Shown here: positions 1 through 64,000 of the stretch, piece after piece | Layout: every line of letters starts with the position of its first letter | How positions within the stretch are numbered: position 1 is the stretch's first letter | From: Candidatus Poribacteria bacterium | GTDB taxonomy: Bacteria > Poribacteria > WGA-4E > JAJDTR01 | NCBI GenBank assembly: GCA_965222225.1 | Contig: CBDCTK010000002.1 | Location: 5,571,098-5,635,097, forward strand | Direction: 5' to 3' | Length of the DNA: 64,000 nucleotides | Translations under genes and position numbers: made by a program | The notes under the pieces: generated by a model | What the model was told of the DNA's origin: nothing | The model's input: only the letters and a program-made list of their open reading frames with translations | Databases searched by the model: none

Positions 1-155
1 TTAGTATGCTTGTAGCTAGAAGCGGAACTGCAAGAACGCACAGGACATATTGAAATATACGCATGGTTTTCTTTCCTTTGACAGTTGTAGAGTAATTTTG
101 CGGGCTATATGCTAGTTGTAGGTCGTACACAACAAAATGAGGTCTCGATTGAGAG

Positions 156-192
156 GGGATCTCTATCGTAGTCGCTGTTCGCTTCCTAGATC
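156..192 (+). repeat. 37-bp dispersed unit
   Basis: GGGATCTCTATCGTAGTCGCTGTTCGCTTCCTAGATC. Confidence 0.75.
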
Positions 193-237
193 TTACCGGA
201 TTCCCTATATTTCTAAATCTACGATTATTTCGGCATT

Positions 238-1530
<1,293 letters not shown>

Positions 1531-1732
1531 TCAATCCTCCACATACAGATTTTAGCGAATTTTGAATTAGTCAACTAGATGGTTTATGCGACGTGCTGCT
1601 CGCGCGGATTGACCACTTCATCGGTCAAAGGCTTGGATTTGGCAATCCTATCCGAGCGGAAAACACAATTATGAGTGTCTCGCATCCGGCCGACCATTAC
1701 AGATTTTAGTGAATCTTGAGGTAGTACCTTTC

Positions 1733-2428
1733 TCATTCCTCAATCACAAACTCAAAGAGGAGATACGAACTCGCTAGAAACACAAAGCCGTAGATGACCA
1801 ACATCGAAATCCAAAATTTCTCCTCAAGCCCTCCCGTCGTCAGTAGTGATACGGTACATTTCGCCCCAGCCATGATGACAGGAAATATCAATGGTAGCAG
1901 GATGACGGACAAAAGGCTTTCCTTACCATGCGTACTGGTAGAAATGCCCGAAATCGTCACACCAACCGCGCAGAAGCCGAGCGTACCCACAATGAGCACG
2001 CCGATTAGTTTTATTAATGTCCCTAGCGTCAGCATATCCAGTGCGTCCAAAAATTGAAGTGCGACCGGTGTTATTACCGCCTCCAAAACAGCGAGGAGGA
2101 TTAGATTACTCACAACTTTGGACAGATAGAGATTGCTCGGATCGACGCCCGTTAATCTAACTCCGTGTAACGCCCCATTTGCACGTTCAACATCAAAAGA
2201 TCTGTTCAACAAGATAATCCCCGCGAAGGCAAAAGCCGCCCATAATACACTTGCAGCGAGTTTTCCTCGATCTTCAACGTCCTGGGGGAAGATGGGCCCG
2301 AATGCAAGACTAAAGATTAGCACTACAAGCACGCTGAAAACGAAGATTAGAACCAAAGTGTCCTTCGTGCGAATGAAGAGCGCAACATCTTTGCGAACTA
2401 GCCAACCGATTTGACGAAATCCGTTCAT
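1733..2428 (-). CDS. ccmB: Heme exporter protein B
   Basis: About 6 TM segments, LLNRSFDVERANG and LLSVILLPLIFP motifs; overlaps ccmA. Confidence 0.88.
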   Translation of the reverse strand: MNGFRQIGWLVRKDVALFIRTKDTLVLIFVFSVLVVLIFSLAFGPIFPQDVEDRGKLAASVLWAAFAFAGIILLNRSFDVERANGALHGVRLTGVDPSNLYLSKVVSNLILLAVLEAVITPVALQFLDALDMLTLGTLIKLIGVLIVGTLGFCAVGVTISGISTSTHGKESLLSVILLPLIFPVIMAGAKCTVSLLTTGGLEEKFWISMLVIYGFVFLASSYLLFEFVIEE

Positions 2429-3138
2429 ATCATTTGATGTTGTTTCAGGCTCTGTTCATACCGGAGGGACAATTCATCGACCGCTATTTCATCTCTATCG
2501 GCGATTGTGTCAAGCCGCGCATTCAACAAAAAGAGATAACGTGAGCCTGCGAGATAACCCAATTGTGTCTCGTGTGTTGTCAGCACAATTCCTTTGCCCT
2601 GTGCACGCTCGTGGTGAATTCGTTCCAACACAAATTGCTTCGCGGCGACATCAAGTCCGGAAAAGGGTTCATCGAGAAACAGAAGTGTCGGGTCATGGAT
2701 GAGGGCTTTTGCGATCATGAATCTCTGAATCATGCCTCGCGAAAAGATTTCCATCCGCTCGTGCGCAAATTGTGTCAGCCCAACCTCATCAAGGAGGGTA
2801 ACAATCCGCCGCTCTAATGAATCGACGGCATATAATTTCCCAAAAAACCTGAGATTTTCGTAGGGAGTCAATTCAAGATAGGCAAGTGGTTCGTGGACAA
2901 CTACTCCGAGCGATGGACGAACACGTAAAGAATTTTCAAGAGCGTTTGCGCCAGCTATTTGTAGATTCCCAGATTCGGGTTTGATTAGCGTTGAAAGAAT
3001 CTTGATGAGGGTCGTTTTTCCTGCTCCATTGGGCCCAAGAATCGACACAACCTCGCCGGGCTGAACATTGATATCTACATCGTTCAGAACCGTGCGATGA
3101 CCAAAGCGCTTTGTTATATTGGTGGCTTGAAGCAACAT
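2425..3138 (-). CDS. ccmA: Heme ABC exporter ATP-binding protein
   Basis: Walker A GPNGAGKT, FSRGMIQR signature, LFLDEP Walker B; adjacent to ccmB; ATG at 3138 preferred. Confidence 0.85.
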   Translation of the reverse strand: MLLQATNITKRFGHRTVLNDVDINVQPGEVVSILGPNGAGKTTLIKILSTLIKPESGNLQIAGANALENSLRVRPSLGVVVHEPLAYLELTPYENLRFFGKLYAVDSLERRIVTLLDEVGLTQFAHERMEIFSRGMIQRFMIAKALIHDPTLLFLDEPFSGLDVAAKQFVLERIHHERAQGKGIVLTTHETQLGYLAGSRYLFLLNARLDTIADRDEIAVDELSLRYEQSLKQHQMI

Positions 3139-3472
3139 ATCAGACGGACGGAACAGGACGGGCAACTTGATTGGGTTGAAATGGGTATTGTCAGGTACGA
3201 ACTGTAGGCTGAATCAGTAAAACAGAAGCGTAACGGACGCAGTCATATCTTCACTGCCTAGATACGCCATGCCCTGTCTGTTGGGTTGGCACAAGTCTGT
3301 TATTGTGTGCCCAGATAGACCTAATTGCTCTATCAATCCGAGGGCAATCGTGTGAGTTGTATATTAATACGATTTTTTTGGGTAGGGGTTACGGGGAGGC
3401 ACAATCTTTGGGAGGCAGAAAGGCGCGAAGAATGATTAACAAACGTTATTTTTATATTACGAAATAGCATTA

Positions 3473-3648
3473 GAGCTTGTTTGAATAATCGGTAACAGAG
3501 CCAGCTTTTTGTCATTTGAAGAGAGGTTTTTCATGTTTTTGCAGTTTCCTGCTATATACTGTCAGGATTTCTATCGCACTCACTATTCGTTCGCTTGATC
3601 CCACGCTGGGGCTTTTAGAGGCTGGTGCGCAGTGCGCACCCTACAAGA
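3473..3648. mobile_element. Partial/chimeric MITE family B copy
   Basis: TTA followed by GAGCTTGTTTGAATAATCGGT, similar to 57020-57160; ends in the REP hairpin also found in family A. Confidence 0.7.
3564..3600 (+). repeat. 37-bp dispersed unit
   Basis: AGGATTTCTATCGCACTCACTATTCGTTCGCTTGATC. Confidence 0.9.
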
Positions 3649-3705
3649 AATGGAGCGCGGATTCCGCCCTGATTTGATGATAGAAAAGGGATTACCGTGG
3701 GAGTT

Positions 3706-5370
3706 CTATCGAACTCGGTGTTCACTTAACCTCACTAGCGCCTCCGCCGCGAAGAGTTTCATATCACTACTTTCGTTGTTGCCGATAATATCAATTAGGA
3801 TAGGCTCTGCACGCTTTACGCCCAACTCTCCCAGGGCTATTGCGGCTCTCGGTGTGTAGTCGCCGTCGCGTTGGGCGAGAATGTCCATCAAATAGGGAAT
3901 GCCGCGTTCATCTCCCAACTTTGCTAACGCTTTAGCGGCATCGATTCGTACCATCTCACTCATTAACATATGCATTTCGTCCAAAGGGGTAGAATCCGCG
4001 AAGTAGTCACCGTCATTGCTAAAAGCGTTTATCAGGGCCGGGATAGCACGCATGTCTCCCATTGCGCCCAATGTTCGGGCGGCATTCGCCCTTACAGTAT
4101 TATTATAACGACCGTTGAGACAACCAATCAATACGGGGAGCGCCCGCTTATCTCCATTCTCTCCCAGCTTGACTGCGGCACGAATTCCGAGATAGGACGC
4201 GGCGAAGGAAGCGTGGGCTTCTAACATGTCATTTTCTCCCATCTGCGGCAAGATGTACAGCGGTTTTACCTCCTTCCAGGCATTCTCGAGACCGTCTATC
4301 AAGGCGTCAACGCCACGCTCAATCCCCGCTTCCGCTAACGCCGCGGTGGCACGCCTTTGCGCCGCATTACCGTCATCGTTGAGGATGTCTATCAAGACGG
4401 AGACGCCGCGCTCTTCCCCCAATCTTGCCAATGCTAGTGCAGCACGCACTCGGTCGTACGTAAGACTGTCGTTGAGAACGTCAATCAGAGCAGGGACCGC
4501 TCTCGCATCACCTAATTCTCCCAACGCTTCTACGATCCAGCGCGATGCGCCCTCTTCATCATCACGGAGGTACTTTATCAAGAATGGAGCAGCACTCTTG
4601 GCTTTCAACTTTCCCAACACTCCTGCAACTTGCCCCCGCACGGGAACGTCACTTTCATAAAAAACTCGTATCAAAGCAGGAACTGTCGACTCGCCTGCCA
4701 ACTTTTCCAGTGCGTCGGTAACACTCATCAAGAACCACAGATTACGCATCCCACCAAGTTTTACAGAGGGGGCTATCTCGCTTAAAACATCTATCAATGG
4801 AGGGACAGCTTTCTTGTCCCCCAAATTTCCCAGCGTTTCAGCAGCGACGGATCGAACATCTTGGTCATTATTTTTCAAAGCGCCTCGCACTATCTCTAAT
4901 AGTAACTCGGGAGAAATTACTTCGCTCAACTTATAATATCTGTAATACTCTTTGAATGCGTCGCTGGTTCGCCCACTTGGGGCGAGCACTTTCACTAACA
5001 TGGCACGCCCAACCGGTTTTTCCGGGTATTCCTGAATAAAGCTATCAATCAATTTCAGGGCTCTCTCACGTTCTCCATCTTTGAGGTACGCACTTCCTAC
5101 GGTTAGCAGCCTCTCCAACATGGCATACCCAATCGATTTCGCTGGGTATTCTTGAATGTAGCCATCGATCAGATCAAAAGCTCGCTCATAATCGCCCACC
5201 TTTAGAAAAGCATCTGTTTTCTCTTCTAATTCTGATTTCCCAGAACCATAGCTTGGAAGAATCGCCTGAAGACAAATAAGTGCGACCGCCACCCCAAGGC
5301 TTATTATCGTAGTATTCAATCGCCTCATTCTGTGTTTCTTTACTTGTTGGGTATTAGGAATCACATTCAC
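3706..5370 (-). CDS. Exported HEAT/PBS-lyase-repeat protein with a duplicated TPR-like N-terminal hairpin
   Basis: Hydrophobic N-terminal segment, many ALGxLGDxRAVPxLI repeats, duplicated ERAxxLIDxxIQEYPxK motif; the start could be 5328. Confidence 0.85.
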   Translation of the reverse strand: MNVIPNTQQVKKHRMRRLNTTIISLGVAVALICLQAILPSYGSGKSELEEKTDAFLKVGDYERAFDLIDGYIQEYPAKSIGYAMLERLLTVGSAYLKDGERERALKLIDSFIQEYPEKPVGRAMLVKVLAPSGRTSDAFKEYYRYYKLSEVISPELLLEIVRGALKNNDQDVRSVAAETLGNLGDKKAVPPLIDVLSEIAPSVKLGGMRNLWFLMSVTDALEKLAGESTVPALIRVFYESDVPVRGQVAGVLGKLKAKSAAPFLIKYLRDDEEGASRWIVEALGELGDARAVPALIDVLNDSLTYDRVRAALALARLGEERGVSVLIDILNDDGNAAQRRATAALAEAGIERGVDALIDGLENAWKEVKPLYILPQMGENDMLEAHASFAASYLGIRAAVKLGENGDKRALPVLIGCLNGRYNNTVRANAARTLGAMGDMRAIPALINAFSNDGDYFADSTPLDEMHMLMSEMVRIDAAKALAKLGDERGIPYLMDILAQRDGDYTPRAAIALGELGVKRAEPILIDIIGNNESSDMKLFAAEALVRLSEHRVR

Positions 5371-5594
5371 CCCTCAAATTTTGAAGTGATTGCTGCTCTC
5401 TAAACATAATCAGACTCAATTAGCCGAAGTAGCTTGTATGTACATTTATCTTCGCTCGGAACGCGATTTTTTTTATTTCATAAGAAAACAGCCTGAAATC
5501 ATGGTGCGGATTTCAGGCTGTCTAAGGTCAGAACCGGAACTGAAGATTCGGTTACGTTTTAATGGATTCGAAGGACCGGACCTGCGAACTCAGG

Positions 5595-6491
5595 TTACAT
5601 CATCTTTTTGAGAATTGCCGCACCTTGTTCCTTGGTAACCCCTAGATTCCGATGGGCAAGAGGACCACCTTCGCTAAGAACGGGCTCAGCACCATCCAAA
5701 GAAGCACGGCTTGTGTCGTAATAAAATAACCCGGTGGGAATTTCGTCGCCCCATTGCATTGAGTGCTCAATGGCAGCTTTCCAATCTGTGGGATCGTGTC
5801 CCGAATCTTCAAGTTTGGTGACGGTCTGTTTGAAAAACGCGAACGTGTCGTCCTTATTGTAGGTAATGCACGGGCTAAAGACATCAACCAAAGCAAACCC
5901 TTTGTGTTCCAAGCCCCTATACATCAGTTCAGCGAGATGCTTCGTGTCTCCACTAAATCCTCTGGCAACATAGGTCGCACCCGTCACAATTGCCATCGCC
6001 AAGGGGTTGACGGGGCCCTCAAGGCTACCAAACGGGGTACTCTTGGTCTTCTTACCGATTCTGCTGGTAGGAGAAACCTGGCCCGTGGTCAAGCCATAGA
6101 TTTGATTGTTCATAACAATATACAGCAAGTCGACGTTGCGTCGCATTGTATGAACAAAATGGTTTCCACCAATACCATAACCGTCGCCATCGCCGCCGGT
6201 AGCAATCACTGTCAATTCATGGTTGGCGAGTTTGACTCCTGTCGCCACCGGCAACGACCGTCCATGAAGGGTATGCATCCCGTAGGTATTGATATACCCC
6301 GGTAGGTTTGAAGAACACCCGATACCGCTAACCGTGACAAATTCATGGGGTTCACGTCCCAATTTTGCGCACGCCAACTCAAGCGCCCTGAGGACGCCGA
6401 AATCGCCACATCCCGGACACCAATCGGGTGCTACATCTCCTTTGAAATCCTTGGCTGTAGGGGCTGCTTTAATGGGTCTATCCGATGCCAT
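5595..6491 (-). CDS. korB: 2-oxoacid:ferredoxin oxidoreductase beta subunit
   Basis: WCPGCG, SGIGCS, GGDGD TPP-binding motif and NNQIYGLT; substrate specificity not determinable. Confidence 0.93.
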   Translation of the reverse strand: MASDRPIKAAPTAKDFKGDVAPDWCPGCGDFGVLRALELACAKLGREPHEFVTVSGIGCSSNLPGYINTYGMHTLHGRSLPVATGVKLANHELTVIATGGDGDGYGIGGNHFVHTMRRNVDLLYIVMNNQIYGLTTGQVSPTSRIGKKTKSTPFGSLEGPVNPLAMAIVTGATYVARGFSGDTKHLAELMYRGLEHKGFALVDVFSPCITYNKDDTFAFFKQTVTKLEDSGHDPTDWKAAIEHSMQWGDEIPTGLFYYDTSRASLDGAEPVLSEGGPLAHRNLGVTKEQGAAILKKMM

Positions 6492-6509
6492 GTTGTCCTC
6501 CTTGCTTAT

Positions 6510-8288
6510 TTAGACTACAATCTCTTGATATGGGACATACAAGTCAGTTTTGCCGGCCACCTGCTCTTTGACCCCATCCACGATATGGTGCGGCATAAAC
6601 GGTTCACCATCGTACTTGCGAATGTGGCCGTCAGCATCAAAACCGGTTTCACTGCGCAGATAACGCGCGAATTGCCCCGTATAGTTGTTTTCTACCATGA
6701 TTGTCCGCTTGGCTGTCGAGAGCGCCTGTGTGATTTCTTCCACATGCAGAGGAACAATCCATTTTATCGCGAGTTGATTCGTAGGAATACCTTCCTGAGT
6801 TAGGATGCTTGCAGCCTCCTGAATTACACCTTTAGTGGTACCCCAACCGATGAGGGTAACCTCCGCATCTTCGGGGCCTTCCAATTCAGGCGGGGCGATT
6901 AGAGAGACGACGGGTTCCATTTTCCGCTGACGTTTCTCGACCATCGCGCGGCGTATATGCGGATTCGTGAACTCGTCGCTGATTAACCCTCCGTCTTCAT
7001 CGTGTTCATCTGTCGCAACGACATGTAGATGTCCCGGCGTACCGGGCAATGCCCGCGGGGAGATTCCGTTCTCCGTAAGCTTGTAGCGCAAATACGTTTC
7101 TCCGGTGTTATCGGGTTCGGTGATTAGCTCGCCACGGTCGATTGGTTGTTCCCAATTGATGTCATCCGGATCGACAGTCGCGAACCCCTCCGACACTGAA
7201 AGATCAGTGATAACAAGACCGGGGCACTGGAACTTGTCGACCAAATTGAACAACTCCGGGATTGTGTTAAAGCAATCCAATATATCGGTTACCGCGACGA
7301 TAATCTTTGGAAAATCCCCTTGACTGGCACCCAACATCTGCCATAAATCGCCTTGCTCTGTCTTCGTCGGAACACCAGTTGATGGGCCTGCGCGTTGGAC
7401 GTTAATGGCTACCATTGGTATTTCCATCATTCCCGCGCTGCCAATCGCTTCAGTCATAAGCGCAAAGCCGCCACCGGAAGTGGCACACATGGCACGACAA
7501 CCGGCATGAGCGGCACCAATCACCATATTGATGACGCCAATCTCATCTTCGACTTGTCTAACCATGATTCCCAAATCGTTCGCATTTTCAGCCATCCAGT
7601 GAAGAACACCGGTAGAGGGGCTCATAGGATAGGCGCAGTAAAAATTGACACCTGCTGCAGCACCACCCATGGCGAGCGCCTCGTTGCCACCAACTTGGGC
7701 AAGGGGTTTGTCTTTCTGCGGGAGCGAGGTAGAATAGGGAACGAAATGCTTGACCGCATAGTCATACGCGGCGCGAGCTACATCAACGTTTTCGTCAACG
7801 ACAGCTTGTCCTTTTCGCTTAAATTGGAGCGTTAGGATTTCCTCTAGAAATTTGAACTCCAGACCGAGAAGATGGAGAATAGCCGCAACCGCCACGGTGT
7901 TCTGGACCAACTTATTTCGACTGTTGTTGCTAAGCTCCTTTACCGGCATTGGACACAGTTGAAGTCCTTCAGAAACTATTCCGGGCTTGATAGTATCACT
8001 GTTAAAAATCGCTGTTCCGCCCGGCACAACATGCTGAAGGTGGCGATCCATGGTGTCTTGGTTCAAACAGAACAACAGATCAATCTTATCTCCATGGCTT
8101 GTGACCGGTTCTGTGCTGATTCGCGTGGTCAGAAAAATGTGACCGCCACGGATGATAGACTGATAGGAATTGTAAGAAAAAAACTGGAGACCGCGACGTG
8201 CACAGATTCTAGCGAGAATGTTGCCAGGGGTAGCGATTCCCTGCCCAGCGGCCCCGCCGATAGCAATCGCGAAGTCAAATTTCGCCAT
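6510..8288 (-). CDS. korA: 2-oxoacid:ferredoxin oxidoreductase alpha subunit (gamma-alpha fusion)
   Basis: GGAAGQG, IRGGH, YPMSPST, EDEI, TSGGGF and QRAGPSTG motifs. Confidence 0.93.
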   Translation of the reverse strand: MAKFDFAIAIGGAAGQGIATPGNILARICARRGLQFFSYNSYQSIIRGGHIFLTTRISTEPVTSHGDKIDLLFCLNQDTMDRHLQHVVPGGTAIFNSDTIKPGIVSEGLQLCPMPVKELSNNSRNKLVQNTVAVAAILHLLGLEFKFLEEILTLQFKRKGQAVVDENVDVARAAYDYAVKHFVPYSTSLPQKDKPLAQVGGNEALAMGGAAAGVNFYCAYPMSPSTGVLHWMAENANDLGIMVRQVEDEIGVINMVIGAAHAGCRAMCATSGGGFALMTEAIGSAGMMEIPMVAINVQRAGPSTGVPTKTEQGDLWQMLGASQGDFPKIIVAVTDILDCFNTIPELFNLVDKFQCPGLVITDLSVSEGFATVDPDDINWEQPIDRGELITEPDNTGETYLRYKLTENGISPRALPGTPGHLHVVATDEHDEDGGLISDEFTNPHIRRAMVEKRQRKMEPVVSLIAPPELEGPEDAEVTLIGWGTTKGVIQEAASILTQEGIPTNQLAIKWIVPLHVEEITQALSTAKRTIMVENNYTGQFARYLRSETGFDADGHIRKYDGEPFMPHHIVDGVKEQVAGKTDLYVPYQEIVV

Positions 8289-8702
8289 CTTTTGTCCTTT
8301 CTTGCCAATATACTCCCACTTTGGTCTTAAATGAACATATCATTATTTAGCATAAAACGACGAATTTATTCAGGTTGCCGTTATTGTTTAAGTCACTGGT
8401 CAGATATGTTTTGATGGTTGGGTGATACCGGTTGGTGGGAAACTTGGCAACACTTAGCTATAAGGATAACACATCTACATTAGGATTTCAACTGAATTCT
8501 GTATTTTTAAGCGCATTCGCATCTGGTCATTTGTTGTAGAGGCGGCTCTGCGTTGTTCAAGACCGGATGTGCTATGATTACGAGAAGAGGGGAAATCGAG
8601 GATTTGACAATCGTCGATTTCAGAAGAAGTTGCGATTTTGAGATCGCTCCTACAGGATAGCGGAACATTCTCGTTGGTCCAAAACTACATAGAAATCAAA
8701 TC

Positions 8703-9305
8703 TTACAACTGATTCAATGCACTTTCCGCCTTGAGCGTTCCAATCTGTTTTAATGCATACACAGCGTGTTGACGAACTCGCTCGGATTCATCGCGCAAAA
8801 CTTCCGTTAGCATGGGGATGGCGTCGTACGCGGATTCCCCGAGACGAGCGAGTGCAATAACCACATTTACGCGAACCTCTACATCTTCGTCGCGTAAGGC
8901 TTGGGTCAATGCAGGAACCGCGGCGACAGCGGAACTACGCATTATTCCCAGTGCCCTCGCAGCGTTTTCGCGAACAGGTTGATACGAATCTCCGAGGGCT
9001 TGAATCAATGCCGGCACCGCAGCTTCACCTAGCCTGCCGAGTGCGTCGGCGGCATTGAGACCCCGATGCTTTATCTCATCTCCCATCGCCTCGATTAACT
9101 CGGGAATAGCGGGGGCACCAATCCGAGCAAGTGCGTCAGCGGCGCCATCGCACACATCCCAGATATCGTATCCAAGCGCTTCTATCAGCGCGGGTACAGC
9201 GGGGGCACCGATTTCAACCAAAGCAGAAGCCGCGGCATCTTGGATCTCATCATCTTCATCGCCTAATTCTTCGATTAGCTCATCTATATCGTGATTTTGT
9301 TCCAT
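8703..9305 (-). CDS. HEAT-repeat protein
   Basis: Tandem AAxALxxIGxPAVPALIEAL repeats. Confidence 0.88.
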   Translation of the reverse strand: MEQNHDIDELIEELGDEDDEIQDAAASALVEIGAPAVPALIEALGYDIWDVCDGAADALARIGAPAIPELIEAMGDEIKHRGLNAADALGRLGEAAVPALIQALGDSYQPVRENAARALGIMRSSAVAAVPALTQALRDEDVEVRVNVVIALARLGESAYDAIPMLTEVLRDESERVRQHAVYALKQIGTLKAESALNQL

Positions 9306-9310
9306 TACTG

Positions 9311-10636
9311 CTAATTCGTTCTCCGAGTTTTCTCAAGAATGGTGTTAAGCCGATCCACTTGCTCTTTGCGCAAGCGGTTATATACCCGCTCCGAAATCTC
9401 TTTTTTCTCATACATTTGGTCGAGGCGCGTAACCATTTCAAGTCGTGAAATTCGTGCATGTTCAAGGTCATCGGAATCGAGTTTGTTCAGCCAACTCGCA
9501 TCGGGAGCGGTTTGAGGTTCGTCCGGCTTGGCGGTTTGCGCCCCGCTGGAGCGCACCATGAAGATTGCCGCGACCAAGAAGCCACTGGCACACGCCGCAG
9601 CAAATGCGATTAGGGCAATCATCTTGGCGTTTGCGGGTTGGCTTAGGCTCAGCCCCGCATTCCTCCCCGCCGATGTGACCGGGGCAACCTTGAAATTAAG
9701 CAGGGCGGTCTTGCCGATAGGCAACGGTTTGGCGGGATTGATGGCGTAAATGATGTACGTCGTTTCGTGAATCTGTTCTCGACGACCAGCGCCCAAAATA
9801 GGGGATTGAGGCGTGAGCGGTAATCCCTCGGTGATGAAGACATAGAGCTGGTCGGTATCAAAGGAGAGCGCGCGCGACAGATCCAAACCGGAATTCTCAA
9901 TGTGCATGATGTAGGAGAAGCCGGAACCGAATTTTCCCGGCGGCAGCGGTTGTTTGGATATCAGCTTGTTCGATTCTAGGGCAAGATCTTTGCTTATCAT
10001 AGAGTCAATCTGGAGACCTTCATAACCGATTGGCAGGTTCAGATACATTCCCACGGATTGGCTGTTGACCGTTGTCCGGAACTCCATTTCGCTCGTATTT
10101 TCGAATTGAATGAGTTCCATTATCGATACAGCGCCATCGGGCGCATGGTCCGGCGGGGGCGGTGCGATGATAATCGTGTGCCCGCGAACTTTCACCACTG
10201 AATGGTCATCGGTGAAATTCCCAATTTCGATGTCCACATTGGACTCTGGTACCCAAGTCGACAACACCAGATCGGTTTCCACGTGTTCCTTATCTTCGTG
10301 GATGGTCGAAACGCCATAGTACGTTTCCATGCCGAATGGCAGGTTATCGAAGCTGTATGAGCCATCGCTCGTCGTTATTGTTTCACGCTGCTGCGTCTCC
10401 GCACCTTGGTGAATCGTTAACGTGACCTTCTGGTCTACAAGCGGTTTATTGCTTTGCCTATCAATTACTTTCCCTTTTATGGTGCCCGTTGCGTTTTGTG
10501 CTGTAGCAGGCGAGAGAAAGACGAGATAGGTGGCTGCAAAGCAAGATACCAAGAGGATGAATCGCGAAAAATGCAATCCATGGGGCGCGGCGGGTGTTTG
10601 GCAGTTTGGCAATTGTGGAGTCCAGACGATTTGCAT
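9311..10636 (-). CDS. Membrane-anchored protein with carboxypeptidase-regulatory-like (Cna-B-like) domain, in the ccm operon
   Basis: Signal peptide ending ATA/Q, GTIKGKV and DGSYSFDNLP, C-terminal TM and CcmI-like LDQMYEKKEISE tail; ATG at 10636 preferred. Confidence 0.7.
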   Translation of the reverse strand: MQIVWTPQLPNCQTPAAPHGLHFSRFILLVSCFAATYLVFLSPATAQNATGTIKGKVIDRQSNKPLVDQKVTLTIHQGAETQQRETITTSDGSYSFDNLPFGMETYYGVSTIHEDKEHVETDLVLSTWVPESNVDIEIGNFTDDHSVVKVRGHTIIIAPPPPDHAPDGAVSIMELIQFENTSEMEFRTTVNSQSVGMYLNLPIGYEGLQIDSMISKDLALESNKLISKQPLPPGKFGSGFSYIMHIENSGLDLSRALSFDTDQLYVFITEGLPLTPQSPILGAGRREQIHETTYIIYAINPAKPLPIGKTALLNFKVAPVTSAGRNAGLSLSQPANAKMIALIAFAAACASGFLVAAIFMVRSSGAQTAKPDEPQTAPDASWLNKLDSDDLEHARISRLEMVTRLDQMYEKKEISERVYNRLRKEQVDRLNTILEKTRRTN

Positions 10637-10643
10637 TATTGAT

Positions 10644-10979
10644 TTAGCTTTCACCCTTTGTCCTTCTATATCTTTCGATTTCTTCTTCAACCGAAATCGT
10701 TCCAGGCGATTCAATCTGTGTCACAACTGCCGCAGTCTCATTGAGGAGTTGTTTCCTCAATGTTTGATAGTCTTGTTCGGACAGTTTGCCAACCTCGTAA
10801 TCTTCATCAAGGTCCACGAGTGCAGAAAAACTGCGCTCACGTTCGTGGAACAACTGCTGTATGTTGGATTCGACGGCATCCATTTCGGGTGCAGTGTGTC
10901 CCCTAAATCGTAAGGGTAGACCAAGGTAAACTATCAGAGGGATTCCAAGTAGCAAAATCCACAAAATAATCAAAAACAT
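10644..10979 (-). CDS. CcmI/CycH N-terminal-like small membrane protein
   Basis: N-terminal TM followed by LVDLDEDYEVGKLSEQDY, typical of the CcmI N-domain; GGAG RBS upstream. Confidence 0.65.
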   Translation of the reverse strand: MFLIILWILLLGIPLIVYLGLPLRFRGHTAPEMDAVESNIQQLFHERERSFSALVDLDEDYEVGKLSEQDYQTLRKQLLNETAAVVTQIESPGTISVEEEIERYRRTKGES

Positions 10980-11042
10980 CGCGATTAACTCCTTGGACAG
11001 AGCAGGCAGAGAGCCATCCAAATAAACCCCTAAGTCTACTTA

Positions 11043-11558
11043 TTATCGCCCCTGCTTAAGGCTTTCGAGTTCGGCTTCAATTTGTTTTTGCACGTTCTCG
11101 GATACAGCCGTGCTTTTTCCCGGGGGCTCAGGTTGCGTGGTTATTGAGGAACGCATTTTCGATTTGATTACAAGAAAAATGACTACACCAATCAAGACGA
11201 TTATAATGACGGGCATTATGTAGGCGACAAGGTTGAAACCGGTGGGCGGCATGAGGGCAGAGAACTGTGTGCCATATTTGGTGATGTATTCATTGCGAAT
11301 CTGTTCAACACTACTGCCGGCTAGAAGACGATTGCGAAAATCAGCCTCAATCTGCCGGGCTGTTCCACACACACACTGTTGGATTGTCTCCCTTGTACAT
11401 CCACAGTAACAGTATACACTCGTCTTCAACTGTTCTAGCTGGGTGTCAATGGCTGGCTGTACGCCGCCACTTGTTTCGTTAGCAGATACGACCCAAGAAC
11501 TGGCGCCGAGGGTTAATCCAAATACAAGAGCTATGCGTAGGAGTTGGAGTGAGGTCAT
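11043..11558 (-). CDS. ccmH: Cytochrome c biogenesis CcmH/CcmL-like protein
   Basis: Signal peptide, YCYCGC...CVC, EQIRNEYITKYG and PP-GFN followed by a TM; downstream of ccmF. Confidence 0.75.
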   Translation of the reverse strand: MTSLQLLRIALVFGLTLGASSWVVSANETSGGVQPAIDTQLEQLKTSVYCYCGCTRETIQQCVCGTARQIEADFRNRLLAGSSVEQIRNEYITKYGTQFSALMPPTGFNLVAYIMPVIIIVLIGVVIFLVIKSKMRSSITTQPEPPGKSTAVSENVQKQIEAELESLKQGR

Positions 11559-11562
11559 CTTA

Positions 11563-11826
11563 GCTCGACTTTGTACATTTGAGTGAGATAACAAACGGTG
11601 TCAATTGAACGTTCAAGAAAAGCGGGGAGATTTTAACCATCTGGTCTTTTTGGTTGACCATTGAAAAAGTCGGCGGCGGTTTCTGATATTGTGCAACCTG
11701 TCGGAATCTCTATCGCACTCACTACTTTAGGATTTACTATGGGACTTCTATCGCGGTCACTATCCGTTCCCTTGATCCTTCGTTATCCACTCAGTTGATC
11801 GTTCGTTTGATCCCGCGCTGGGGCTC
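11563..11826. mobile_element. Partial MITE family A copy (left end) between ccmF and ccmH
   Basis: TTA followed by GCTCGACTTTGTACA and long similarity to 56718-56945. Confidence 0.85.
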
Positions 11827-11895
11827 TAATGTAAACAACTCGCTGGTGCTAGACACCGAAGATTTCTATCGCACTCGTTATTCACTCCCTTGATC
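11703..11895 (+). repeat. Three nested 37-bp units (11703-11812) plus a fourth copy (11859-11895)
   Basis: Outer 11703-11724 + 11801-11812; middle 11729-11740 + 11778-11800; inner 11741-11777. Confidence 0.85.
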
Positions 11896-11977
11896 TCTGC
11901 TGGAGCGGAAGGTTAAGCGCTTCAACCTTAGCGTAAAACCGATGGATTTTCAAACGAGGTCTCAATTTGTGAATCGG

Positions 11978-13999
11978 TTACGATTCAAGTTCTTTCATCT
12001 GATGCTTTTCAGCTAGGGCAACAACCCCACCAATCATCATAACGCCGACACCAATCCAAACGAGATTGATGAGAGGATTGTGGTAAACTTGAAGAGGAAC
12101 GAGTTGCCCCGACCGCACAAAGGAGGGCACGTCTTCCGGCAGCGGCCCCAAAGCAATATAGATATCGTTCAATCCGAATTGTCGGATGGCTGATTCTATC
12201 GTATCTTGTTCGCCTTGTCCCGCTCTATCGTAGAAACCACGCGCCGGACGCATGGTAGCAATCTTCTCGCCCCCTTTTTCAACGGCGATAACAACCCCAC
12301 CGCGCGAGTGATTTGAGTGCCTTTCCAGAAAAGCGTCCTCCATCGTCAGGGTGTATTGTCCGACATCCATTGACTCTCCGAGTTTCAGACTCTTTGATTC
12401 CAACAGGAAGTAGCCTTTGGACCCCATTATTCCGATGTACAGAATAACGATTCCAATGTGGACGATATAGCCGCCGTATCGTCGCTTATTGCGTTGAATG
12501 AGGCGCGAAAGCCCGTGAAAGAGAGAGGTTTCTCCACGCTTGGCCCTTAATTTTGCGCCGCGATAGAACTCGTCAAAGATGGCTACGCAAGCGAATACAC
12601 CGCCAAAGGCGCACAGTACAGAATAAACCGGTGTCGTGTGTCCTCTAAACGCAAGATAGCCCCACATTATTGCACCGCCGATCAATCCAAAGAGAATCGG
12701 TTTGGCGAACATTCGCTTGAAATTGCTCGGGGTCAATTTTTTCCATGAAATGATTGGGCCGGCACCCGTCAAGAAGAGAAGCAGTAGACCGGGAATGATA
12801 ACAACTTTATTGAAGAATGCTTCCGGTACGGCGGATTTATTTCCCGTAACTCCTTCCGTGATGATGGGCCACAGCGTCCCCCAAAGGATAATCAGCGTCA
12901 ATCCTACAAACATCCAGTTGTTAAGGAGGAACGCACTTTCGCGGGAGAGAATTGATTCGAGGCGGTTTGGACTTTTTAGGTCGTTCCACCGGTAGTAAAT
13001 CAACCAGGCAACGCCAAGGCAGGAAAACGCAATAAATCCCAAGAAATAGCCACCAATATCCGACTGTGCAAACGCATGCACAGAGGAAATTACCCCGCTG
13101 CGCGTGATGAACGTCCCCAACAGGGTGAACTCAAACGCCAGCGTAATCAGGACGATATTCCAGAGTTTGAGCATATTCCGTTTTTCTTGGATCATTACGG
13201 AATGAAGATAGGCAGTGCTCAGCAGCCATGGCATAAAGGAGGCGTTTTCGACCGGATCCCACGCCCAGTAGCCGCCCCAACCGAGTTCGCGATACGCCCA
13301 ATTTCCACCTAGCGTGATGCCGACCGTGAGAACCAGCCATGAGGCTATCACCCAACGCCGTGAGCGAAAGATCCAGTTGCTGCCGGTTTCTCCAGCTGCC
13401 AAGGCTCCAACCGCGTATGCAAACGGCACCGTCAAACTAACAAAGCCGATATAAAGGGACGGGGGATGAAACGCCATGCTGGGGGTTTGCAGCAACGGGT
13501 TCATTCCCGCGCCATCGGGGAGCGCCGCGCCGTTTGGGAAACGTGCTAGCGGATTGTACACTCCCTCAATTAGACCAGTGACGAGGATTATGAAGAAGAG
13601 TTGAACGGTTGAGATGGGGACCAGAGCGTAATCACCGAGCCGGTCTTTTGCTCGACGATTTTGCCAAGTGACCAGCGCTCCGAACAGTGTGAGAAGCCAG
13701 AGCCAGAACAGCAGGGAACCGGACATTCGTCCCCATAGCGCAGTAATCTTATACATCAAGGGTTGATCGTGGCTTGAGACCTCGGCGACGTATTTCATTG
13801 AAAAATCATCGGTCACAAAGCCGTAGATCAGCGCTCCAGTAGCCAAACTAATCAGAAGAAACGTGGCAACCACGCCGTTACGTCCGCTAATAATGGCGCC
13901 GGAACTCCTATAGCGCAAGCCTGTACAAAGCAGGACAATTGCCCATAAACAGGAGAACACCGATAGCCATATCGCGGCGTGACCTATTTCCGCTACCAT
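11978..13999 (-). CDS. ccmF: Heme lyase CcmF
   Basis: WWD motif LGWGGYWAWDPVENASFMPW, HPP and SVHAF. Confidence 0.97.
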   Translation of the reverse strand: MVAEIGHAAIWLSVFSCLWAIVLLCTGLRYRSSGAIISGRNGVVATFLLISLATGALIYGFVTDDFSMKYVAEVSSHDQPLMYKITALWGRMSGSLLFWLWLLTLFGALVTWQNRRAKDRLGDYALVPISTVQLFFIILVTGLIEGVYNPLARFPNGAALPDGAGMNPLLQTPSMAFHPPSLYIGFVSLTVPFAYAVGALAAGETGSNWIFRSRRWVIASWLVLTVGITLGGNWAYRELGWGGYWAWDPVENASFMPWLLSTAYLHSVMIQEKRNMLKLWNIVLITLAFEFTLLGTFITRSGVISSVHAFAQSDIGGYFLGFIAFSCLGVAWLIYYRWNDLKSPNRLESILSRESAFLLNNWMFVGLTLIILWGTLWPIITEGVTGNKSAVPEAFFNKVVIIPGLLLLFLTGAGPIISWKKLTPSNFKRMFAKPILFGLIGGAIMWGYLAFRGHTTPVYSVLCAFGGVFACVAIFDEFYRGAKLRAKRGETSLFHGLSRLIQRNKRRYGGYIVHIGIVILYIGIMGSKGYFLLESKSLKLGESMDVGQYTLTMEDAFLERHSNHSRGGVVIAVEKGGEKIATMRPARGFYDRAGQGEQDTIESAIRQFGLNDIYIALGPLPEDVPSFVRSGQLVPLQVYHNPLINLVWIGVGVMMIGGVVALAEKHQMKELES

Positions 14000-14027
14000 A
14001 CCTTACTCCCTCACTACGCACCGCTTG

Positions 14028-14453
14028 TCAATAATCGGCGGTGCCTCCCGCGTTTTCAGCGGCTTCATACTTGGAGGCGCACTTCGTTGTCAATTTTGAG
14101 GCGGTTATGAGGTTGCGCTCTGCGTCGTATTTCCCTTCAACAAAGACATTTCCGCCCTCTTTGAAGTTGTCGGGTTTGAGTTTCGAGTAGATTACATTGA
14201 CTGTCGATTCCCTCTGACGGTCGCGTATGGCGAAGGTTAGCTCAAACTCCGCCGCATCCCATTTCGGACTTCCTTCCAAGATGAGTCCATCTACTTGAAC
14301 GCCTTTATTATCGACCGAGGCGGCATTAGCGACCAACTGATCAGGGGTGTAATGTCGAATACTGGTGTTTCTGATACCTGCAACAACCAGGAACGCCATC
14401 GCAGAAGCCAGTATGACGCTTGCGGCAATGATTTTGGTTCTTTGACGTCGCAT
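14028..14453 (-). CDS. ccmE: Heme chaperone CcmE, CxxxY type
   Basis: N-terminal TM, PDNFKEG and KCASKY; upstream of ccmF. Confidence 0.92.
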   Translation of the reverse strand: MRRQRTKIIAASVILASAMAFLVVAGIRNTSIRHYTPDQLVANAASVDNKGVQVDGLILEGSPKWDAAEFELTFAIRDRQRESTVNVIYSKLKPDNFKEGGNVFVEGKYDAERNLITASKLTTKCASKYEAAENAGGTADY

Positions 14454-14743
14454 TTCGATACTCCTTGTGTTTGTACGAGCTCGCGCTCAAGGTTGCACTT
14501 GCCTAAATATTACCTTGATTTCATCGGGAATACAAACGAAAATCCCGTTGCGGCGATGGATTGGCTCGGGATCTTGCCCGCTGACCACGATTTCCCGTGA
14601 GTGTTCGTGAGTGTTAAGGATTAGATTCTACCACATCTTACACGAAATGGTGAGAAGTAAGAGAGGGAAATCAGTGATTTCACGATTACCAATCCGGTCA
14701 AACAGGAGTGCAAAAGAGAGTAACCGAGTTTTCCAAGAAAAAA

Positions 14744-14780
14744 GGGATCTCTATCGCACTCCCTATTTGGTCGCTTGATC
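14744..14780 (+). repeat. 37-bp dispersed unit
   Basis: GGGATCTCTATCGCACTCCCTATTTGGTCGCTTGATC. Confidence 0.9.
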
Positions 14781-14877
14781 GGTTTCGTCCACGAAAGCAA
14801 ATCAATGGCTTGATAACTGTCAATCCCTATAGCTTCCAGGATCAGGTGCGATTGCTCTTAGCGCTTCAGGAATCACC

Positions 14878-14906
14878 TTGACAGGGATTTCGCAGCAAAG
14901 TACAAT
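14878..14906 (+). promoter_or_regulatory. Sigma70-type promoter
   Basis: TTGACA (14878-14883), 17-bp spacer, TACAAT (14901-14906), upstream of the ORF at 14969. Confidence 0.7.
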
Positions 14907-14968
14907 ATACGAATGGGTCTCCACGTTTTGTTGGCATTTCAGGACAGAGGAGCAAGGAGGACGTTCTC

Positions 14969-16210
14969 ATGAAAAGGCAGACATTTCATCCTAAACCCAC
15001 TTTCTTCGCCACGCCCCTGATAATTCTATGCTTGATAGGTTTTACCCTCCCTAATAGTTATGGGGCATCCAAGCGCATCGCGGTTTTGTATTTTAAAGAT
15101 TATAGCCAGTTCGATTCGCCAACCGGCTGCGGCTGCATCCCGGGCGTCATCGGCGAAATTTTCAGTGGCAAAAAACGGTTGTGGAATCTTGAAGCAGGGT
15201 TTACGGGTTTGTTGAATCGAAGACTTAAGGCGACGGAGGTATATGAGCCCATCCCGCAAGATGAGATTCTTGATGCAATGAAGCATTTGGGATTCTCTCG
15301 CAAGGATGTAAGAAAGAACGCCGAGGTGCGAAAATTGCTTGCCGAGCAGTTAAAAGCCGAGGCACTTGTAGTGGGCAGCGTCCGCAAATTCGGTCAAGAG
15401 CGAGCACGTGCAAATGCCTCTCGCTCGTTGCAACAGGGAAGTAGACAAGGTGGAGTAGCCAGCAGCTATCTAACAGGTGTACAGGTGTTGGGTTACGTCT
15501 ATACAGCGCGTATTAAGCTGGAAATGCAGTTCTATGGCGCGTCCGGCAAAGAGGTGGCTACGCCCGAGGTTTCCGCGAGCAGACGACATCAACTCGGCGG
15601 GGCACAAATTGCGGCGTTCCAAGTCATTGCGACGGAGGAAGGGACGGAACTTAACTTTGGGCAGTCACCTCGTGCGGACAGGAAGTTTCGCCCTATCGTT
15701 CGTCCGGGAGAGGTAAGCAGCATAGCCTTCGGCACTCCACAGTATGATCAGACGCTACTCGGTATGGTGACAGACGACGTATTGTTAAAGGTGGTGAAAA
15801 AACTGCGCCTGCATGTTGGTCCTGCATTTATCTTACCGTCGGAAGTCGCGGCGCTGGAAAAAAGGAACAACGGAGCGCGCGGCGAGTTGAAGTCTTCATC
15901 GGGTCCCATCACCGGAACGATTATCCATATAGACGCAAAAGATCAGAAGAACGCTTATATCAATGTTGGTTCCGCGATGGGCGTCCAAGTCCAACAGCAG
16001 TTAATCGTTTATGCGAAGGGAGAGCCGTTAACGGATCCGGATACAGGCGATGTGATAGATTATCTTCCTGTCAAGGTAGGTAAAATCGAAGTTGCCGAGG
16101 TGCGAAACGATCGTGTGTCCAGAGTAAATATCATTGAGGGATTCGGCGAAGTTAAAATTGGGCACAGGGTTCGAGGAAGCACGGTCGCACTACCAAAAAA
16201 CGGCGAGTAA
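14969..16210 (+). CDS. Exported protein with CsgG-like N-domain and FlgT-C-like domain
   Basis: AGGAGG RBS, signal peptide, RIAVLYF, C-terminal YINVGS and GEPLTDPDTG motifs. Confidence 0.65.
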   Translation: MKRQTFHPKPTFFATPLIILCLIGFTLPNSYGASKRIAVLYFKDYSQFDSPTGCGCIPGVIGEIFSGKKRLWNLEAGFTGLLNRRLKATEVYEPIPQDEILDAMKHLGFSRKDVRKNAEVRKLLAEQLKAEALVVGSVRKFGQERARANASRSLQQGSRQGGVASSYLTGVQVLGYVYTARIKLEMQFYGASGKEVATPEVSASRRHQLGGAQIAAFQVIATEEGTELNFGQSPRADRKFRPIVRPGEVSSIAFGTPQYDQTLLGMVTDDVLLKVVKKLRLHVGPAFILPSEVAALEKRNNGARGELKSSSGPITGTIIHIDAKDQKNAYINVGSAMGVQVQQQLIVYAKGEPLTDPDTGDVIDYLPVKVGKIEVAEVRNDRVSRVNIIEGFGEVKIGHRVRGSTVALPKNGE

Positions 16211-16404
16211 CTGAGCGTGCGGTCTGGATTTGGCAATCCAGACCGAGCAGTACGAGGGGTCGCCGAACAGAGAAGCGTAATGTGAATTGCGCAAGTCCTA
16301 TCCAAGTCCTAATCTAGGTTAAAACAGACTTCCATTTCTAGCGTATTCGACGTTTTTCTCGATTCAAGTTTTCCGCAACTCCGAATGGGAGTGGAACGCC
16401 ATCT

Positions 16405-17364
16405 ATGGACAACGACCCAATGATGATATTTGCTGGCAGCGGCAGCCAGCAACTCACCCAAAAAATCTGTCGGTATCTCCGTGTATCTACCGGGAAAAAT
16501 GAGGTCATCCAATTCTCCGACGGAAACACGTTCGTCCGCGTCCTTGAGAACGTTCGAGGTCGGCACGTCTATATCGTCCAATCCACCATATTTCCCACGA
16601 ACGACAACTTCATGGAACTCCTCTTCTGGATCGATGCCCTGAAGCGTGCGAGCGCCGAGTCTGTGACGGCAGTGATTCCGTATCTTAGCTATGCGAAGGG
16701 AGACAAGAAGGATGAACCGCGCGTCTCGATTCGGGCGCGAGTCTGTGCGGATGCGATTGAGGTGGCTGGCGCCGATCGCGTTGTGACGATGGATTTACAC
16801 GCAGCTCAGATTCAGGGGTTCTTCCGGATTCCGGTCGACAATCTCTATGCTCAACGTGTGCTTTGCCAAGAGATTGAGGAGATGAATTTAAGGGATATTG
16901 TCATCGTTGCACCGGACACTGGATTCGCAAAGGATGCGAGGCGCTATGCCTCCTATCTGCGCACGTCCGTCGCCATCGCGGACAAACGGCGCCCGGGACA
17001 CAACGAGAAGGCGGAAATCTTGGAGATTATCGGCGAAGTCAGCGGCAAAACAGCAGTGGTTGTCGACGATTTCACCATTTCCGGCGGGACGTTGGTGAAT
17101 GTGTCAACGGAGTTAATGGATCGGGGTGCAAAGGAGGTCTATGCAGTCGTTTCTCATGGGGTGTTCGCCGAGCAGGCGGCGCAGAAGATTGATGATAGCC
17201 CTATCACACGACTCCTCGCCACAGACACGGTCGAGAATCATCCGAATTCGCTGCCGAAAAAGATTCAGTTTGTCTCCGTTGCTCCCCTGTTTGGGGAGGC
17301 TATTCGGCGCATCCACAATCGAGAAAGCATCAGCGCAATGTTCCCGGACAGCAACAATCTCTAA
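16405..17364 (+). CDS. prs: Ribose-phosphate pyrophosphokinase
   Basis: FSDGN, PYLSYAK, DLHAAQIQGFF and VVDDFTISGGT. Confidence 0.95.
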   Translation: MDNDPMMIFAGSGSQQLTQKICRYLRVSTGKNEVIQFSDGNTFVRVLENVRGRHVYIVQSTIFPTNDNFMELLFWIDALKRASAESVTAVIPYLSYAKGDKKDEPRVSIRARVCADAIEVAGADRVVTMDLHAAQIQGFFRIPVDNLYAQRVLCQEIEEMNLRDIVIVAPDTGFAKDARRYASYLRTSVAIADKRRPGHNEKAEILEIIGEVSGKTAVVVDDFTISGGTLVNVSTELMDRGAKEVYAVVSHGVFAEQAAQKIDDSPITRLLATDTVENHPNSLPKKIQFVSVAPLFGEAIRRIHNRESISAMFPDSNNL

Positions 17365-18665
17365 GCACGCGAGGTTGTGCGCATTTCAAACTCTTTCTCA
17401 TCGGCGAAAACCATGAGATCGAAGAAGGTCTGGATGTCTGTGCGACTTGGATCGAGTTTGTTGATCAACTTGGTGAAGAACGCGCGATGCCTTTCGGTTT
17501 CCGGACGGTGATTTATCATCTCGCCATTGAAGGCAGCGATTTCGTCTGAAGTCTTCGGCGCTCGTGCCTGTACCCAATCTATTACATCGTTGTCACCGGG
17601 CAGGTGCTTGATAAGGTGGAGAAACTCCTGCGGGGTGACGCCGATAAACTGAAGTACCTGCCTATCGTGTCCGGAATCCTCGCCGTACCAGTAGTCGCCG
17701 ATTGAGTCGGTGTCGAGCGCCTTGGCTTTGTCAAGTGTACGCGCCAAGCCAGCGATGCCCGCAACCTCCGTGTTGTACGGGCTGCGGGGCGCATGCCGAG
17801 CGAGATCGATGATGCCAAAAGCGCGTTCATCGTCAAGGTCTTGAAGTTCCGCCCATGTTGAAATGTCGGTACGATTCGGATCGACCTCACGGATTCGGGA
17901 CTCTAGGTAAGCCTTCGCTTCCGCGTCCTCCGCCCCCCGATTCACCATAGCGTGATTAAAGTCATCAATTTTTTTCGGTTGGACGCGGCTCTGCTCCAAC
18001 ACCCATTCCCCCAATTCACAATCGTTGGGATTCTTGGCAGCCGCCTCCTGGAAGTCGTTCGCCGACACTTCTAGGAACTCCAATATGATGCGGTCCTGTC
18101 CGGAATCCTCCCCATATTGATATTTGCCGTTCTTTCCGGCTTGCACGGCGCGCGCTTTATCCGCCATTCGCGCGACCCCGAAGATTCCCGCTACGTCTTT
18201 TGAGCGTGGACTGCGAGGCGGTTTCTTCGTCAAATTCTTCTGCCAAAAATTCCCCCAATCGTCCAATTCGATCGACTGAAAAATGGTCTTGATGTCGGTT
18301 CTTCCCGGCGCGTATTTGGAAATGCGGTCTTTCACACGCTGCTTGTATTCCTCCGTCTCGGGTAGGCGTTCCAATTCGGTTTGATTGAATTGGTGGATTG
18401 CTTCTTGCGAAATACCGCTTCTCTCGACAATCCATTTGTTTAAGGACTGGTCATCATGCTCGTCCGCCGCTTCGGCGAACTCTTCGGCAGAGATGCCGAG
18501 AAGCGCCAGGATTTTACGGTCCAATCCTGAGTTTTCACCGTAAAGAAATTCCCCACGTGTCTCATCGTTGTGTGCTCTAGCTTTGTCAGTCATTCGTGCA
18601 GCCCCAACAATACCCCCAATGCCGAGGTTCGATGGGCGACGTGGCGGCTGTCGTGTCAGGTCCAT
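17361..18665 (-). CDS. DUF5069-like protein with three tandem domains
   Basis: Three copies of DLTxxPPRSP..GIxGxARxxDKARA..YGEDSGxD. Confidence 0.75.
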   Translation of the reverse strand: MDLTRQPPRRPSNLGIGGIVGAARMTDKARAHNDETRGEFLYGENSGLDRKILALLGISAEEFAEAADEHDDQSLNKWIVERSGISQEAIHQFNQTELERLPETEEYKQRVKDRISKYAPGRTDIKTIFQSIELDDWGNFWQKNLTKKPPRSPRSKDVAGIFGVARMADKARAVQAGKNGKYQYGEDSGQDRIILEFLEVSANDFQEAAAKNPNDCELGEWVLEQSRVQPKKIDDFNHAMVNRGAEDAEAKAYLESRIREVDPNRTDISTWAELQDLDDERAFGIIDLARHAPRSPYNTEVAGIAGLARTLDKAKALDTDSIGDYWYGEDSGHDRQVLQFIGVTPQEFLHLIKHLPGDNDVIDWVQARAPKTSDEIAAFNGEMINHRPETERHRAFFTKLINKLDPSRTDIQTFFDLMVFADEKEFEMRTTSRA

Positions 18666-19116
18666 GAAGTGTTTTCCTTTCCATTTAGAGAGGTTGTTTT
18701 TTCAAGTACGAGTGAATTTGAAGACCTTGATTCTATAATACTCTGAAGACGGGAGTCGGTGCAAGAGAATAGGGAGTGTTACGGGGCAATCGCGTCTGTT
18801 TTGGGGTGTGAGGTTGGTTGCCAGTGCACACCCTACAAGAAGTGGTGCATAGATTTCATATTGTTATGATGGTCGCGGATTCTCTAGAATCAGGTGCGAT
18901 TGCCCGGATGTTTTGGAGCGAATCTCTTGACGCCGTGTGGAGATAATGCTAGCATTGAGGTTTGCAGGTTTGTACAAATCTTTCAATTGAAAGACTTCCA
19001 ATTGCCAACTCTCTTTAGAATTTGCACTCAAAACTAAAGCACCATGAAACTTGATTGTTGCTAGGTTCAAACTCGGACCGAATTGAAGTTGAACCAACAA
19101 AATTAGGAGGCCTGGA

Positions 19117-19597
19117 ATAGCATATAGTAACGTACCCATTGGAACATCCAACCCCACCTGCTTTGTGACTTTGGTTGATCAATCCGCTTCAATGAGCGAA
19201 TATTGGGGCTCCGGCACTACGAAAGCAGAAGGGGCTACACGCGCCGTAAATCGTGTGATTGAGGAGCTTGTTTTGGCGTGTCGAGCGGGAGAAAATGTAA
19301 AGGCCCGATGTTACGTCTCTGTTATTGGCTACGGCGGCTTCGGCGAGCGGGTCGATTGCGTCGTTGATGGCATGATATCAGAGGTTGCTTCAGCACTTAT
19401 TGCTGTCAAGAAAGTCAAGAAGCGCATCCTCAACGGGGCAGGAGGGGTTATTGAGGTTGACGTGGAATCCCAGCACTGGAAAGCACAAACGAACACTCAC
19501 CGGCCATACGGGACAAGTGTTCGGCGTCACGTTTAGCCCAGATGGGACAACGCTTGCTAGCGCGAGTGCCGATAGAACCATCCGTCTGTGGCACTAG
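19117..19597 (+). pseudogene. Chimeric remnant: vWA-protein N-terminus joined to the last repeat of a WD40 gene
   Basis: AGGAGG then ATA in place of ATG at 19117; NPTCFVTLVDQSASMS (MIDAS DxSxS); from about 19462 another frame reads TLTGHTGQVFGVTFSPDGTTLASASADRTIRLW. Confidence 0.75.
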
Positions 19598-19748
19598 ACC
19601 CCTGACACATTTCTTGTATTGCTGAGTTCTTGTAAATAAAAAGATAGCCAAATACTTCCGTTGGATGCTGAGTAAATTCAGGTTCGTCCACGAAACATTC
19701 TCCTTTTTTGCTTCCGACTCTTCTTTGCGGAATAACTCTAATGACGGT

Positions 19749-21662
19749 TTAAGGTTGATTGAGCTCTTCAACTACCCTCCTGATTTCTTTTGCTATATCA
19801 GTAAAGGCTTCATCTTGATTCTCCCATTTCGTCACAGGTAGCACATTCTTAGGTAACGCCTGAAGTTTTCCAAATGGCGCTTCCTTCCAATCCACTGGGC
19901 GGAGAATTATGGGAATCACACGAGCGTCTCCAGCGGAGTGTCGTTTCAATGCTAGGTCCATCTCAACATCAGAACAATAATCAGATGCAATGAAGTCAGA
20001 ACTGATAAGCAAAAGAATAATGTGCGCGGTTTTCAAATGTTCATGAATCTCCCCTTCCCATTCTCTACCACCCGTTATCTTCCGATAGTGCCAATCTTCA
20101 ATGGCTCCCTGTCGTCTCAAAATAGAAAGATGGTTCTCAAGCTGTTCGCGTAGTCCCTCATCTTTATGGGAGTAGGAATAAAAGACCTCAATACCATTCG
20201 ACTGTGATTTTGCACTCATCAGATATTCTCTCTTTGCAATCATTTGAAGGAAGGAATCCGGTTGCAATTGATTGTACGGATTATCATGTATCTCCCGCAT
20301 TCTACGGATTGCGTCTCCTATATGTTTACCATGACGATAGCATAGGTCCCAGATTTTCTCAATTTTTTCTTGATCGTTCGCACCGGGTACATAGTCAATG
20401 AAACCAGCTAACTCACCAAGCATCTCGCGATAAAAGGTTTCAAGATTGAACGACGCGAATTTGTTGGCCAGACGTACATAATCAATAAGTGTTGTTCTAA
20501 CTTTATCTTCTTTGATTTCATTCATGATGAAATCTGATGTGTAAATGCCATCTTCGTCTACATCATCTAATTTCGAACCATAGGCCGCAAATCTTCTGTC
20601 AATACATTGGGAACAACCTCCACAGTGCGTTGCTTGACCAAGATGCTGAAATGTCTGACTGCAGGATACAGTACTCGTTATCAGGTCTTTTCGACCTAGC
20701 TCGGCTAGGCGATTAAAGATGTCTGTTTTGGTTTTCCACAAGAAGGGAGTCGTAATCTTGATTTTCGAATCTTCAATTACCGAAAACAGATTTTCGAGAA
20801 GAACAATTGTTCTTGGATGGGTTGTACGACTCGCTCTTGCATTAATTTGGTCTTGCCGTTTGGGAAAGTTAATTGAAGTAACTCCGTTTTCGTAGACAAA
20901 AATCTCACGCTGTTGTAGGACACATGACAAAGCGTAGCCAATGGATGTGTATAAAAAAGCGCGGGTCCGCTGCGATTCCTCTTTGGCTCGAATCCTGCGT
21001 AAACTGCAATGAAATTTATAGTGGCGAATTCGATTTGGATAGAATCTACATAATGCTTTAATTAACTGACGTTGCGTTTTTATGGTTTTCGGCTGCCCGG
21101 ATTGGTGGCTAATCAACCAGAGTTGGTCGGAAGAGTGTTCAAGCTGCTCTACAACGCCGACCAGCGAATCCAGCCCGCCTGAATAGAGAATGACCTTAGT
21201 ATTTGGCAGTGGTTCAATCACGCACGTTTCATCATCAAACAGACCCGTCTGGGGCGTGGAATGCCCGGGTTGGAAAGTAAAGTGATACGCTTTATCGCCT
21301 GACATGAACAACAGGGCTTCTTTGAGTTTTTCTTTAACTTCCGGCGTATTCCAGAAGTCATAATCTCGAACCTTTACTACAAAGTGAAATGACCGTGCCC
21401 AGCTATGGAACTCTAGGCTACTGTTGTGCCCACGAAAAATCCGTCGATCTGCGCAATAGACGTAAGCCGCAATCTCTAACAAATCAAGGATGCGCTTGGG
21501 AAGATAAAATACGTCACGAATAAAATCGGGAAGTGCGAGTTTAACATTGGAATTTGGCGAAACTAATTCTCTATATTCGAGAATAATAGGTTCAATATTA
21601 GCCCATTGCTTAGGCAAATCCGCCCCGTTACATAATACAATTTGCGGAGAGGTGTTTTTCAT
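19749..21662 (-). CDS. QueC/QatC-family PP-loop enzyme fused to a C-terminal TIR domain
   Basis: YSGGLDS PP-loop, QRTRAFLY, SC..HCGGCSQCIDRR Zn site; TIR VFYSYSHKD, LLISSDFIASDYCSDVE and RVIPIILRP. Confidence 0.9.
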   Translation of the reverse strand: MKNTSPQIVLCNGADLPKQWANIEPIILEYRELVSPNSNVKLALPDFIRDVFYLPKRILDLLEIAAYVYCADRRIFRGHNSSLEFHSWARSFHFVVKVRDYDFWNTPEVKEKLKEALLFMSGDKAYHFTFQPGHSTPQTGLFDDETCVIEPLPNTKVILYSGGLDSLVGVVEQLEHSSDQLWLISHQSGQPKTIKTQRQLIKALCRFYPNRIRHYKFHCSLRRIRAKEESQRTRAFLYTSIGYALSCVLQQREIFVYENGVTSINFPKRQDQINARASRTTHPRTIVLLENLFSVIEDSKIKITTPFLWKTKTDIFNRLAELGRKDLITSTVSCSQTFQHLGQATHCGGCSQCIDRRFAAYGSKLDDVDEDGIYTSDFIMNEIKEDKVRTTLIDYVRLANKFASFNLETFYREMLGELAGFIDYVPGANDQEKIEKIWDLCYRHGKHIGDAIRRMREIHDNPYNQLQPDSFLQMIAKREYLMSAKSQSNGIEVFYSYSHKDEGLREQLENHLSILRRQGAIEDWHYRKITGGREWEGEIHEHLKTAHIILLLISSDFIASDYCSDVEMDLALKRHSAGDARVIPIILRPVDWKEAPFGKLQALPKNVLPVTKWENQDEAFTDIAKEIRRVVEELNQP

Positions 21663-22444
21663 TCCTTATCTCCCTCTCGCTGTAACGCATCACGCATCTT
21701 CCCAAGGGCAATATGTAGAAAGCCTTTAACTGACTTTTGGCTGGGGGCCCCATCTCGTGCGTTTTTGTTAAACCAACCTGCTGCAAAAGACTGCGTAATC
21801 TTCGATGTTTCAAAAGCATGTCGGGAAATCGTATTGACATGGTCTTCTAGGTGCTGACCGAACTCAATTCGATCATCAATGCTTCGTAAAGCCGCCGAAG
21901 CTTCTCTAGCGAGAAAATATTCTAAGTACCGCTGTGTAAACTTAGCGAAAAAAAGACGAGACAACTCACAGAATCCAGCACCATCTCCGGCTTTGCGCCA
22001 TACTTCAAACGGATCTTCGACCGAATTGAAAAGATTCCCCATTGTTGGTTGATTTTGGTCGTACCAACCGGATATGGCATCGCCTGCAGCCTTCTGCGCA
22101 ATCTCCCCGTATTCAAACGAATCCATTTTGGGGTCAACATACTCACTAACCGCTTTTGCAAAGGCAAGTGGTGTTGGATTATCGGGTAACTCGACCCCAG
22201 TTTCTGAAAGCGACATTTGGGGGTTATTTTCACGAGAGGCAACGGCCAGATTAACTAAGAATTGGAACGTACTCAATAGGCCATCATCCTGCGCGAGGTG
22301 GCGAAACCGATCTCGTACGTTATGAATTGTCTTTTGAGCAATATCCGCAACTTCAGCCTCAGATACACTCATTCCTGCGATCTGGTCAACAATATCTCTC
22401 CATTTTTCCGATGTAGGAAGAATTCCTATTCGTTCATGTCCCAT
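21659..22444 (-). CDS. Hypothetical helical protein, QatB-like partner of QueC-TIR
   Basis: 261-aa ORF starting MGHERIG; ATGA overlap with the QueC-TIR gene. Confidence 0.75.
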   Translation of the reverse strand: MGHERIGILPTSEKWRDIVDQIAGMSVSEAEVADIAQKTIHNVRDRFRHLAQDDGLLSTFQFLVNLAVASRENNPQMSLSETGVELPDNPTPLAFAKAVSEYVDPKMDSFEYGEIAQKAAGDAISGWYDQNQPTMGNLFNSVEDPFEVWRKAGDGAGFCELSRLFFAKFTQRYLEYFLAREASAALRSIDDRIEFGQHLEDHVNTISRHAFETSKITQSFAAGWFNKNARDGAPSQKSVKGFLHIALGKMRDALQREGDKE

Positions 22445-22801
22445 CGTTTGATTCCTGTAGTTAGGGCGATTCCGTTATGTATATTATAATAGATGATTCC
22501 GATTGCTTTTAAGTGTAACGGTCGCACACAATGGCGTAGAAGGGGAAACGTCATTGCTTGCGAACTCAATGGGTGCATTCAATGCGCGGAACAACCCCTC
22601 AATGATTTCACTATCAGAGTATAGTGGTGAAACCATAACGCTGTCAATCAATTTGACGTAACATCGTCGGTAATCAACCATCAATCAACGATGATGCCCA
22701 ATTCGTAATAGACCACAGATCTTTCTCATGCTAGTATAGAATCAGCCATGGTAGCTGTCTACACTCGCGGAGTCGGACGCCGAACATTTCTTCCGTTGAG
22801 T

Positions 22802-22831
22802 TTGCAATAACTGCCTAAATTATGCTATAAT
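22802..22831 (+). promoter_or_regulatory. smpB promoter with extended -10
   Basis: TTGCAA, 18-bp spacer, TGcTATAAT ending 6 nt before the smpB ATG. Confidence 0.6.
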
Positions 22832-22837
22832 CTTTGC

Positions 22838-23299
22838 ATGAAGAAAGCCTCTGCTAACGATTCCGCAAAAGTTATAACCGTCAATCGGAAAGCGCGGTAC
22901 GACTACCACTTGCATGACCGCTATGAAGCTGGAATAGCGCTGCAAGGGACAGAGGTCAAGTCGATACGCGCGGGAAGATTGAATTTAGCAGATAGTTATG
23001 CGCGCATCCGCGATGGTGAGGTTTTCCTATTTGACGCTCATATTAGCCCCTATGAACAGGGCAACAGCGAGAACCATGAGCCGAAGCGGCAGCGCAAGTT
23101 ACTGCTGCATCGCCGTGAGATTAGGAAGATTGAAAGTAAGATTCGGTCGGCAGGTATGACGGTTGTGCCGACAAGAGCGTATTTCAATAACGGCAAAGTA
23201 AAACTTGAAATCGCAATCGCATCTAGCAAACACTCTTACGATAAGCGTGATGTCATTGAAAGAGAGGAAGCGCGTCGCGCTATCCGTTCTCATCTCTAA
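22838..23299 (+). CDS. smpB: SsrA-binding protein
   Basis: NRKARYDY, EAGIALQGTEVKSIR and RKLLLHRREI. Confidence 0.98.
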   Translation: MKKASANDSAKVITVNRKARYDYHLHDRYEAGIALQGTEVKSIRAGRLNLADSYARIRDGEVFLFDAHISPYEQGNSENHEPKRQRKLLLHRREIRKIESKIRSAGMTVVPTRAYFNNGKVKLEIAIASSKHSYDKRDVIEREEARRAIRSHL

Positions 23300-23363
23300 A
23301 TGACAAAGTGTTCAGCCCGTGCGCCCGCATGGACAAACGTCAGTCTATCATTAAGAACAAATT

Positions 23364-23717
23364 GGGGGTGAAAAGGTTTCGACGTGAGTCAATGAGATAA
23401 GAGTTGCATGCCGAGGTTTCCGCAGGCCTCGTTAAACAGGCGGAAAAAACTTAACTGCTGATTACGAACAGTTAGCTCTAGCTGCTTAAAGCAGCTACGC
23501 TCGGCTAGCTTGCGGCCCGTCGAGTTAGTCGAGCGCCAAACAACGGGCTCGGCAGCTTGTTTGTTCTTAAGGGACAAGTTGCGAGAAAATACTTGAGATA
23601 GCCTGCACGAATCTTGCATAAGGGAGTCGTTACGGTGAAGCACCAAAACTTATGCTAAGCATGTAGTAGCTTTTATTGAACTGCTCTCGGACACGGGTTC
23701 GATTCCCGTCACCTCCA
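23364..23717 (+). ncRNA. ssrA: tmRNA
   Basis: 5' GGGGGTG..TTCGAC and 3' GGTTCGATTCCCGTCACCTCCA tRNA-like arms; tag ORF 23457-23489 reads (A)ADYEQLALAA*; CCA not encoded; follows smpB. Confidence 0.96.
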
Positions 23718-23745
23718 TCAGATTTTTGGATCCAATCCCACCACG

Positions 23746-23788
23746 AGGTGCAATTGTCGATTGACACGGTTGACGATTGCACCTTTTT
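23746..23788 (+). terminator. Intrinsic terminator after ssrA
   Basis: AGGTGCAATTGTC / GACGATTGCACCT stem followed by a T-run. Confidence 0.75.
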
Positions 23789-23923
23789 CGTAATTACTCT
23801 TCAAATCTAGTATTCGCGTATCACCTGCCTGACTAAACGACCTACCAATAAACGGCAATATTCTTGTAGCTTCCAACTCGTCTATACGACGGATTCACAT
23901 CATATAGCAAGGAGAGACCGAAA

Positions 23924-24595
23924 GTGCAAACACTAGACAGAGCAAAACTGATAGTAAGAGCTCAAGTCAGCGATCTGCTGACAAAGTTGGAGGACGGGCA
24001 AAAAACTCGGCAACTGGTGCTGGAGGAGGTGCGCGACGATATCCGGGGGATAAAGTCACTCGTCGTCAACGCCATTGCTGGTCTTAAACTGATTGAGCGC
24101 CAAATTGAAGAAACTGATGCCGAAGCGGAAAAATGGGATGCTAGGGCAGCAATTGCCTTGGAAAAATCCGAAGAGGATTTGGCTCGTCGTGCGCTTGCCC
24201 GTAAGAATGAGCTAACACGAAAAGTGGAACGCTATCGCGAGCAGCTTACTGCGCAACGGGCTACTATTGATACACTTAAATCAAGTCTGAAATCACTGGA
24301 ATCAAAATTAGAGGAAATGCGTTTCGACGCGGCGCGAATGGATGTCCAAGAGAAGCTATCCCGACGATCTGCGCTCGGAACGACCTCTGCGAGCGATTAT
24401 GTCATTGGTGACAGCGCCTTTGACGCTTATGATCGTATGGTTGAACAGGTGCGAGACTTAGAAGCACATGTCGAGGCGTTCGATGAATTGATGCAAGGCG
24501 ATAAACTGGAACAGGAGTTCCATGCATTGGAACGTAAGAATGAGGTCGATAAGGATTTAGCGGCTCTAAAGTCCAAACTCTCGGCGGGCGAGTAA
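23924..24595 (+). CDS. PspA/IM30 family protein
   Basis: Coiled coil, EDLARRALARK and AFDAYDRM; GGAG RBS. Confidence 0.85.
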   Translation: MQTLDRAKLIVRAQVSDLLTKLEDGQKTRQLVLEEVRDDIRGIKSLVVNAIAGLKLIERQIEETDAEAEKWDARAAIALEKSEEDLARRALARKNELTRKVERYREQLTAQRATIDTLKSSLKSLESKLEEMRFDAARMDVQEKLSRRSALGTTSASDYVIGDSAFDAYDRMVEQVRDLEAHVEAFDELMQGDKLEQEFHALERKNEVDKDLAALKSKLSAGE

Positions 24596-24658
24596 TTCAC
24601 GGCTGCAGTAGGAGTACCGGGTAGAGAAATGTACTATTGACATCAAACCAGATTTTTG

Positions 24659-24687
24659 TTGAAATTCCATCCCAGTCGCGTTACAAT
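24659..24687 (+). promoter_or_regulatory. Sigma70-type promoter
   Basis: TTGAAA, 17-bp spacer, TACAAT upstream of the DUF151-pspA genes. Confidence 0.5.
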
Positions 24688-24800
24688 TCAACGCAGTTTC
24701 GGGTTACCAGTAAGGTAGTCGTAAAATCTTGCGCGACAACTCGTCTGATTGTAAACTCAGTCGGGTTTAATTCTATCAGGGAATTACAAGGAGAGTAACC

Positions 24801-25289
24801 ATGGTTGAAGTCGACGTAGCATTCATCTCTTTTGACCAGCATGTGGGCACGCCAATTGTCGTGCTGAAGGATAAAGCAGCCGAAGCCAAGCGGATGTTGC
24901 TCATTTGGATCGGTTCACCGGAAGCCGCCGCCATTCAGTCAAAAATCAAGGGCGAGGAGGCTACGCGCCCGATGACACACGATTTGATGAAGAATCTAAT
25001 TGAAAATCTTCAGGGGGAGATAGCTTCTGTCTGTGTCCACTCCGTGGAAGACGGAACCTATTTCGGGCAAGTTACGCTTCATGTGGATGGACAGACGATT
25101 GATATTGATGCCCGTCCAAGCGATGCCATCGCGCTTGCATTGCGGTTTGAAGCCCCAATCTACGTTGCCGAGGAGGTCATTGAAGAGCATGGCCTCTCCG
25201 AGGACGATTTGAAAGAGGCGCAACAGGAGCAGACGAAGAGTGTTTTAGAAAACTTAGATGATGAGACGTTGGGCGAGTTTACAGTCTAA
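24801..25289 (+). CDS. Bifunctional nuclease family protein (DUF151)
   Basis: PIVVLKD, IWIGSPEA, RPMTHDL and IDARPSDAIALALR. Confidence 0.92.
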   Translation: MVEVDVAFISFDQHVGTPIVVLKDKAAEAKRMLLIWIGSPEAAAIQSKIKGEEATRPMTHDLMKNLIENLQGEIASVCVHSVEDGTYFGQVTLHVDGQTIDIDARPSDAIALALRFEAPIYVAEEVIEEHGLSEDDLKEAQQEQTKSVLENLDDETLGEFTV

Positions 25290-25316
25290 CTACCAAATCC
25301 GAGAGAGTAACCACCC

Positions 25317-25976
25317 ATGCCAATCTTTGAAAAAATCAGTCGAATTCTCAAATCAAATATCAATGATCTACTAGATCGGGTCGAGGACCCGGAAAAGATC
25401 TTGAATCAGTTGCTTGAGGATATGCGTCATGAGTTCAAAGAAGCAAAAGTGCAGGTGGTTGCGGCAATCCGCGATGGGAATCGGCTTGAAGCTCAATACA
25501 AGGAGAATCTGGAAAGCGCCGAGAATTGGGAAAAGCGAGCTATCGTGTTCATTGAGAATGGCGATGATGTACGCGCGAAAGAAGCGCTGCGCCGCAAGAA
25601 ATCCTTTAGTGAATCGGCTGATAATTACCGAGATCAACTTGAATCCCAGCGGGAAAGTATTGCTGTTCTCAAGGACGGGTTGGCAACGTTGCAGGAGAAG
25701 ATTGAGGAAGCAGAGCAGAAACGCGCCATTCTGATTGCCCGCGCGAAGCGAGCAGAGGCCGAAAAAAACATCCAAGAAACAGTAGCAGGCATCGCGGAAT
25801 CAAGTGCAGCCGATGCCTTCGATCGGATTCAGGACCGCGTGGCTGAAACCGAAGCACACGCCGAGGCGTATCGCGAATTGCGGAATCTTGGCGCGGATGA
25901 TTCTGTTTTTGAACCAAATCCGAACGACGAAATTGAGGATGAACTCGCCAAACTGAAAGCGAAGCTGAAAAAGTAG
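25317..25976 (+). CDS. pspA: PspA/IM30 family protein
   Basis: IFEKISRILKSNIN, EDPEKILNQ and EDELAKLKAKL. Confidence 0.92.
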   Translation: MPIFEKISRILKSNINDLLDRVEDPEKILNQLLEDMRHEFKEAKVQVVAAIRDGNRLEAQYKENLESAENWEKRAIVFIENGDDVRAKEALRRKKSFSESADNYRDQLESQRESIAVLKDGLATLQEKIEEAEQKRAILIARAKRAEAEKNIQETVAGIAESSAADAFDRIQDRVAETEAHAEAYRELRNLGADDSVFEPNPNDEIEDELAKLKAKLKK

Positions 25977-26027
25977 ACCGCTGCCGTAGAGTCCGTTTTA
26001 ATCCGGATTTGGTTTAAGGATTCGACA

Positions 26028-26201
26028 ATGCGACTATTTAGGAAATCCATCATCGTTGTGCTAATTTTAGGGCTTGCGCTTATCGCAGTAAAGTTAGTTT
26101 TGCCTATCGCCATTTGGGTATTTCAATTCGCTTTCACGGTGCTCGCCCTTATCGCAATTGGAATCGCGATTGTGTATCTCTATCACAAACTCCGCGCGTA
26201 A
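26028..26201 (+). CDS. Small two-TM membrane protein (57 aa), absent from the ORF track
   Basis: MRLFRKSIIVVLILGLALIAVKLVLPIAIWVFQFAFTVLALIAIGIAIVYLYHKLRA*; AAGGA RBS; directly after pspA. Confidence 0.7.
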   Translation: MRLFRKSIIVVLILGLALIAVKLVLPIAIWVFQFAFTVLALIAIGIAIVYLYHKLRA

Positions 26202-26237
26202 CCTACTTCCAAGGGGATTTTTTAGCCTTAGCTACCA

Positions 26238-27695
26238 ATGAATCAGAAAAACATTGAAGCACCCGTATCAAACGACATGGCGCTTAACTATCACCTCATG
26301 CATCCCGGCGGCGATAGTGCGCCCGGTGATCCCAACGCCGCATTCTATCTGGATGGCACGTATCACCTACACTATATCTTGAGACAGACGTGGCAGGGCG
26401 AGCGGTCGTTCTGCTTTGTCCATGTCACCAGTCCGGACATGCTACACTGGACGTGGCAGGCAACAAAGCTCCAGCCGTCTTTCACGGGTCACGGCATGTT
26501 CAGCGGCACCGGTTTCATCACAAAGGAGGGACAGCCTGCCACCATCTACCACGGTCAAGCCTCCCAGCGGAATCATATCGCTCTTGCCAATGGTAGAACC
26601 TTATCCGCGTGGGAAAAGCCGTTTCCGGTCGAACCGAAGACAGCCGATGGAGCAGATGCGGAAATGCATCACTGGGATCCCGATTGCTTCCTCATCGGCG
26701 ACACCTACTACGCCATCTCCGGCGGCAGACACCAACCGCTCAGTAAGTCACAAGATTTGCGGAATTGGAGCTATGTCGGCGATTTCCTGAAGCACGAGTT
26801 GCCGGATTCAGCAATTGGCGAAGACATTTCTTGCCCCAATTTTTTCCGTCTCGGAGACAAGTGGGTGTTGCTGTGTATCAGCCATCCGTTCGGGTGCCGC
26901 TACTACATTGGCGATTGGGACGTGGAGAACGAGCAGTTCGTTCCCGAAACACACGGGCGGATGAATTGGCGGCGTCCTGACCAATCCATTTACGAAACGG
27001 AATACCGGGACTACTTTGCGCCGGAAAGCGTGCTTACTCCAGATGGACGCCGGGTCATGTGGGCGTGGCTTGTTACCCTCAATGATGAGATTTCCCAAAG
27101 GACAATTCAGTCTCTGCCGCGTGAACTGAGTTTGGCAGAAGATAATAGCCTGGGTATCCGCCCTCTGCGCGAACTCGAAACGCTCCGCTATGATCGAACT
27201 ATTCTCAGAAATCTCGCGGTGACGCCGCCAGAACGCTCACATAGTAGCACTGCCACCGCGCGCATTGCCAATCTTGAGGGCGACGCTCTTGAGTTGAGAA
27301 TTACGATTGACAGAGAGCAGGCGGTGCGCAAGCGGTTCGGTTTCCGACTCTTTGCCAACGAAGATCACGAAGGGTTGCCAATTCTGATTCACCCGGAGAC
27401 GGCGACTCTGCGCGTCGGAACGACCGAGGCTCCGTTCGCGGTAGCCGATCTTCCCGAAGGCGAAGACGTTGAGTTGCGCATCTTTATTGACAAATACCTT
27501 GTCGAGGTTTTTGCCAATCATCGGCAAGCTGTCGTGGGCGCCCACATGGATTATCACTCTGCCAACGGTCTGAACGCCTACACCTACGGCGACCCGACAA
27601 CGATTCGGCAGATCGAAATCTGGAAACTGAAGTCTACGAATCAGGGATTTTTCGAGGCGCGAGAAAATCGCATCTGGGCGCCAGACACCGAGTAA
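26238..27695 (+). CDS. Glycoside hydrolase family 32-like protein
   Basis: GDPNA, YHLHY, FSGTG, WDP, SCP, FAP and SLPREL; C-terminal [15 protein letters not shown] beta-sandwich. Confidence 0.85.
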
Positions 27696-27714
27696 AATCC
27701 AAAAAGACCTACCC

Positions 27715-27885
27715 GTGCCAGCTCTGCCCAACATCGTCATTATTCTCACCGACGATCTCGGTTACGGCGACCTATCCTGCCAAGGACATCCACTCTTCGA
27801 ACACCCAATCTAGATCGGCTTGCAACGGAAGGACAGCGGTGGACGAGTTTCTACGCCTCTAGCCCACTCTGCAATTCGAGCCGAT
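27715..27885 (+). pseudogene. Sulfatase N-terminal fragment
   Basis: [22 protein letters not shown], frameshift, [29 protein letters not shown], then truncated at a 37-bp unit. Confidence 0.85.
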
Positions 27886-27919
27886 CAAACGACTGAATAG
27901 GGAGTGCGATAGAATTGCC
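27883..27919 (-). repeat. 37-bp dispersed unit (the only minus-strand copy seen)
   Basis: Reverse complement reads GGCAATTCTATCGCACTCCCTATTCAGTCGTTTGATC. Confidence 0.88.
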
Positions 27920-28115
27920 TGCGGGAAACAGGTGGGCATGTATCACATCTGCCTGGACATTAACAGATTTGTAGTTTTGTTTATCAGTCCACTTGCGGGT
28001 CGGGCTAGAAGCCCGACCTACAGGAATGGGGCGCAACTTGGGTTAGATAACAATCTGCTGGATTTGTCTATCCGGCAGGAGCCTTTTGACCTTAGATTTG
28101 TCTTGGATGTTGATT

Positions 28116-29818
28116 ATGTCTCAACCCAACGTTGTTTTTGTTTTGACGGATGATCAGGGCTACGGAGATCTTTCGTGTCTCGGGAATCCCGTGCTGCGCA
28201 CACCGTCATTGATCGCTTTCATGACGAGAGTGTGCGTTTCACGGATTTCCACGTCGCCCCGATGTGCACCCCGACCCGCGGCGAGCTGCTGACCGGACGC
28301 GATGCGTTGTACAATGGAGCAACGTTCGTCTGTTTGGGACGTACTTTGTTGCGCAGCAATCTCCCCCCGGTGGCGGATATCTTTGCCGTGAACGGTTATC
28401 ACACGGGGCACTTCGGAAAATGGCATTTGGGTGACAACTATCCCTACAGACCTCAGGATCGAGGTTTCCACGAAACCGTGTATCATCCCGCGTGGGGAAT
28501 TACGTCCGCTCCCGACTACTTTGGGAATGATTACTTTGACGACCACTATCGTCATCGGGACGAAATCAAGCAGTATCGTGGTTACTGCACGGATGTGTGG
28601 TTCGAGCAGGCTATAGCTTGGATGAGGCGGTGTCATCAGCAAGGGAATCCCTTCTTCACGTATATTGCGACCAATGCCCCGCATGGACCGCTGTGGGTAC
28701 CGAATCAATACAGGCAGCCGTACCTTGGTGAGGTCAATCGGAACGAGGCAAGCTTCTTCGGGATGGTTGCGAACATTGACGAGAACATGGAGCGTCTCGA
28801 ATCATTTCTGAAGGAGACAGGATTGCGCGAGAATACCATCCTGATTTTCATGACGGACAACGGCACCGCCACAGGCGAGAATGTGTTCAATGCGGGAATG
28901 CGCGGGAGAAAGAGGTCCCTCTACGATGGCGGTCACCGGGTGCCTTTCTTTGTGCGCTGGCTTGACGGCGGTGTCGGCGGTGGGCGCGATGTTCACGGTC
29001 TGACTCGGAGCACGGACGTGCTGCCGACCTTGATTGACCTGTGCGGCTTGCACATTGACGACGGACTGATGTTCGATGGATTATCTCTTGCGAATGCCTT
29101 ACAGGAATCTGTGGAGCCACCACCGGAGCGCATGACGGTGGTGCAATACGGGCACGCCAACGAGGGTACTAACGGACACACGGAGAAGGATAACGCAGCC
29201 GTGCTCTGGCAAAAGTGGCGACTTGTGAACGGGACGGAACTTTACGACGTATCTACCGATATAGGGCAAACTCGGAATGTGGCTGCTTCAAACCCTGATG
29301 TGGTGGGTCGTATGCAAGATTATTACGAACGATGGTGGGGGAAGGTTGGCGATAACTTAGCGTTATACCAGCCGATTACCATTGGCTCAAATCACGAGAA
29401 TCCAGTTCGCCTGTGCAGTTGTGATTGGGCTTGGGTTTATGCGGACAACCAAGAGAACATCCGCGGGTGCGTCATGGATGGCGGCACATGGCATGTGGAT
29501 GTGGCACGGGACGGATTATACGATCTCACGTTGCGGAGGTGGCCCGAGGAATCGGGGTTAGGTATTGCCGCTCCGGCGCCGGTCATGCAGGGATTTGACG
29601 GAACGTTGCCCGTAGGGGTGGCTTTGCCGGTGTCGTCGGCGTGGTTGCGAGCGGGGGACGAGGAGCAGGCACAACGTGTCCCGAAAGGGGCAACCCATGT
29701 CACATTCCGTATGGCGCTCGTCCGAGGTGCTGCGCAGGTTAAGAGCTGGTGGTATGGCGAGGAGGGGAATCGGCTAGCAGGGGCATATTATCTGACTGTG
29801 GAACGCATAAGCGAGTAG
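28116..29818 (+). pseudogene. Arylsulfatase with one frameshift near 28210
   Basis: MSQPNVVFVLTDDQGYGD in one frame; IDRF, CTPTR (FGly motif), GKWHLG and TDNG in the other; could be a sequencing error. Confidence 0.85.
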
Positions 29819-30250
29819 GAAATGGAAGATTGGAAGGATGGAAGAGTGGAAGGGGACTAATGCCTGCAGCAGCGGCTTGAAGTGATGAAACTGGACAATT
29901 GTTAGGAGGGAGTTATGGAAGATTGGAAGGAACGTAAATCGCTTTATCGTACGTTGAAAACTTGGGAGATGGCGGTAGTGCGTAGGTTGGATAGAACGGA
30001 AATGAAACTCAAACGCATATGAAAAAAGAGAAACCTTCAAGGAGAATTCTTTTTAGGGTCTCCGAAATACGAGTGAAACCCAACTCTTTATCACGAGTGC
30101 GTCGGTTCGGATGAAGTGCTAGGTTTCACTAGAGATTTCTAACACGACCGTCTACCGGAATAGCGGGGGCTCTATTGGGGCTGAAATAAATACCCGTTTG
30201 TGCCGTTCAACCCAACTACACTGCCTCCGTCATTCCGGTCTTCCCTTCTG

Positions 30251-31249
30251 CTACTCTCCTTCACTCGATTCGCTTTGCTCTGATGCGTCTGTTTCGTCTT
30301 CCGCAACGGGTGTGTCGTCCTTCAGGTCTTCCGATTTTTTCAGGAGCTGGTTAATTTTGTATGTGTAGAGCATGAAGACCGGCTCTTTGTCTTCGCGTTT
30401 CACGAAATACTCTCCACTCTCCTCTTTTCCGATCAGGAGTAGTCTCCTCGTTCCGTCGTTTAACTTTGCCATGACGGAGGATTTGGGGGCATCAAGCTCA
30501 TACTCCGACAGATTTCCCACCTCTGCTGCGAAATCGTCCGTATCCAAGGCACTCAAGCTGTCCAACAGAGAATCGAGTTCCGTCTGCTTGGCGGCGAATG
30601 CCTCCGGCTTGGTCATTTGCCATTCGCTGTCCGCCCCCATCTCAAGTTCTATCTCTTCCCCCTCTGACTTAATGGTGAGGTGGGTGACATCGCCTTTATT
30701 GAAGCTAAAGATTGTGCGATCCTTCCACGTACGAGTGCCTTTGTCAAAGGTAGCTTTGAGGTTTCCCTTGCCGACATACACATTGTTGGAATCTGCTGCG
30801 CGGACATAGCTGCTCAGGTAGCCGGGTGTATTTTTTCCAAGAAAGAGGTGGGCACGTACATTACCGCTAGCATCTAGCAGTTTTGCCCTGGCGCCGGAAC
30901 TGTCCACTTCAAACTGTGCTTGTTTCTCCGGGTTGCTGGACACCAATCCGGTTGTTTTGAGTTCCGTCACTTTGTCAAGAACGTCCTCGACACCTTCCGC
31001 ATCGGCGGGATAATTCTCCATTGACGCCACGAGCCACTGATTGTTTTCCTTCACGAGGGTTGTTGTTTCCGCGGACGCGGTAATCTCAATCTTCGTAACA
31101 CTCTCTTTATTGAAGTTGGGAAACAGTGGTGTAGCCGCTTCCACCTTTTTTGCATATTCGCTTTTGGCGAACGGGTTCTCAACAAGTCCTACAATTACGA
31201 CTAAAACGACAAGTATACCGAGCAAGATTAGAAGTTGTTTTGTTTTCAT
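30251..31249 (-). CDS. DUF4340 domain protein
   Basis: N-terminal TM, two repeated domains, WKDRTIF; downstream of a GldG-like gene. Confidence 0.8.
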   Translation of the reverse strand: MKTKQLLILLGILVVLVVIVGLVENPFAKSEYAKKVEAATPLFPNFNKESVTKIEITASAETTTLVKENNQWLVASMENYPADAEGVEDVLDKVTELKTTGLVSSNPEKQAQFEVDSSGARAKLLDASGNVRAHLFLGKNTPGYLSSYVRAADSNNVYVGKGNLKATFDKGTRTWKDRTIFSFNKGDVTHLTIKSEGEEIELEMGADSEWQMTKPEAFAAKQTELDSLLDSLSALDTDDFAAEVGNLSEYELDAPKSSVMAKLNDGTRRLLLIGKEESGEYFVKREDKEPVFMLYTYKINQLLKKSEDLKDDTPVAEDETDASEQSESSEGE

Positions 31250-31258
31250 AATTCCGAT

Positions 31259-32923
31259 TTACACGGTTCCGTAAGCTTCAACCAACCGCTTTGCCCTCCT
31301 TCGCAAGAAATATCGAAGTAGTCCGAACGCTACCACAATCAGCGGAATACCGAATACACAGATAAACCGAATGAACGACTTTTCACTTTCCGAGAGCTCC
31401 CTCAACGGTCGATCTGTGATGGCGTGTGATCTGATGCTGATTAGGTCCTCTCCAAAGGTAAGCCAATCCACCGCATTTAGGAAAAACTCCTGTCCATCCG
31501 GACGTCCCTGTTCCAAGAATTTTGAGTTCCCGACGATTACAATTTGCGTCGATTCACTTTCTGCTTTCGTTTCGCGATCTTCCGTGTCCGATTTTGGCGT
31601 CTCAGCGGCATCGGATTCATCAACTTCGGGGGGCGGAATTTCTTTGCCGGCGTAGAAACTCTTGAAAACACCCGACAATGCAGCCGCCACGGTGTAGGCG
31701 TTGGAGGTAGATCCTGACGGATTGAATCGGTTGGTTGGGGCGCCGGGATCCAGGTTGTAAGGGCTTTGGGTTGTCCAAGCGAAGTTACTGGTCTTGGCTA
31801 ACGCCGTTACCTGAATAGCACCACCCTCTGCTGGCAACAATTCAAGTGAACTAGTCCAAGGAAGTACCAACTTTTCCAACTCACTTGTGATAATGTGTTC
31901 GCTGGATAATCCGTCAGAACTTCCCCCCGACCCGTATCCGTACCGATTAAGCACCGCTATGAAGTACATATACTGTTGAATCGTGATGCCTCGCCCCGTA
32001 CTGAATTGGGTCATCTCACTTGAGCGATCGAGCACAAGGTTATTCCCAAGTTTAACGCCGTAATGCTCAAGCAAATCATTCAATCCGGTTGACAGAGGCG
32101 TTGCTTGTAGCCCAGAATCCTGGGTGCGGATCGAATCAATAAGAAACACCGCTCGCCCTCCCCGCATGATGTGTTGATCGATTTCATACTTATCACGCTC
32201 CGTAAATACGCTTTTGGGGCCTGCGATAACCAAGGTCGAGATATCCTGATCAATCTCCTCACTGTCTTCTATTGTGACCTTTCTAACATTGTACTGGCCT
32301 TCCTGATTCTTGTCCAGTTTCCGCCGCAACAAGGCAAAGGTTTGATCGTCAATATCCAGCTCTTCATGTCCAGCCAAAAACCCAACGGTTTTAATTTCCT
32401 TGGCGGTCACTTTGAGAATGGCGGAGGTCAGATCGTATTCAAGCGAAGCCGTGTCTTGAACGACGGGAAGTATTTCTTCCTTGCCTCCGTAAGCCACCGC
32501 AAGGCTCATGTATACGTTTGCAATCTCGGCTTTGTCCTTTTGGATGACGTTTACCTGCAGTTCGTGAATGCTTCTAAATCTCAGCTCCTGTTTCTCGCCT
32601 TCATCAAAACCGGCGGGATCAATGAAGTTGATTTGCAGCTGATTCGAGAAGGCGCGGTATTCGTCAAGCACATCGCGAACTTTTCGGCGCCTCTCGGCTA
32701 CTTGTGCTGGCTTTTTCGAAAAATAGGCGTTTATGGTTACAACGTCGTCCAATCGTTTCAGGACGTTTTTTGTCGAACCCGAAATGGTGTACCGTTTATC
32801 TTCCGTAAGGTCTGCTCGAACAAATCGACGGTATGAAATAAAGTTAATAACCGCGAGAATCAGAAGAATGACGAGCGCAAAAGCCAGGGCATTACTGCCG
32901 AGTATCCATGTTTTCTTTGCCAT
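31259..32923 (-). CDS. GldG-like ABC transporter auxiliary component
   Basis: RADLTEDKRYTIS, GFLAGHEE, LVIAGP and FLNAVDWL; C-terminal TM. Confidence 0.88.
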   Translation of the reverse strand: MAKKTWILGSNALAFALVILLILAVINFISYRRFVRADLTEDKRYTISGSTKNVLKRLDDVVTINAYFSKKPAQVAERRRKVRDVLDEYRAFSNQLQINFIDPAGFDEGEKQELRFRSIHELQVNVIQKDKAEIANVYMSLAVAYGGKEEILPVVQDTASLEYDLTSAILKVTAKEIKTVGFLAGHEELDIDDQTFALLRRKLDKNQEGQYNVRKVTIEDSEEIDQDISTLVIAGPKSVFTERDKYEIDQHIMRGGRAVFLIDSIRTQDSGLQATPLSTGLNDLLEHYGVKLGNNLVLDRSSEMTQFSTGRGITIQQYMYFIAVLNRYGYGSGGSSDGLSSEHIITSELEKLVLPWTSSLELLPAEGGAIQVTALAKTSNFAWTTQSPYNLDPGAPTNRFNPSGSTSNAYTVAAALSGVFKSFYAGKEIPPPEVDESDAAETPKSDTEDRETKAESESTQIVIVGNSKFLEQGRPDGQEFFLNAVDWLTFGEDLISIRSHAITDRPLRELSESEKSFIRFICVFGIPLIVVAFGLLRYFLRRRAKRLVEAYGTV

Positions 32924-32926
32924 AAT

Positions 32927-33646
32927 CTACCCCACTTTCTGCAATTGAACTCTTAGAGTACTCAGATAGAGGAAAAAACCGATTAAGGAGAAATAGTAGA
33001 TGAGATCTCGAGAATCAAGTACGCCACGAAGGAGACTGCTGAAATGAGTGCCCAATCCGAGATAGCTGAAAAGCGAAGCCAACCACGGACTGCGAATGTT
33101 GAATAACACAATATCCTCCCCGATGATGAGAAGTACAAAACACAGCCCGATTCCTACGATGAAACTGATAATTTGATTCTCGGTCAATGTGGACGCGAAC
33201 AGCCCGATGGAAAGGTAAGCCGCCCCCATGAGCAGCAAACCGATGTATCCGCCGACGATGGGGCCGCCGTCGGGATCGCCGAGTGAGGCTACCGCAATTG
33301 GAAGCGAAAGAGACAACAGAATGGTTACACCGAGCAACGCAAAACTCGCCAGGTATTTCCCGAGGACTACCTCGTAGTCCCTTATCGGCAAGGTCATCAG
33401 AATCTCAACCGTACCAAGTTTGCGCTCCTCCGCCCACAGTTTCATCGTGACCGCGGGAACAAAAAAGAGATACAACCAAGGCATGATGGTAAAGAAGCCG
33501 CGCATGTTCGCTTGGCTAATGATGAAAAAGCCGCGAAAGAAAAACCACGCGGAAAGGGCGAGGAAAAATGTAATAAAGATGTACGCGATCGGTGAATTAA
33601 AGTAGCTCCTGAATTCTTTCTTAAAAATTGCCGCAATGTTGTTCAT
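32927..33646 (-). CDS. GldF-like ABC-2 permease
   Basis: KEFRSYFNSPIAY, TMKLWAEERKLGT and VLGKY. Confidence 0.9.
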   Translation of the reverse strand: MNNIAAIFKKEFRSYFNSPIAYIFITFFLALSAWFFFRGFFIISQANMRGFFTIMPWLYLFFVPAVTMKLWAEERKLGTVEILMTLPIRDYEVVLGKYLASFALLGVTILLSLSLPIAVASLGDPDGGPIVGGYIGLLLMGAAYLSIGLFASTLTENQIISFIVGIGLCFVLLIIGEDIVLFNIRSPWLASLFSYLGLGTHFSSLLRGVLDSRDLIYYFSLIGFFLYLSTLRVQLQKVG

Positions 33647-33652
33647 AATCGG

Positions 33653-34606
33653 TTAAGCTGCCACCTCCTTATTATCGGATTCACCCGTCAGTTCCAGGAA
33701 CACATCTTCCAAGCTGACGGATTCTTGACGCAACTGCGTTAAACTCCAGCCGTTCTGAACCACAAATTGGAACAGTTCCTCGGCAGCGTTCTTTCCCTTA
33801 TCAGAAGTGACTCGGTAGTTGAACAATCCATCAGCCGTATCCACGCGATTGAATTCATTAACAAAATTCAAATCCCGAAGTTTAGATTCAATCTCCTCCG
33901 CAGGTCCGCGGATGGTGATATCCACCACTTCTCCTCCTTTAGCTCGATCCGCGAGACTCTCCGGGCTACCGTTGGCGACAATCTTCCCGTCATTGATAAT
34001 CAGAATTCGACTGCACGTCGCCGAAACTTCGGGCAGAATGTGCGTACTAAAGATGATTATCTTTTCTTTGCCAACTTCTTTTATGAGATTGCGGATCTCG
34101 ATAATTTGACTGGGATCCAAACCGGAGGTCGGTTCGTCCAAGATAAGAATAGGCGGGTCGTGAATGAGGCTTTGTGCCAAGCCTAATCGTTGACGATATC
34201 CCTTCGAAAGCTCGCCCACGTCCTTCTGGATGACGCTTTCAAGACCGCAAATATCTATAACCTCTTTCGTCCGCTGCTGCCGCTGGCTCTTGGGAATGTC
34301 ACGCACCTGCGCGATGAACTTGAGATAATCTATCACACCCATGTCCGTATATAGCGGGGCGCTTTCGGGCAAGTAACCGATTCGTTTTCGGACTTCGACC
34401 GATTCGTCGAACACATCATATCCGTCAACCGTAACGTTCCCTTCATCGGCGGAAAGATAGCAGGTCAGCACACGCATGGTTGTCGTCTTGCCCGCACCGT
34501 TTGGTCCAAGAAAACCCAACACCTCCCCTGTTTTAGCACTAAAGGATACATTGTCTACGGCAACGGTTGGACCATAGCGTTTGGTAAGGTTCTTGACTTC
34601 AATCAT
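33653..34606 (-). CDS. GldA-like ABC transporter ATP-binding protein
   Basis: GPNGAGKT, LSKGYRQR, LILDEPTSGLD and SLEDVFLELT. Confidence 0.92.
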   Translation of the reverse strand: MIEVKNLTKRYGPTVAVDNVSFSAKTGEVLGFLGPNGAGKTTTMRVLTCYLSADEGNVTVDGYDVFDESVEVRKRIGYLPESAPLYTDMGVIDYLKFIAQVRDIPKSQRQQRTKEVIDICGLESVIQKDVGELSKGYRQRLGLAQSLIHDPPILILDEPTSGLDPSQIIEIRNLIKEVGKEKIIIFSTHILPEVSATCSRILIINDGKIVANGSPESLADRAKGGEVVDITIRGPAEEIESKLRDLNFVNEFNRVDTADGLFNYRVTSDKGKNAAEELFQFVVQNGWSLTQLRQESVSLEDVFLELTGESDNKEVAA

Positions 34607-34725
34607 GTCGATTGACTCCTACACCATATTCAACTAAATGAAGTTTTGATGTAACATTTGTGTCGTACATGTTGAACGGCTATCCATTGGCACGACAATG
34701 GAAGGCGATAGTCCAACAGCCCGAA

Positions 34726-34754
34726 ATGTTATCATCTAATAAAAATTCCGTCAA
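34726..34754 (-). promoter_or_regulatory. Sigma70-type promoter for the ABC operon
   Basis: Minus strand TTGACG, 17-bp spacer, TAACAT. Confidence 0.45.
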
Positions 34755-35007
34755 GTTAAAATAACGATTTTGCTTGACTTTTGGCTTACAGTTACTGTAC
34801 GATTATCATGTGGAAATCTTAACTATTCGGGATGGCGTGGTCGTACAAGGCGGTACGTTGATTTAGATATGGTGGGTTAGTTCGAGAAGGGCTTTAGAAG
34901 AAAGGGGAAACCGCATCACGATATTAAAGCATATCGTGGTAAAATGGGGGCGAAATCATAGTCTATATTTTAGGGACTCGCACGTAATTGTTTGAAAATA
35001 TAATGCA

Positions 35008-35095
35008 CAACCGTTGGGGGTGCTTTTGAGCCAATTCAAGAGCTGAGAACACACCCTTTGAACCTGACCTGGATTATACCAGCGTAGGAAGACAC
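35008..35095 (+). promoter_or_regulatory. TPP riboswitch
   Basis: GGGGTGC..GCTGAGA..ACCCTTTGAACCTGA..GGATTATACCAGCGTAGGAAG consensus upstream of thiC. Confidence 0.95.
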
Positions 35096-35152
35096 AAGTT
35101 GACGAAGTGAAAGCCGTTTTGTAGGTCTTTGTATTGGGCTTTCGTTTCAAGG

Positions 35153-35187
35153 AGCCGCCTTCCTTAGCTGGGAGGCGGCTTTTTTTG
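35153..35187 (+). terminator. Riboswitch-controlled intrinsic terminator
   Basis: AGCCGCCTTCC-loop-GGGAGGCGGCT followed by a T-run, between the aptamer and thiC. Confidence 0.88.
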
Positions 35188-35288
35188 TGATTTTAGAGTT
35201 AGATTATTTGGACGTTTCAGATTGGACTCAAGTTCCTTTTGGATCCTAAATGGATTAAGATAGCTTTTACATGCCTAGGCATAGTTAG

Positions 35289-37244
<1,956 letters not shown>

Positions 37245-37249
37245 ACGTG

Positions 37250-37302
37250 AAAGACTGGAAGGGCGGAAGATTGGAAGGATGGAAGAACGGAAGGTTGGAA
37301 GT
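37250..37302 (+). repeat. GGAAGNNY 8-bp-period purine-rich repeat tract
   Basis: GGAAGGGC GGAAGATT GGAAGGAT GGAAGAAC GGAAGGTT GGAAG; similar tracts near 29820, 29915, 55685 and 56550, inverted near 48010. Confidence 0.8.
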
Positions 37303-37389
37303 GCTGAGTTTTTCCGTTTTCCGATCTTGTCTTCCATTTTTTCGTGGTATTAAAGAACCATTATACTGAAATCTGCTTTACTGGTGCTT

Positions 37390-38550
37390 ATGCGGGGATT
37401 GAAAGAGCGTGTCGTCATCATTGGCGGCGGGATAATCGGGCTTGGGATCGGTTGGCAACTTGCGAAATCGGGATGTGTAGTTACTATCTACGAGCGTGAC
37501 CGTGCCGGACGCGCGGCGTCGTGGGCAGCGGCGGGAATGCTTGCGCCTATCGCCGAAGTCCATTTTGAGGAGCAGGAGCTACTTGAGCTTGGCAGCGTCA
37601 GCCTTCGACTTTATCCGGAGTGGGTACGGGAACTTGAAGTTGACAGCCAGATGTGCGTGGGATACCGCCGAGAAGGAACGCTTATCGTGGGCGTTGATCG
37701 GGATGACGCCGGTTTGCTCCAACACTTTTACGATTCCCAAAGGCTCTTGGGACTCAAGGCGGAGTGGTTGACAGGCGCCGAAGCACGAGATATTGAACCA
37801 CTTCTGTCGCCCCAAATTAGTGCCGCCATCTCTTGCCCCGACGACCATCAGGTTGATAATCGCTTGATGGTGAGCGCGCTAATCGCCGCTTTTCAGAGGG
37901 CGGGCGGGACGCTATCCGAAAACACCCCCATCAAGAAGATTGAGGTGCAAAACGGCAAGGCAAGAGGTGCTTGGACAGAGGAGAAACTTCACGAAGCTGA
38001 TGTAATTGTTCTCGCGGCTGGATGCTGGTCCGCCGAAATTGACGGTTTGCCAGATCCAATTTCACCGCCGGTTCGGCCTGTCAAGGGACAGATGCTGGCG
38101 TTGCAGATGGAGTCGGGCATCACGCCACAAAGGGTTATCCGCACACCACGAGCGAAGTACAACACAAATGCCTATCTTGTGCCCAAAGCCAGTGGGCGGC
38201 TCATTGTCGGCGCGACCAGCGAGGAGATGGGCTTTGATACACAACTCACGGCGGGCGGGTTATTTGAGCTGCTCCGCAGCGCTTGGGAGGCGGTGCCGGG
38301 GATTTATGAATTGCCTGTCTTGGAAACATGGGCGGGTTTGCGACCCGGCAGCCGAGACAATGCGCCTATCCTCGGCGGGACTTCTGTTGAGAACCTGATA
38401 ATGGCTACCGGGCACTACCGGAATGGCATTCTGCTCACGCCGGTTACCGCGCGTGAAATTTCTTCTCTCATTTTGACGGGACATCCTACCGAGGTCATAG
38501 CGCCGTTTCCGTTGTCGCGGTTCCACCAATCCGTTAGCAGGTCGGTGTAA
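37390..38550 (+). CDS. thiO: Glycine oxidase
   Basis: GGGIIG, ASWAAAGML, PVKGQ, AGLRP and GHYRNGILL; lies between thiC and thiS. Confidence 0.93.
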   Translation: MRGLKERVVIIGGGIIGLGIGWQLAKSGCVVTIYERDRAGRAASWAAAGMLAPIAEVHFEEQELLELGSVSLRLYPEWVRELEVDSQMCVGYRREGTLIVGVDRDDAGLLQHFYDSQRLLGLKAEWLTGAEARDIEPLLSPQISAAISCPDDHQVDNRLMVSALIAAFQRAGGTLSENTPIKKIEVQNGKARGAWTEEKLHEADVIVLAAGCWSAEIDGLPDPISPPVRPVKGQMLALQMESGITPQRVIRTPRAKYNTNAYLVPKASGRLIVGATSEEMGFDTQLTAGGLFELLRSAWEAVPGIYELPVLETWAGLRPGSRDNAPILGGTSVENLIMATGHYRNGILLTPVTAREISSLILTGHPTEVIAPFPLSRFHQSVSRSV

Positions 38551-38562
38551 AGGAAGTAACCA

Positions 38563-38769
38563 ATGGACATACGAATCAACGGCGAACCCAAGACTGTACC
38601 GCAGGGCTTGACGCTGCAACAACTGCTACTGGACATGCAGATTGATCCGTCGCAGCCGGGGATTGCCGTTGCGCTTGACCTTGAGGTGATTCCCAGGAAA
38701 CGGTGGCGGGAGTTGGAGATTCCGCCTACCAGCGAGATTGAAATCATCCACGCCGTCCAGGGAGGTTAG
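38563..38769 (+). CDS. thiS: Sulfur carrier protein
   Basis: 68 aa with ING, IAVA and C-terminal GG. Confidence 0.95.
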   Translation: MDIRINGEPKTVPQGLTLQQLLLDMQIDPSQPGIAVALDLEVIPRKRWRELEIPPTSEIEIIHAVQGG

Positions 38770-39016
38770 CCCGCAAAGTTTACATGTCTAAAGTTTACAT
38801 GTCTTTGGTGTAACTGTAGCACGTAACGATAGAAATAGGTTCAAGCTTGCCGCAAAATCACACCGCAATCTCCTTTCACGAAAACAACAATTCCTTCCTT
38901 TTTTCGCGCAGGTTAGATGTTACCGGGCATATTTCTATGACGCCTCGGCACTATCCTCCTGCGCGTGACAACTTGCCTTGCCGAGAGGCGAAGTCTAGAT
39001 TTCTCAGGAGTCGACT

Positions 39017-40033
39017 TTGACTTACAGACGAAACATCATTATCGCACTTTCCTCCCTCGTTTCCGTTTTTGTCATGGGAGTGCTGGGTTATACAATCATA
39101 GAGCGGGATAACGCTGACCACGAGTGGTCACTGTTCGACGCCATTTATATGACAATTATCACCTTGACTACTGTCGGCTATGATGATGAAAACATGTCCG
39201 TTGGCGGGAAGGTCTTCACCGTTTTTCTGCTAATCGGAGGATTTGGTGTGTTTGTCTATGGCATTAACGCCTCAACCGCCTTTATTATTGAAGGACAATT
39301 CCAAAAGATTTATCGGAGACGAAAGATGATAAAAGCCATTGATAAATTGTCAAATCACTACATTATCTGCGGGTTGGGTGACACGGGTATCCATTCGCTT
39401 GATGAGTTACTTCAGATGGAGGTCGATTTCGTCGCCATTGAGCGTGAAGAATCTCGAATTGAACAGCTGCTAGAGACCAGAAAATTTCTTTATGTCGCCG
39501 GAGATGCCACGGACGATGAAGTGCTCATCCGCGCCGGAATTGAACGAGCGCGTGGATTAATTTCCAGTCTCTCCACGGATCAGGATAACCTATTCACTGT
39601 TTTGTCGGCGAAGCAGTTGAATCCGGATTTGTGTGTCGTGTCAAAGGCTGTCGAGGACAATTCACCCTCTAAACTATTGAAGGCGGGGGCGGCAGATGTG
39701 GTCCTTGCAGATCAGATTGGCGGCGTGCGATTGGCGGCACGTGTCATGCGACCCGATGTTGTGGATTTCTTGGATATTATGATTAAAGACCAGGAAACCA
39801 CACGATTCACTCAATCGGTCATTCGGAAAGACTCACAGTTAATCGGATTAACGCTTGGCAAGGCGCAAATTCCGGATCGGACGGGATTGGTTACGGTTGC
39901 TGTCCGAAGTCGGGAGGGCAGGTTTGAATACAACCCTGCCGCGGACTTGAAGCTGGGACAGGGCGATGCGCTCATCGTCATCGCGGGCAATGAACAGTTG
40001 CAGAAACTCCACGAACTTACGGGCGATATTTAG
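39017..40033 (+). CDS. Potassium channel family protein (2TM pore plus RCK/TrkA-N and TrkA-C)
   Basis: TLTTVGY pore, HYIICGLG, GDATD and AGIERA. Confidence 0.9.
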   Translation: MTYRRNIIIALSSLVSVFVMGVLGYTIIERDNADHEWSLFDAIYMTIITLTTVGYDDENMSVGGKVFTVFLLIGGFGVFVYGINASTAFIIEGQFQKIYRRRKMIKAIDKLSNHYIICGLGDTGIHSLDELLQMEVDFVAIEREESRIEQLLETRKFLYVAGDATDDEVLIRAGIERARGLISSLSTDQDNLFTVLSAKQLNPDLCVVSKAVEDNSPSKLLKAGAADVVLADQIGGVRLAARVMRPDVVDFLDIMIKDQETTRFTQSVIRKDSQLIGLTLGKAQIPDRTGLVTVAVRSREGRFEYNPAADLKLGQGDALIVIAGNEQLQKLHELTGDI

Positions 40034-40559
40034 AAACGGGAAGGTTAGAAGGTTCGAATGAGGAATGAATGTCGGAGCATCTCGTATAGAGGGCCCGTGC
40101 TTGTGTGAAAAGTAACGGTATTCTTTTTGAAAACTCCGCATTGTTGCTCGATCATCCCATCAGAAGGCGGTTTTGAATTGTCAGATCGTCGATTCCACAC
40201 GACTGTTCAACTTTCCTTTCTTGTTTCACCTGTACTTTTCGATTGAGTTTTCCCCTGAGGTTTTCCACCATTGGTTTGATTTGAAAATACCGGTTCCCCA
40301 TGATAAAATGATTAGTAACATCTGGCTGTTATCCGGCCACTGAGTCCCACATGTGCTAGCGAGGCCAATCTTTTGTGTTGACTGATTGTCATACTTCGAT
40401 CCTCGCTTTGCGCAGTATTTATCTGCCCCGTACTATTGATAGTCCTTGTTCCTTTTAACCTCAATTCATAAAAGGAACTCCCCATATTCAAAAAATGCAC
40501 CGTAGTCCGAAAAGTATATGCTAACATCAACCGAAAACTCCCAGGGGGGTCAGAATTGG

Positions 40560-42559
40560 ATGGCTACGAAACATACTAAACCGTGGCTTGAGGATGTAGA
40601 TGGAGCGCAGGTACCTCAAATAATCGAGTGTGATGCAGATATTGTCTTGGTTGAAGCTGGCCCTGGCACTGGTAAGACTTTCGGTTTGGCTCGGCGAGTG
40701 CAACGTATTCTCCATCCAGATGGACTAAATGTCCTAGGTAAGAATATATTAGTGGTGGCATTCAATCGTGTAATCGCGAAGCAATTGAGACAAGATATTA
40801 GTGATTGTATAAAACATTCTCCCCACAAAGGTAAACCTGTTATTCGTACAGTCCATGCCCTGTGCTTACAGGTTATAGGTAGCGGGCTGCGAATACTGCT
40901 ACCACACGAGGTGGAGATGATGATTTTTGACATTATCTGCAAATACCCTCAACTCCATGAGGAATATGAAACTCAACCTCGCGCTCAGCAAGCCTTTAAT
41001 AACCACGTCGCTAAGATTGAAGAGCATGTGAAGTTGTGGCAAGCTGTTCGTGAGTGGCTCTTACAACACAAGGCGAACATTATTAGTGACTTGCCAAGTC
41101 TTCTTCTTGATAGTCTTCAAGGGGGGATTTCACCGATATGACTTTTGAGCATGTAATAGTCGATGAATTCCAAGACCTAACACCAGGCGAACAGGAGTTA
41201 TTTCTTCGTCTTAGAAGTGAAACGGGCAAGTTCGTTGCTCTGGGTGACCCGCGCCAGTCTATCTATGCGTTTCGAGGAAATGACCGAGAAGGCTTGGACA
41301 AAATAGAAGAACTTCCCGCATCATCAGGAGGCGCTATAGAGAAGGTCTCAATGACTGAATGTCATCGTTGCCCAAAAAAAATTGTGAAGGCCGCGAATCA
41401 ATTGATGGGACTATATCGGACGGAACCAATGATACCCATAAATGAGGGCGGGGACAACACACATGTAGTGTACTGGAAATCAGAGCAAGCCGAAGCGAAA
41501 GGCATGGCGCAGGCAATTGAAAAAAATATTCAGGCGTTTCCAATCCAAAAGCACTTAGCAATGGTTACCCGTCGCCAGTTTGGTTATTGGCTTCGAGACA
41601 AAATCAACGAGCTTAATCGAGATTTGAAAATTGAACTCAGTTTTTCGGAAAGCCTATTGCAAACGTGGGCAGTACACGAAGCCTTTCTTTATTTTTGCCT
41701 CTTAGTGGATCCCGATGCGCCGACTTGGCGAGCATGGCTCGGGTATCAAGATTCTAGCAGTGGGGAAACATTCAAACCACAAGATCGTAATGCCAATGCA
41801 TACCTAAAGTTCTTAGCTAGCTGTGCGGACAGCATAACAAAAGCAGAAATCATAAAGCTTGCCCAGTCTTCTAAGCAGCCACCAGGTAGGGGAGGCAAGA
41901 ATCTTAAGGGACGTGCAATACGGTACCTTGATCTGACAAGGCAGTTGCAATGGGACGGGGTAGACGGTTTGACATTATTGGAAGAAATCTTTTGTCCATG
42001 CAGATGGATCTTTGATACATCACCCGATCCTGAAACAGCGAGAATTGATATGGGACAGTTACTGTCTAAGGCCCAAAACATTTATCAAGAGTTAATGTCA
42101 GAAGACCCCGATTCTACCGTTCAACAAAAGCTCAAGGAAGTTGCTGGAATGCTTAGATATCAGATCGCGACTCGAGAACCTCTTGCACCTAGCGAACAAT
42201 CGGATCTACAAGTTGCAACCTTGTGGGGCGCGAAAGGTGTTACGGCAGATCATGTCTATGTACTTGGCCTTTGTGACGAAGCCATGCCAGGGGCTCCGCG
42301 TGATGAATATCCCCTAACAGACGAAGATTACTTCCAAGAACAGAAAAGGTTATTCTACGTTTCCATTACCCGATCCAGGAAAACCTTGGTGTTATCTCGC
42401 GCAACGTCCATTCCCTACGGCCTCGCTGCTCAACTTGGTTTAGCCGAGGGCCATGGAAGCCCATATCGTAGATACTTGAAAATGTCCCAATACCTGCGGG
42501 ATATCATACAATATCTTCCCGAAGCTCAAAGAGGTGAGGAGTGGAATGGGTGTGTGTAA
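40560..42559 (+). pseudogene. UvrD/REP-family SF1 helicase split by a frameshift in a G6 run (41121-41126)
   Basis: AGPGTGKT and TVHAL in the first ORF; VDEFQD, GDPRQSIYAFRG, AKG and RLFYVSITR in the second; one extra G fuses them. Confidence 0.85.
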
Positions 42560-44560
42560 ATACGCAAATCTGGATATTGATAATTAGTGACTCTGTTAGG
42601 TGTTCGTGTATTGCATCTGCAAAACCATGACATAGACCAATTCTATGAAAAAAATACCTAGATTTAACCGTTTTCGAGGACCTTTCTGAAAATAGATGGT
42701 TTAGCTTCGGAGTCGTCGGATGAGTGTGCAAAGTATCGGGCTTTCAAGGCATTTCCTCCAAATTCGATTGATGGAAGATTTGACACGCTGACGGTCGAAG
42801 AGGAACTTTGACGTCTTTTCTTGGGGTGTCCAATTTCTTTAGACATCTTTCCAAAATAATCTCGGAGCCCAATGGCGTCTGCCTTTGCTCTAATTCGCTT
42901 GGGAATGATGCCAATCGTCAGAACTCGAATGGCGTCTGAATTCTGTTCATTACATTGCGTTCATTAGGAAAGACGTCTTTTATATGCAATACGGTGAAAC
43001 GAAACCTTCCATTGCTGGAACGTCTGTTTCCTGCGCCTATGTCCGAGAGTAAAATCAACTTACTGTAAACGGCAGATTAAATTGACTTCTGGTGAGTTAT
43101 GAACTTAGTGGAGTATATTGAGAAGTACCAAAGACAAATACATCAGGATAGCGAAAAATTGTTTGTCGAAGATTTCTTGTATCCATTGCTAGGTTCCAAA
43201 ATCGAGGCAATAATACCGCAATATCCCTTTATAGATAGCACGGGAAGACATAGGCGCATTGATTTTGTATATCGAGGGCCTACTTCACCTCTGGCGTTTG
43301 AGGTGAACGGCGAATCGTATCATGCAGAAGGAGTCATCCCAGACGAGATGTTTGATGACAACCTTTTCCGTCAAAATGAAATATTGCGTTCTGGCTATAA
43401 GCTCCTACGGTTCTCCTACAGTCAACTCCAATCTCCGAAGTGGAGATTGATAGTCCAAGAAATGCTTAGAGATTTCCTAGGGACACATGCACCAGAATTA
43501 ATTATGGAATATGAATTGGAACTTTCTTTTCTTCAGAATGAAGTTCTTGAAGCTATTGACTTCTATCGCAATCAGCGGAGTTGGCGTAAAGGGGTAATCA
43601 TCTTGCCAACAGGGACAGGTAAGACCATCCTTTCCGCCATAGACGCGAAAAGGTCTGGAGGACGAGTGCTCTTCTTGGTTCACAGGTTAGACATTCTAAA
43701 ACAGAGTACAGATGCTTATAAGAAGGTTTGGCCCGATATGAAAATGGGTATTTTGACAGGCGAGGCGAGAGAAAATGAAAAAAGCTGCGACGTGCTGTTC
43801 GCGTCAAAAGACACATTACGTCAACCCTCTGAATTGATGCGGTTTGGACGATCTTGGTTCGATTACATTGTCGTTGATGAGGTCCATCACGGACAAAGTC
43901 CAACCTATCGGGAGGTCCTATCTTATTTTGACCCGTCATTCATGCTAGGCATGACGGCAACTCCGGATCGCGTTGACCGAAAAGATATTTTCGAGTTGTT
44001 TGACTATAACAAAATTTATGAAATTCCACTCTCAGAAGTAATCGAGCGTGGTTATCTTGTTCCTTATACGTATCATGGTCTAACGGACAATATTGATTAT
44101 TCAAGAATATCTTACCAAAATCAAAAGTACAGAGTTGACGATCTTGAACGGCATCTGATTGTCCCGGAGCGCAATGAGGCAATACTCAAAGAGTATCTCG
44201 AAAAAGGAAATGGTGATAAGGCTATAGGCTTTTGCGTTTCAGTAAAACATGCTGACAGAATGACGGCATATTTTGTTAACCGTGGAATCTCCGCAGTGCC
44301 AATTCATTCTGGAACCACCAACAGAGACAAGCTTATCTCCGATTTTCGGGAGAATAAATACCAAGTAGCTTTTACGGTGGACCTTTTTAATGAAGGAGTA
44401 GATTTTCCCAACGTTCGCGTGCTACTTTTTCTGCGCCCAACTGAGTCGAAGACGGTTTTTGTTCAGCAACTTGGTCGAGGACTACGTTTATGTGCAGGAA
44501 AAGAAAGAGTGAGGATTCTTGATTTCATTGGAAATTACAAGCGTGCCAATCTAATCAGGA

Positions 44561-45604
44561 TAGGAGTTACGCAGTTGGCTGAAGCGTATAAAGAGGTTGT
44601 GCCAAATAAGCCCGTACCGCATCTCTGACAATAGAGAGTTTTGCATCAAACCAACTGATACCGGTATGATAGCAATAGTGCTCAATTCTCAGAAAGGCTC
44701 TCAGCGCTAAACCGATATGATTTCTTTGAGTGCGAGCAGAGCGCACTTGTGCGCGTTCAATGCCAACAAATTGCTTAATCCCGCGATGATATTCTTCTAT
44801 TGTCCAAGACCATTCGGCATATTTGAGACGCGTCAATTCGTCCATCTGTAAATCATTCGTTGCCCAATATTCAATGTCACCTTCTGGAGTGTCAACCTTA
44901 AATACTCGAATCAATCCATAGCCTTTGAGATGGACAATTGTACCTGTTGATTCACTCGGAAGCGTACTCACCGGACGGTTACCGGAATAATCTTTACTGA
45001 CAAGTCGGTTGGCAGCTAGACGAGTAAGCCACTTCCAACCATGACCTCGCACCGCTTTTAGATTCTTTAGACTGGCATACCAACTATCAAAACACACACA
45101 TTCAGGAGCAAAACCGCGTGTTTTCGCTTCTTCAAGCATGGCGCGGAAATGCTCATTCTTCGTCAAGCCGTCTTTGGCTTTATCATAGATTCGATAATCA
45201 CACGGAATATGTCTATCGCCATCCGTCCAGAGCAAAGTGACCAAGTTAATCCCATTCACAACTCGGTGGTGTTTCCCTGACCAGTGTTTTGTCACGAGTT
45301 CAATCTTTTGTGAATAAGGTTTATCCAGAGTCGAGTCATCTATAACTAAAATTCCGGATTCTAATTTCACCTGATTTCTCGATTCTTGCCACAGTTTGCC
45401 AGTATCGGGTTCCTCTCGATGCAAGAGCCGTGTTATCGAATCGTGAGCCGGAGGATTATCAGCTTGGGGTTGAACTTTTTCCGATTCAAGACAACTGTAA
45501 CTTTTCTGAGCGGCTACCAAGAAATCAATATAGTCAGTGTCAGTATATTTAGGGGGATTCATACTCAAATTATAACCTATTTTCACTCAACTGCGTAACT
45601 CCTA
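44561..45604 (-). mobile_element. IS701-family insertion sequence (1044 bp)
   Basis: Perfect 17-bp TIR TAGGAGTTACGCAGTTG (44561-44577 and 45588-45604); 5-bp TSD CAGGA (44556-44560 and 45605-45609). Confidence 0.93.
44567..45562 (-). CDS. IS701-family DDE transposase
   Basis: IDDSTLDKPY, FDSWY and WTIEEYHRGIKQ; stop codon lies inside the TIR. Confidence 0.92.
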   Translation of the reverse strand: MNPPKYTDTDYIDFLVAAQKSYSCLESEKVQPQADNPPAHDSITRLLHREEPDTGKLWQESRNQVKLESGILVIDDSTLDKPYSQKIELVTKHWSGKHHRVVNGINLVTLLWTDGDRHIPCDYRIYDKAKDGLTKNEHFRAMLEEAKTRGFAPECVCFDSWYASLKNLKAVRGHGWKWLTRLAANRLVSKDYSGNRPVSTLPSESTGTIVHLKGYGLIRVFKVDTPEGDIEYWATNDLQMDELTRLKYAEWSWTIEEYHRGIKQFVGIERAQVRSARTQRNHIGLALRAFLRIEHYCYHTGISWFDAKLSIVRDAVRAYLAQPLYTLQPTA

Positions 45605-46812
45605 CAGGAAATACTTATCGAAAGAAAGTAGATTTATAGAAGTTACCACAGATGGTAGACGACAGCGCAAAATCGAATATATCTATTCTAACGGTTGTGA
45701 GGTATTCTTTGACGACGACGTTGAAGAGATTTTGAACCACCAAGATGCACAAGATTTTGGAGTTTCAAAAGAGGACCTCACGGAAGCCTATTTTACTCTA
45801 GCTGAGGAACTAGGTCGAAAGCCTAGTCGCTCAGATTTGGATATGCAAGGCGAATATAAATCGTCTCTTTATGCAGGTCATTTTGGTTCTTGGTCACTAT
45901 TCCTACGCGAAGTCGGGGAATACACAGAAGCCAGTTATCACTATCCACAAGGCGTACACTTAGGACATATACTTTCGATCCTGAAGGTTTTTGGAAGAGG
46001 TGACCGCTCAGAAACACATTTTGCTGATGAATACCTCCGTTTGCGTGGCGGGCTCGGTACGGGGCGTCTAGCTAAGTATCGTCGCCAGGTGAAATATAAG
46101 GTGCTTGCAGCAATGGAGTTGGGCATACTTACAGATGACCGCAACTATCCAAGCGGCGATGAGTATATCCTTCAATTGACTCCACTTGGGGCGGAACTTT
46201 ATAGTTCAATTGAGCCTCTTCTTGAAGAATTGGATTTATCTTTTCCGCGGGATTCTGTCGGGGTCTTTTCGACGAGAATGCGCTTAAGTGACCGAGCATA
46301 CAATCAAGCCATTAGAGAGTTTATAGAAACTAATGAACAAGCACGTGACATTGTTTTTCGCGTATTTCTGGCGATGCCTGCTGTCCAACAGATGCTGACG
46401 TTCTTGTATCAGGTGTGTCGTACAAAAGAAATTCAACGTAAGATGATTTATGAACAATTTTTCCAAGCCCCTTTTGTGAAACAATTTTGCGATCAAGAAG
46501 GCATAGTTGAAACGACTCTAAAGGCATCCATGCGTAGGTGCCCATTTTTGTTAAATGTCCTTGATGCTTGCGACATCATTAAACTTTCACAAAGCCGCAT
46601 TGTGGTCAATAAGCTTGTGCTTGCCGCTTGGTCTGTACGCCCGCACGCCAAAGAGGACGAAGATATATCCCATACAAGGCTTGGAGCAGTAGAAAGAGCT
46701 TATCGTGATTCTTCCTCGGGATTAACCAGTACGGATTTGAGCGTCGTCCGGGAAATTTACGGTCCAGAATTCCTGACAGAGAATTATTATTTGAAAGATT
46801 TCATCATTCTGA

Positions 46813-47808
<996 letters not shown>

Positions 47809-48255
47809 ATTAGAAGAACCACGCAACCATCTCCCATCCTTTATACAGATATACAGAAATGACGGAAATTCACGATAGAAAATCCGACCATCTCTGTAAG
47901 GTTAAAACGCCTGACATCATTGGTAATATCCCTGTACCTATAACACCACTTCTAAATCCGTTTTCCCTTAGATGTGAATGGTTGTGTTAGTTGGAAATCA
48001 ATTTTATCCAACCCTTCCAATCCTTCATCTAGCCAATTTCCCATTCTTCGAACCTTCCGACCCCGTCGTCATTTCCCCCAAAAAAAAATCGTGGCGCGCG
48101 ATTTCTGCTTAAATTTTTCTTGTATACTTAACATATATGTGGTATATTATGGCCGTTTCTGGATTTCAAACTGAATCCTGAAAGTGGGTCTTTTCTTCAA
48201 AACTCGGTTTCTTTCTTCCACAACCCTGTAAGAAGGAGAGGATGGAATAATTATT

Positions 48256-49152
48256 ATGTTAGCTTGCTTACAAATCGAAAATTTGAATGATCGTCTGTCG
48301 GAAATAACAAATATACTTGCCTATTATACGCCGACATATCTTGCGCCTACACCCTCAACGGCAGAACGACGAAGTCCGTTAGATTTATCGGAAGTTGCTA
48401 TTGTCATGCCCGATGAAATCCCCGCCTGCGCCCGCTGTGAAATTACTGATGAATCGGTTTACATTGATTTGGAAGTAGATGAGATGTCCGTCAAAGCGGA
48501 TCAGTACGTCGACGAGTTATTAGCGGAGTTTCGGACGATTGGCGTTGAACCACGCATTGGGATAGCGCATTCGCGGTTTGTTAGCTTTGTCGCGGCTCAT
48601 TCAGCCGATCTCAATGTGCCGTGTGTCGTACCCCAGGATAAGACAGAATCTTTCTTAAGTTCGCAGAGCGTTTCACTGTTGCCAATTCTACCCGCAACAC
48701 TTCGCCGCTTAAAGCAGCTTGGAATTCAAAAATGCGGTGACGTTGCCAGCGTAGGCTCGTGCGATCTAATAAACCAGTTCGGGAAAGAAGGTGCCTTGAT
48801 GGCGGACCTAGCTCGCGGAATCGATTTCACGCCCTTAACCTTCTATAAGCCGCCAATAACCGAGGATCTCACTGATCGGCAGGAAAAGATTTGGGGCAAC
48901 GAGATGCAATCCGGCACCCGCTTGAAGCCAATTTCAATAATGGTAAAAAAAATCGGCTACATTGATTTCCCCCAAGCAATTCTTCGCCATCGCGAGTGGG
49001 TATATTTTGACAGCATCATTGACCTCTGGAAACTAGAGGATGCTTGGTGGACGGAAGAGCCGCAAAGTTTGATTTATTTTAAACTATTTGTATCTGGACG
49101 CGAGTTGACTGTGCGTCACGATCTTGTCCGCGGGGACTGGAGTCAATATTAA
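48256..49152 (+). CDS. Short ImuB-like inactive Y-family polymerase with DUF6504-like C-terminus
   Basis: ESVYIDL, IGIAHSRFVS, LKQLGI, QFG and LARGID; C-terminal IDLWKLEDAWW; abuts dnaE2. Confidence 0.75.
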   Translation: MLACLQIENLNDRLSEITNILAYYTPTYLAPTPSTAERRSPLDLSEVAIVMPDEIPACARCEITDESVYIDLEVDEMSVKADQYVDELLAEFRTIGVEPRIGIAHSRFVSFVAAHSADLNVPCVVPQDKTESFLSSQSVSLLPILPATLRRLKQLGIQKCGDVASVGSCDLINQFGKEGALMADLARGIDFTPLTFYKPPITEDLTDRQEKIWGNEMQSGTRLKPISIMVKKIGYIDFPQAILRHREWVYFDSIIDLWKLEDAWWTEEPQSLIYFKLFVSGRELTVRHDLVRGDWSQY

Positions 49153-52100
49153 TGGAATATACGGAACTTCATTGCCATAGCTATTACTCCTTTCTCGACG
49201 GCACATCCAGTCCCGCAGATCTCGCTGAAAACGCATCAAGATTTCAATTGAAGGGATTGGCGCTGACCGACGATAACGGGCTTCACGGCGTCATTCCATT
49301 CGTTAAGAAATGTAAAGAGATTGGACTTCCGCACGTCGTTGGTTCTCTTATCACCGTAGAGCACGCGAAAGAGAACTCACCTCCCGACGAGAAGATTCTA
49401 TTCCTGTGTCAGACCATTGAAGGTTATCAAAACTTATCCCAACTGATTACCCGTGCGCAGGGTGCCGATGTCAAGTCCGAAGTACGAGCAACCATTGAGG
49501 ACATTAATGAATTATCGGACGGATTAATTTGTCTGGTTGGAAAAAACAGTAACGTCGCCACATTTTTGCAGAAAGATCGAATTGAATCCGCGCAAAAACG
49601 ACTGGATGTATATCGGCAGATTTTTGGGAACAACCGACTTTATATCCAACTCGTTAACCACTTGGAGCCCGGAGATCTCCCTCTTTGCAAACAATTTTGT
49701 CAACTCGCTCAAGATTTTTCACTGCGCTATGTCGCTACCAATGGTGTGCGTTATGCAACCCGAAGGGAAGCGCGATTACATGACGTGCTTCGTTGCATTG
49801 CACATAAAACTACCCTTGACAAATCTCGCTCCATTCATGCGCCCAATCACGAACGGCATCTTAAGTCTGCCCAAGAGATCCAGGTGCTATTCTCCGAAAT
49901 CCCGGCGGCGTTGAAAAACACGCAAGTCATCCTTGAACGTTGTAATGTTGAGTTAGATTTTTCTCAATACCGATTCCCAAACTTTGCCACGCCAGAAGGT
50001 TACGACGCTGATTCATATCTAACCACGCTGTGCGAAGAATCACTGTCACGCAAATACAACTCAATAAACGTTGAGATAAAAACGAAACTAAATGAGGAGC
50101 TATCGCTAATCAAACGCTTGGGGCTTTCAGGCTATTTTCTTGTGGTTTGGGACATTATGAAGTTTGCCCGATGCAAAGGGATTCCAGCACAAGGGCGAGG
50201 ATCAGCTGCCAATTCTTTGGTTGCCTACTTGCTGGACATCACCCCGGTTGATCCCATCGCGCATAATCTGTTTTTTGGCAGATTTCTCAATGAGGAAAAA
50301 ACTACAATTCCCGACATTGACATAGATTTTGCTTCTGCAAGAGACACTCGACTGGCTGACCGAGATGATGTCTTGGATTACGTGAGTCGCAAATACGGCT
50401 TTGAGAATGTTGGATTGACTTCCATGTTCATGACCTTCGGCGCCAAAGGAGCTATCCGCGAAATCGGCAAAGTCTTTGGCTTTCCCAACTCCCTGTTGGA
50501 AAAAATGTCACGCTTTACTGAAGGCCGAAAAAATCCGGATTCTGCTTTTAGCAAGATTCAGGAGTTGAAGCAATTTGAATCCTATACTAAACAGAAAAGG
50601 TGGCGGCATTTTCGCGATCAGGTCCAGGCCGTAATCGGCATTCCCCGTCACATATCCACACACCCGGGTGGGATGATAATCACTTCCTGCGAACTTCCGA
50701 AGCTAGTGCCTCTCCAACCCACACGTTTCCAAGGACGACGCATCTGTCAATGGGATAAAGATATGGTTGAAGATGCGGGACTTATCAAAGTAGATCTGCT
50801 TGGCTTGTCCATGCTTGCTGTCATTAGGGAATGCCTCATTTTGATTGCCGAGACCTACAATCTCAGACTCAATCTCGCGGACATTAAAACCGACGATCCG
50901 GAGGTATACGATATGATTGAGCAAGCGGATACGGTAGGCTTGTTCCAGATTGAGTCGCGTGTGCAAATCCAAACTATACCGCGCACTAAGCCTAGAAATC
51001 TCTCAGAGCTCGCTGCGCAAATAGCGATTATTCGACCAGGGCCGGTACAAGGCAAAATGGTCGAGCCGTATATTCGTCGAAAACAGGGACTTGAGCCGAT
51101 TCGCTATCCGCATCCGCGTCTTGAACCAATCCTAAAAGAGACACTTGGCGTAATTCTGTTTCAAGAACAAATTTTGCAAGTAGCTTCCACGATTGCAGGC
51201 TACACCAGTGGCGCAGCTGAAAATTTAAGACGAGACCTCGACAAAAAGCGCTCCAAGAAAGACCTGGAAATGATGCAGTCCAAATTCGTAACCGCGGCAG
51301 TGAAAAACGGTGTGGTGAAAGCCGATGCAACCCAAATTTTCGATTCCATCAAAGGTTTTGCTGCCTACGGGTTTTGCAAATCACATGCCCTCGCATTCGC
51401 TCATCTAGCGTATCAGTCGGCATGGCTTAAGCACTACTACGAAGCCGCGTATTTTGCTGCATTGGTTAACAATCAACCCATGGGGTTTTATCCCGTGAGC
51501 GTTATTATGAACGAAGCCAAGCGGCGCGGCATTCAAATTTTGCCAGTTGATGTAAACTGTAGCGGTGTACGTTGTCATCTCGAAACAGCAAAATCGGAAG
51601 CCGTTCGCTTGAGTTTAACCTGTGTCAAAGGCATCAGTACAGCAAAAGCCGAGTCAATTGTAAACATCCGCCAACAGGACTCCTTCAATTCGCTAAAAGA
51701 TTTTGTCTTACGCACTAAACTCAGCTCCATTAACATTGAGAATCTAATCGGTGCCGGTGCGTTTGATAGTTTCGGCTTATCTCGCCGCGAACTGTTGTGG
51801 CAACTCTGGATTGTTCATCGCTGGCGAGATGACAGCCTTGTTGCCCCGAAACTCACACCCCCGCCATTGAAAGAAATGAGCCCTTGGAGTAAACTAAGCT
51901 GGGAATGCAACGCGCAACGGTTCTCTATAGACGCCCACCCAATGCAATTGCTCCGACCTCAGCTGAGTAGCGAAGTTAAACGACAGGACGCGCTCAGGAA
52001 ACTGCGAAATGGCGTTAGAGCCTGTGTCGCGGGATTGGTCGTTTGTATACAAAAGCCTGCAACCGCGAAGGGTGTTGCTTTTATGCTGCTTGAAGACGAA

Positions 52101-52259
52101 TCGGGACTGCTCAATGTCGTTATTTCTCCCACGATTTACGGGAAGTACCGGTCAATATTTAAACTGGCACCGTGTGTCCGTGTTTATGGCATCTTGCAGC
52201 GTGAAGGTGATTTGATTAGCATCCAAGCAAAATCTTTTGAAGAATTGTCCTTCGCCTAG
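49152..52259 (+). CDS. dnaE2: Error-prone DNA polymerase DnaE2/ImuC
   Basis: ELHCHSYYSFLDG, GRGSAANS, PDIDIDF, QWDKD, GLFQIESR, YGFCKSHA, NQPMGFY and KPATAKGVAFMLLEDESG. Confidence 0.95.
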   Translation: MEYTELHCHSYYSFLDGTSSPADLAENASRFQLKGLALTDDNGLHGVIPFVKKCKEIGLPHVVGSLITVEHAKENSPPDEKILFLCQTIEGYQNLSQLITRAQGADVKSEVRATIEDINELSDGLICLVGKNSNVATFLQKDRIESAQKRLDVYRQIFGNNRLYIQLVNHLEPGDLPLCKQFCQLAQDFSLRYVATNGVRYATRREARLHDVLRCIAHKTTLDKSRSIHAPNHERHLKSAQEIQVLFSEIPAALKNTQVILERCNVELDFSQYRFPNFATPEGYDADSYLTTLCEESLSRKYNSINVEIKTKLNEELSLIKRLGLSGYFLVVWDIMKFARCKGIPAQGRGSAANSLVAYLLDITPVDPIAHNLFFGRFLNEEKTTIPDIDIDFASARDTRLADRDDVLDYVSRKYGFENVGLTSMFMTFGAKGAIREIGKVFGFPNSLLEKMSRFTEGRKNPDSAFSKIQELKQFESYTKQKRWRHFRDQVQAVIGIPRHISTHPGGMIITSCELPKLVPLQPTRFQGRRICQWDKDMVEDAGLIKVDLLGLSMLAVIRECLILIAETYNLRLNLADIKTDDPEVYDMIEQADTVGLFQIESRVQIQTIPRTKPRNLSELAAQIAIIRPGPVQGKMVEPYIRRKQGLEPIRYPHPRLEPILKETLGVILFQEQILQVASTIAGYTSGAAENLRRDLDKKRSKKDLEMMQSKFVTAAVKNGVVKADATQIFDSIKGFAAYGFCKSHALAFAHLAYQSAWLKHYYEAAYFAALVNNQPMGFYPVSVIMNEAKRRGIQILPVDVNCSGVRCHLETAKSEAVRLSLTCVKGISTAKAESIVNIRQQDSFNSLKDFVLRTKLSSINIENLIGAGAFDSFGLSRRELLWQLWIVHRWRDDSLVAPKLTPPPLKEMSPWSKLSWECNAQRFSIDAHPMQLLRPQLSSEVKRQDALRKLRNGVRACVAGLVVCIQKPATAKGVAFMLLEDESGLLNVVISPTIYGKYRSIFKLAPCVRVYGILQREGDLISIQAKSFEELSFA

Positions 52260-52875
52260 CCCTCTACTATCCCGGCAATTGAGTTTTTTCAATTCGCTAC
52301 TTTCCAAGTGGTTAAAGGTACAAAGGTTTGCAGGATATGCGAAGGCGCCCCACTTGAGTTGTACACTATCTTGTACTGGACCACCTGGTGCTCGTCTCGA
52401 TTTCGGCATCGGACAATAGCGAAACTTCCATGCGATTTTTTACTTCTTGCTGGAGGCGTTCTGCCTATAGAAAGCCGATTCCTTGGAAAAAAACGTTTCG
52501 ACGCAGGCCTAAAAACCCTACCGTAAACGAAACAATACAGCCGCAACGGTGTATAAAGGCGTGTAGGACACCCATCAACTCCGTTTAATAGAGTGCGGCA
52601 CGAGGACAAGCCCAATAGTGGAACTCTTTTGACTGCAATCACCGTCAAATGTGCCTCCCCCATTCTTAACGAATTGAAGATTCGTCCTCGCTAACCCAGT
52701 ATCGTATCTAGCATTAACTACAGCCCATTGGTGGCTTTCTATTGACCAACGTCAATACGAACCACCCGTGGGCTTTTTTTTTGCTGTTTCCCGGATTTGA
52801 TGACATTGGCATGAATCACTCGGTGCCATCTCAAAACACCTAACGCTATTACCCCATTCAATTGGCTGAGCAAAC

Positions 52876-53370
52876 ATGAAATACGAAGAACACAATCTTT
52901 TGCACGAGTTCAACTTTGAGTCCCGGCTCCCGGGAGAAACTACTCTAGCTTTCACCTACTTCGAAATTTACCGCGATGCCGGTAACCAGCGCTCCTTGCG
53001 CGCGCTCTGCGATTGTCAAGTTAACGGAAAAAAGCGTCACCTATCTCAAATCGGAAAATGGTCAAGCCGATTTCATTGGCAAACTCGCGTTGAGGCGTTT
53101 GAAGCCGAGATTGCCCATACCGCATTTCTAAAGTTGACAGAGCAGCGCCGCGAAGAAATAACTGCATTTATCGCCAACGACATGACGATTGCGATAGAAC
53201 TACAAAAGCTCTGTATGATCCGGCTGAGAAAATTAGCCGCGGACACCGACAATACCGATTGCAGAGAACTCCGCCAACTTGCCCTGGCGTATCGCGAATC
53301 ACGCCTGTGGCTAATGGAATTAACCGGCATTGTTGAAAGCGATAGCGACGATGAAAGGCAAAAGAGTTGA
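52876..53370 (+). CDS. Hypothetical protein resembling phage terminase-small-like HTH proteins
   Basis: PGETTLAFTYFEIYRDAG..RSL..WSSRFHWQTRVEAFE pattern; family recalled, not verified. Confidence 0.55.
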   Translation: MKYEEHNLLHEFNFESRLPGETTLAFTYFEIYRDAGNQRSLRALCDCQVNGKKRHLSQIGKWSSRFHWQTRVEAFEAEIAHTAFLKLTEQRREEITAFIANDMTIAIELQKLCMIRLRKLAADTDNTDCRELRQLALAYRESRLWLMELTGIVESDSDDERQKS

Positions 53371-54283
53371 GTTCCATAAGTTGCGGTACCCTGCGCATCT
53401 CGCCAAGATACCTCAATTATCCCGGGAGCGCGTTGAGGAACTCTATGCGGAGGTCGATCGTAGAAGGAATAGCCAAGGTTACGAGGAGTTTTTGCGATGG
53501 TGCGCCGAGAACAGTACTGCCCTCGAATCTCCGCTGTTCAAAACCTTCTATGTCGCGCGGCAAAAACAGGAACAAGCGAAACAAATACTATTCTATAATC
53601 TACGCTCAATCTCGGAGCACTATACCGTGGCTCTCGGATTACTCGGTGGCTGTTTGAGTTTCCTAAACAGATCCCACAAAGACTGTAAAGATACCATCCG
53701 ATTAACGCGAACTTTCCTCGTGGAGATTGCGATTTTCGAGTCAGTCTTTGCCGATGCTTACACCCGTGTCCTGGCGAGCGCCGAATTTCGCGAGTGGAAT
53801 GAAAGAAATCCGCGGGTTGAGGCCCCAGTCGCAGAATATGACCGGGCGTTTAGGTTGAACACCAAATGGGCAAAACAAGAGGCCGCCGACGAATTTGTAA
53901 CAGAAGCCAAATCGCGCGTGTCACGAGATGACCTCTCTACCGACTATGTCAACCTGAAACGTGGAGAGGCGGAACGACTCTCCCAGCTCAATCATGACCT
54001 AGAGTTCGACTGTGACAGATCGTCGATTATTCAGCACCACATCGCGCAAAACATGCATCTTAACGAACATCGTCCACTATCGCTGGAAGGGATAAACAAC
54101 ACCCTGAAAAAATGGGATGCCGCGGGCAGACACCTTGGATGGAAGCCCTTGACAATTCAACGCATTCAAAAATTCGACAGACTCATTAGCATAGCCGAGC
54201 AGGCAGTTGCCGCTAACCCCGTTGAAGAGCACGATTTTGCCGAAATTCTCTGGACAGACGGCGAACAGTACCGGATGACATAG
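53351..54283 (+). CDS. Hypothetical protein
   Basis: Long helical-looking ORF overlapping the upstream gene; no recognised motif. Confidence 0.6.
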   Translation: MKGKRVEFHKLRYPAHLAKIPQLSRERVEELYAEVDRRRNSQGYEEFLRWCAENSTALESPLFKTFYVARQKQEQAKQILFYNLRSISEHYTVALGLLGGCLSFLNRSHKDCKDTIRLTRTFLVEIAIFESVFADAYTRVLASAEFREWNERNPRVEAPVAEYDRAFRLNTKWAKQEAADEFVTEAKSRVSRDDLSTDYVNLKRGEAERLSQLNHDLEFDCDRSSIIQHHIAQNMHLNEHRPLSLEGINNTLKKWDAAGRHLGWKPLTIQRIQKFDRLISIAEQAVAANPVEEHDFAEILWTDGEQYRMT

Positions 54284-54311
54284 AAATGATGAATCGCCCA
54301 AATTTTCTTCC

Positions 54312-54462
54312 GTTCCTATTTTGTTCCTATTTGGACGCCCGTGAATCCGCGCTATCAAAGGAAAGTAATCTCGCGCCCAATAGGAACACCCAATCTGATT
54401 CGGCGCTCCGTTCACATTGCTGTTCCTATTCTTGGACGCCTGATTTGTACAAAAATAGGAAC
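54312..54462. repeat. Cluster of five GTTCCTATT motifs in both orientations
   Basis: Direct at 54312, 54323 and 54422; inverted (AATAGGAAC) at 54379 and 54454. Confidence 0.8.
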
Positions 54463-54912
54463 AAACTTTCACCGAACGGGCGCAAACCCGCTCTCGATCA
54501 ACACAAAAACTCTTGGCAGAGCAGAACTCACACTTGGTATATTGGTTTTCATCTGAGCAAAGATACCTGTCAGCAATCGTAATCTGTGCCACGGCATCAT
54601 TACCCATACAGATTCCTCGGCAATACCGCCGGCGCTTCCTTCCGATTATGGAGGAAGACTCGAGACGATCAGCGAATCCCAATAAATTCTGACGCAACGC
54701 GGCGAATCGCTGAATCCTGGCAACTTAATGGACGTTATCTTTAGGATGGGATTGATTTTATTGACGGTCTTCCAAGCTACCGCAATAGCTCCAGAAACCA
54801 AATACAGTTTCCAGCGCCTACCTTGTGGGCATTAGGCAGTCACGTCTATGGATACAGACAGCTAGCCTTCAATCGTTGTCGGACGCTCACTTACATACCT
54901 ACCGTTCGCGCC

Positions 54913-55680
54913 ATGCTCACGAAAGACATGATGACAGATCTTCCCTTACTTCCGGGGGTGTATTTCTTTCGCAATAAGTCGAGGGAGATTCTCTACATCG
55001 GCAAAGCGAAATCTTTGCGCAAACGGGTGCACTCATACCTATACGATGCAAAACGGCGTTCGCATAAGATAAAACGACTCGTACGTCATGCGTCCGGTGT
55101 TGATTACGAAGTCTGCAATTCGGAACTGGAGGCATCTTTACTGGAAGCGCGGCTCATCAAGGAAAATCAGCCGCCTTACAACTCCGCATTGAAGGAGGGT
55201 TGGAAATCTTGGTACATCAAGATAGACTATTCCGATGATTTCCCGCGGCTTGAACTCACCTCCGAACGGCTGGAAGATCGGGCGCGATATTTCGGACCTT
55301 TCTCCGGGCGAAAATGGACCGAGGATGTGATTAACTCGGTGCATCACGTCTTTCCCGTTCGCATTTGTGAAGAAAAACTTACACCGCGCCGCGATGCTCG
55401 TCCATGCCTAAGCCACTATCTCAAACGGTGTGACGCGCCGTGTGCGGCTCGAATCAGCCGTGAATCTTATCGGGCTATGATTAACGACGTGGAACAGTTA
55501 TTGGAAGGAGATCATGAGGCGGTGGTCAAGAAGTTGATGGGTTGGCGTGACCACGCTGCAACGCGGCTCCACTTTGAGCGTGCCGCGGTGCTTCAGAAGC
55601 GGATTGAGTATATCCAGGACGCCTTTGTTTTTTTGGACGTGCATCGCTGGAAAGGGCAGAAAGTTTTGTCAGCGGAATGA
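54913..55680 (+). CDS. GIY-YIG nuclease, Cho/UvrC N-terminal-like, with UVR domain
   Basis: LPLLPGVYFF, YIGKAKSLRKRV, ELEASLLEARLIK, PPYN, YFGPF, Cys cluster and LHFERAA. Confidence 0.9.
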   Translation: MLTKDMMTDLPLLPGVYFFRNKSREILYIGKAKSLRKRVHSYLYDAKRRSHKIKRLVRHASGVDYEVCNSELEASLLEARLIKENQPPYNSALKEGWKSWYIKIDYSDDFPRLELTSERLEDRARYFGPFSGRKWTEDVINSVHHVFPVRICEEKLTPRRDARPCLSHYLKRCDAPCAARISRESYRAMINDVEQLLEGDHEAVVKKLMGWRDHAATRLHFERAAVLQKRIEYIQDAFVFLDVHRWKGQKVLSAE

Positions 55681-55874
55681 AGCAGCGGAAGATTGGAAGG
55701 GAGGAATGTTGGATTTCACTAGGAATTCGGCGGTTTTTGGCGAAATGAAACCTTGAGAACCATCCTTCCGCGTGTGATTTCTCATAGATTTCCGCTCAAC
55801 CCAACCTACGGAGTTACACTCTGGGAAAGTTAAATAACACACAGCAAGGGGATTGGCGGGCTGTTTGTAGCAAT

Positions 55875-56510
55875 ATGAAAAAAATTGGCGTCCTTCATGT
55901 GATTACGGATACGACAGTCCAATCACGATTTACGCATTACGAACTCGCGGAGATGGCGATTGAGGGTGGTGCGGATACGGTTCAGTTTCGCCAGAAAACG
56001 GGTACAGCGCGCGATTTGCTGAAAACGGCACGAGAGGTCCAAGCCGTCTGCGCCCGGCATAGCGTTCCGCTGATTGTGAATGATCGGGCGGATATTGCAC
56101 TGGCTGTCGGTTCGGCAGGTGTGCACTTTGGGCAGGATGATCTGCCAATCTCGGTTGGTCGTCGGCTGTTCCCGACGGGTTCAATTGTCGGCGCCTCGGC
56201 ACGAACAGAAGGGAAGATTATGGAGGCGATTGCGGATGGAGCCGATTATATCGGGTTTGGACCGATTCGACAAACTTCATCTAAACCGGATGCCGAGGCG
56301 CCGAAGGGGCTGGATGCGCTTGCAAGAATGTGTGAAATCGCTAAATGTCCCGTCATTGCTATCGGCGGTATCACGGTTGATGATGTTTATGAGGTGATTC
56401 GTGCAGGCGCGCATGGAGTTGCTGTCATTTCGGCGGTCTGTGGAGAATCCGATCCGCTGGATGCTACTCAACGATTGGTCGCAGAAATTCATCGCGCAAA
56501 GAAGGGTTAA
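55875..56510 (+). CDS. thiE: Thiamine-phosphate synthase
   Basis: VQFRQK, LIVNDRADIA, GVHFGQDDL, ADYIGFGP and VIAIGGI. Confidence 0.96.
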   Translation: MKKIGVLHVITDTTVQSRFTHYELAEMAIEGGADTVQFRQKTGTARDLLKTAREVQAVCARHSVPLIVNDRADIALAVGSAGVHFGQDDLPISVGRRLFPTGSIVGASARTEGKIMEAIADGADYIGFGPIRQTSSKPDAEAPKGLDALARMCEIAKCPVIAIGGITVDDVYEVIRAGAHGVAVISAVCGESDPLDATQRLVAEIHRAKKG

Positions 56511-56717
56511 GTACGGTTTAGGATTAAAGTTTATTTTCTAGCGCGATTGGGAAGAACAGGATTGGAAGGTTGGAAGATTTTCGTCTATGTGACCCTCAAC
56601 ATAACATTTCTTTGGAGCTCAAAACTCGACGGTTAATGACCACATAAATCGCGGCTGGATTTGTCAATCTAGCAGGAGCGGTTCGGACCTAGACCGAAAT
56701 GCAAGTTTATTCGCTAA

Positions 56718-57016
56718 GCTCGACTTTGTGCATTTAAGCGGGATAACAGACGGTGTCAATCAAGCGTTGAAGAAAAGCGGGGGAGATTTTAACCATCTGG
56801 TCTTTTTGGTTGACCATTGAAAAAATCGTCAGCGGTTTCTGATATTGTGCAACCTGTCGGAATCTCTATCGCACTCACTATGGGATCTTCTATCGCCTTC
56901 GTTATCCACTCAGTTGATCGTTCGTTTGATCTCGCGCTGGCGCTTTCAAAGGCTGGTGCGCAGTGCGCACCCTACAAGATGGCAATTCAGAATTGTACTT
57001 TTGTACAAAGTCGAGC
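56718..57016. mobile_element. MITE family A (299 bp)
   Basis: TIR GCTCGACTTTGT(A/G)CA / TGTACAAAGTCGAGC with TAA on both sides; partial copies from 11563 and ending at 58993. Confidence 0.85.
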
Positions 57017-57232
57017 TAAGAGCCTGTTTGAATAATCGGTGGCAAAGCCATTTCTGGTCATTTGTAGGAAGTTTTATCATGTTTTCATTGTTGGCTGCTA
57101 CATACCTGTGGGATCGCTATCGCACTCACTATCCGTTCGTTTGATCCCCGCTGGGGCTTAGGTTCACGGGGTTTTGGTGTTTCTATACACCTTCATGGAT
57201 CTCTATCGCAGTCATTATTCATTCCTTTGATC
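56859..57232 (+). repeat. Four 37-bp units: nested pair 56859-56931, plus 57110-57146 and 57196-57232
   Basis: All fit GGATYTCTATCGC-NN-TC-NNT-ATY-NNN-TC-NNT-TGATC with minor variation. Confidence 0.9.
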
Positions 57233-57265
57233 GCGCCCTACAAACTGTACTTTTCAAACCGGCTC
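57020..57265. mobile_element. MITE family B (246 bp), IS5-like ends
   Basis: GAGCCTGTTTGAA / TTCAAACCGGCTC with TAA on both sides; left-end homolog starts at 3473. Confidence 0.75.
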
Positions 57266-57275
57266 TAAAAACATA

Positions 57276-58274
57276 ATGAAGACAATGAGTAAACTAGGAA
57301 TAGGATTTGTCGGCAGTGATGTGCATGTCGGTGGATATGTTAAAGCGTTTCTGGCTCATCCCGATGTGAGATTGGTCGGGGCTTGCGATAGCGAAGAAGT
57401 TAACGCTCGGGAAGTGGCGGCACAGGGGAACATGGGTTTATGGACAACGTGCTACGAGGAATTGCTTGAAAACCGGGAAATTGATGTTATAATGGTGTGC
57501 AGTCCTGACCATTTCCATGCTGCTCATTCTATCGCGGCGCTCAGAGCTGGAAAGCATGTTCTATGCGAAAAGCCTATGACTACCACCTTGCAGGATTGTA
57601 AGGACATGGTCAGGGCGGTGGACGAAACGGGGCTTGCGTTTATGGCTAGCCAGTTCATGAGGTTTCGTCCTATACATCAAGCGATAAAGAGATTGTACGA
57701 CGACGGGGTACTTGGACAGGCTTTCTTCGTAGAGGGCAGTTACATCCACGATATGAGTAGCATCTATGCCCGGAACACGTGGCGCTCGGACGCGAAGAAC
57801 CCTCAAAATATTCTCATAGGCGGAGGTTGCCATCCCTTGGACCTGCTTCGTTGGGCGGTTGGCTCGGAGATTGAAGAGGTGCACGCCTATTCCAACGGTT
57901 ACGCTGCTCGCGACTTTGTTCTGGATGATTGCTACATCTTCAGTTGCAGATTTGAAAACGGTTGTCTTGGAAAGGTACTGGTGACTAGCGGTTGCAGGGG
58001 ACACGGTATGGGCGAGGGATTCCTTTCAATCTACGGGACGGAGGCGACCGTATGGCGAGACCGCTACTATCCTGCCAATGGGGAGCCAACAGACATCAAT
58101 TTCGAAGAGCTCGATCCGATGCAAGTGGTTGTCGACCATTTCGTTGATTGTGTAGTGACTGGAGAACGGCCATCAATAGATGTTCGTGACGGGGCAAAAA
58201 CCGTGTCTGCACTGGTTGCAGGCGTGGAATCTGCCGAATCGGGAGCGCCTGTATCCGTTTTTAACGATTTTTGA
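57276..58274 (+). CDS. Gfo/Idh/MocA family oxidoreductase
   Basis: IGFVG, GKHVLCEKPM and GCHPLDL. Confidence 0.93.
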   Translation: MKTMSKLGIGFVGSDVHVGGYVKAFLAHPDVRLVGACDSEEVNAREVAAQGNMGLWTTCYEELLENREIDVIMVCSPDHFHAAHSIAALRAGKHVLCEKPMTTTLQDCKDMVRAVDETGLAFMASQFMRFRPIHQAIKRLYDDGVLGQAFFVEGSYIHDMSSIYARNTWRSDAKNPQNILIGGGCHPLDLLRWAVGSEIEEVHAYSNGYAARDFVLDDCYIFSCRFENGCLGKVLVTSGCRGHGMGEGFLSIYGTEATVWRDRYYPANGEPTDINFEELDPMQVVVDHFVDCVVTGERPSIDVRDGAKTVSALVAGVESAESGAPVSVFNDF

Positions 58275-58377
58275 TGTGAAGTTCAAGACTTGAGAAGAGC
58301 ACAATGACGTCATTTTCAGCTCTATTATCACTTATTTCATCAATCGTGACGGCGTTGAGACGCGCAATGTTACGTTA

Positions 58378-58779
58378 ATGGCGGGCGCGGCCGAGAACCT
58401 CTTCACGCCCGCAATGGAACAGACGGATGACTGGCAACCAACAGTTTACGATGATTTGTATGCCAGATCGCTCGTTCTGTCGGACGGTCAGGAGTATCTT
58501 GTAATCCTAACAGCCGACCACATCATGCAGGGTTTCGACGAAACCGAGATTATGCGGCGGGTCATTAATAGAGCCACAGGGATTCCGCCGAACAATATTT
58601 TCATCAATTTCAGCCATACGCACAATTCGATTTTCCCGGGCGGCAGGTGGAAGAAGGAGGCCCAGGCTTCGACCGCCAAACTTGACATTCCGTATGATGA
58701 ATGGTTGGGCAGCGAAGGGAAGGCGCTCGATCCATTTGTTCAGTGGTGGTTTGGCCATCTCGCTGAAGCGACGAAGTGA
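58378..58779 (+). pseudogene. Truncated neutral-ceramidase-like N-terminal domain
   Basis: VYDDLYARSLVLSDG and TGIPPNNIFINFSHTHN; only 133 aa, ending just before the repeat cluster. Confidence 0.6.
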
Positions 58780-58809
58780 TTCTTGAGTGTTTGAGTTGCT
58801 ACTACCTCC

Positions 58810-58943
58810 GGGAACTCTATCGCACGGGATTTGCTATGGGATTTCTATCGCGCTCCCTTTCCAGTCGCTTGATCCCACTCTGAGGCTTTTGGAGGCTGGT
58901 GCGCAGGGGATCTCTATCGCAGTCATTATTCATTCCTTTGATC
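58810..58943 (+). repeat. Two 5' partial and two full 37-bp units (58838-58874, 58907-58943)
   Basis: Same consensus; 58908-58943 is identical to 57197-57232. Confidence 0.9.
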
Positions 58944-58993
58944 GCATCCTACAAGATGGCAATTCAGAATTTTACTTTTGTACAAAGTCGAGC
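58810..58993. mobile_element. Partial MITE family A copy (right end)
   Basis: CTACAAGATGGCAATTCAGAATT..TGTACAAAGTCGAGC then TAA, matching 56972-57019. Confidence 0.8.
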
Positions 58994-59184
58994 TAAGTAG
59001 TTATGTAAGAACTTGCTGGATTTGTCAATCCAGCAGGAGCAGGAGTCCCCATTGCACGGTGGTCTTTGTCAAAGTGTGAATTTTGTTATTTGCAAGTTAC
59101 TGAGAAAGTTGAGAAAGATATTCCTTGGGATTCTCGGAAGCTCAAAAGTTTTCAAGAAACCAATCTACAATATGGGAGGTAACA

Positions 59185-60141
59185 ATGTTTAACAGGAATC
59201 GAATCAAATTTTTCCTTCTAGTCGGACTAACAACCGGGCTGGTTGCGTTGGCAGGAGGATGGGCACTCACTCATGAGGACCATTGGTATCCTTCGAGATG
59301 GGGCGCTGACGATCAACGCGGAGCGGCAAACCGCATCACATCGGCAAAGATACTGGAAGCGGCTACCCTGATTAAAGAGGGTAAGATTTATCAGTTGGGT
59401 AGAGTCTACGAGGCGGGTATGCCGGTCTTTGGTGCACGTCATTACAGTTTGCGTATTCCCGTGATGTCAGGGCCCCTGGGTGAAAATAAGATTACATGGT
59501 TCGAGGAGATTGTCAGTGGCGAGCTTGGACAGATTGGCACACAATTCGATGGACTGGGGCACGTCGGTATTGGCGACCTCTACTATAACGGTTTCAACCG
59601 TAATGAGTTTGTCAAGCCTGAGGGATTGGTGAAAATCGGTGTGGAAAACGTCGGCGCCTTTGTGACGCGGGGGGTACTTGTCGATGTCGCCGGTTATAAA
59701 GGTGTTGAACATTTGGATGGAGGCTACGAGATTACTGTTGCCGATTTAGAGGGCGCTCTTGAACGCCAAGGAACAATGATTACGCCCGGCGATGTGGTTC
59801 TCATCCATACCGGTTGGGGTAAATTCTGGATAACAGATAATGAACGCTTTAACGCTAGCGAACCCGGCATCGGTCTGGGAGCGGGCCACTACTTGGTTGA
59901 CAAAGAGATTGCCATGGTCTGTGGCGATAGCTGGGGGGTAGAGGTGGTACCGAATCCCGATGAATCGCTGGCGTTCCCCGTGCATCAGTTGATTCTACCT
60001 AAAAATGGCATCTACATTCTTGAAAACATCATCACCGAGGAGTTAGCGATGGATAAGGTGTACGAATTCGCTTTCGTCTTCGCACCGCTGCGAATCAAGG
60101 GCGCTACCGGCTCTCCGGGCAATCCAATCGCGATTCGGTAA
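59185..60141 (+). CDS. Exported cyclase-family (KynB-like) protein
   Basis: GGAGG RBS, signal peptide, WGADDQRGAAN, GTQFDGLGH, TRGVLVD, GDVVLIHTG and GATGSP. Confidence 0.9.
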   Translation: MFNRNRIKFFLLVGLTTGLVALAGGWALTHEDHWYPSRWGADDQRGAANRITSAKILEAATLIKEGKIYQLGRVYEAGMPVFGARHYSLRIPVMSGPLGENKITWFEEIVSGELGQIGTQFDGLGHVGIGDLYYNGFNRNEFVKPEGLVKIGVENVGAFVTRGVLVDVAGYKGVEHLDGGYEITVADLEGALERQGTMITPGDVVLIHTGWGKFWITDNERFNASEPGIGLGAGHYLVDKEIAMVCGDSWGVEVVPNPDESLAFPVHQLILPKNGIYILENIITEELAMDKVYEFAFVFAPLRIKGATGSPGNPIAIR

Positions 60142-60262
60142 ACACTGGTCAAGGGTTTAGAAAACCGAAAGTTCTGATCCCTTGAGTTGTGTTGCCAGCT
60201 GGCGTCGTGGCGGCGCGCGCGTGATAGCTTGCGAATCGGATTCTGGCACGAGCGAGGGATAG

Positions 60263-60925
60263 ATGGATCGAATTTTAGAGCCGGAGGTGATGGATTCCTT
60301 CGAGGACGCCGAAGCCTACGACGCGATGGATCATACCGAGGTCAACATCGCGTTCGTAGAGCGCGTCCTTGAACTTGGGGCGGGGGAAGGGCGCTTCTTG
60401 GACGTGGGGACGGGACCTGCAGCAATCCCAATTATGTTAGCACAGCGACTACAGGCGGTTGAAGTCATTGGAATTGACCTCTCTCCGAACATGCTGGAAC
60501 TGGGGGATTTCCATATTACCGAAGCCGGGTTGACCGATCGGATTACGTTGGCGCAGGCTGACGCGAAAGACTTGCCGTATCCAAGTCAGTTCTTTGATGC
60601 CGTTTTATCTAACAGCATAATCCACCACATTCCAGATCCGCTGCCTATGCTCCGTGAAGTTAGCCGAGTCATTCGCTCGGATGGGTTAATCTTGATTCGC
60701 GATCTGATACGCCCTAAGACAACCGAAGCTGCTTTAGGGCTTGTGGAGCAGCATGCTAGTGGTGCCACGCCCTACCAGAAGAAACTGTTTTACGATTCTT
60801 TTCTTGCCGCGTTCACCATTTCCGAAGTTAAAGACATGCTAGTCCAAGTGAACCTGCCCGGCACAGCTGTCGTTCGGAGTTCGGATCGACACTGGTCAAT
60901 TGAGCGTCCTACGGAAAAGGGTTAA
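60263..60925 (+). CDS. Class I SAM-dependent methyltransferase
   Basis: RILEPEVMD, LDVGTGPA, GIDLS and FDAVLSNSIIHH. Confidence 0.92.
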   Translation: MDRILEPEVMDSFEDAEAYDAMDHTEVNIAFVERVLELGAGEGRFLDVGTGPAAIPIMLAQRLQAVEVIGIDLSPNMLELGDFHITEAGLTDRITLAQADAKDLPYPSQFFDAVLSNSIIHHIPDPLPMLREVSRVIRSDGLILIRDLIRPKTTEAALGLVEQHASGATPYQKKLFYDSFLAAFTISEVKDMLVQVNLPGTAVVRSSDRHWSIERPTEKG

Positions 60926-61154
60926 TCTAGGTGGCAGCCGCGATTCCGAAATGAGAGGGAACGAAGAGCAAACGAAACGTCTCTTTCCATTCTTGGGAAG
61001 CGTGGATCGTTCTTGGTTCAAGGCGGAACACCAACCTTGTCCACGATTTTTCCTCCATATATAGTCATTCACATTCATATTTACACATACTTGGAGATTT
61101 AACGATTGAAGATTGTTACGATTGAGCTCGCTCCTACAGATGACGCGCAATAAA

Positions 61155-61191
61155 GGGATTTCTATCGCAGTCGCTATTCGCTCCCTTAATC
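61155..61191 (+). repeat. 37-bp dispersed unit
   Basis: GGGATTTCTATCGCAGTCGCTATTCGCTCCCTTAATC. Confidence 0.85.
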
Positions 61192-61439
61192 GCTACTACA
61201 AACCGAACTGCGTAATTCCTATATGTATAATTCTTAATCGGAATGACTATAGTTTTCCACGTCTTTCTCCGACCGATATGTGCAGTCATCGGGATTGTCA
61301 ATGTCATGTTCTCGCGTCTAATAATCGTTGAATGTGGCACTCCATACGTGTAGAATATGTTCATCTTACCGCGATGATTCCGCGCGGCAGATGAACGTGA
61401 ATACAACACACTCTGTTCGCAAAACCAAACATTGCTTAG

Positions 61440-64000
61440 ATGAAAAAAACACAAGATAGTTCTGCCCGGAAGCATACTCAATGGCGTTTGCCTGTAGGCG
61501 CCAAAGCTCGACTTGGAAAGGGCTGGCTTTCTAGTAATGTCGCTTGGTCTCCAGATGCCAAGCGTCTTGCAATCGGCAGTAGTGTCGGTGTGTGGCTCTA
61601 CGATGCGCACTCCGGGGAAGAAATCACTTTGATGACCGGGCATACGGGACCTATTTCTAGTGTAGCCTTTAGTCCTGATGGACGGACGTTCGCCAGTGGT
61701 GGAAGTTGGTGGGATGGCACGGTTCGTCTGTGGAATGCTATTACGGGGGGGCATGAAAAAACACTCACCGCGCATACAGGATGGGTTCTAAGTCTAACCT
61801 TCAGCCCGGATGGAGGAACGCTCGCCAGTGGTAGTGAGGACGAATCCATCTGTCTGTGGAATGTCCGCACGGGACACCGCAACCGAAAACTCATCGGACA
61901 TACAGGAGGAATACGAAGTGTCGCGTTTAGTCCGGACGGAAGCACGCTCGCCAGCGGTAGTGAGGACGAGACAATCCGTCTTTGGGATGTGGTTTCCGGA
62001 TCCCATAAGCACAAACTGACAGGACACGCAGGCGGGGTGAGGAGCGTAGCGTTCAGCCCGGATGGGAAGGTGTTAGCCAGCGGCGGTTGGGATGAAAATA
62101 TTTACCTCTGGGATGTCAAGGCAGGAGGCGACAAGCAAGAACTAACCGGACACACAGGGCGCGTGTCAAGCGTAGCGTTCAGCCCAGATGGAAATACACT
62201 GGCGAGTGGCGGCGAGTTTGGCATCATTCATCTATGGAATACCGCGTCTGCCACCAAGGAACGAACGCTTACCGGGCATACGCGGTGGGTTTCCAGTGTG
62301 GCTTTCAGTTCGGATGGAAATACACTCGCCAGCACGAGCGATGACAACACAATCCGTCTGTGGGATAGTCTCATGGGAGTGCACAAGCAGAGGTTCGTCG
62401 GACACATAGGCAAGATTAGAGGGGTCGTGATAAGTCCGGACGGGAAAACGATTGCCAGCGCCAGCGATGACAATACCGTTCGTCTGTGGGATGCCATGAC
62501 CGGTGAGAATAAGCATACTCTGACCGGACACACGGAGGAGGTTACCAGTGTCACGTTCAGTCCGAATGGGGATGTGCTTGCCAGTGGGGGTAATGACAAT
62601 ACCGTTTGTCTATGGGATGCGGAGACGGGGGACCATAGGCAGACATTGACCGGACATTGGAACCCGGTCTTATCTGTTGCATTCAGTCCAGACGGGGTGA
62701 CGCTTGCCAGCGGGAGCAACGACACTACTGTCCGTCTATGGGATGTCGCTACAGGAGACCATAAGCAAACACTGACTGCGCATGCTCGAGCGGTTCACGG
62801 CGTAGCGTTTAGCCCGGATGGACAGATGCTTGCGACCGGGAGCGAAGACAATACTGTCCGTTTATGGAATGCCGCCACAGGTCGGCACAAGGGCAAACTA
62901 GCAGGAGACACCCCCGCGATCAGGAGCGTAGCGTTCACACCGGATGGTGGAACGATAGCCGGTGGGAGCGAGTCAGGTACCATCTATCTTTGGGACGTTG
63001 TAACGGGGGATCAAAAGTTGACTCTGACCGGGCACGCGGAGGGTGTATGGAGCGTTGCTTTCAGTTCAGATGGGATAACGCTCGCCAACGGGAGCAATTA
63101 TGGTACTGTTCATTTGTGGAATACCGTCGCAGGAAACCACGAACGGGCGCTCACCGGCCATACCGAGAGGGTTTCGGCGGTTGCTTTCAGCTCGGACGGT
63201 TCGTCGCTGGTTAGCGGGAGCGATGACCACACAATCTGTATGTGGGAGGCCACCACAGACGCAAACGATCGGGAAATCACCGGACATACGGCTGCCGTTA
63301 CCAGCGTCGGGTTCAGTCCAGATGGTGGAACGCTTGCAAGTGGAAGTGGAAACGCGTTTGGTAGCGAGGATAATACCATCCAAGTATGGGATGCCGAGGA
63401 TGGCACCCACGAACAAACATTCTCCGGGCTCCCAGATCGAGTTACAACCGTTGGGGTGAGCCCGAACGGTAGAATGCTCGCCAGTGATGGAAATTGGGAC
63501 AATAACGTTCGCCTTTGGGATGTTGGCACCGGTGCTCTTACACAAACACTTGTTGGACACACCAAGAGAATTAGAAGTGTCACATTCAGCCCAGACGGGA
63601 CGACATTGGCGAGCGGGAGTGATGACAATACCATCTGCCTATGGGACTCTATCTCAGGGGAGCACAAGCGTACACTCATTGGGCATAAGGGTGGAGTGAA
63701 GAGCGTTGCGTTCAGCCCGAACGGGACGATGTTGGCAAGCGGAAGCAACGACGGCACCATTCGGCTGTGGGATGTTATCGCAGGTACACCCAGGCGAACA
63801 CTTGCCGGACATGAAGGTGGAGTGCGAAGCCTGGTTTTCAGCCCTGACGGCGGAATGCTCGCCAGCGAGGGAAATTCGGACGGCACCATCCGTTTGTGGG
63901 ACTCGATTACAGGGGCACACAAACGAAGACTTAAGGGAAATACCCATAGAGTCCGGAGCGTTGGATTTAATCCGGATGGCAGTATGATCGCCGGTCACGG
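61440..64000 (+). CDS. Large WD40-repeat protein (partial, runs off the window; absent from the ORF track)
   Basis: ATG 61440 MKKTQDSSARKHTQWRLPVGAKARLGKG, then about 20 LTGH..V.SVAFSPDG..LASGS.D..RLWD repeats. Confidence 0.92.
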   Translation, partial: MKKTQDSSARKHTQWRLPVGAKARLGKGWLSSNVAWSPDAKRLAIGSSVGVWLYDAHSGEEITLMTGHTGPISSVAFSPDGRTFASGGSWWDGTVRLWNAITGGHEKTLTAHTGWVLSLTFSPDGGTLASGSEDESICLWNVRTGHRNRKLIGHTGGIRSVAFSPDGSTLASGSEDETIRLWDVVSGSHKHKLTGHAGGVRSVAFSPDGKVLASGGWDENIYLWDVKAGGDKQELTGHTGRVSSVAFSPDGNTLASGGEFGIIHLWNTASATKERTLTGHTRWVSSVAFSSDGNTLASTSDDNTIRLWDSLMGVHKQRFVGHIGKIRGVVISPDGKTIASASDDNTVRLWDAMTGENKHTLTGHTEEVTSVTFSPNGDVLASGGNDNTVCLWDAETGDHRQTLTGHWNPVLSVAFSPDGVTLASGSNDTTVRLWDVATGDHKQTLTAHARAVHGVAFSPDGQMLATGSEDNTVRLWNAATGRHKGKLAGDTPAIRSVAFTPDGGTIAGGSESGTIYLWDVVTGDQKLTLTGHAEGVWSVAFSSDGITLANGSNYGTVHLWNTVAGNHERALTGHTERVSAVAFSSDGSSLVSGSDDHTICMWEATTDANDREITGHTAAVTSVGFSPDGGTLASGSGNAFGSEDNTIQVWDAEDGTHEQTFSGLPDRVTTVGVSPNGRMLASDGNWDNNVRLWDVGTGALTQTLVGHTKRIRSVTFSPDGTTLASGSDDNTICLWDSISGEHKRTLIGHKGGVKSVAFSPNGTMLASGSNDGTIRLWDVIAGTPRRTLAGHEGGVRSLVFSPDGGMLASEGNSDGTIRLWDSITGAHKRRLKGNTHRVRSVGFNPDGSMIAGH

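Follow-up and report, generated by a model that had tools for sequence, protein, structure and literature searches.

The anti-phage system QatABCD, which Gao and colleagues are said to have described in 2020, includes a KAP-family P-loop NTPase (QatA), a QueC-family enzyme (QatC) and a TatD-family nuclease (QatD). QatBC structures (9y01/9y02, 9vlk and 9zee) are reported in PMC13279940, PMC13376578 and PMC13639016. In the accessible portion of PMC13279940, defence is obtained from QatBC alone and requires the glycine start of QatB, with QatA and QatD partly dispensable, and the available text of that paper and of PMC13434339 presents the canonical QatBC pair as a proven defence unit. The accessible part of PMC13639016 adds that QatB also binds the nuclease QatD, and that the N-terminal peptide of QatB was seen with an NDG modification by LC-MS/MS and that intact-mass analysis did not pick up NDG on QatB; the first substrate of QatC is left unidentified in the corresponding part of PMC13376578, and taken together the accessible text of these two studies describes a modification by canonical QatC that is inefficient and whose first substrate is disputed. 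In type IV CBASS, the related enzyme Cap9 deazaguanylates the CD-NTase CdnD (bioRxiv 10.1101/2025.04.06.647259; structure 9nto), and the available part of a further preprint associates Thoeris operons with cap9/cap10/cap11 (bioRxiv 10.64898/2025.12.03.692087).

Here we analysed a stretch of 64,000 nucleotides from a Candidatus Poribacteria genome (the window), in which two overlapping genes encode a 261-aa protein (the partner) and a 637-aa protein that joins a QatC-like enzyme to a TIR domain. Our main reading, to which we give a probability of about 60%, is that the pair forms a self-contained two-gene QatBC-like anti-phage module, of the same stock as the QatB-QatC core and equipped with a fused, swappable effector that is probably gated via the N-terminal glycine of the partner. 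The features are as follows.

21659 to 22444, minus strand: partner gene, 261 aa, start MGHERIGI (ORF list)
19749 to 21662, minus strand: enzyme-effector gene, 637 aa (ORF list)
22403 to 22444, minus strand: tail at the N-terminus of the partner, conserved as M-G-H-x-R-x-G-x-L-P-x-T-x-x-W, residues 1-14 (homologue starts, predicted interface)
20223 to 21662, minus strand: QatC-like region, residues 1-480 of the 637-aa protein (QueC PP-loop core with QatC-type N- and C-terminal extensions)
21165 to 21182, minus strand: PP-loop SGGLDS, residues 161-166 (sequence; invariant in 75/75)
20604 to 20663, minus strand: zinc site Cys334, Cys347, Cys350 and Cys353, C347-G-G-C350-S-Q-C353 (sequence; invariant in 75/75)
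19752 to 20192, minus strand: C-terminal TIR domain, residues 491-637 (Pfam TIR_2, PADLOC ThsB1)
19962 to 19964, minus strand: codon of Glu567 in YCSDVE, residues 562-567 (sequence)
18775 to 22780, no strand: insertion of about 4 kb holding the pair, the region upstream of it and pieces of decayed vWA/WD40 genes (blastn)
22647 to 22618 and 22512 to 22483, minus strand: upstream of the partner gene, two matches to sigma-70-like promoters (consensus match only)

A sequence-only reading of the window had described a Met-Gly-starting ORF of 261 aa coupled through an ATGA to one of 637 aa, the latter carrying SGGLDS, a C..CGxCxxC zinc site and a TIR glutamate within YCSDVE; the ORF coordinates, with the ATGA overlap at 21659-21662, and the sequence itself place each of these elements where it had claimed. 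It was equally right that no queD, queE or queF, KAP NTPase, TatD or CD-NTase gene lies nearby: none of these families was found by Pfam in the 18 ORFs between 8.7 and 33 kb that reach 70 aa (17 of them reach 110 aa), or by PADLOC in the 51 window ORFs outside the insertion.

Both database matches and conservation support the QatC-type enzyme with an intact active-site signature that the same reading had proposed. The 637-aa protein matches Pfam QueC (E 4e-10), PADLOC QatC (7.2e-49) and, in a PDB sequence search, QatC 9vlk_A (E 6.9e-23); the NCBIfam QatC model NF041925 recognises it at 3.8e-56, though at 190.7 bits it falls under the equivalog cut-off of 280. Its full-length structural model aligns best with QatC 9y01_B (E 4.3e-17, TM 0.70, 495 columns), ahead of QueC and of Cap9, which is without the QatC-type extensions and matches over 208 columns only (E 7.2e-4). 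The signature residues of QatC were taken from the accessible text of PMC13329287. D60, SGGxDS (161-166), R232/R234, E258/G260, H282/P283, K312, C334/347/350/353 and Y374 are invariant in all 75 enzymes of the alignment, T311 is kept in 73 of the 75, and every residue conserved between QueC, Cap9 and QatC is retained in the family. Identity to canonical QatC is 23-31%, and a long branch parts the family from four canonical QatC in a tree of the QatC-like part.

The C-terminal domain, preceded in the model by a low-confidence linker (residues 483-488), matches Pfam TIR_2 over residues 493-601 (E 7.9e-13), and its best PADLOC match is a ThsB1-type TIR (5.4e-59). Foldseek matches it to RPPT-TIR, Cat1, SNC1 and MAL, and Cat1 (9mud) is also its best TIR match in the PDB sequence search (E 3.9e-4). 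Glu567, which the sequence-only reading had noted as retained, occupies the place of the alpha-C glutamate conserved in catalytic (NADase) TIR domains; the YCxxxE glutamate is kept in 11/11 TIR-type members of the family and is invariant in 70/70. TIRs such as Cat1 and SARM1 act as NADases after assembly, and we infer NADase activity for the TIR of the 637-aa protein.

The partner is all-helical in its AlphaFold model (pLDDT 88.6) and has no match in Pfam, NCBIfam or PADLOC. The Met-Gly start that had been singled out earlier is found in 116 of the 120 closest homologues and a [M/V/L]GHxR start in 113 of them; xGHxR opens the protein at 80/80 partner loci, xGH opens 121 of 150 representatives at 50% identity, the remainder being mostly fragments, and Met-Gly-His-x-Arg persists in representatives down to E 1e-34. 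After removal of the methionine, the N-terminal peptide would be GHERIGILPTSEK, with Gly2 as the putative acceptor site. The proposal that the partner is QatB-like holds for its fold and its predicted binding mode and fails for its sequence. VIA-align places the model on QatB 9y01_A with 200 of 215 residues aligned (rmsd 4.3), the next chain reaching Z 5.0, and with a Z of 11.7 that for a helical bundle is under the level where helical matches are safe alone; Foldseek gives a probability of 0.99 and a TM of 0.51. By contrast, the NCBIfam QatB model NF041924, which scores 137, 71 and 66 bits on three canonical QatB, has no match at E <=1 in the window partner or in two other family members; a profile of the partner family finds nothing at E <=10 among PDB sequences, and hhalign against a Shewanella QatB, whose annotated start may be wrong, gives a probability of 0.3. 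A kinship of partner and QatB at the sequence level was thus rejected. As a side observation, Pfam PF28083 (QatB) is the Atlas name for a cluster scoring 0.88, which we keep as a lead only.

A check proposed earlier was whether the N-terminus of the partner enters the QueC active site, and the predicted complex is in line with such an entry. The partner-enzyme model has an ipSAE of 0.84 (runs 0.89, 0.83 and 0.84), a level that 58 of 80 solved complexes attain, as do 2 of 110 mismatched pairs, and the best of three controls stands at 0.01; the runs have at least 84% of contacts in common, with a partner pLDDT of at least 82. Part of this result may reflect likeness to solved structures, since QatBC complexes have already been solved. 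In the model, partner residues 2-11 contact enzyme residues 229-232, 269-278 and 350-351, the enzyme residues predicted to touch the tail being conserved, and the helical body of the partner contacts enzyme residues 386-434 and 473-478. A QatB-like fold with a Met-Gly tail in a QatC active site is thus what the models predict. The tail of the partner, at about 14 residues, is far shorter than the 55-92 residues ahead of the helical domain in canonical QatB, so that the geometry may not be the same.

The pair is a conserved cassette across many phyla. A profile of the partner collects 1060 representatives at 50% identity (E <=0.001), and at 74 of 80 loci from other genomes the gene downstream encodes at least 450 aa, with an overlap of 4 or 8 nt in most; a coupling that recurs in this way is far beyond chance. 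There is no third constant gene: the commonest neighbour occurs at 10 of the 80 loci and reflects related Ignavibacteriota genomes. Linkage of the partner to a QueC-type gene and exchange of the effector, both named in the sequence-only reading as points to survey, are seen. The usual effector of the family is a PD-(D/E)xK nuclease, 51 of the 75 enzymes ending in a DpnII/MboI-type REase, and the TIR is the minority form (11 of the 75), with a short basic tail in about 10. In the tree of the QatC-like part, the TIR forms make up two separate clades nested among the nuclease forms, and the starred branches force at least two effector changes; judged from these sequences, the TIR took the place of the nuclease at least twice. 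Public annotation calls members of the family 'hypothetical protein', 'TIR domain-containing protein' or '7-cyano-7-deazaguanine synthase', the last probably a mis-annotation, and the family is unnamed as far as could be searched. A fusion search gave, as weak evidence, one 723-aa protein in which a stretch covering 36% of the partner is linked to a QatC-nuclease; a frameshift that fuses both genes is its probable origin.

In the window genome the pair lies within the insertion, which sits between a DUF5069 gene and smpB and adjoins smpB-tmRNA. By blastn, the homology of two same-genus genomes ends at 18772/18774 and restarts at 22780/22795, and these relatives, which are without the insertion, have just 390 or 310 bp at the site; attachment-site repeats were sought at the insertion ends and nothing convincing was found. 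Within the phylum, 12 of 176 genomes carry the partner, and none of 9 other species of the genus does. The cassette is mobile: a plasmid carries one copy next to IS982, and another variant adjoins integrase, HTH_17 and Prim-Pol genes. Its neighbours in the window genome are housekeeping genes, not defence genes. At 75 loci elsewhere, 42 of the 139 nearest neighbours have a PADLOC match at 1e-10 and 28 at 1e-40, against 8 and 2 of 51 in the window control; with a Fisher p of 0.06 the enrichment is not significant at the pre-set threshold, the stricter one was picked after the fact, related genomes are not independent and the control is small. These defence neighbours include type IIG and type I R-M, Drt4, GajA, bSEFIR and PD-Lambda-2. 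Patchy distribution, insertion, a swapped effector and defence-gene neighbours are indirect pointers to a role in defence.

Counts of promoters and terminators around the pair are no higher than in shuffles. Metatranscriptome contigs from three runs of one study cover the pair, one of them (20043-22718) crossing the gene junction, and a fourth run from a different study covers 183 nt; depth is 5-30 over the pair, 200-480 over smpB and >10,000 over tmRNA. Such contigs cannot prove transcription or a single transcript and are given little weight. A joint that skips 20070-20283 in two runs was disregarded, its shorter side being only 25 letters.

We propose that the 261-aa helical partner would bind the QatC-like part of the 637-aa protein and that, once Met1 is removed, its tail G-H-x-R-x-G-x-L-P would enter the PP-loop active site. 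On the model of Cap9/CdnD and QatC/QatB, the enzyme could then activate a carboxylate at the expense of ATP, with 7-carboxy-7-deazaguanine made by the host queuosine pathway as the likeliest candidate, and transfer the carboxylate to the alpha-amine of Gly2. A canonical QueC gene, PTPS/QueD-like genes and a QueE-like gene are encoded elsewhere in the genome, which can probably supply this compound. The state of the complex would gate the domain fused at the C-terminus of the enzyme: in the window genome a TIR that most likely depletes NAD+ once several copies gather, and in most relatives a PD-(D/E)xK nuclease. The expected outcome would be abortive infection. It is conceivable, though unlikely, that the nucleobase mark is itself the switch, with the QatC-like domain placing a 7-deazaguanine adduct on Gly2 only when infection alters substrate supply (for example by phages that make their own 7-deazaguanine precursors for DNA modification). 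As a second messenger tethered to a protein, the tagged tail would then seed the assembly of the fused TIR or nuclease domains. If so, tagging by QueC-family enzymes would be a general, modular way of licensing interchangeable immune effectors, with ubiquitin-like conjugation in type II CBASS as a parallel.

The reaction could also differ from deazaguanylation, either as adenylation of Gly2 or its conjugation to another carboxylate, or as action on a non-protein substrate with the Gly-His-x-Arg tail as pseudo-substrate or regulator. The unidentified first substrate of QatC and the failure of intact-mass analysis to reveal NDG on QatB, in the accessible text of PMC13376578 and PMC13639016, are both compatible with this, as are the GHxR tail, which differs from the GTS of QatB, and the long branch to the four canonical QatC. 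We nevertheless consider it rather unlikely, given the retention of every residue conserved across QueC, Cap9 and QatC, the probable supply of 7-carboxy-7-deazaguanine by the genome and the NDG-modified QatB peptide found by LC-MS/MS in the available part of PMC13639016.

A different role for the whole cassette, that of a toxin-antitoxin-like addiction or conflict unit of mobile elements in which the partner restrains the TIR or nuclease toxin and QueC-type chemistry only locks the complex, would fit the tight coupling of both genes, their presence in only 12 of 176 genomes, the plasmid and integrase/Prim-Pol copies and the insertion among housekeeping genes. It would not explain why catalytic residues needless for a mere scaffold are invariant in 75/75 enzymes; with neighbours that are often defence genes, and with canonical QatBC a proven defence unit in the accessible text cited above, we regard it as distinctly improbable, although addiction and defence are not mutually exclusive. 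Because the TIR matches a ThsB model, a signalling role also has to be weighed, in which architecture and defence role would be as we propose and the TIR would be a synthase like Thoeris ThsB, making an NAD-derived messenger for an effector encoded elsewhere. The ThsB1-type model is indeed the best PADLOC match of the domain, and the available part of the Thoeris preprint reports operons with cap9/cap10/cap11. The window, however, lacks a ThsA-type or other ligand-sensing effector, a conserved gene of this kind is missing beside the pair in a survey where the commonest shared neighbour reaches 10 of 80 loci, and most relatives carry at this position a nuclease, an effector rather than a producer of signals; a messenger-producing TIR is on these grounds very unlikely.

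In the QatBC-like module that we favour, an enzyme-partner core of the QatBC kind is wired straight to recognisable effectors, with a nuclease or a TIR at one position. It would therefore give a system of two genes whose output, NAD+ loss or DNA cleavage, is simple to read and could be used to probe the role that N-terminal tagging by QueC-family enzymes plays in immunity.

The sequence-only reading did not recognise this architecture as a described system, and our search agrees: no description of QueC joined to a TIR or REase is found in the searchable literature (main texts, non-subscription), PADLOC 2.0.0 or NCBIfam 20, and the word 'TIR' does not occur in the accessible parts of the QatBC structure papers, the QueC-family survey or the deazaguanylation preprint. 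Like Cat1 and SARM1, the 637-aa protein joins a TIR with a catalytic glutamate to a sensing or regulatory module, but here a QatC-type enzyme with its partner protein takes the place of the cyclic-oligoadenylate sensor or ARM/SAM assembly. With the cap9/cap10/cap11 Thoeris operons it shares the combination of a TIR and a QueC-family enzyme in one immune locus; in the available part of that preprint, however, the TIR (ThsB) stands as a protein of its own, the predicted Cap9/Cap10 substrate, and signals to a separate effector, whereas here the TIR is fused to the enzyme and the glycine start is on a different protein. A ThsA/LmuA-type SIR2 match occurs once among the 139 neighbours elsewhere (locus L010). 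The pair resembles type IV CBASS in having a QueC-family enzyme and a partner with an N-terminal Gly2 in an immune setting, action on this glycine being suggested by analogy with Cap9; unlike type IV CBASS, it has no CD-NTase, Cap10 TGT-like protein or cyclic-nucleotide effector in the window or among its neighbours. In contrast to QatABCD, it comes without QatA and QatD, no KAP-family P-loop NTPase and no TatD-family nuclease being found in the window or among the 139 neighbours at 75 loci. The closest likeness is to QatB-QatC themselves. As there, a QueC-family enzyme carries the full catalytic signature and is extended at both termini in the QatC manner, the gene that overlaps it upstream encodes a helical, Met-Gly-starting partner of QatB-like fold, and the interface, here a predicted one, relies on the loop (about 269-278) and the C-terminal helices known from solved QatBC. 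The differences lie in the tail, a GHxRxGxLP motif within about 14 residues as opposed to the long GTS-starting tail of QatB, and in the effector, which in Qat is a separate TatD nuclease that binds QatB and here is a TIR or PD-(D/E)xK nuclease fused to the enzyme. The pair looks like a compact, so far undescribed relative of the anti-phage system Qat, with its killing part in plain view.

The pair is a real, intact two-gene module. The sequence-only reading had described a 261-aa ORF joined by an ATGA overlap to a 637-aa ORF with three recognizable motifs, all of which are found in the sequence at the following positions:

22444..21659, minus strand: ORF of the partner, 261 aa, start MGHERIGI
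21662..19749, minus strand: ORF of the enzyme, 637 aa, downstream of the partner ORF
21659-21662, minus strand: ATGA common to both ORFs, read from the sequence
Enzyme residues 161-166: SGGLDS, read from the sequence
Enzyme Cys334 and C347-G-G-C350-S-Q-C353: cysteines of the Zn-type motif, read from the sequence
Enzyme residues 562-567: YCSDVE, read from the sequence

Profile searches assign QueC (Pfam, 4e-10) and, at residues 493-601, TIR_2 (Pfam, 7.9e-13) to the enzyme, which also matches QatC (7.2e-49) and, over residues 492-635, a ThsB1-type TIR (5.4e-59) in PADLOC. The NCBIfam QatC model NF041925 gives 3.8e-56 and 190.7 bits, under its equivalog cut-off of 280. The partner matched no Pfam or NCBIfam family and had only two marginal PADLOC matches (E about 0.01). 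The QueD/E/F, KAP NTPase, TatD and CD-NTase genes said to be missing nearby were found neither among the 18 larger ORFs between 8.7 and 33 kb nor among 51 ORFs over the whole window.

Comparison with same-genus genomes places the pair in an insertion just upstream of the smpB-ssrA unit; two of these genomes have only 390 and 310 bp at the site, and in a third the DUF5069 gene and smpB are likewise close together. The partner is present in 12 of 176 genomes of the phylum, two of them with remnants only, and in none of nine other species of the genus.

18775-22780: insertion of about 4 kb with the pair, between the DUF5069 gene and smpB
19165-19536, plus strand: decayed vWA-like N-terminus with a DxSxS motif, inside the insertion
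19385-19597, plus strand: one decayed WD40 repeat, inside the insertion, in a frame other than that of the vWA-like piece
22838-23299: smpB
23364-23720, plus strand: tmRNA gene (Rfam RF00023, 207 bits), follows smpB directly
23924-25976, plus strand: two PspA/IM30 genes and, between them, a gene with a bifunctional-nuclease domain (PF02577); next after the tmRNA gene

Contigs of the RNA runs X13, X16 and X18 have one base fewer at 19506, which would unite the vWA and WD40 frames; even then, only a short fragment would be encoded. Weak evidence for expression of the pair comes from a single study, in which three metatranscriptome runs gave contigs covering it, one contig crossing the gene junction; contig depth exceeds 10,000 for tmRNA versus 200-480 for smpB.

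The closest solved relatives of the enzyme by sequence are QatC chains (9vlk_A, 6.9e-23; 9zee_B, 7.4e-16), and its full-length AlphaFold model (70-sequence alignment, pLDDT 81) ranks QatC well before QueC (3bl5), Cap9 (9nto_B) and then TIR structures. Since this model matches QatC 9y01_B over 495 columns (E 4.3e-17, TM 0.70), the enzyme has the N- and C-terminal extensions of the QatC type. It also has all the QatC signature residues listed in a QueC family survey (PMC13329287). D60, SGGxDS, R232/R234, E258/G260, H282/P283, K312, the four cysteines and Y374 are invariant in 75/75 family enzymes, and T311 is kept in 73 of them. Identity of the window's enzyme to canonical QatC on plasmids is 23-31%.

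The description of the partner as QatB-like holds for its fold but not for its sequence. Modelled from an 82-sequence alignment (pLDDT 88.6), the partner consists of a 14-residue tail followed by an all-helical domain, and Foldseek returned the QatB chains 9y02_A and 9y01_A (probability 0.99 and 0.98, TM 0.51 and 0.52, E only 0.07-0.1), the remaining matches having TM 0.1-0.25. VIA-align to 9y01_A gave Z 11.7, a value that helical bundles may reach by chance, at rmsd 4.3 with 200 of 215 residues aligned; the runner-up entry had Z 5.0. By sequence, the partner family profile found no PDB chain at E up to 10, hhalign against one Shewanella QatB gave a probability of 0.3, and the NCBI QatB model NF041924, which scores three canonical QatB at 137, 71 and 66 bits, matched none of three tested family members. 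Because of the Z gap to the runner-up, the coverage and the gene position beside a QatC homologue, the modelled partner is likely to be homologous or closely analogous to QatB.

The start [M/V/L]-G-H-x-R occurs in 113 of the 120 closest partner homologues. Three others begin with MG[L/M]LPKS and have a tail five residues shorter, and one begins with MDHER, with Asp in place of Gly2; all four could be errors or genuine natural variation. The last three are either incomplete or have a wrongly called start. When 1.84 billion representatives were searched with the partner profile, 1060 matched at E up to 0.001, of which 647 also matched at 1e-10 and 185 at 1e-30; x-G-H starts 121 of the 150 listed among these 1060, the other 29 being mostly fragments, with the motif internal to an over-long call in three. 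The start MGHxRLGxLPxTxxW persists in members as remote as E 1e-34.

The complex predicted for the partner and enzyme residues 1-480 has an ipSAE of 0.84 (runs 0.89, 0.83 and 0.84), compared with 0.01 for the best of three controls; this mark was attained by 58/80 solved complexes and 2/110 mismatched pairs. At least 84% of contacts are common to the runs, and partner pLDDT is at least 82. The sequence-only reading had raised the question of whether the partner N-terminus enters the QueC active site, and the model places residues 2-11 in contact with enzyme residues 229-232, 269-278 and 350-351, adjoining the invariant E229, R232, R276 and C350. Predicted contacts of the helical body lie at 386-434 and 473-478. 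By alignment, these regions correspond approximately to the loop and C-terminal helices of the experimental QatB-QatC interface (PMC13639016). The prediction supports binding of the partner to the QatC-like part of the enzyme, although the good score may partly reflect likeness to QatBC, complexes of which are already solved.

The sequence-only reading had suggested a survey of MGHxRxG homologues for linkage to QueC and effector swapping, and both were found. Scanning one genome per species yielded 117 partner relatives, from which 80 loci were kept (Poribacteria, Chloroflexota, Bacteroidota, Ignavibacteriota, Verrucomicrobiota, Planctomycetota, Armatimonadota, others and one archaeal bin), and x-G-H-x-R starts the partner in all 80. 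The next gene is complete and at least 450 aa long in 74/80, usually with an overlap of 4 or 8 nt, and QueC is found in 75/75 enzymes (these 74 and that of the window). The downstream gene is truncated, split or at a contig end in the other six. No other gene is common to more than 10 of the 80 loci. The C-terminal domain is a DpnII-MboI restriction endonuclease in 51 of the 75 enzymes and TIR in 11; in about 10, from Ignavibacteriota, a lysine-rich tail of about 110 residues without Pfam family replaces them.

About 7780-9550 in each of L059, L062, L065-L067, L069, L072, L074 and L079 (Ignavibacteriota and Melioribacter): lysine-tail variant

These pairs appear to ride on an integrative element, because HTH_17, tyrosine-integrase and Prim-Pol genes adjoin them downstream. 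Locus L043 is the basal member of this clade with a shorter tail (91 aa). A Verrucomicrobiia enzyme (L026:2864-4945) has a 224-aa C-terminal region without known family where the nuclease usually sits. The QatC-like gene is shortened or split at L038:7783-8571 (263 aa), L036:7779-8162 (128 aa) and L017:1704-2252 (183 aa), and none adjoins the partner in L032, which suggests that the cassette is decaying in some genomes. Poribacterial enzyme relatives such as P0125, P0126, P0167 and P0176 (67-70% identity, 452-587 aa) have no TIR match on record and may be truncated genes or contig-end fragments. The sole plasmid member, carried next to IS982 on a plasmid of Leptospira noguchii, shares 37.9% identity with the enzyme of the window, and both its genes are annotated 'hypothetical protein'.

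A quick IQ-TREE analysis of the QatC-like part (80 rows, outgroup of four canonical QatC) recovers the family as a single clade on a long branch (support 100). The TIR forms fall into two separate clades, one of eight poribacterial rows (99), the other of three rows from Armatimonadota (100); each is nested among nuclease forms, and the starred branches require at least two changes. All labels together need 5 changes versus 21.5 in shuffles.

The genes flanking the window's pair are housekeeping genes. Defence genes are frequent among the nearest neighbours of the pair in other genomes (type IIG, I and III R-M, Drt4, GajA, bSEFIR, PD-Lambda-2, dGTPase, HmaC and several PDC candidates). PADLOC models matched 42 of the 139 ORFs nearest to the pair in 75 loci (L076-L080 left out) at E 1e-10, versus 8 of 51 window control ORFs, most of the 8 being generic domains (Fisher p 0.06); at 1e-40, a post hoc threshold applied to non-independent related genomes, the counts were 28/139 and 2/51 (p 0.006). 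With these p values and limits, the association with defence islands is suggestive, not decisive. A second PADLOC-matching cluster lies about 20 kb from the pair (41138-47805):

41138-42556: UvrD/GajB-like helicase piece
43099-44625: type IV methyl-directed restriction-enzyme-like protein
46825-47805: type II methyltransferase

Elsewhere in the genome lie a gene for canonical QueC (264.6 bits), three matches of the PTPS/QueD type and one radical-SAM gene, QueE-like and full-length (81.9 bits, under the equivalog cut-off), which makes 7-carboxy-7-deazaguanine plausibly available.

The module is apparently undescribed, as the sequence-only reading had supposed. No description of QueC with TIR or REase was found in the searchable literature (supplements and subscription journals lay outside the search), and such fusions are unmentioned in the accessible parts of the Qat structure papers, the QueC family survey and a qat operon census (PMC13434339). 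The closest published case is Thoeris operons with separate cap9/10/11 genes. PADLOC-DB 2.0.0 and NCBIfam 20 hold no partner model, DefenseFinder being outside the comparison. The pair is of interest because an effector for QueC-family protein tagging is exposed in it.

Nuclease and TIR share one position and have replaced each other at least twice, so the simplest reading makes the TIR the effector, a putative NADase. Both domains need dimerisation or higher assembly, which suggests that the enzyme-partner complex may control self-association of the fused domain; self-assembly would then activate the TIR or nuclease. We likewise infer the trigger and the chemistry at Gly2. In type IV CBASS, the CD-NTase is modified at Gly2 with 7-carboxy-7-deazaguanine by Cap9 (bioRxiv 10.1101/2025.04.06.647259). 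In QatABCD the minimal defence unit is QatBC and QatB cannot do without its Gly start (PMC13279940); QatB loses Met1 (PMC13376578) and also binds the nuclease QatD (PMC13639016). The pair belongs neither to type IV CBASS nor to Thoeris, nor to QatABCD as defined, since QatA and QatD are missing and the QatB sequence model does not recognise the partner. The known system most like it in working is the QatBC core: the family keeps the enzyme, the predicted binding mode and the Gly start, whereas the nuclease that acts in trans in QatABCD is replaced by an effector domain fused to the enzyme.
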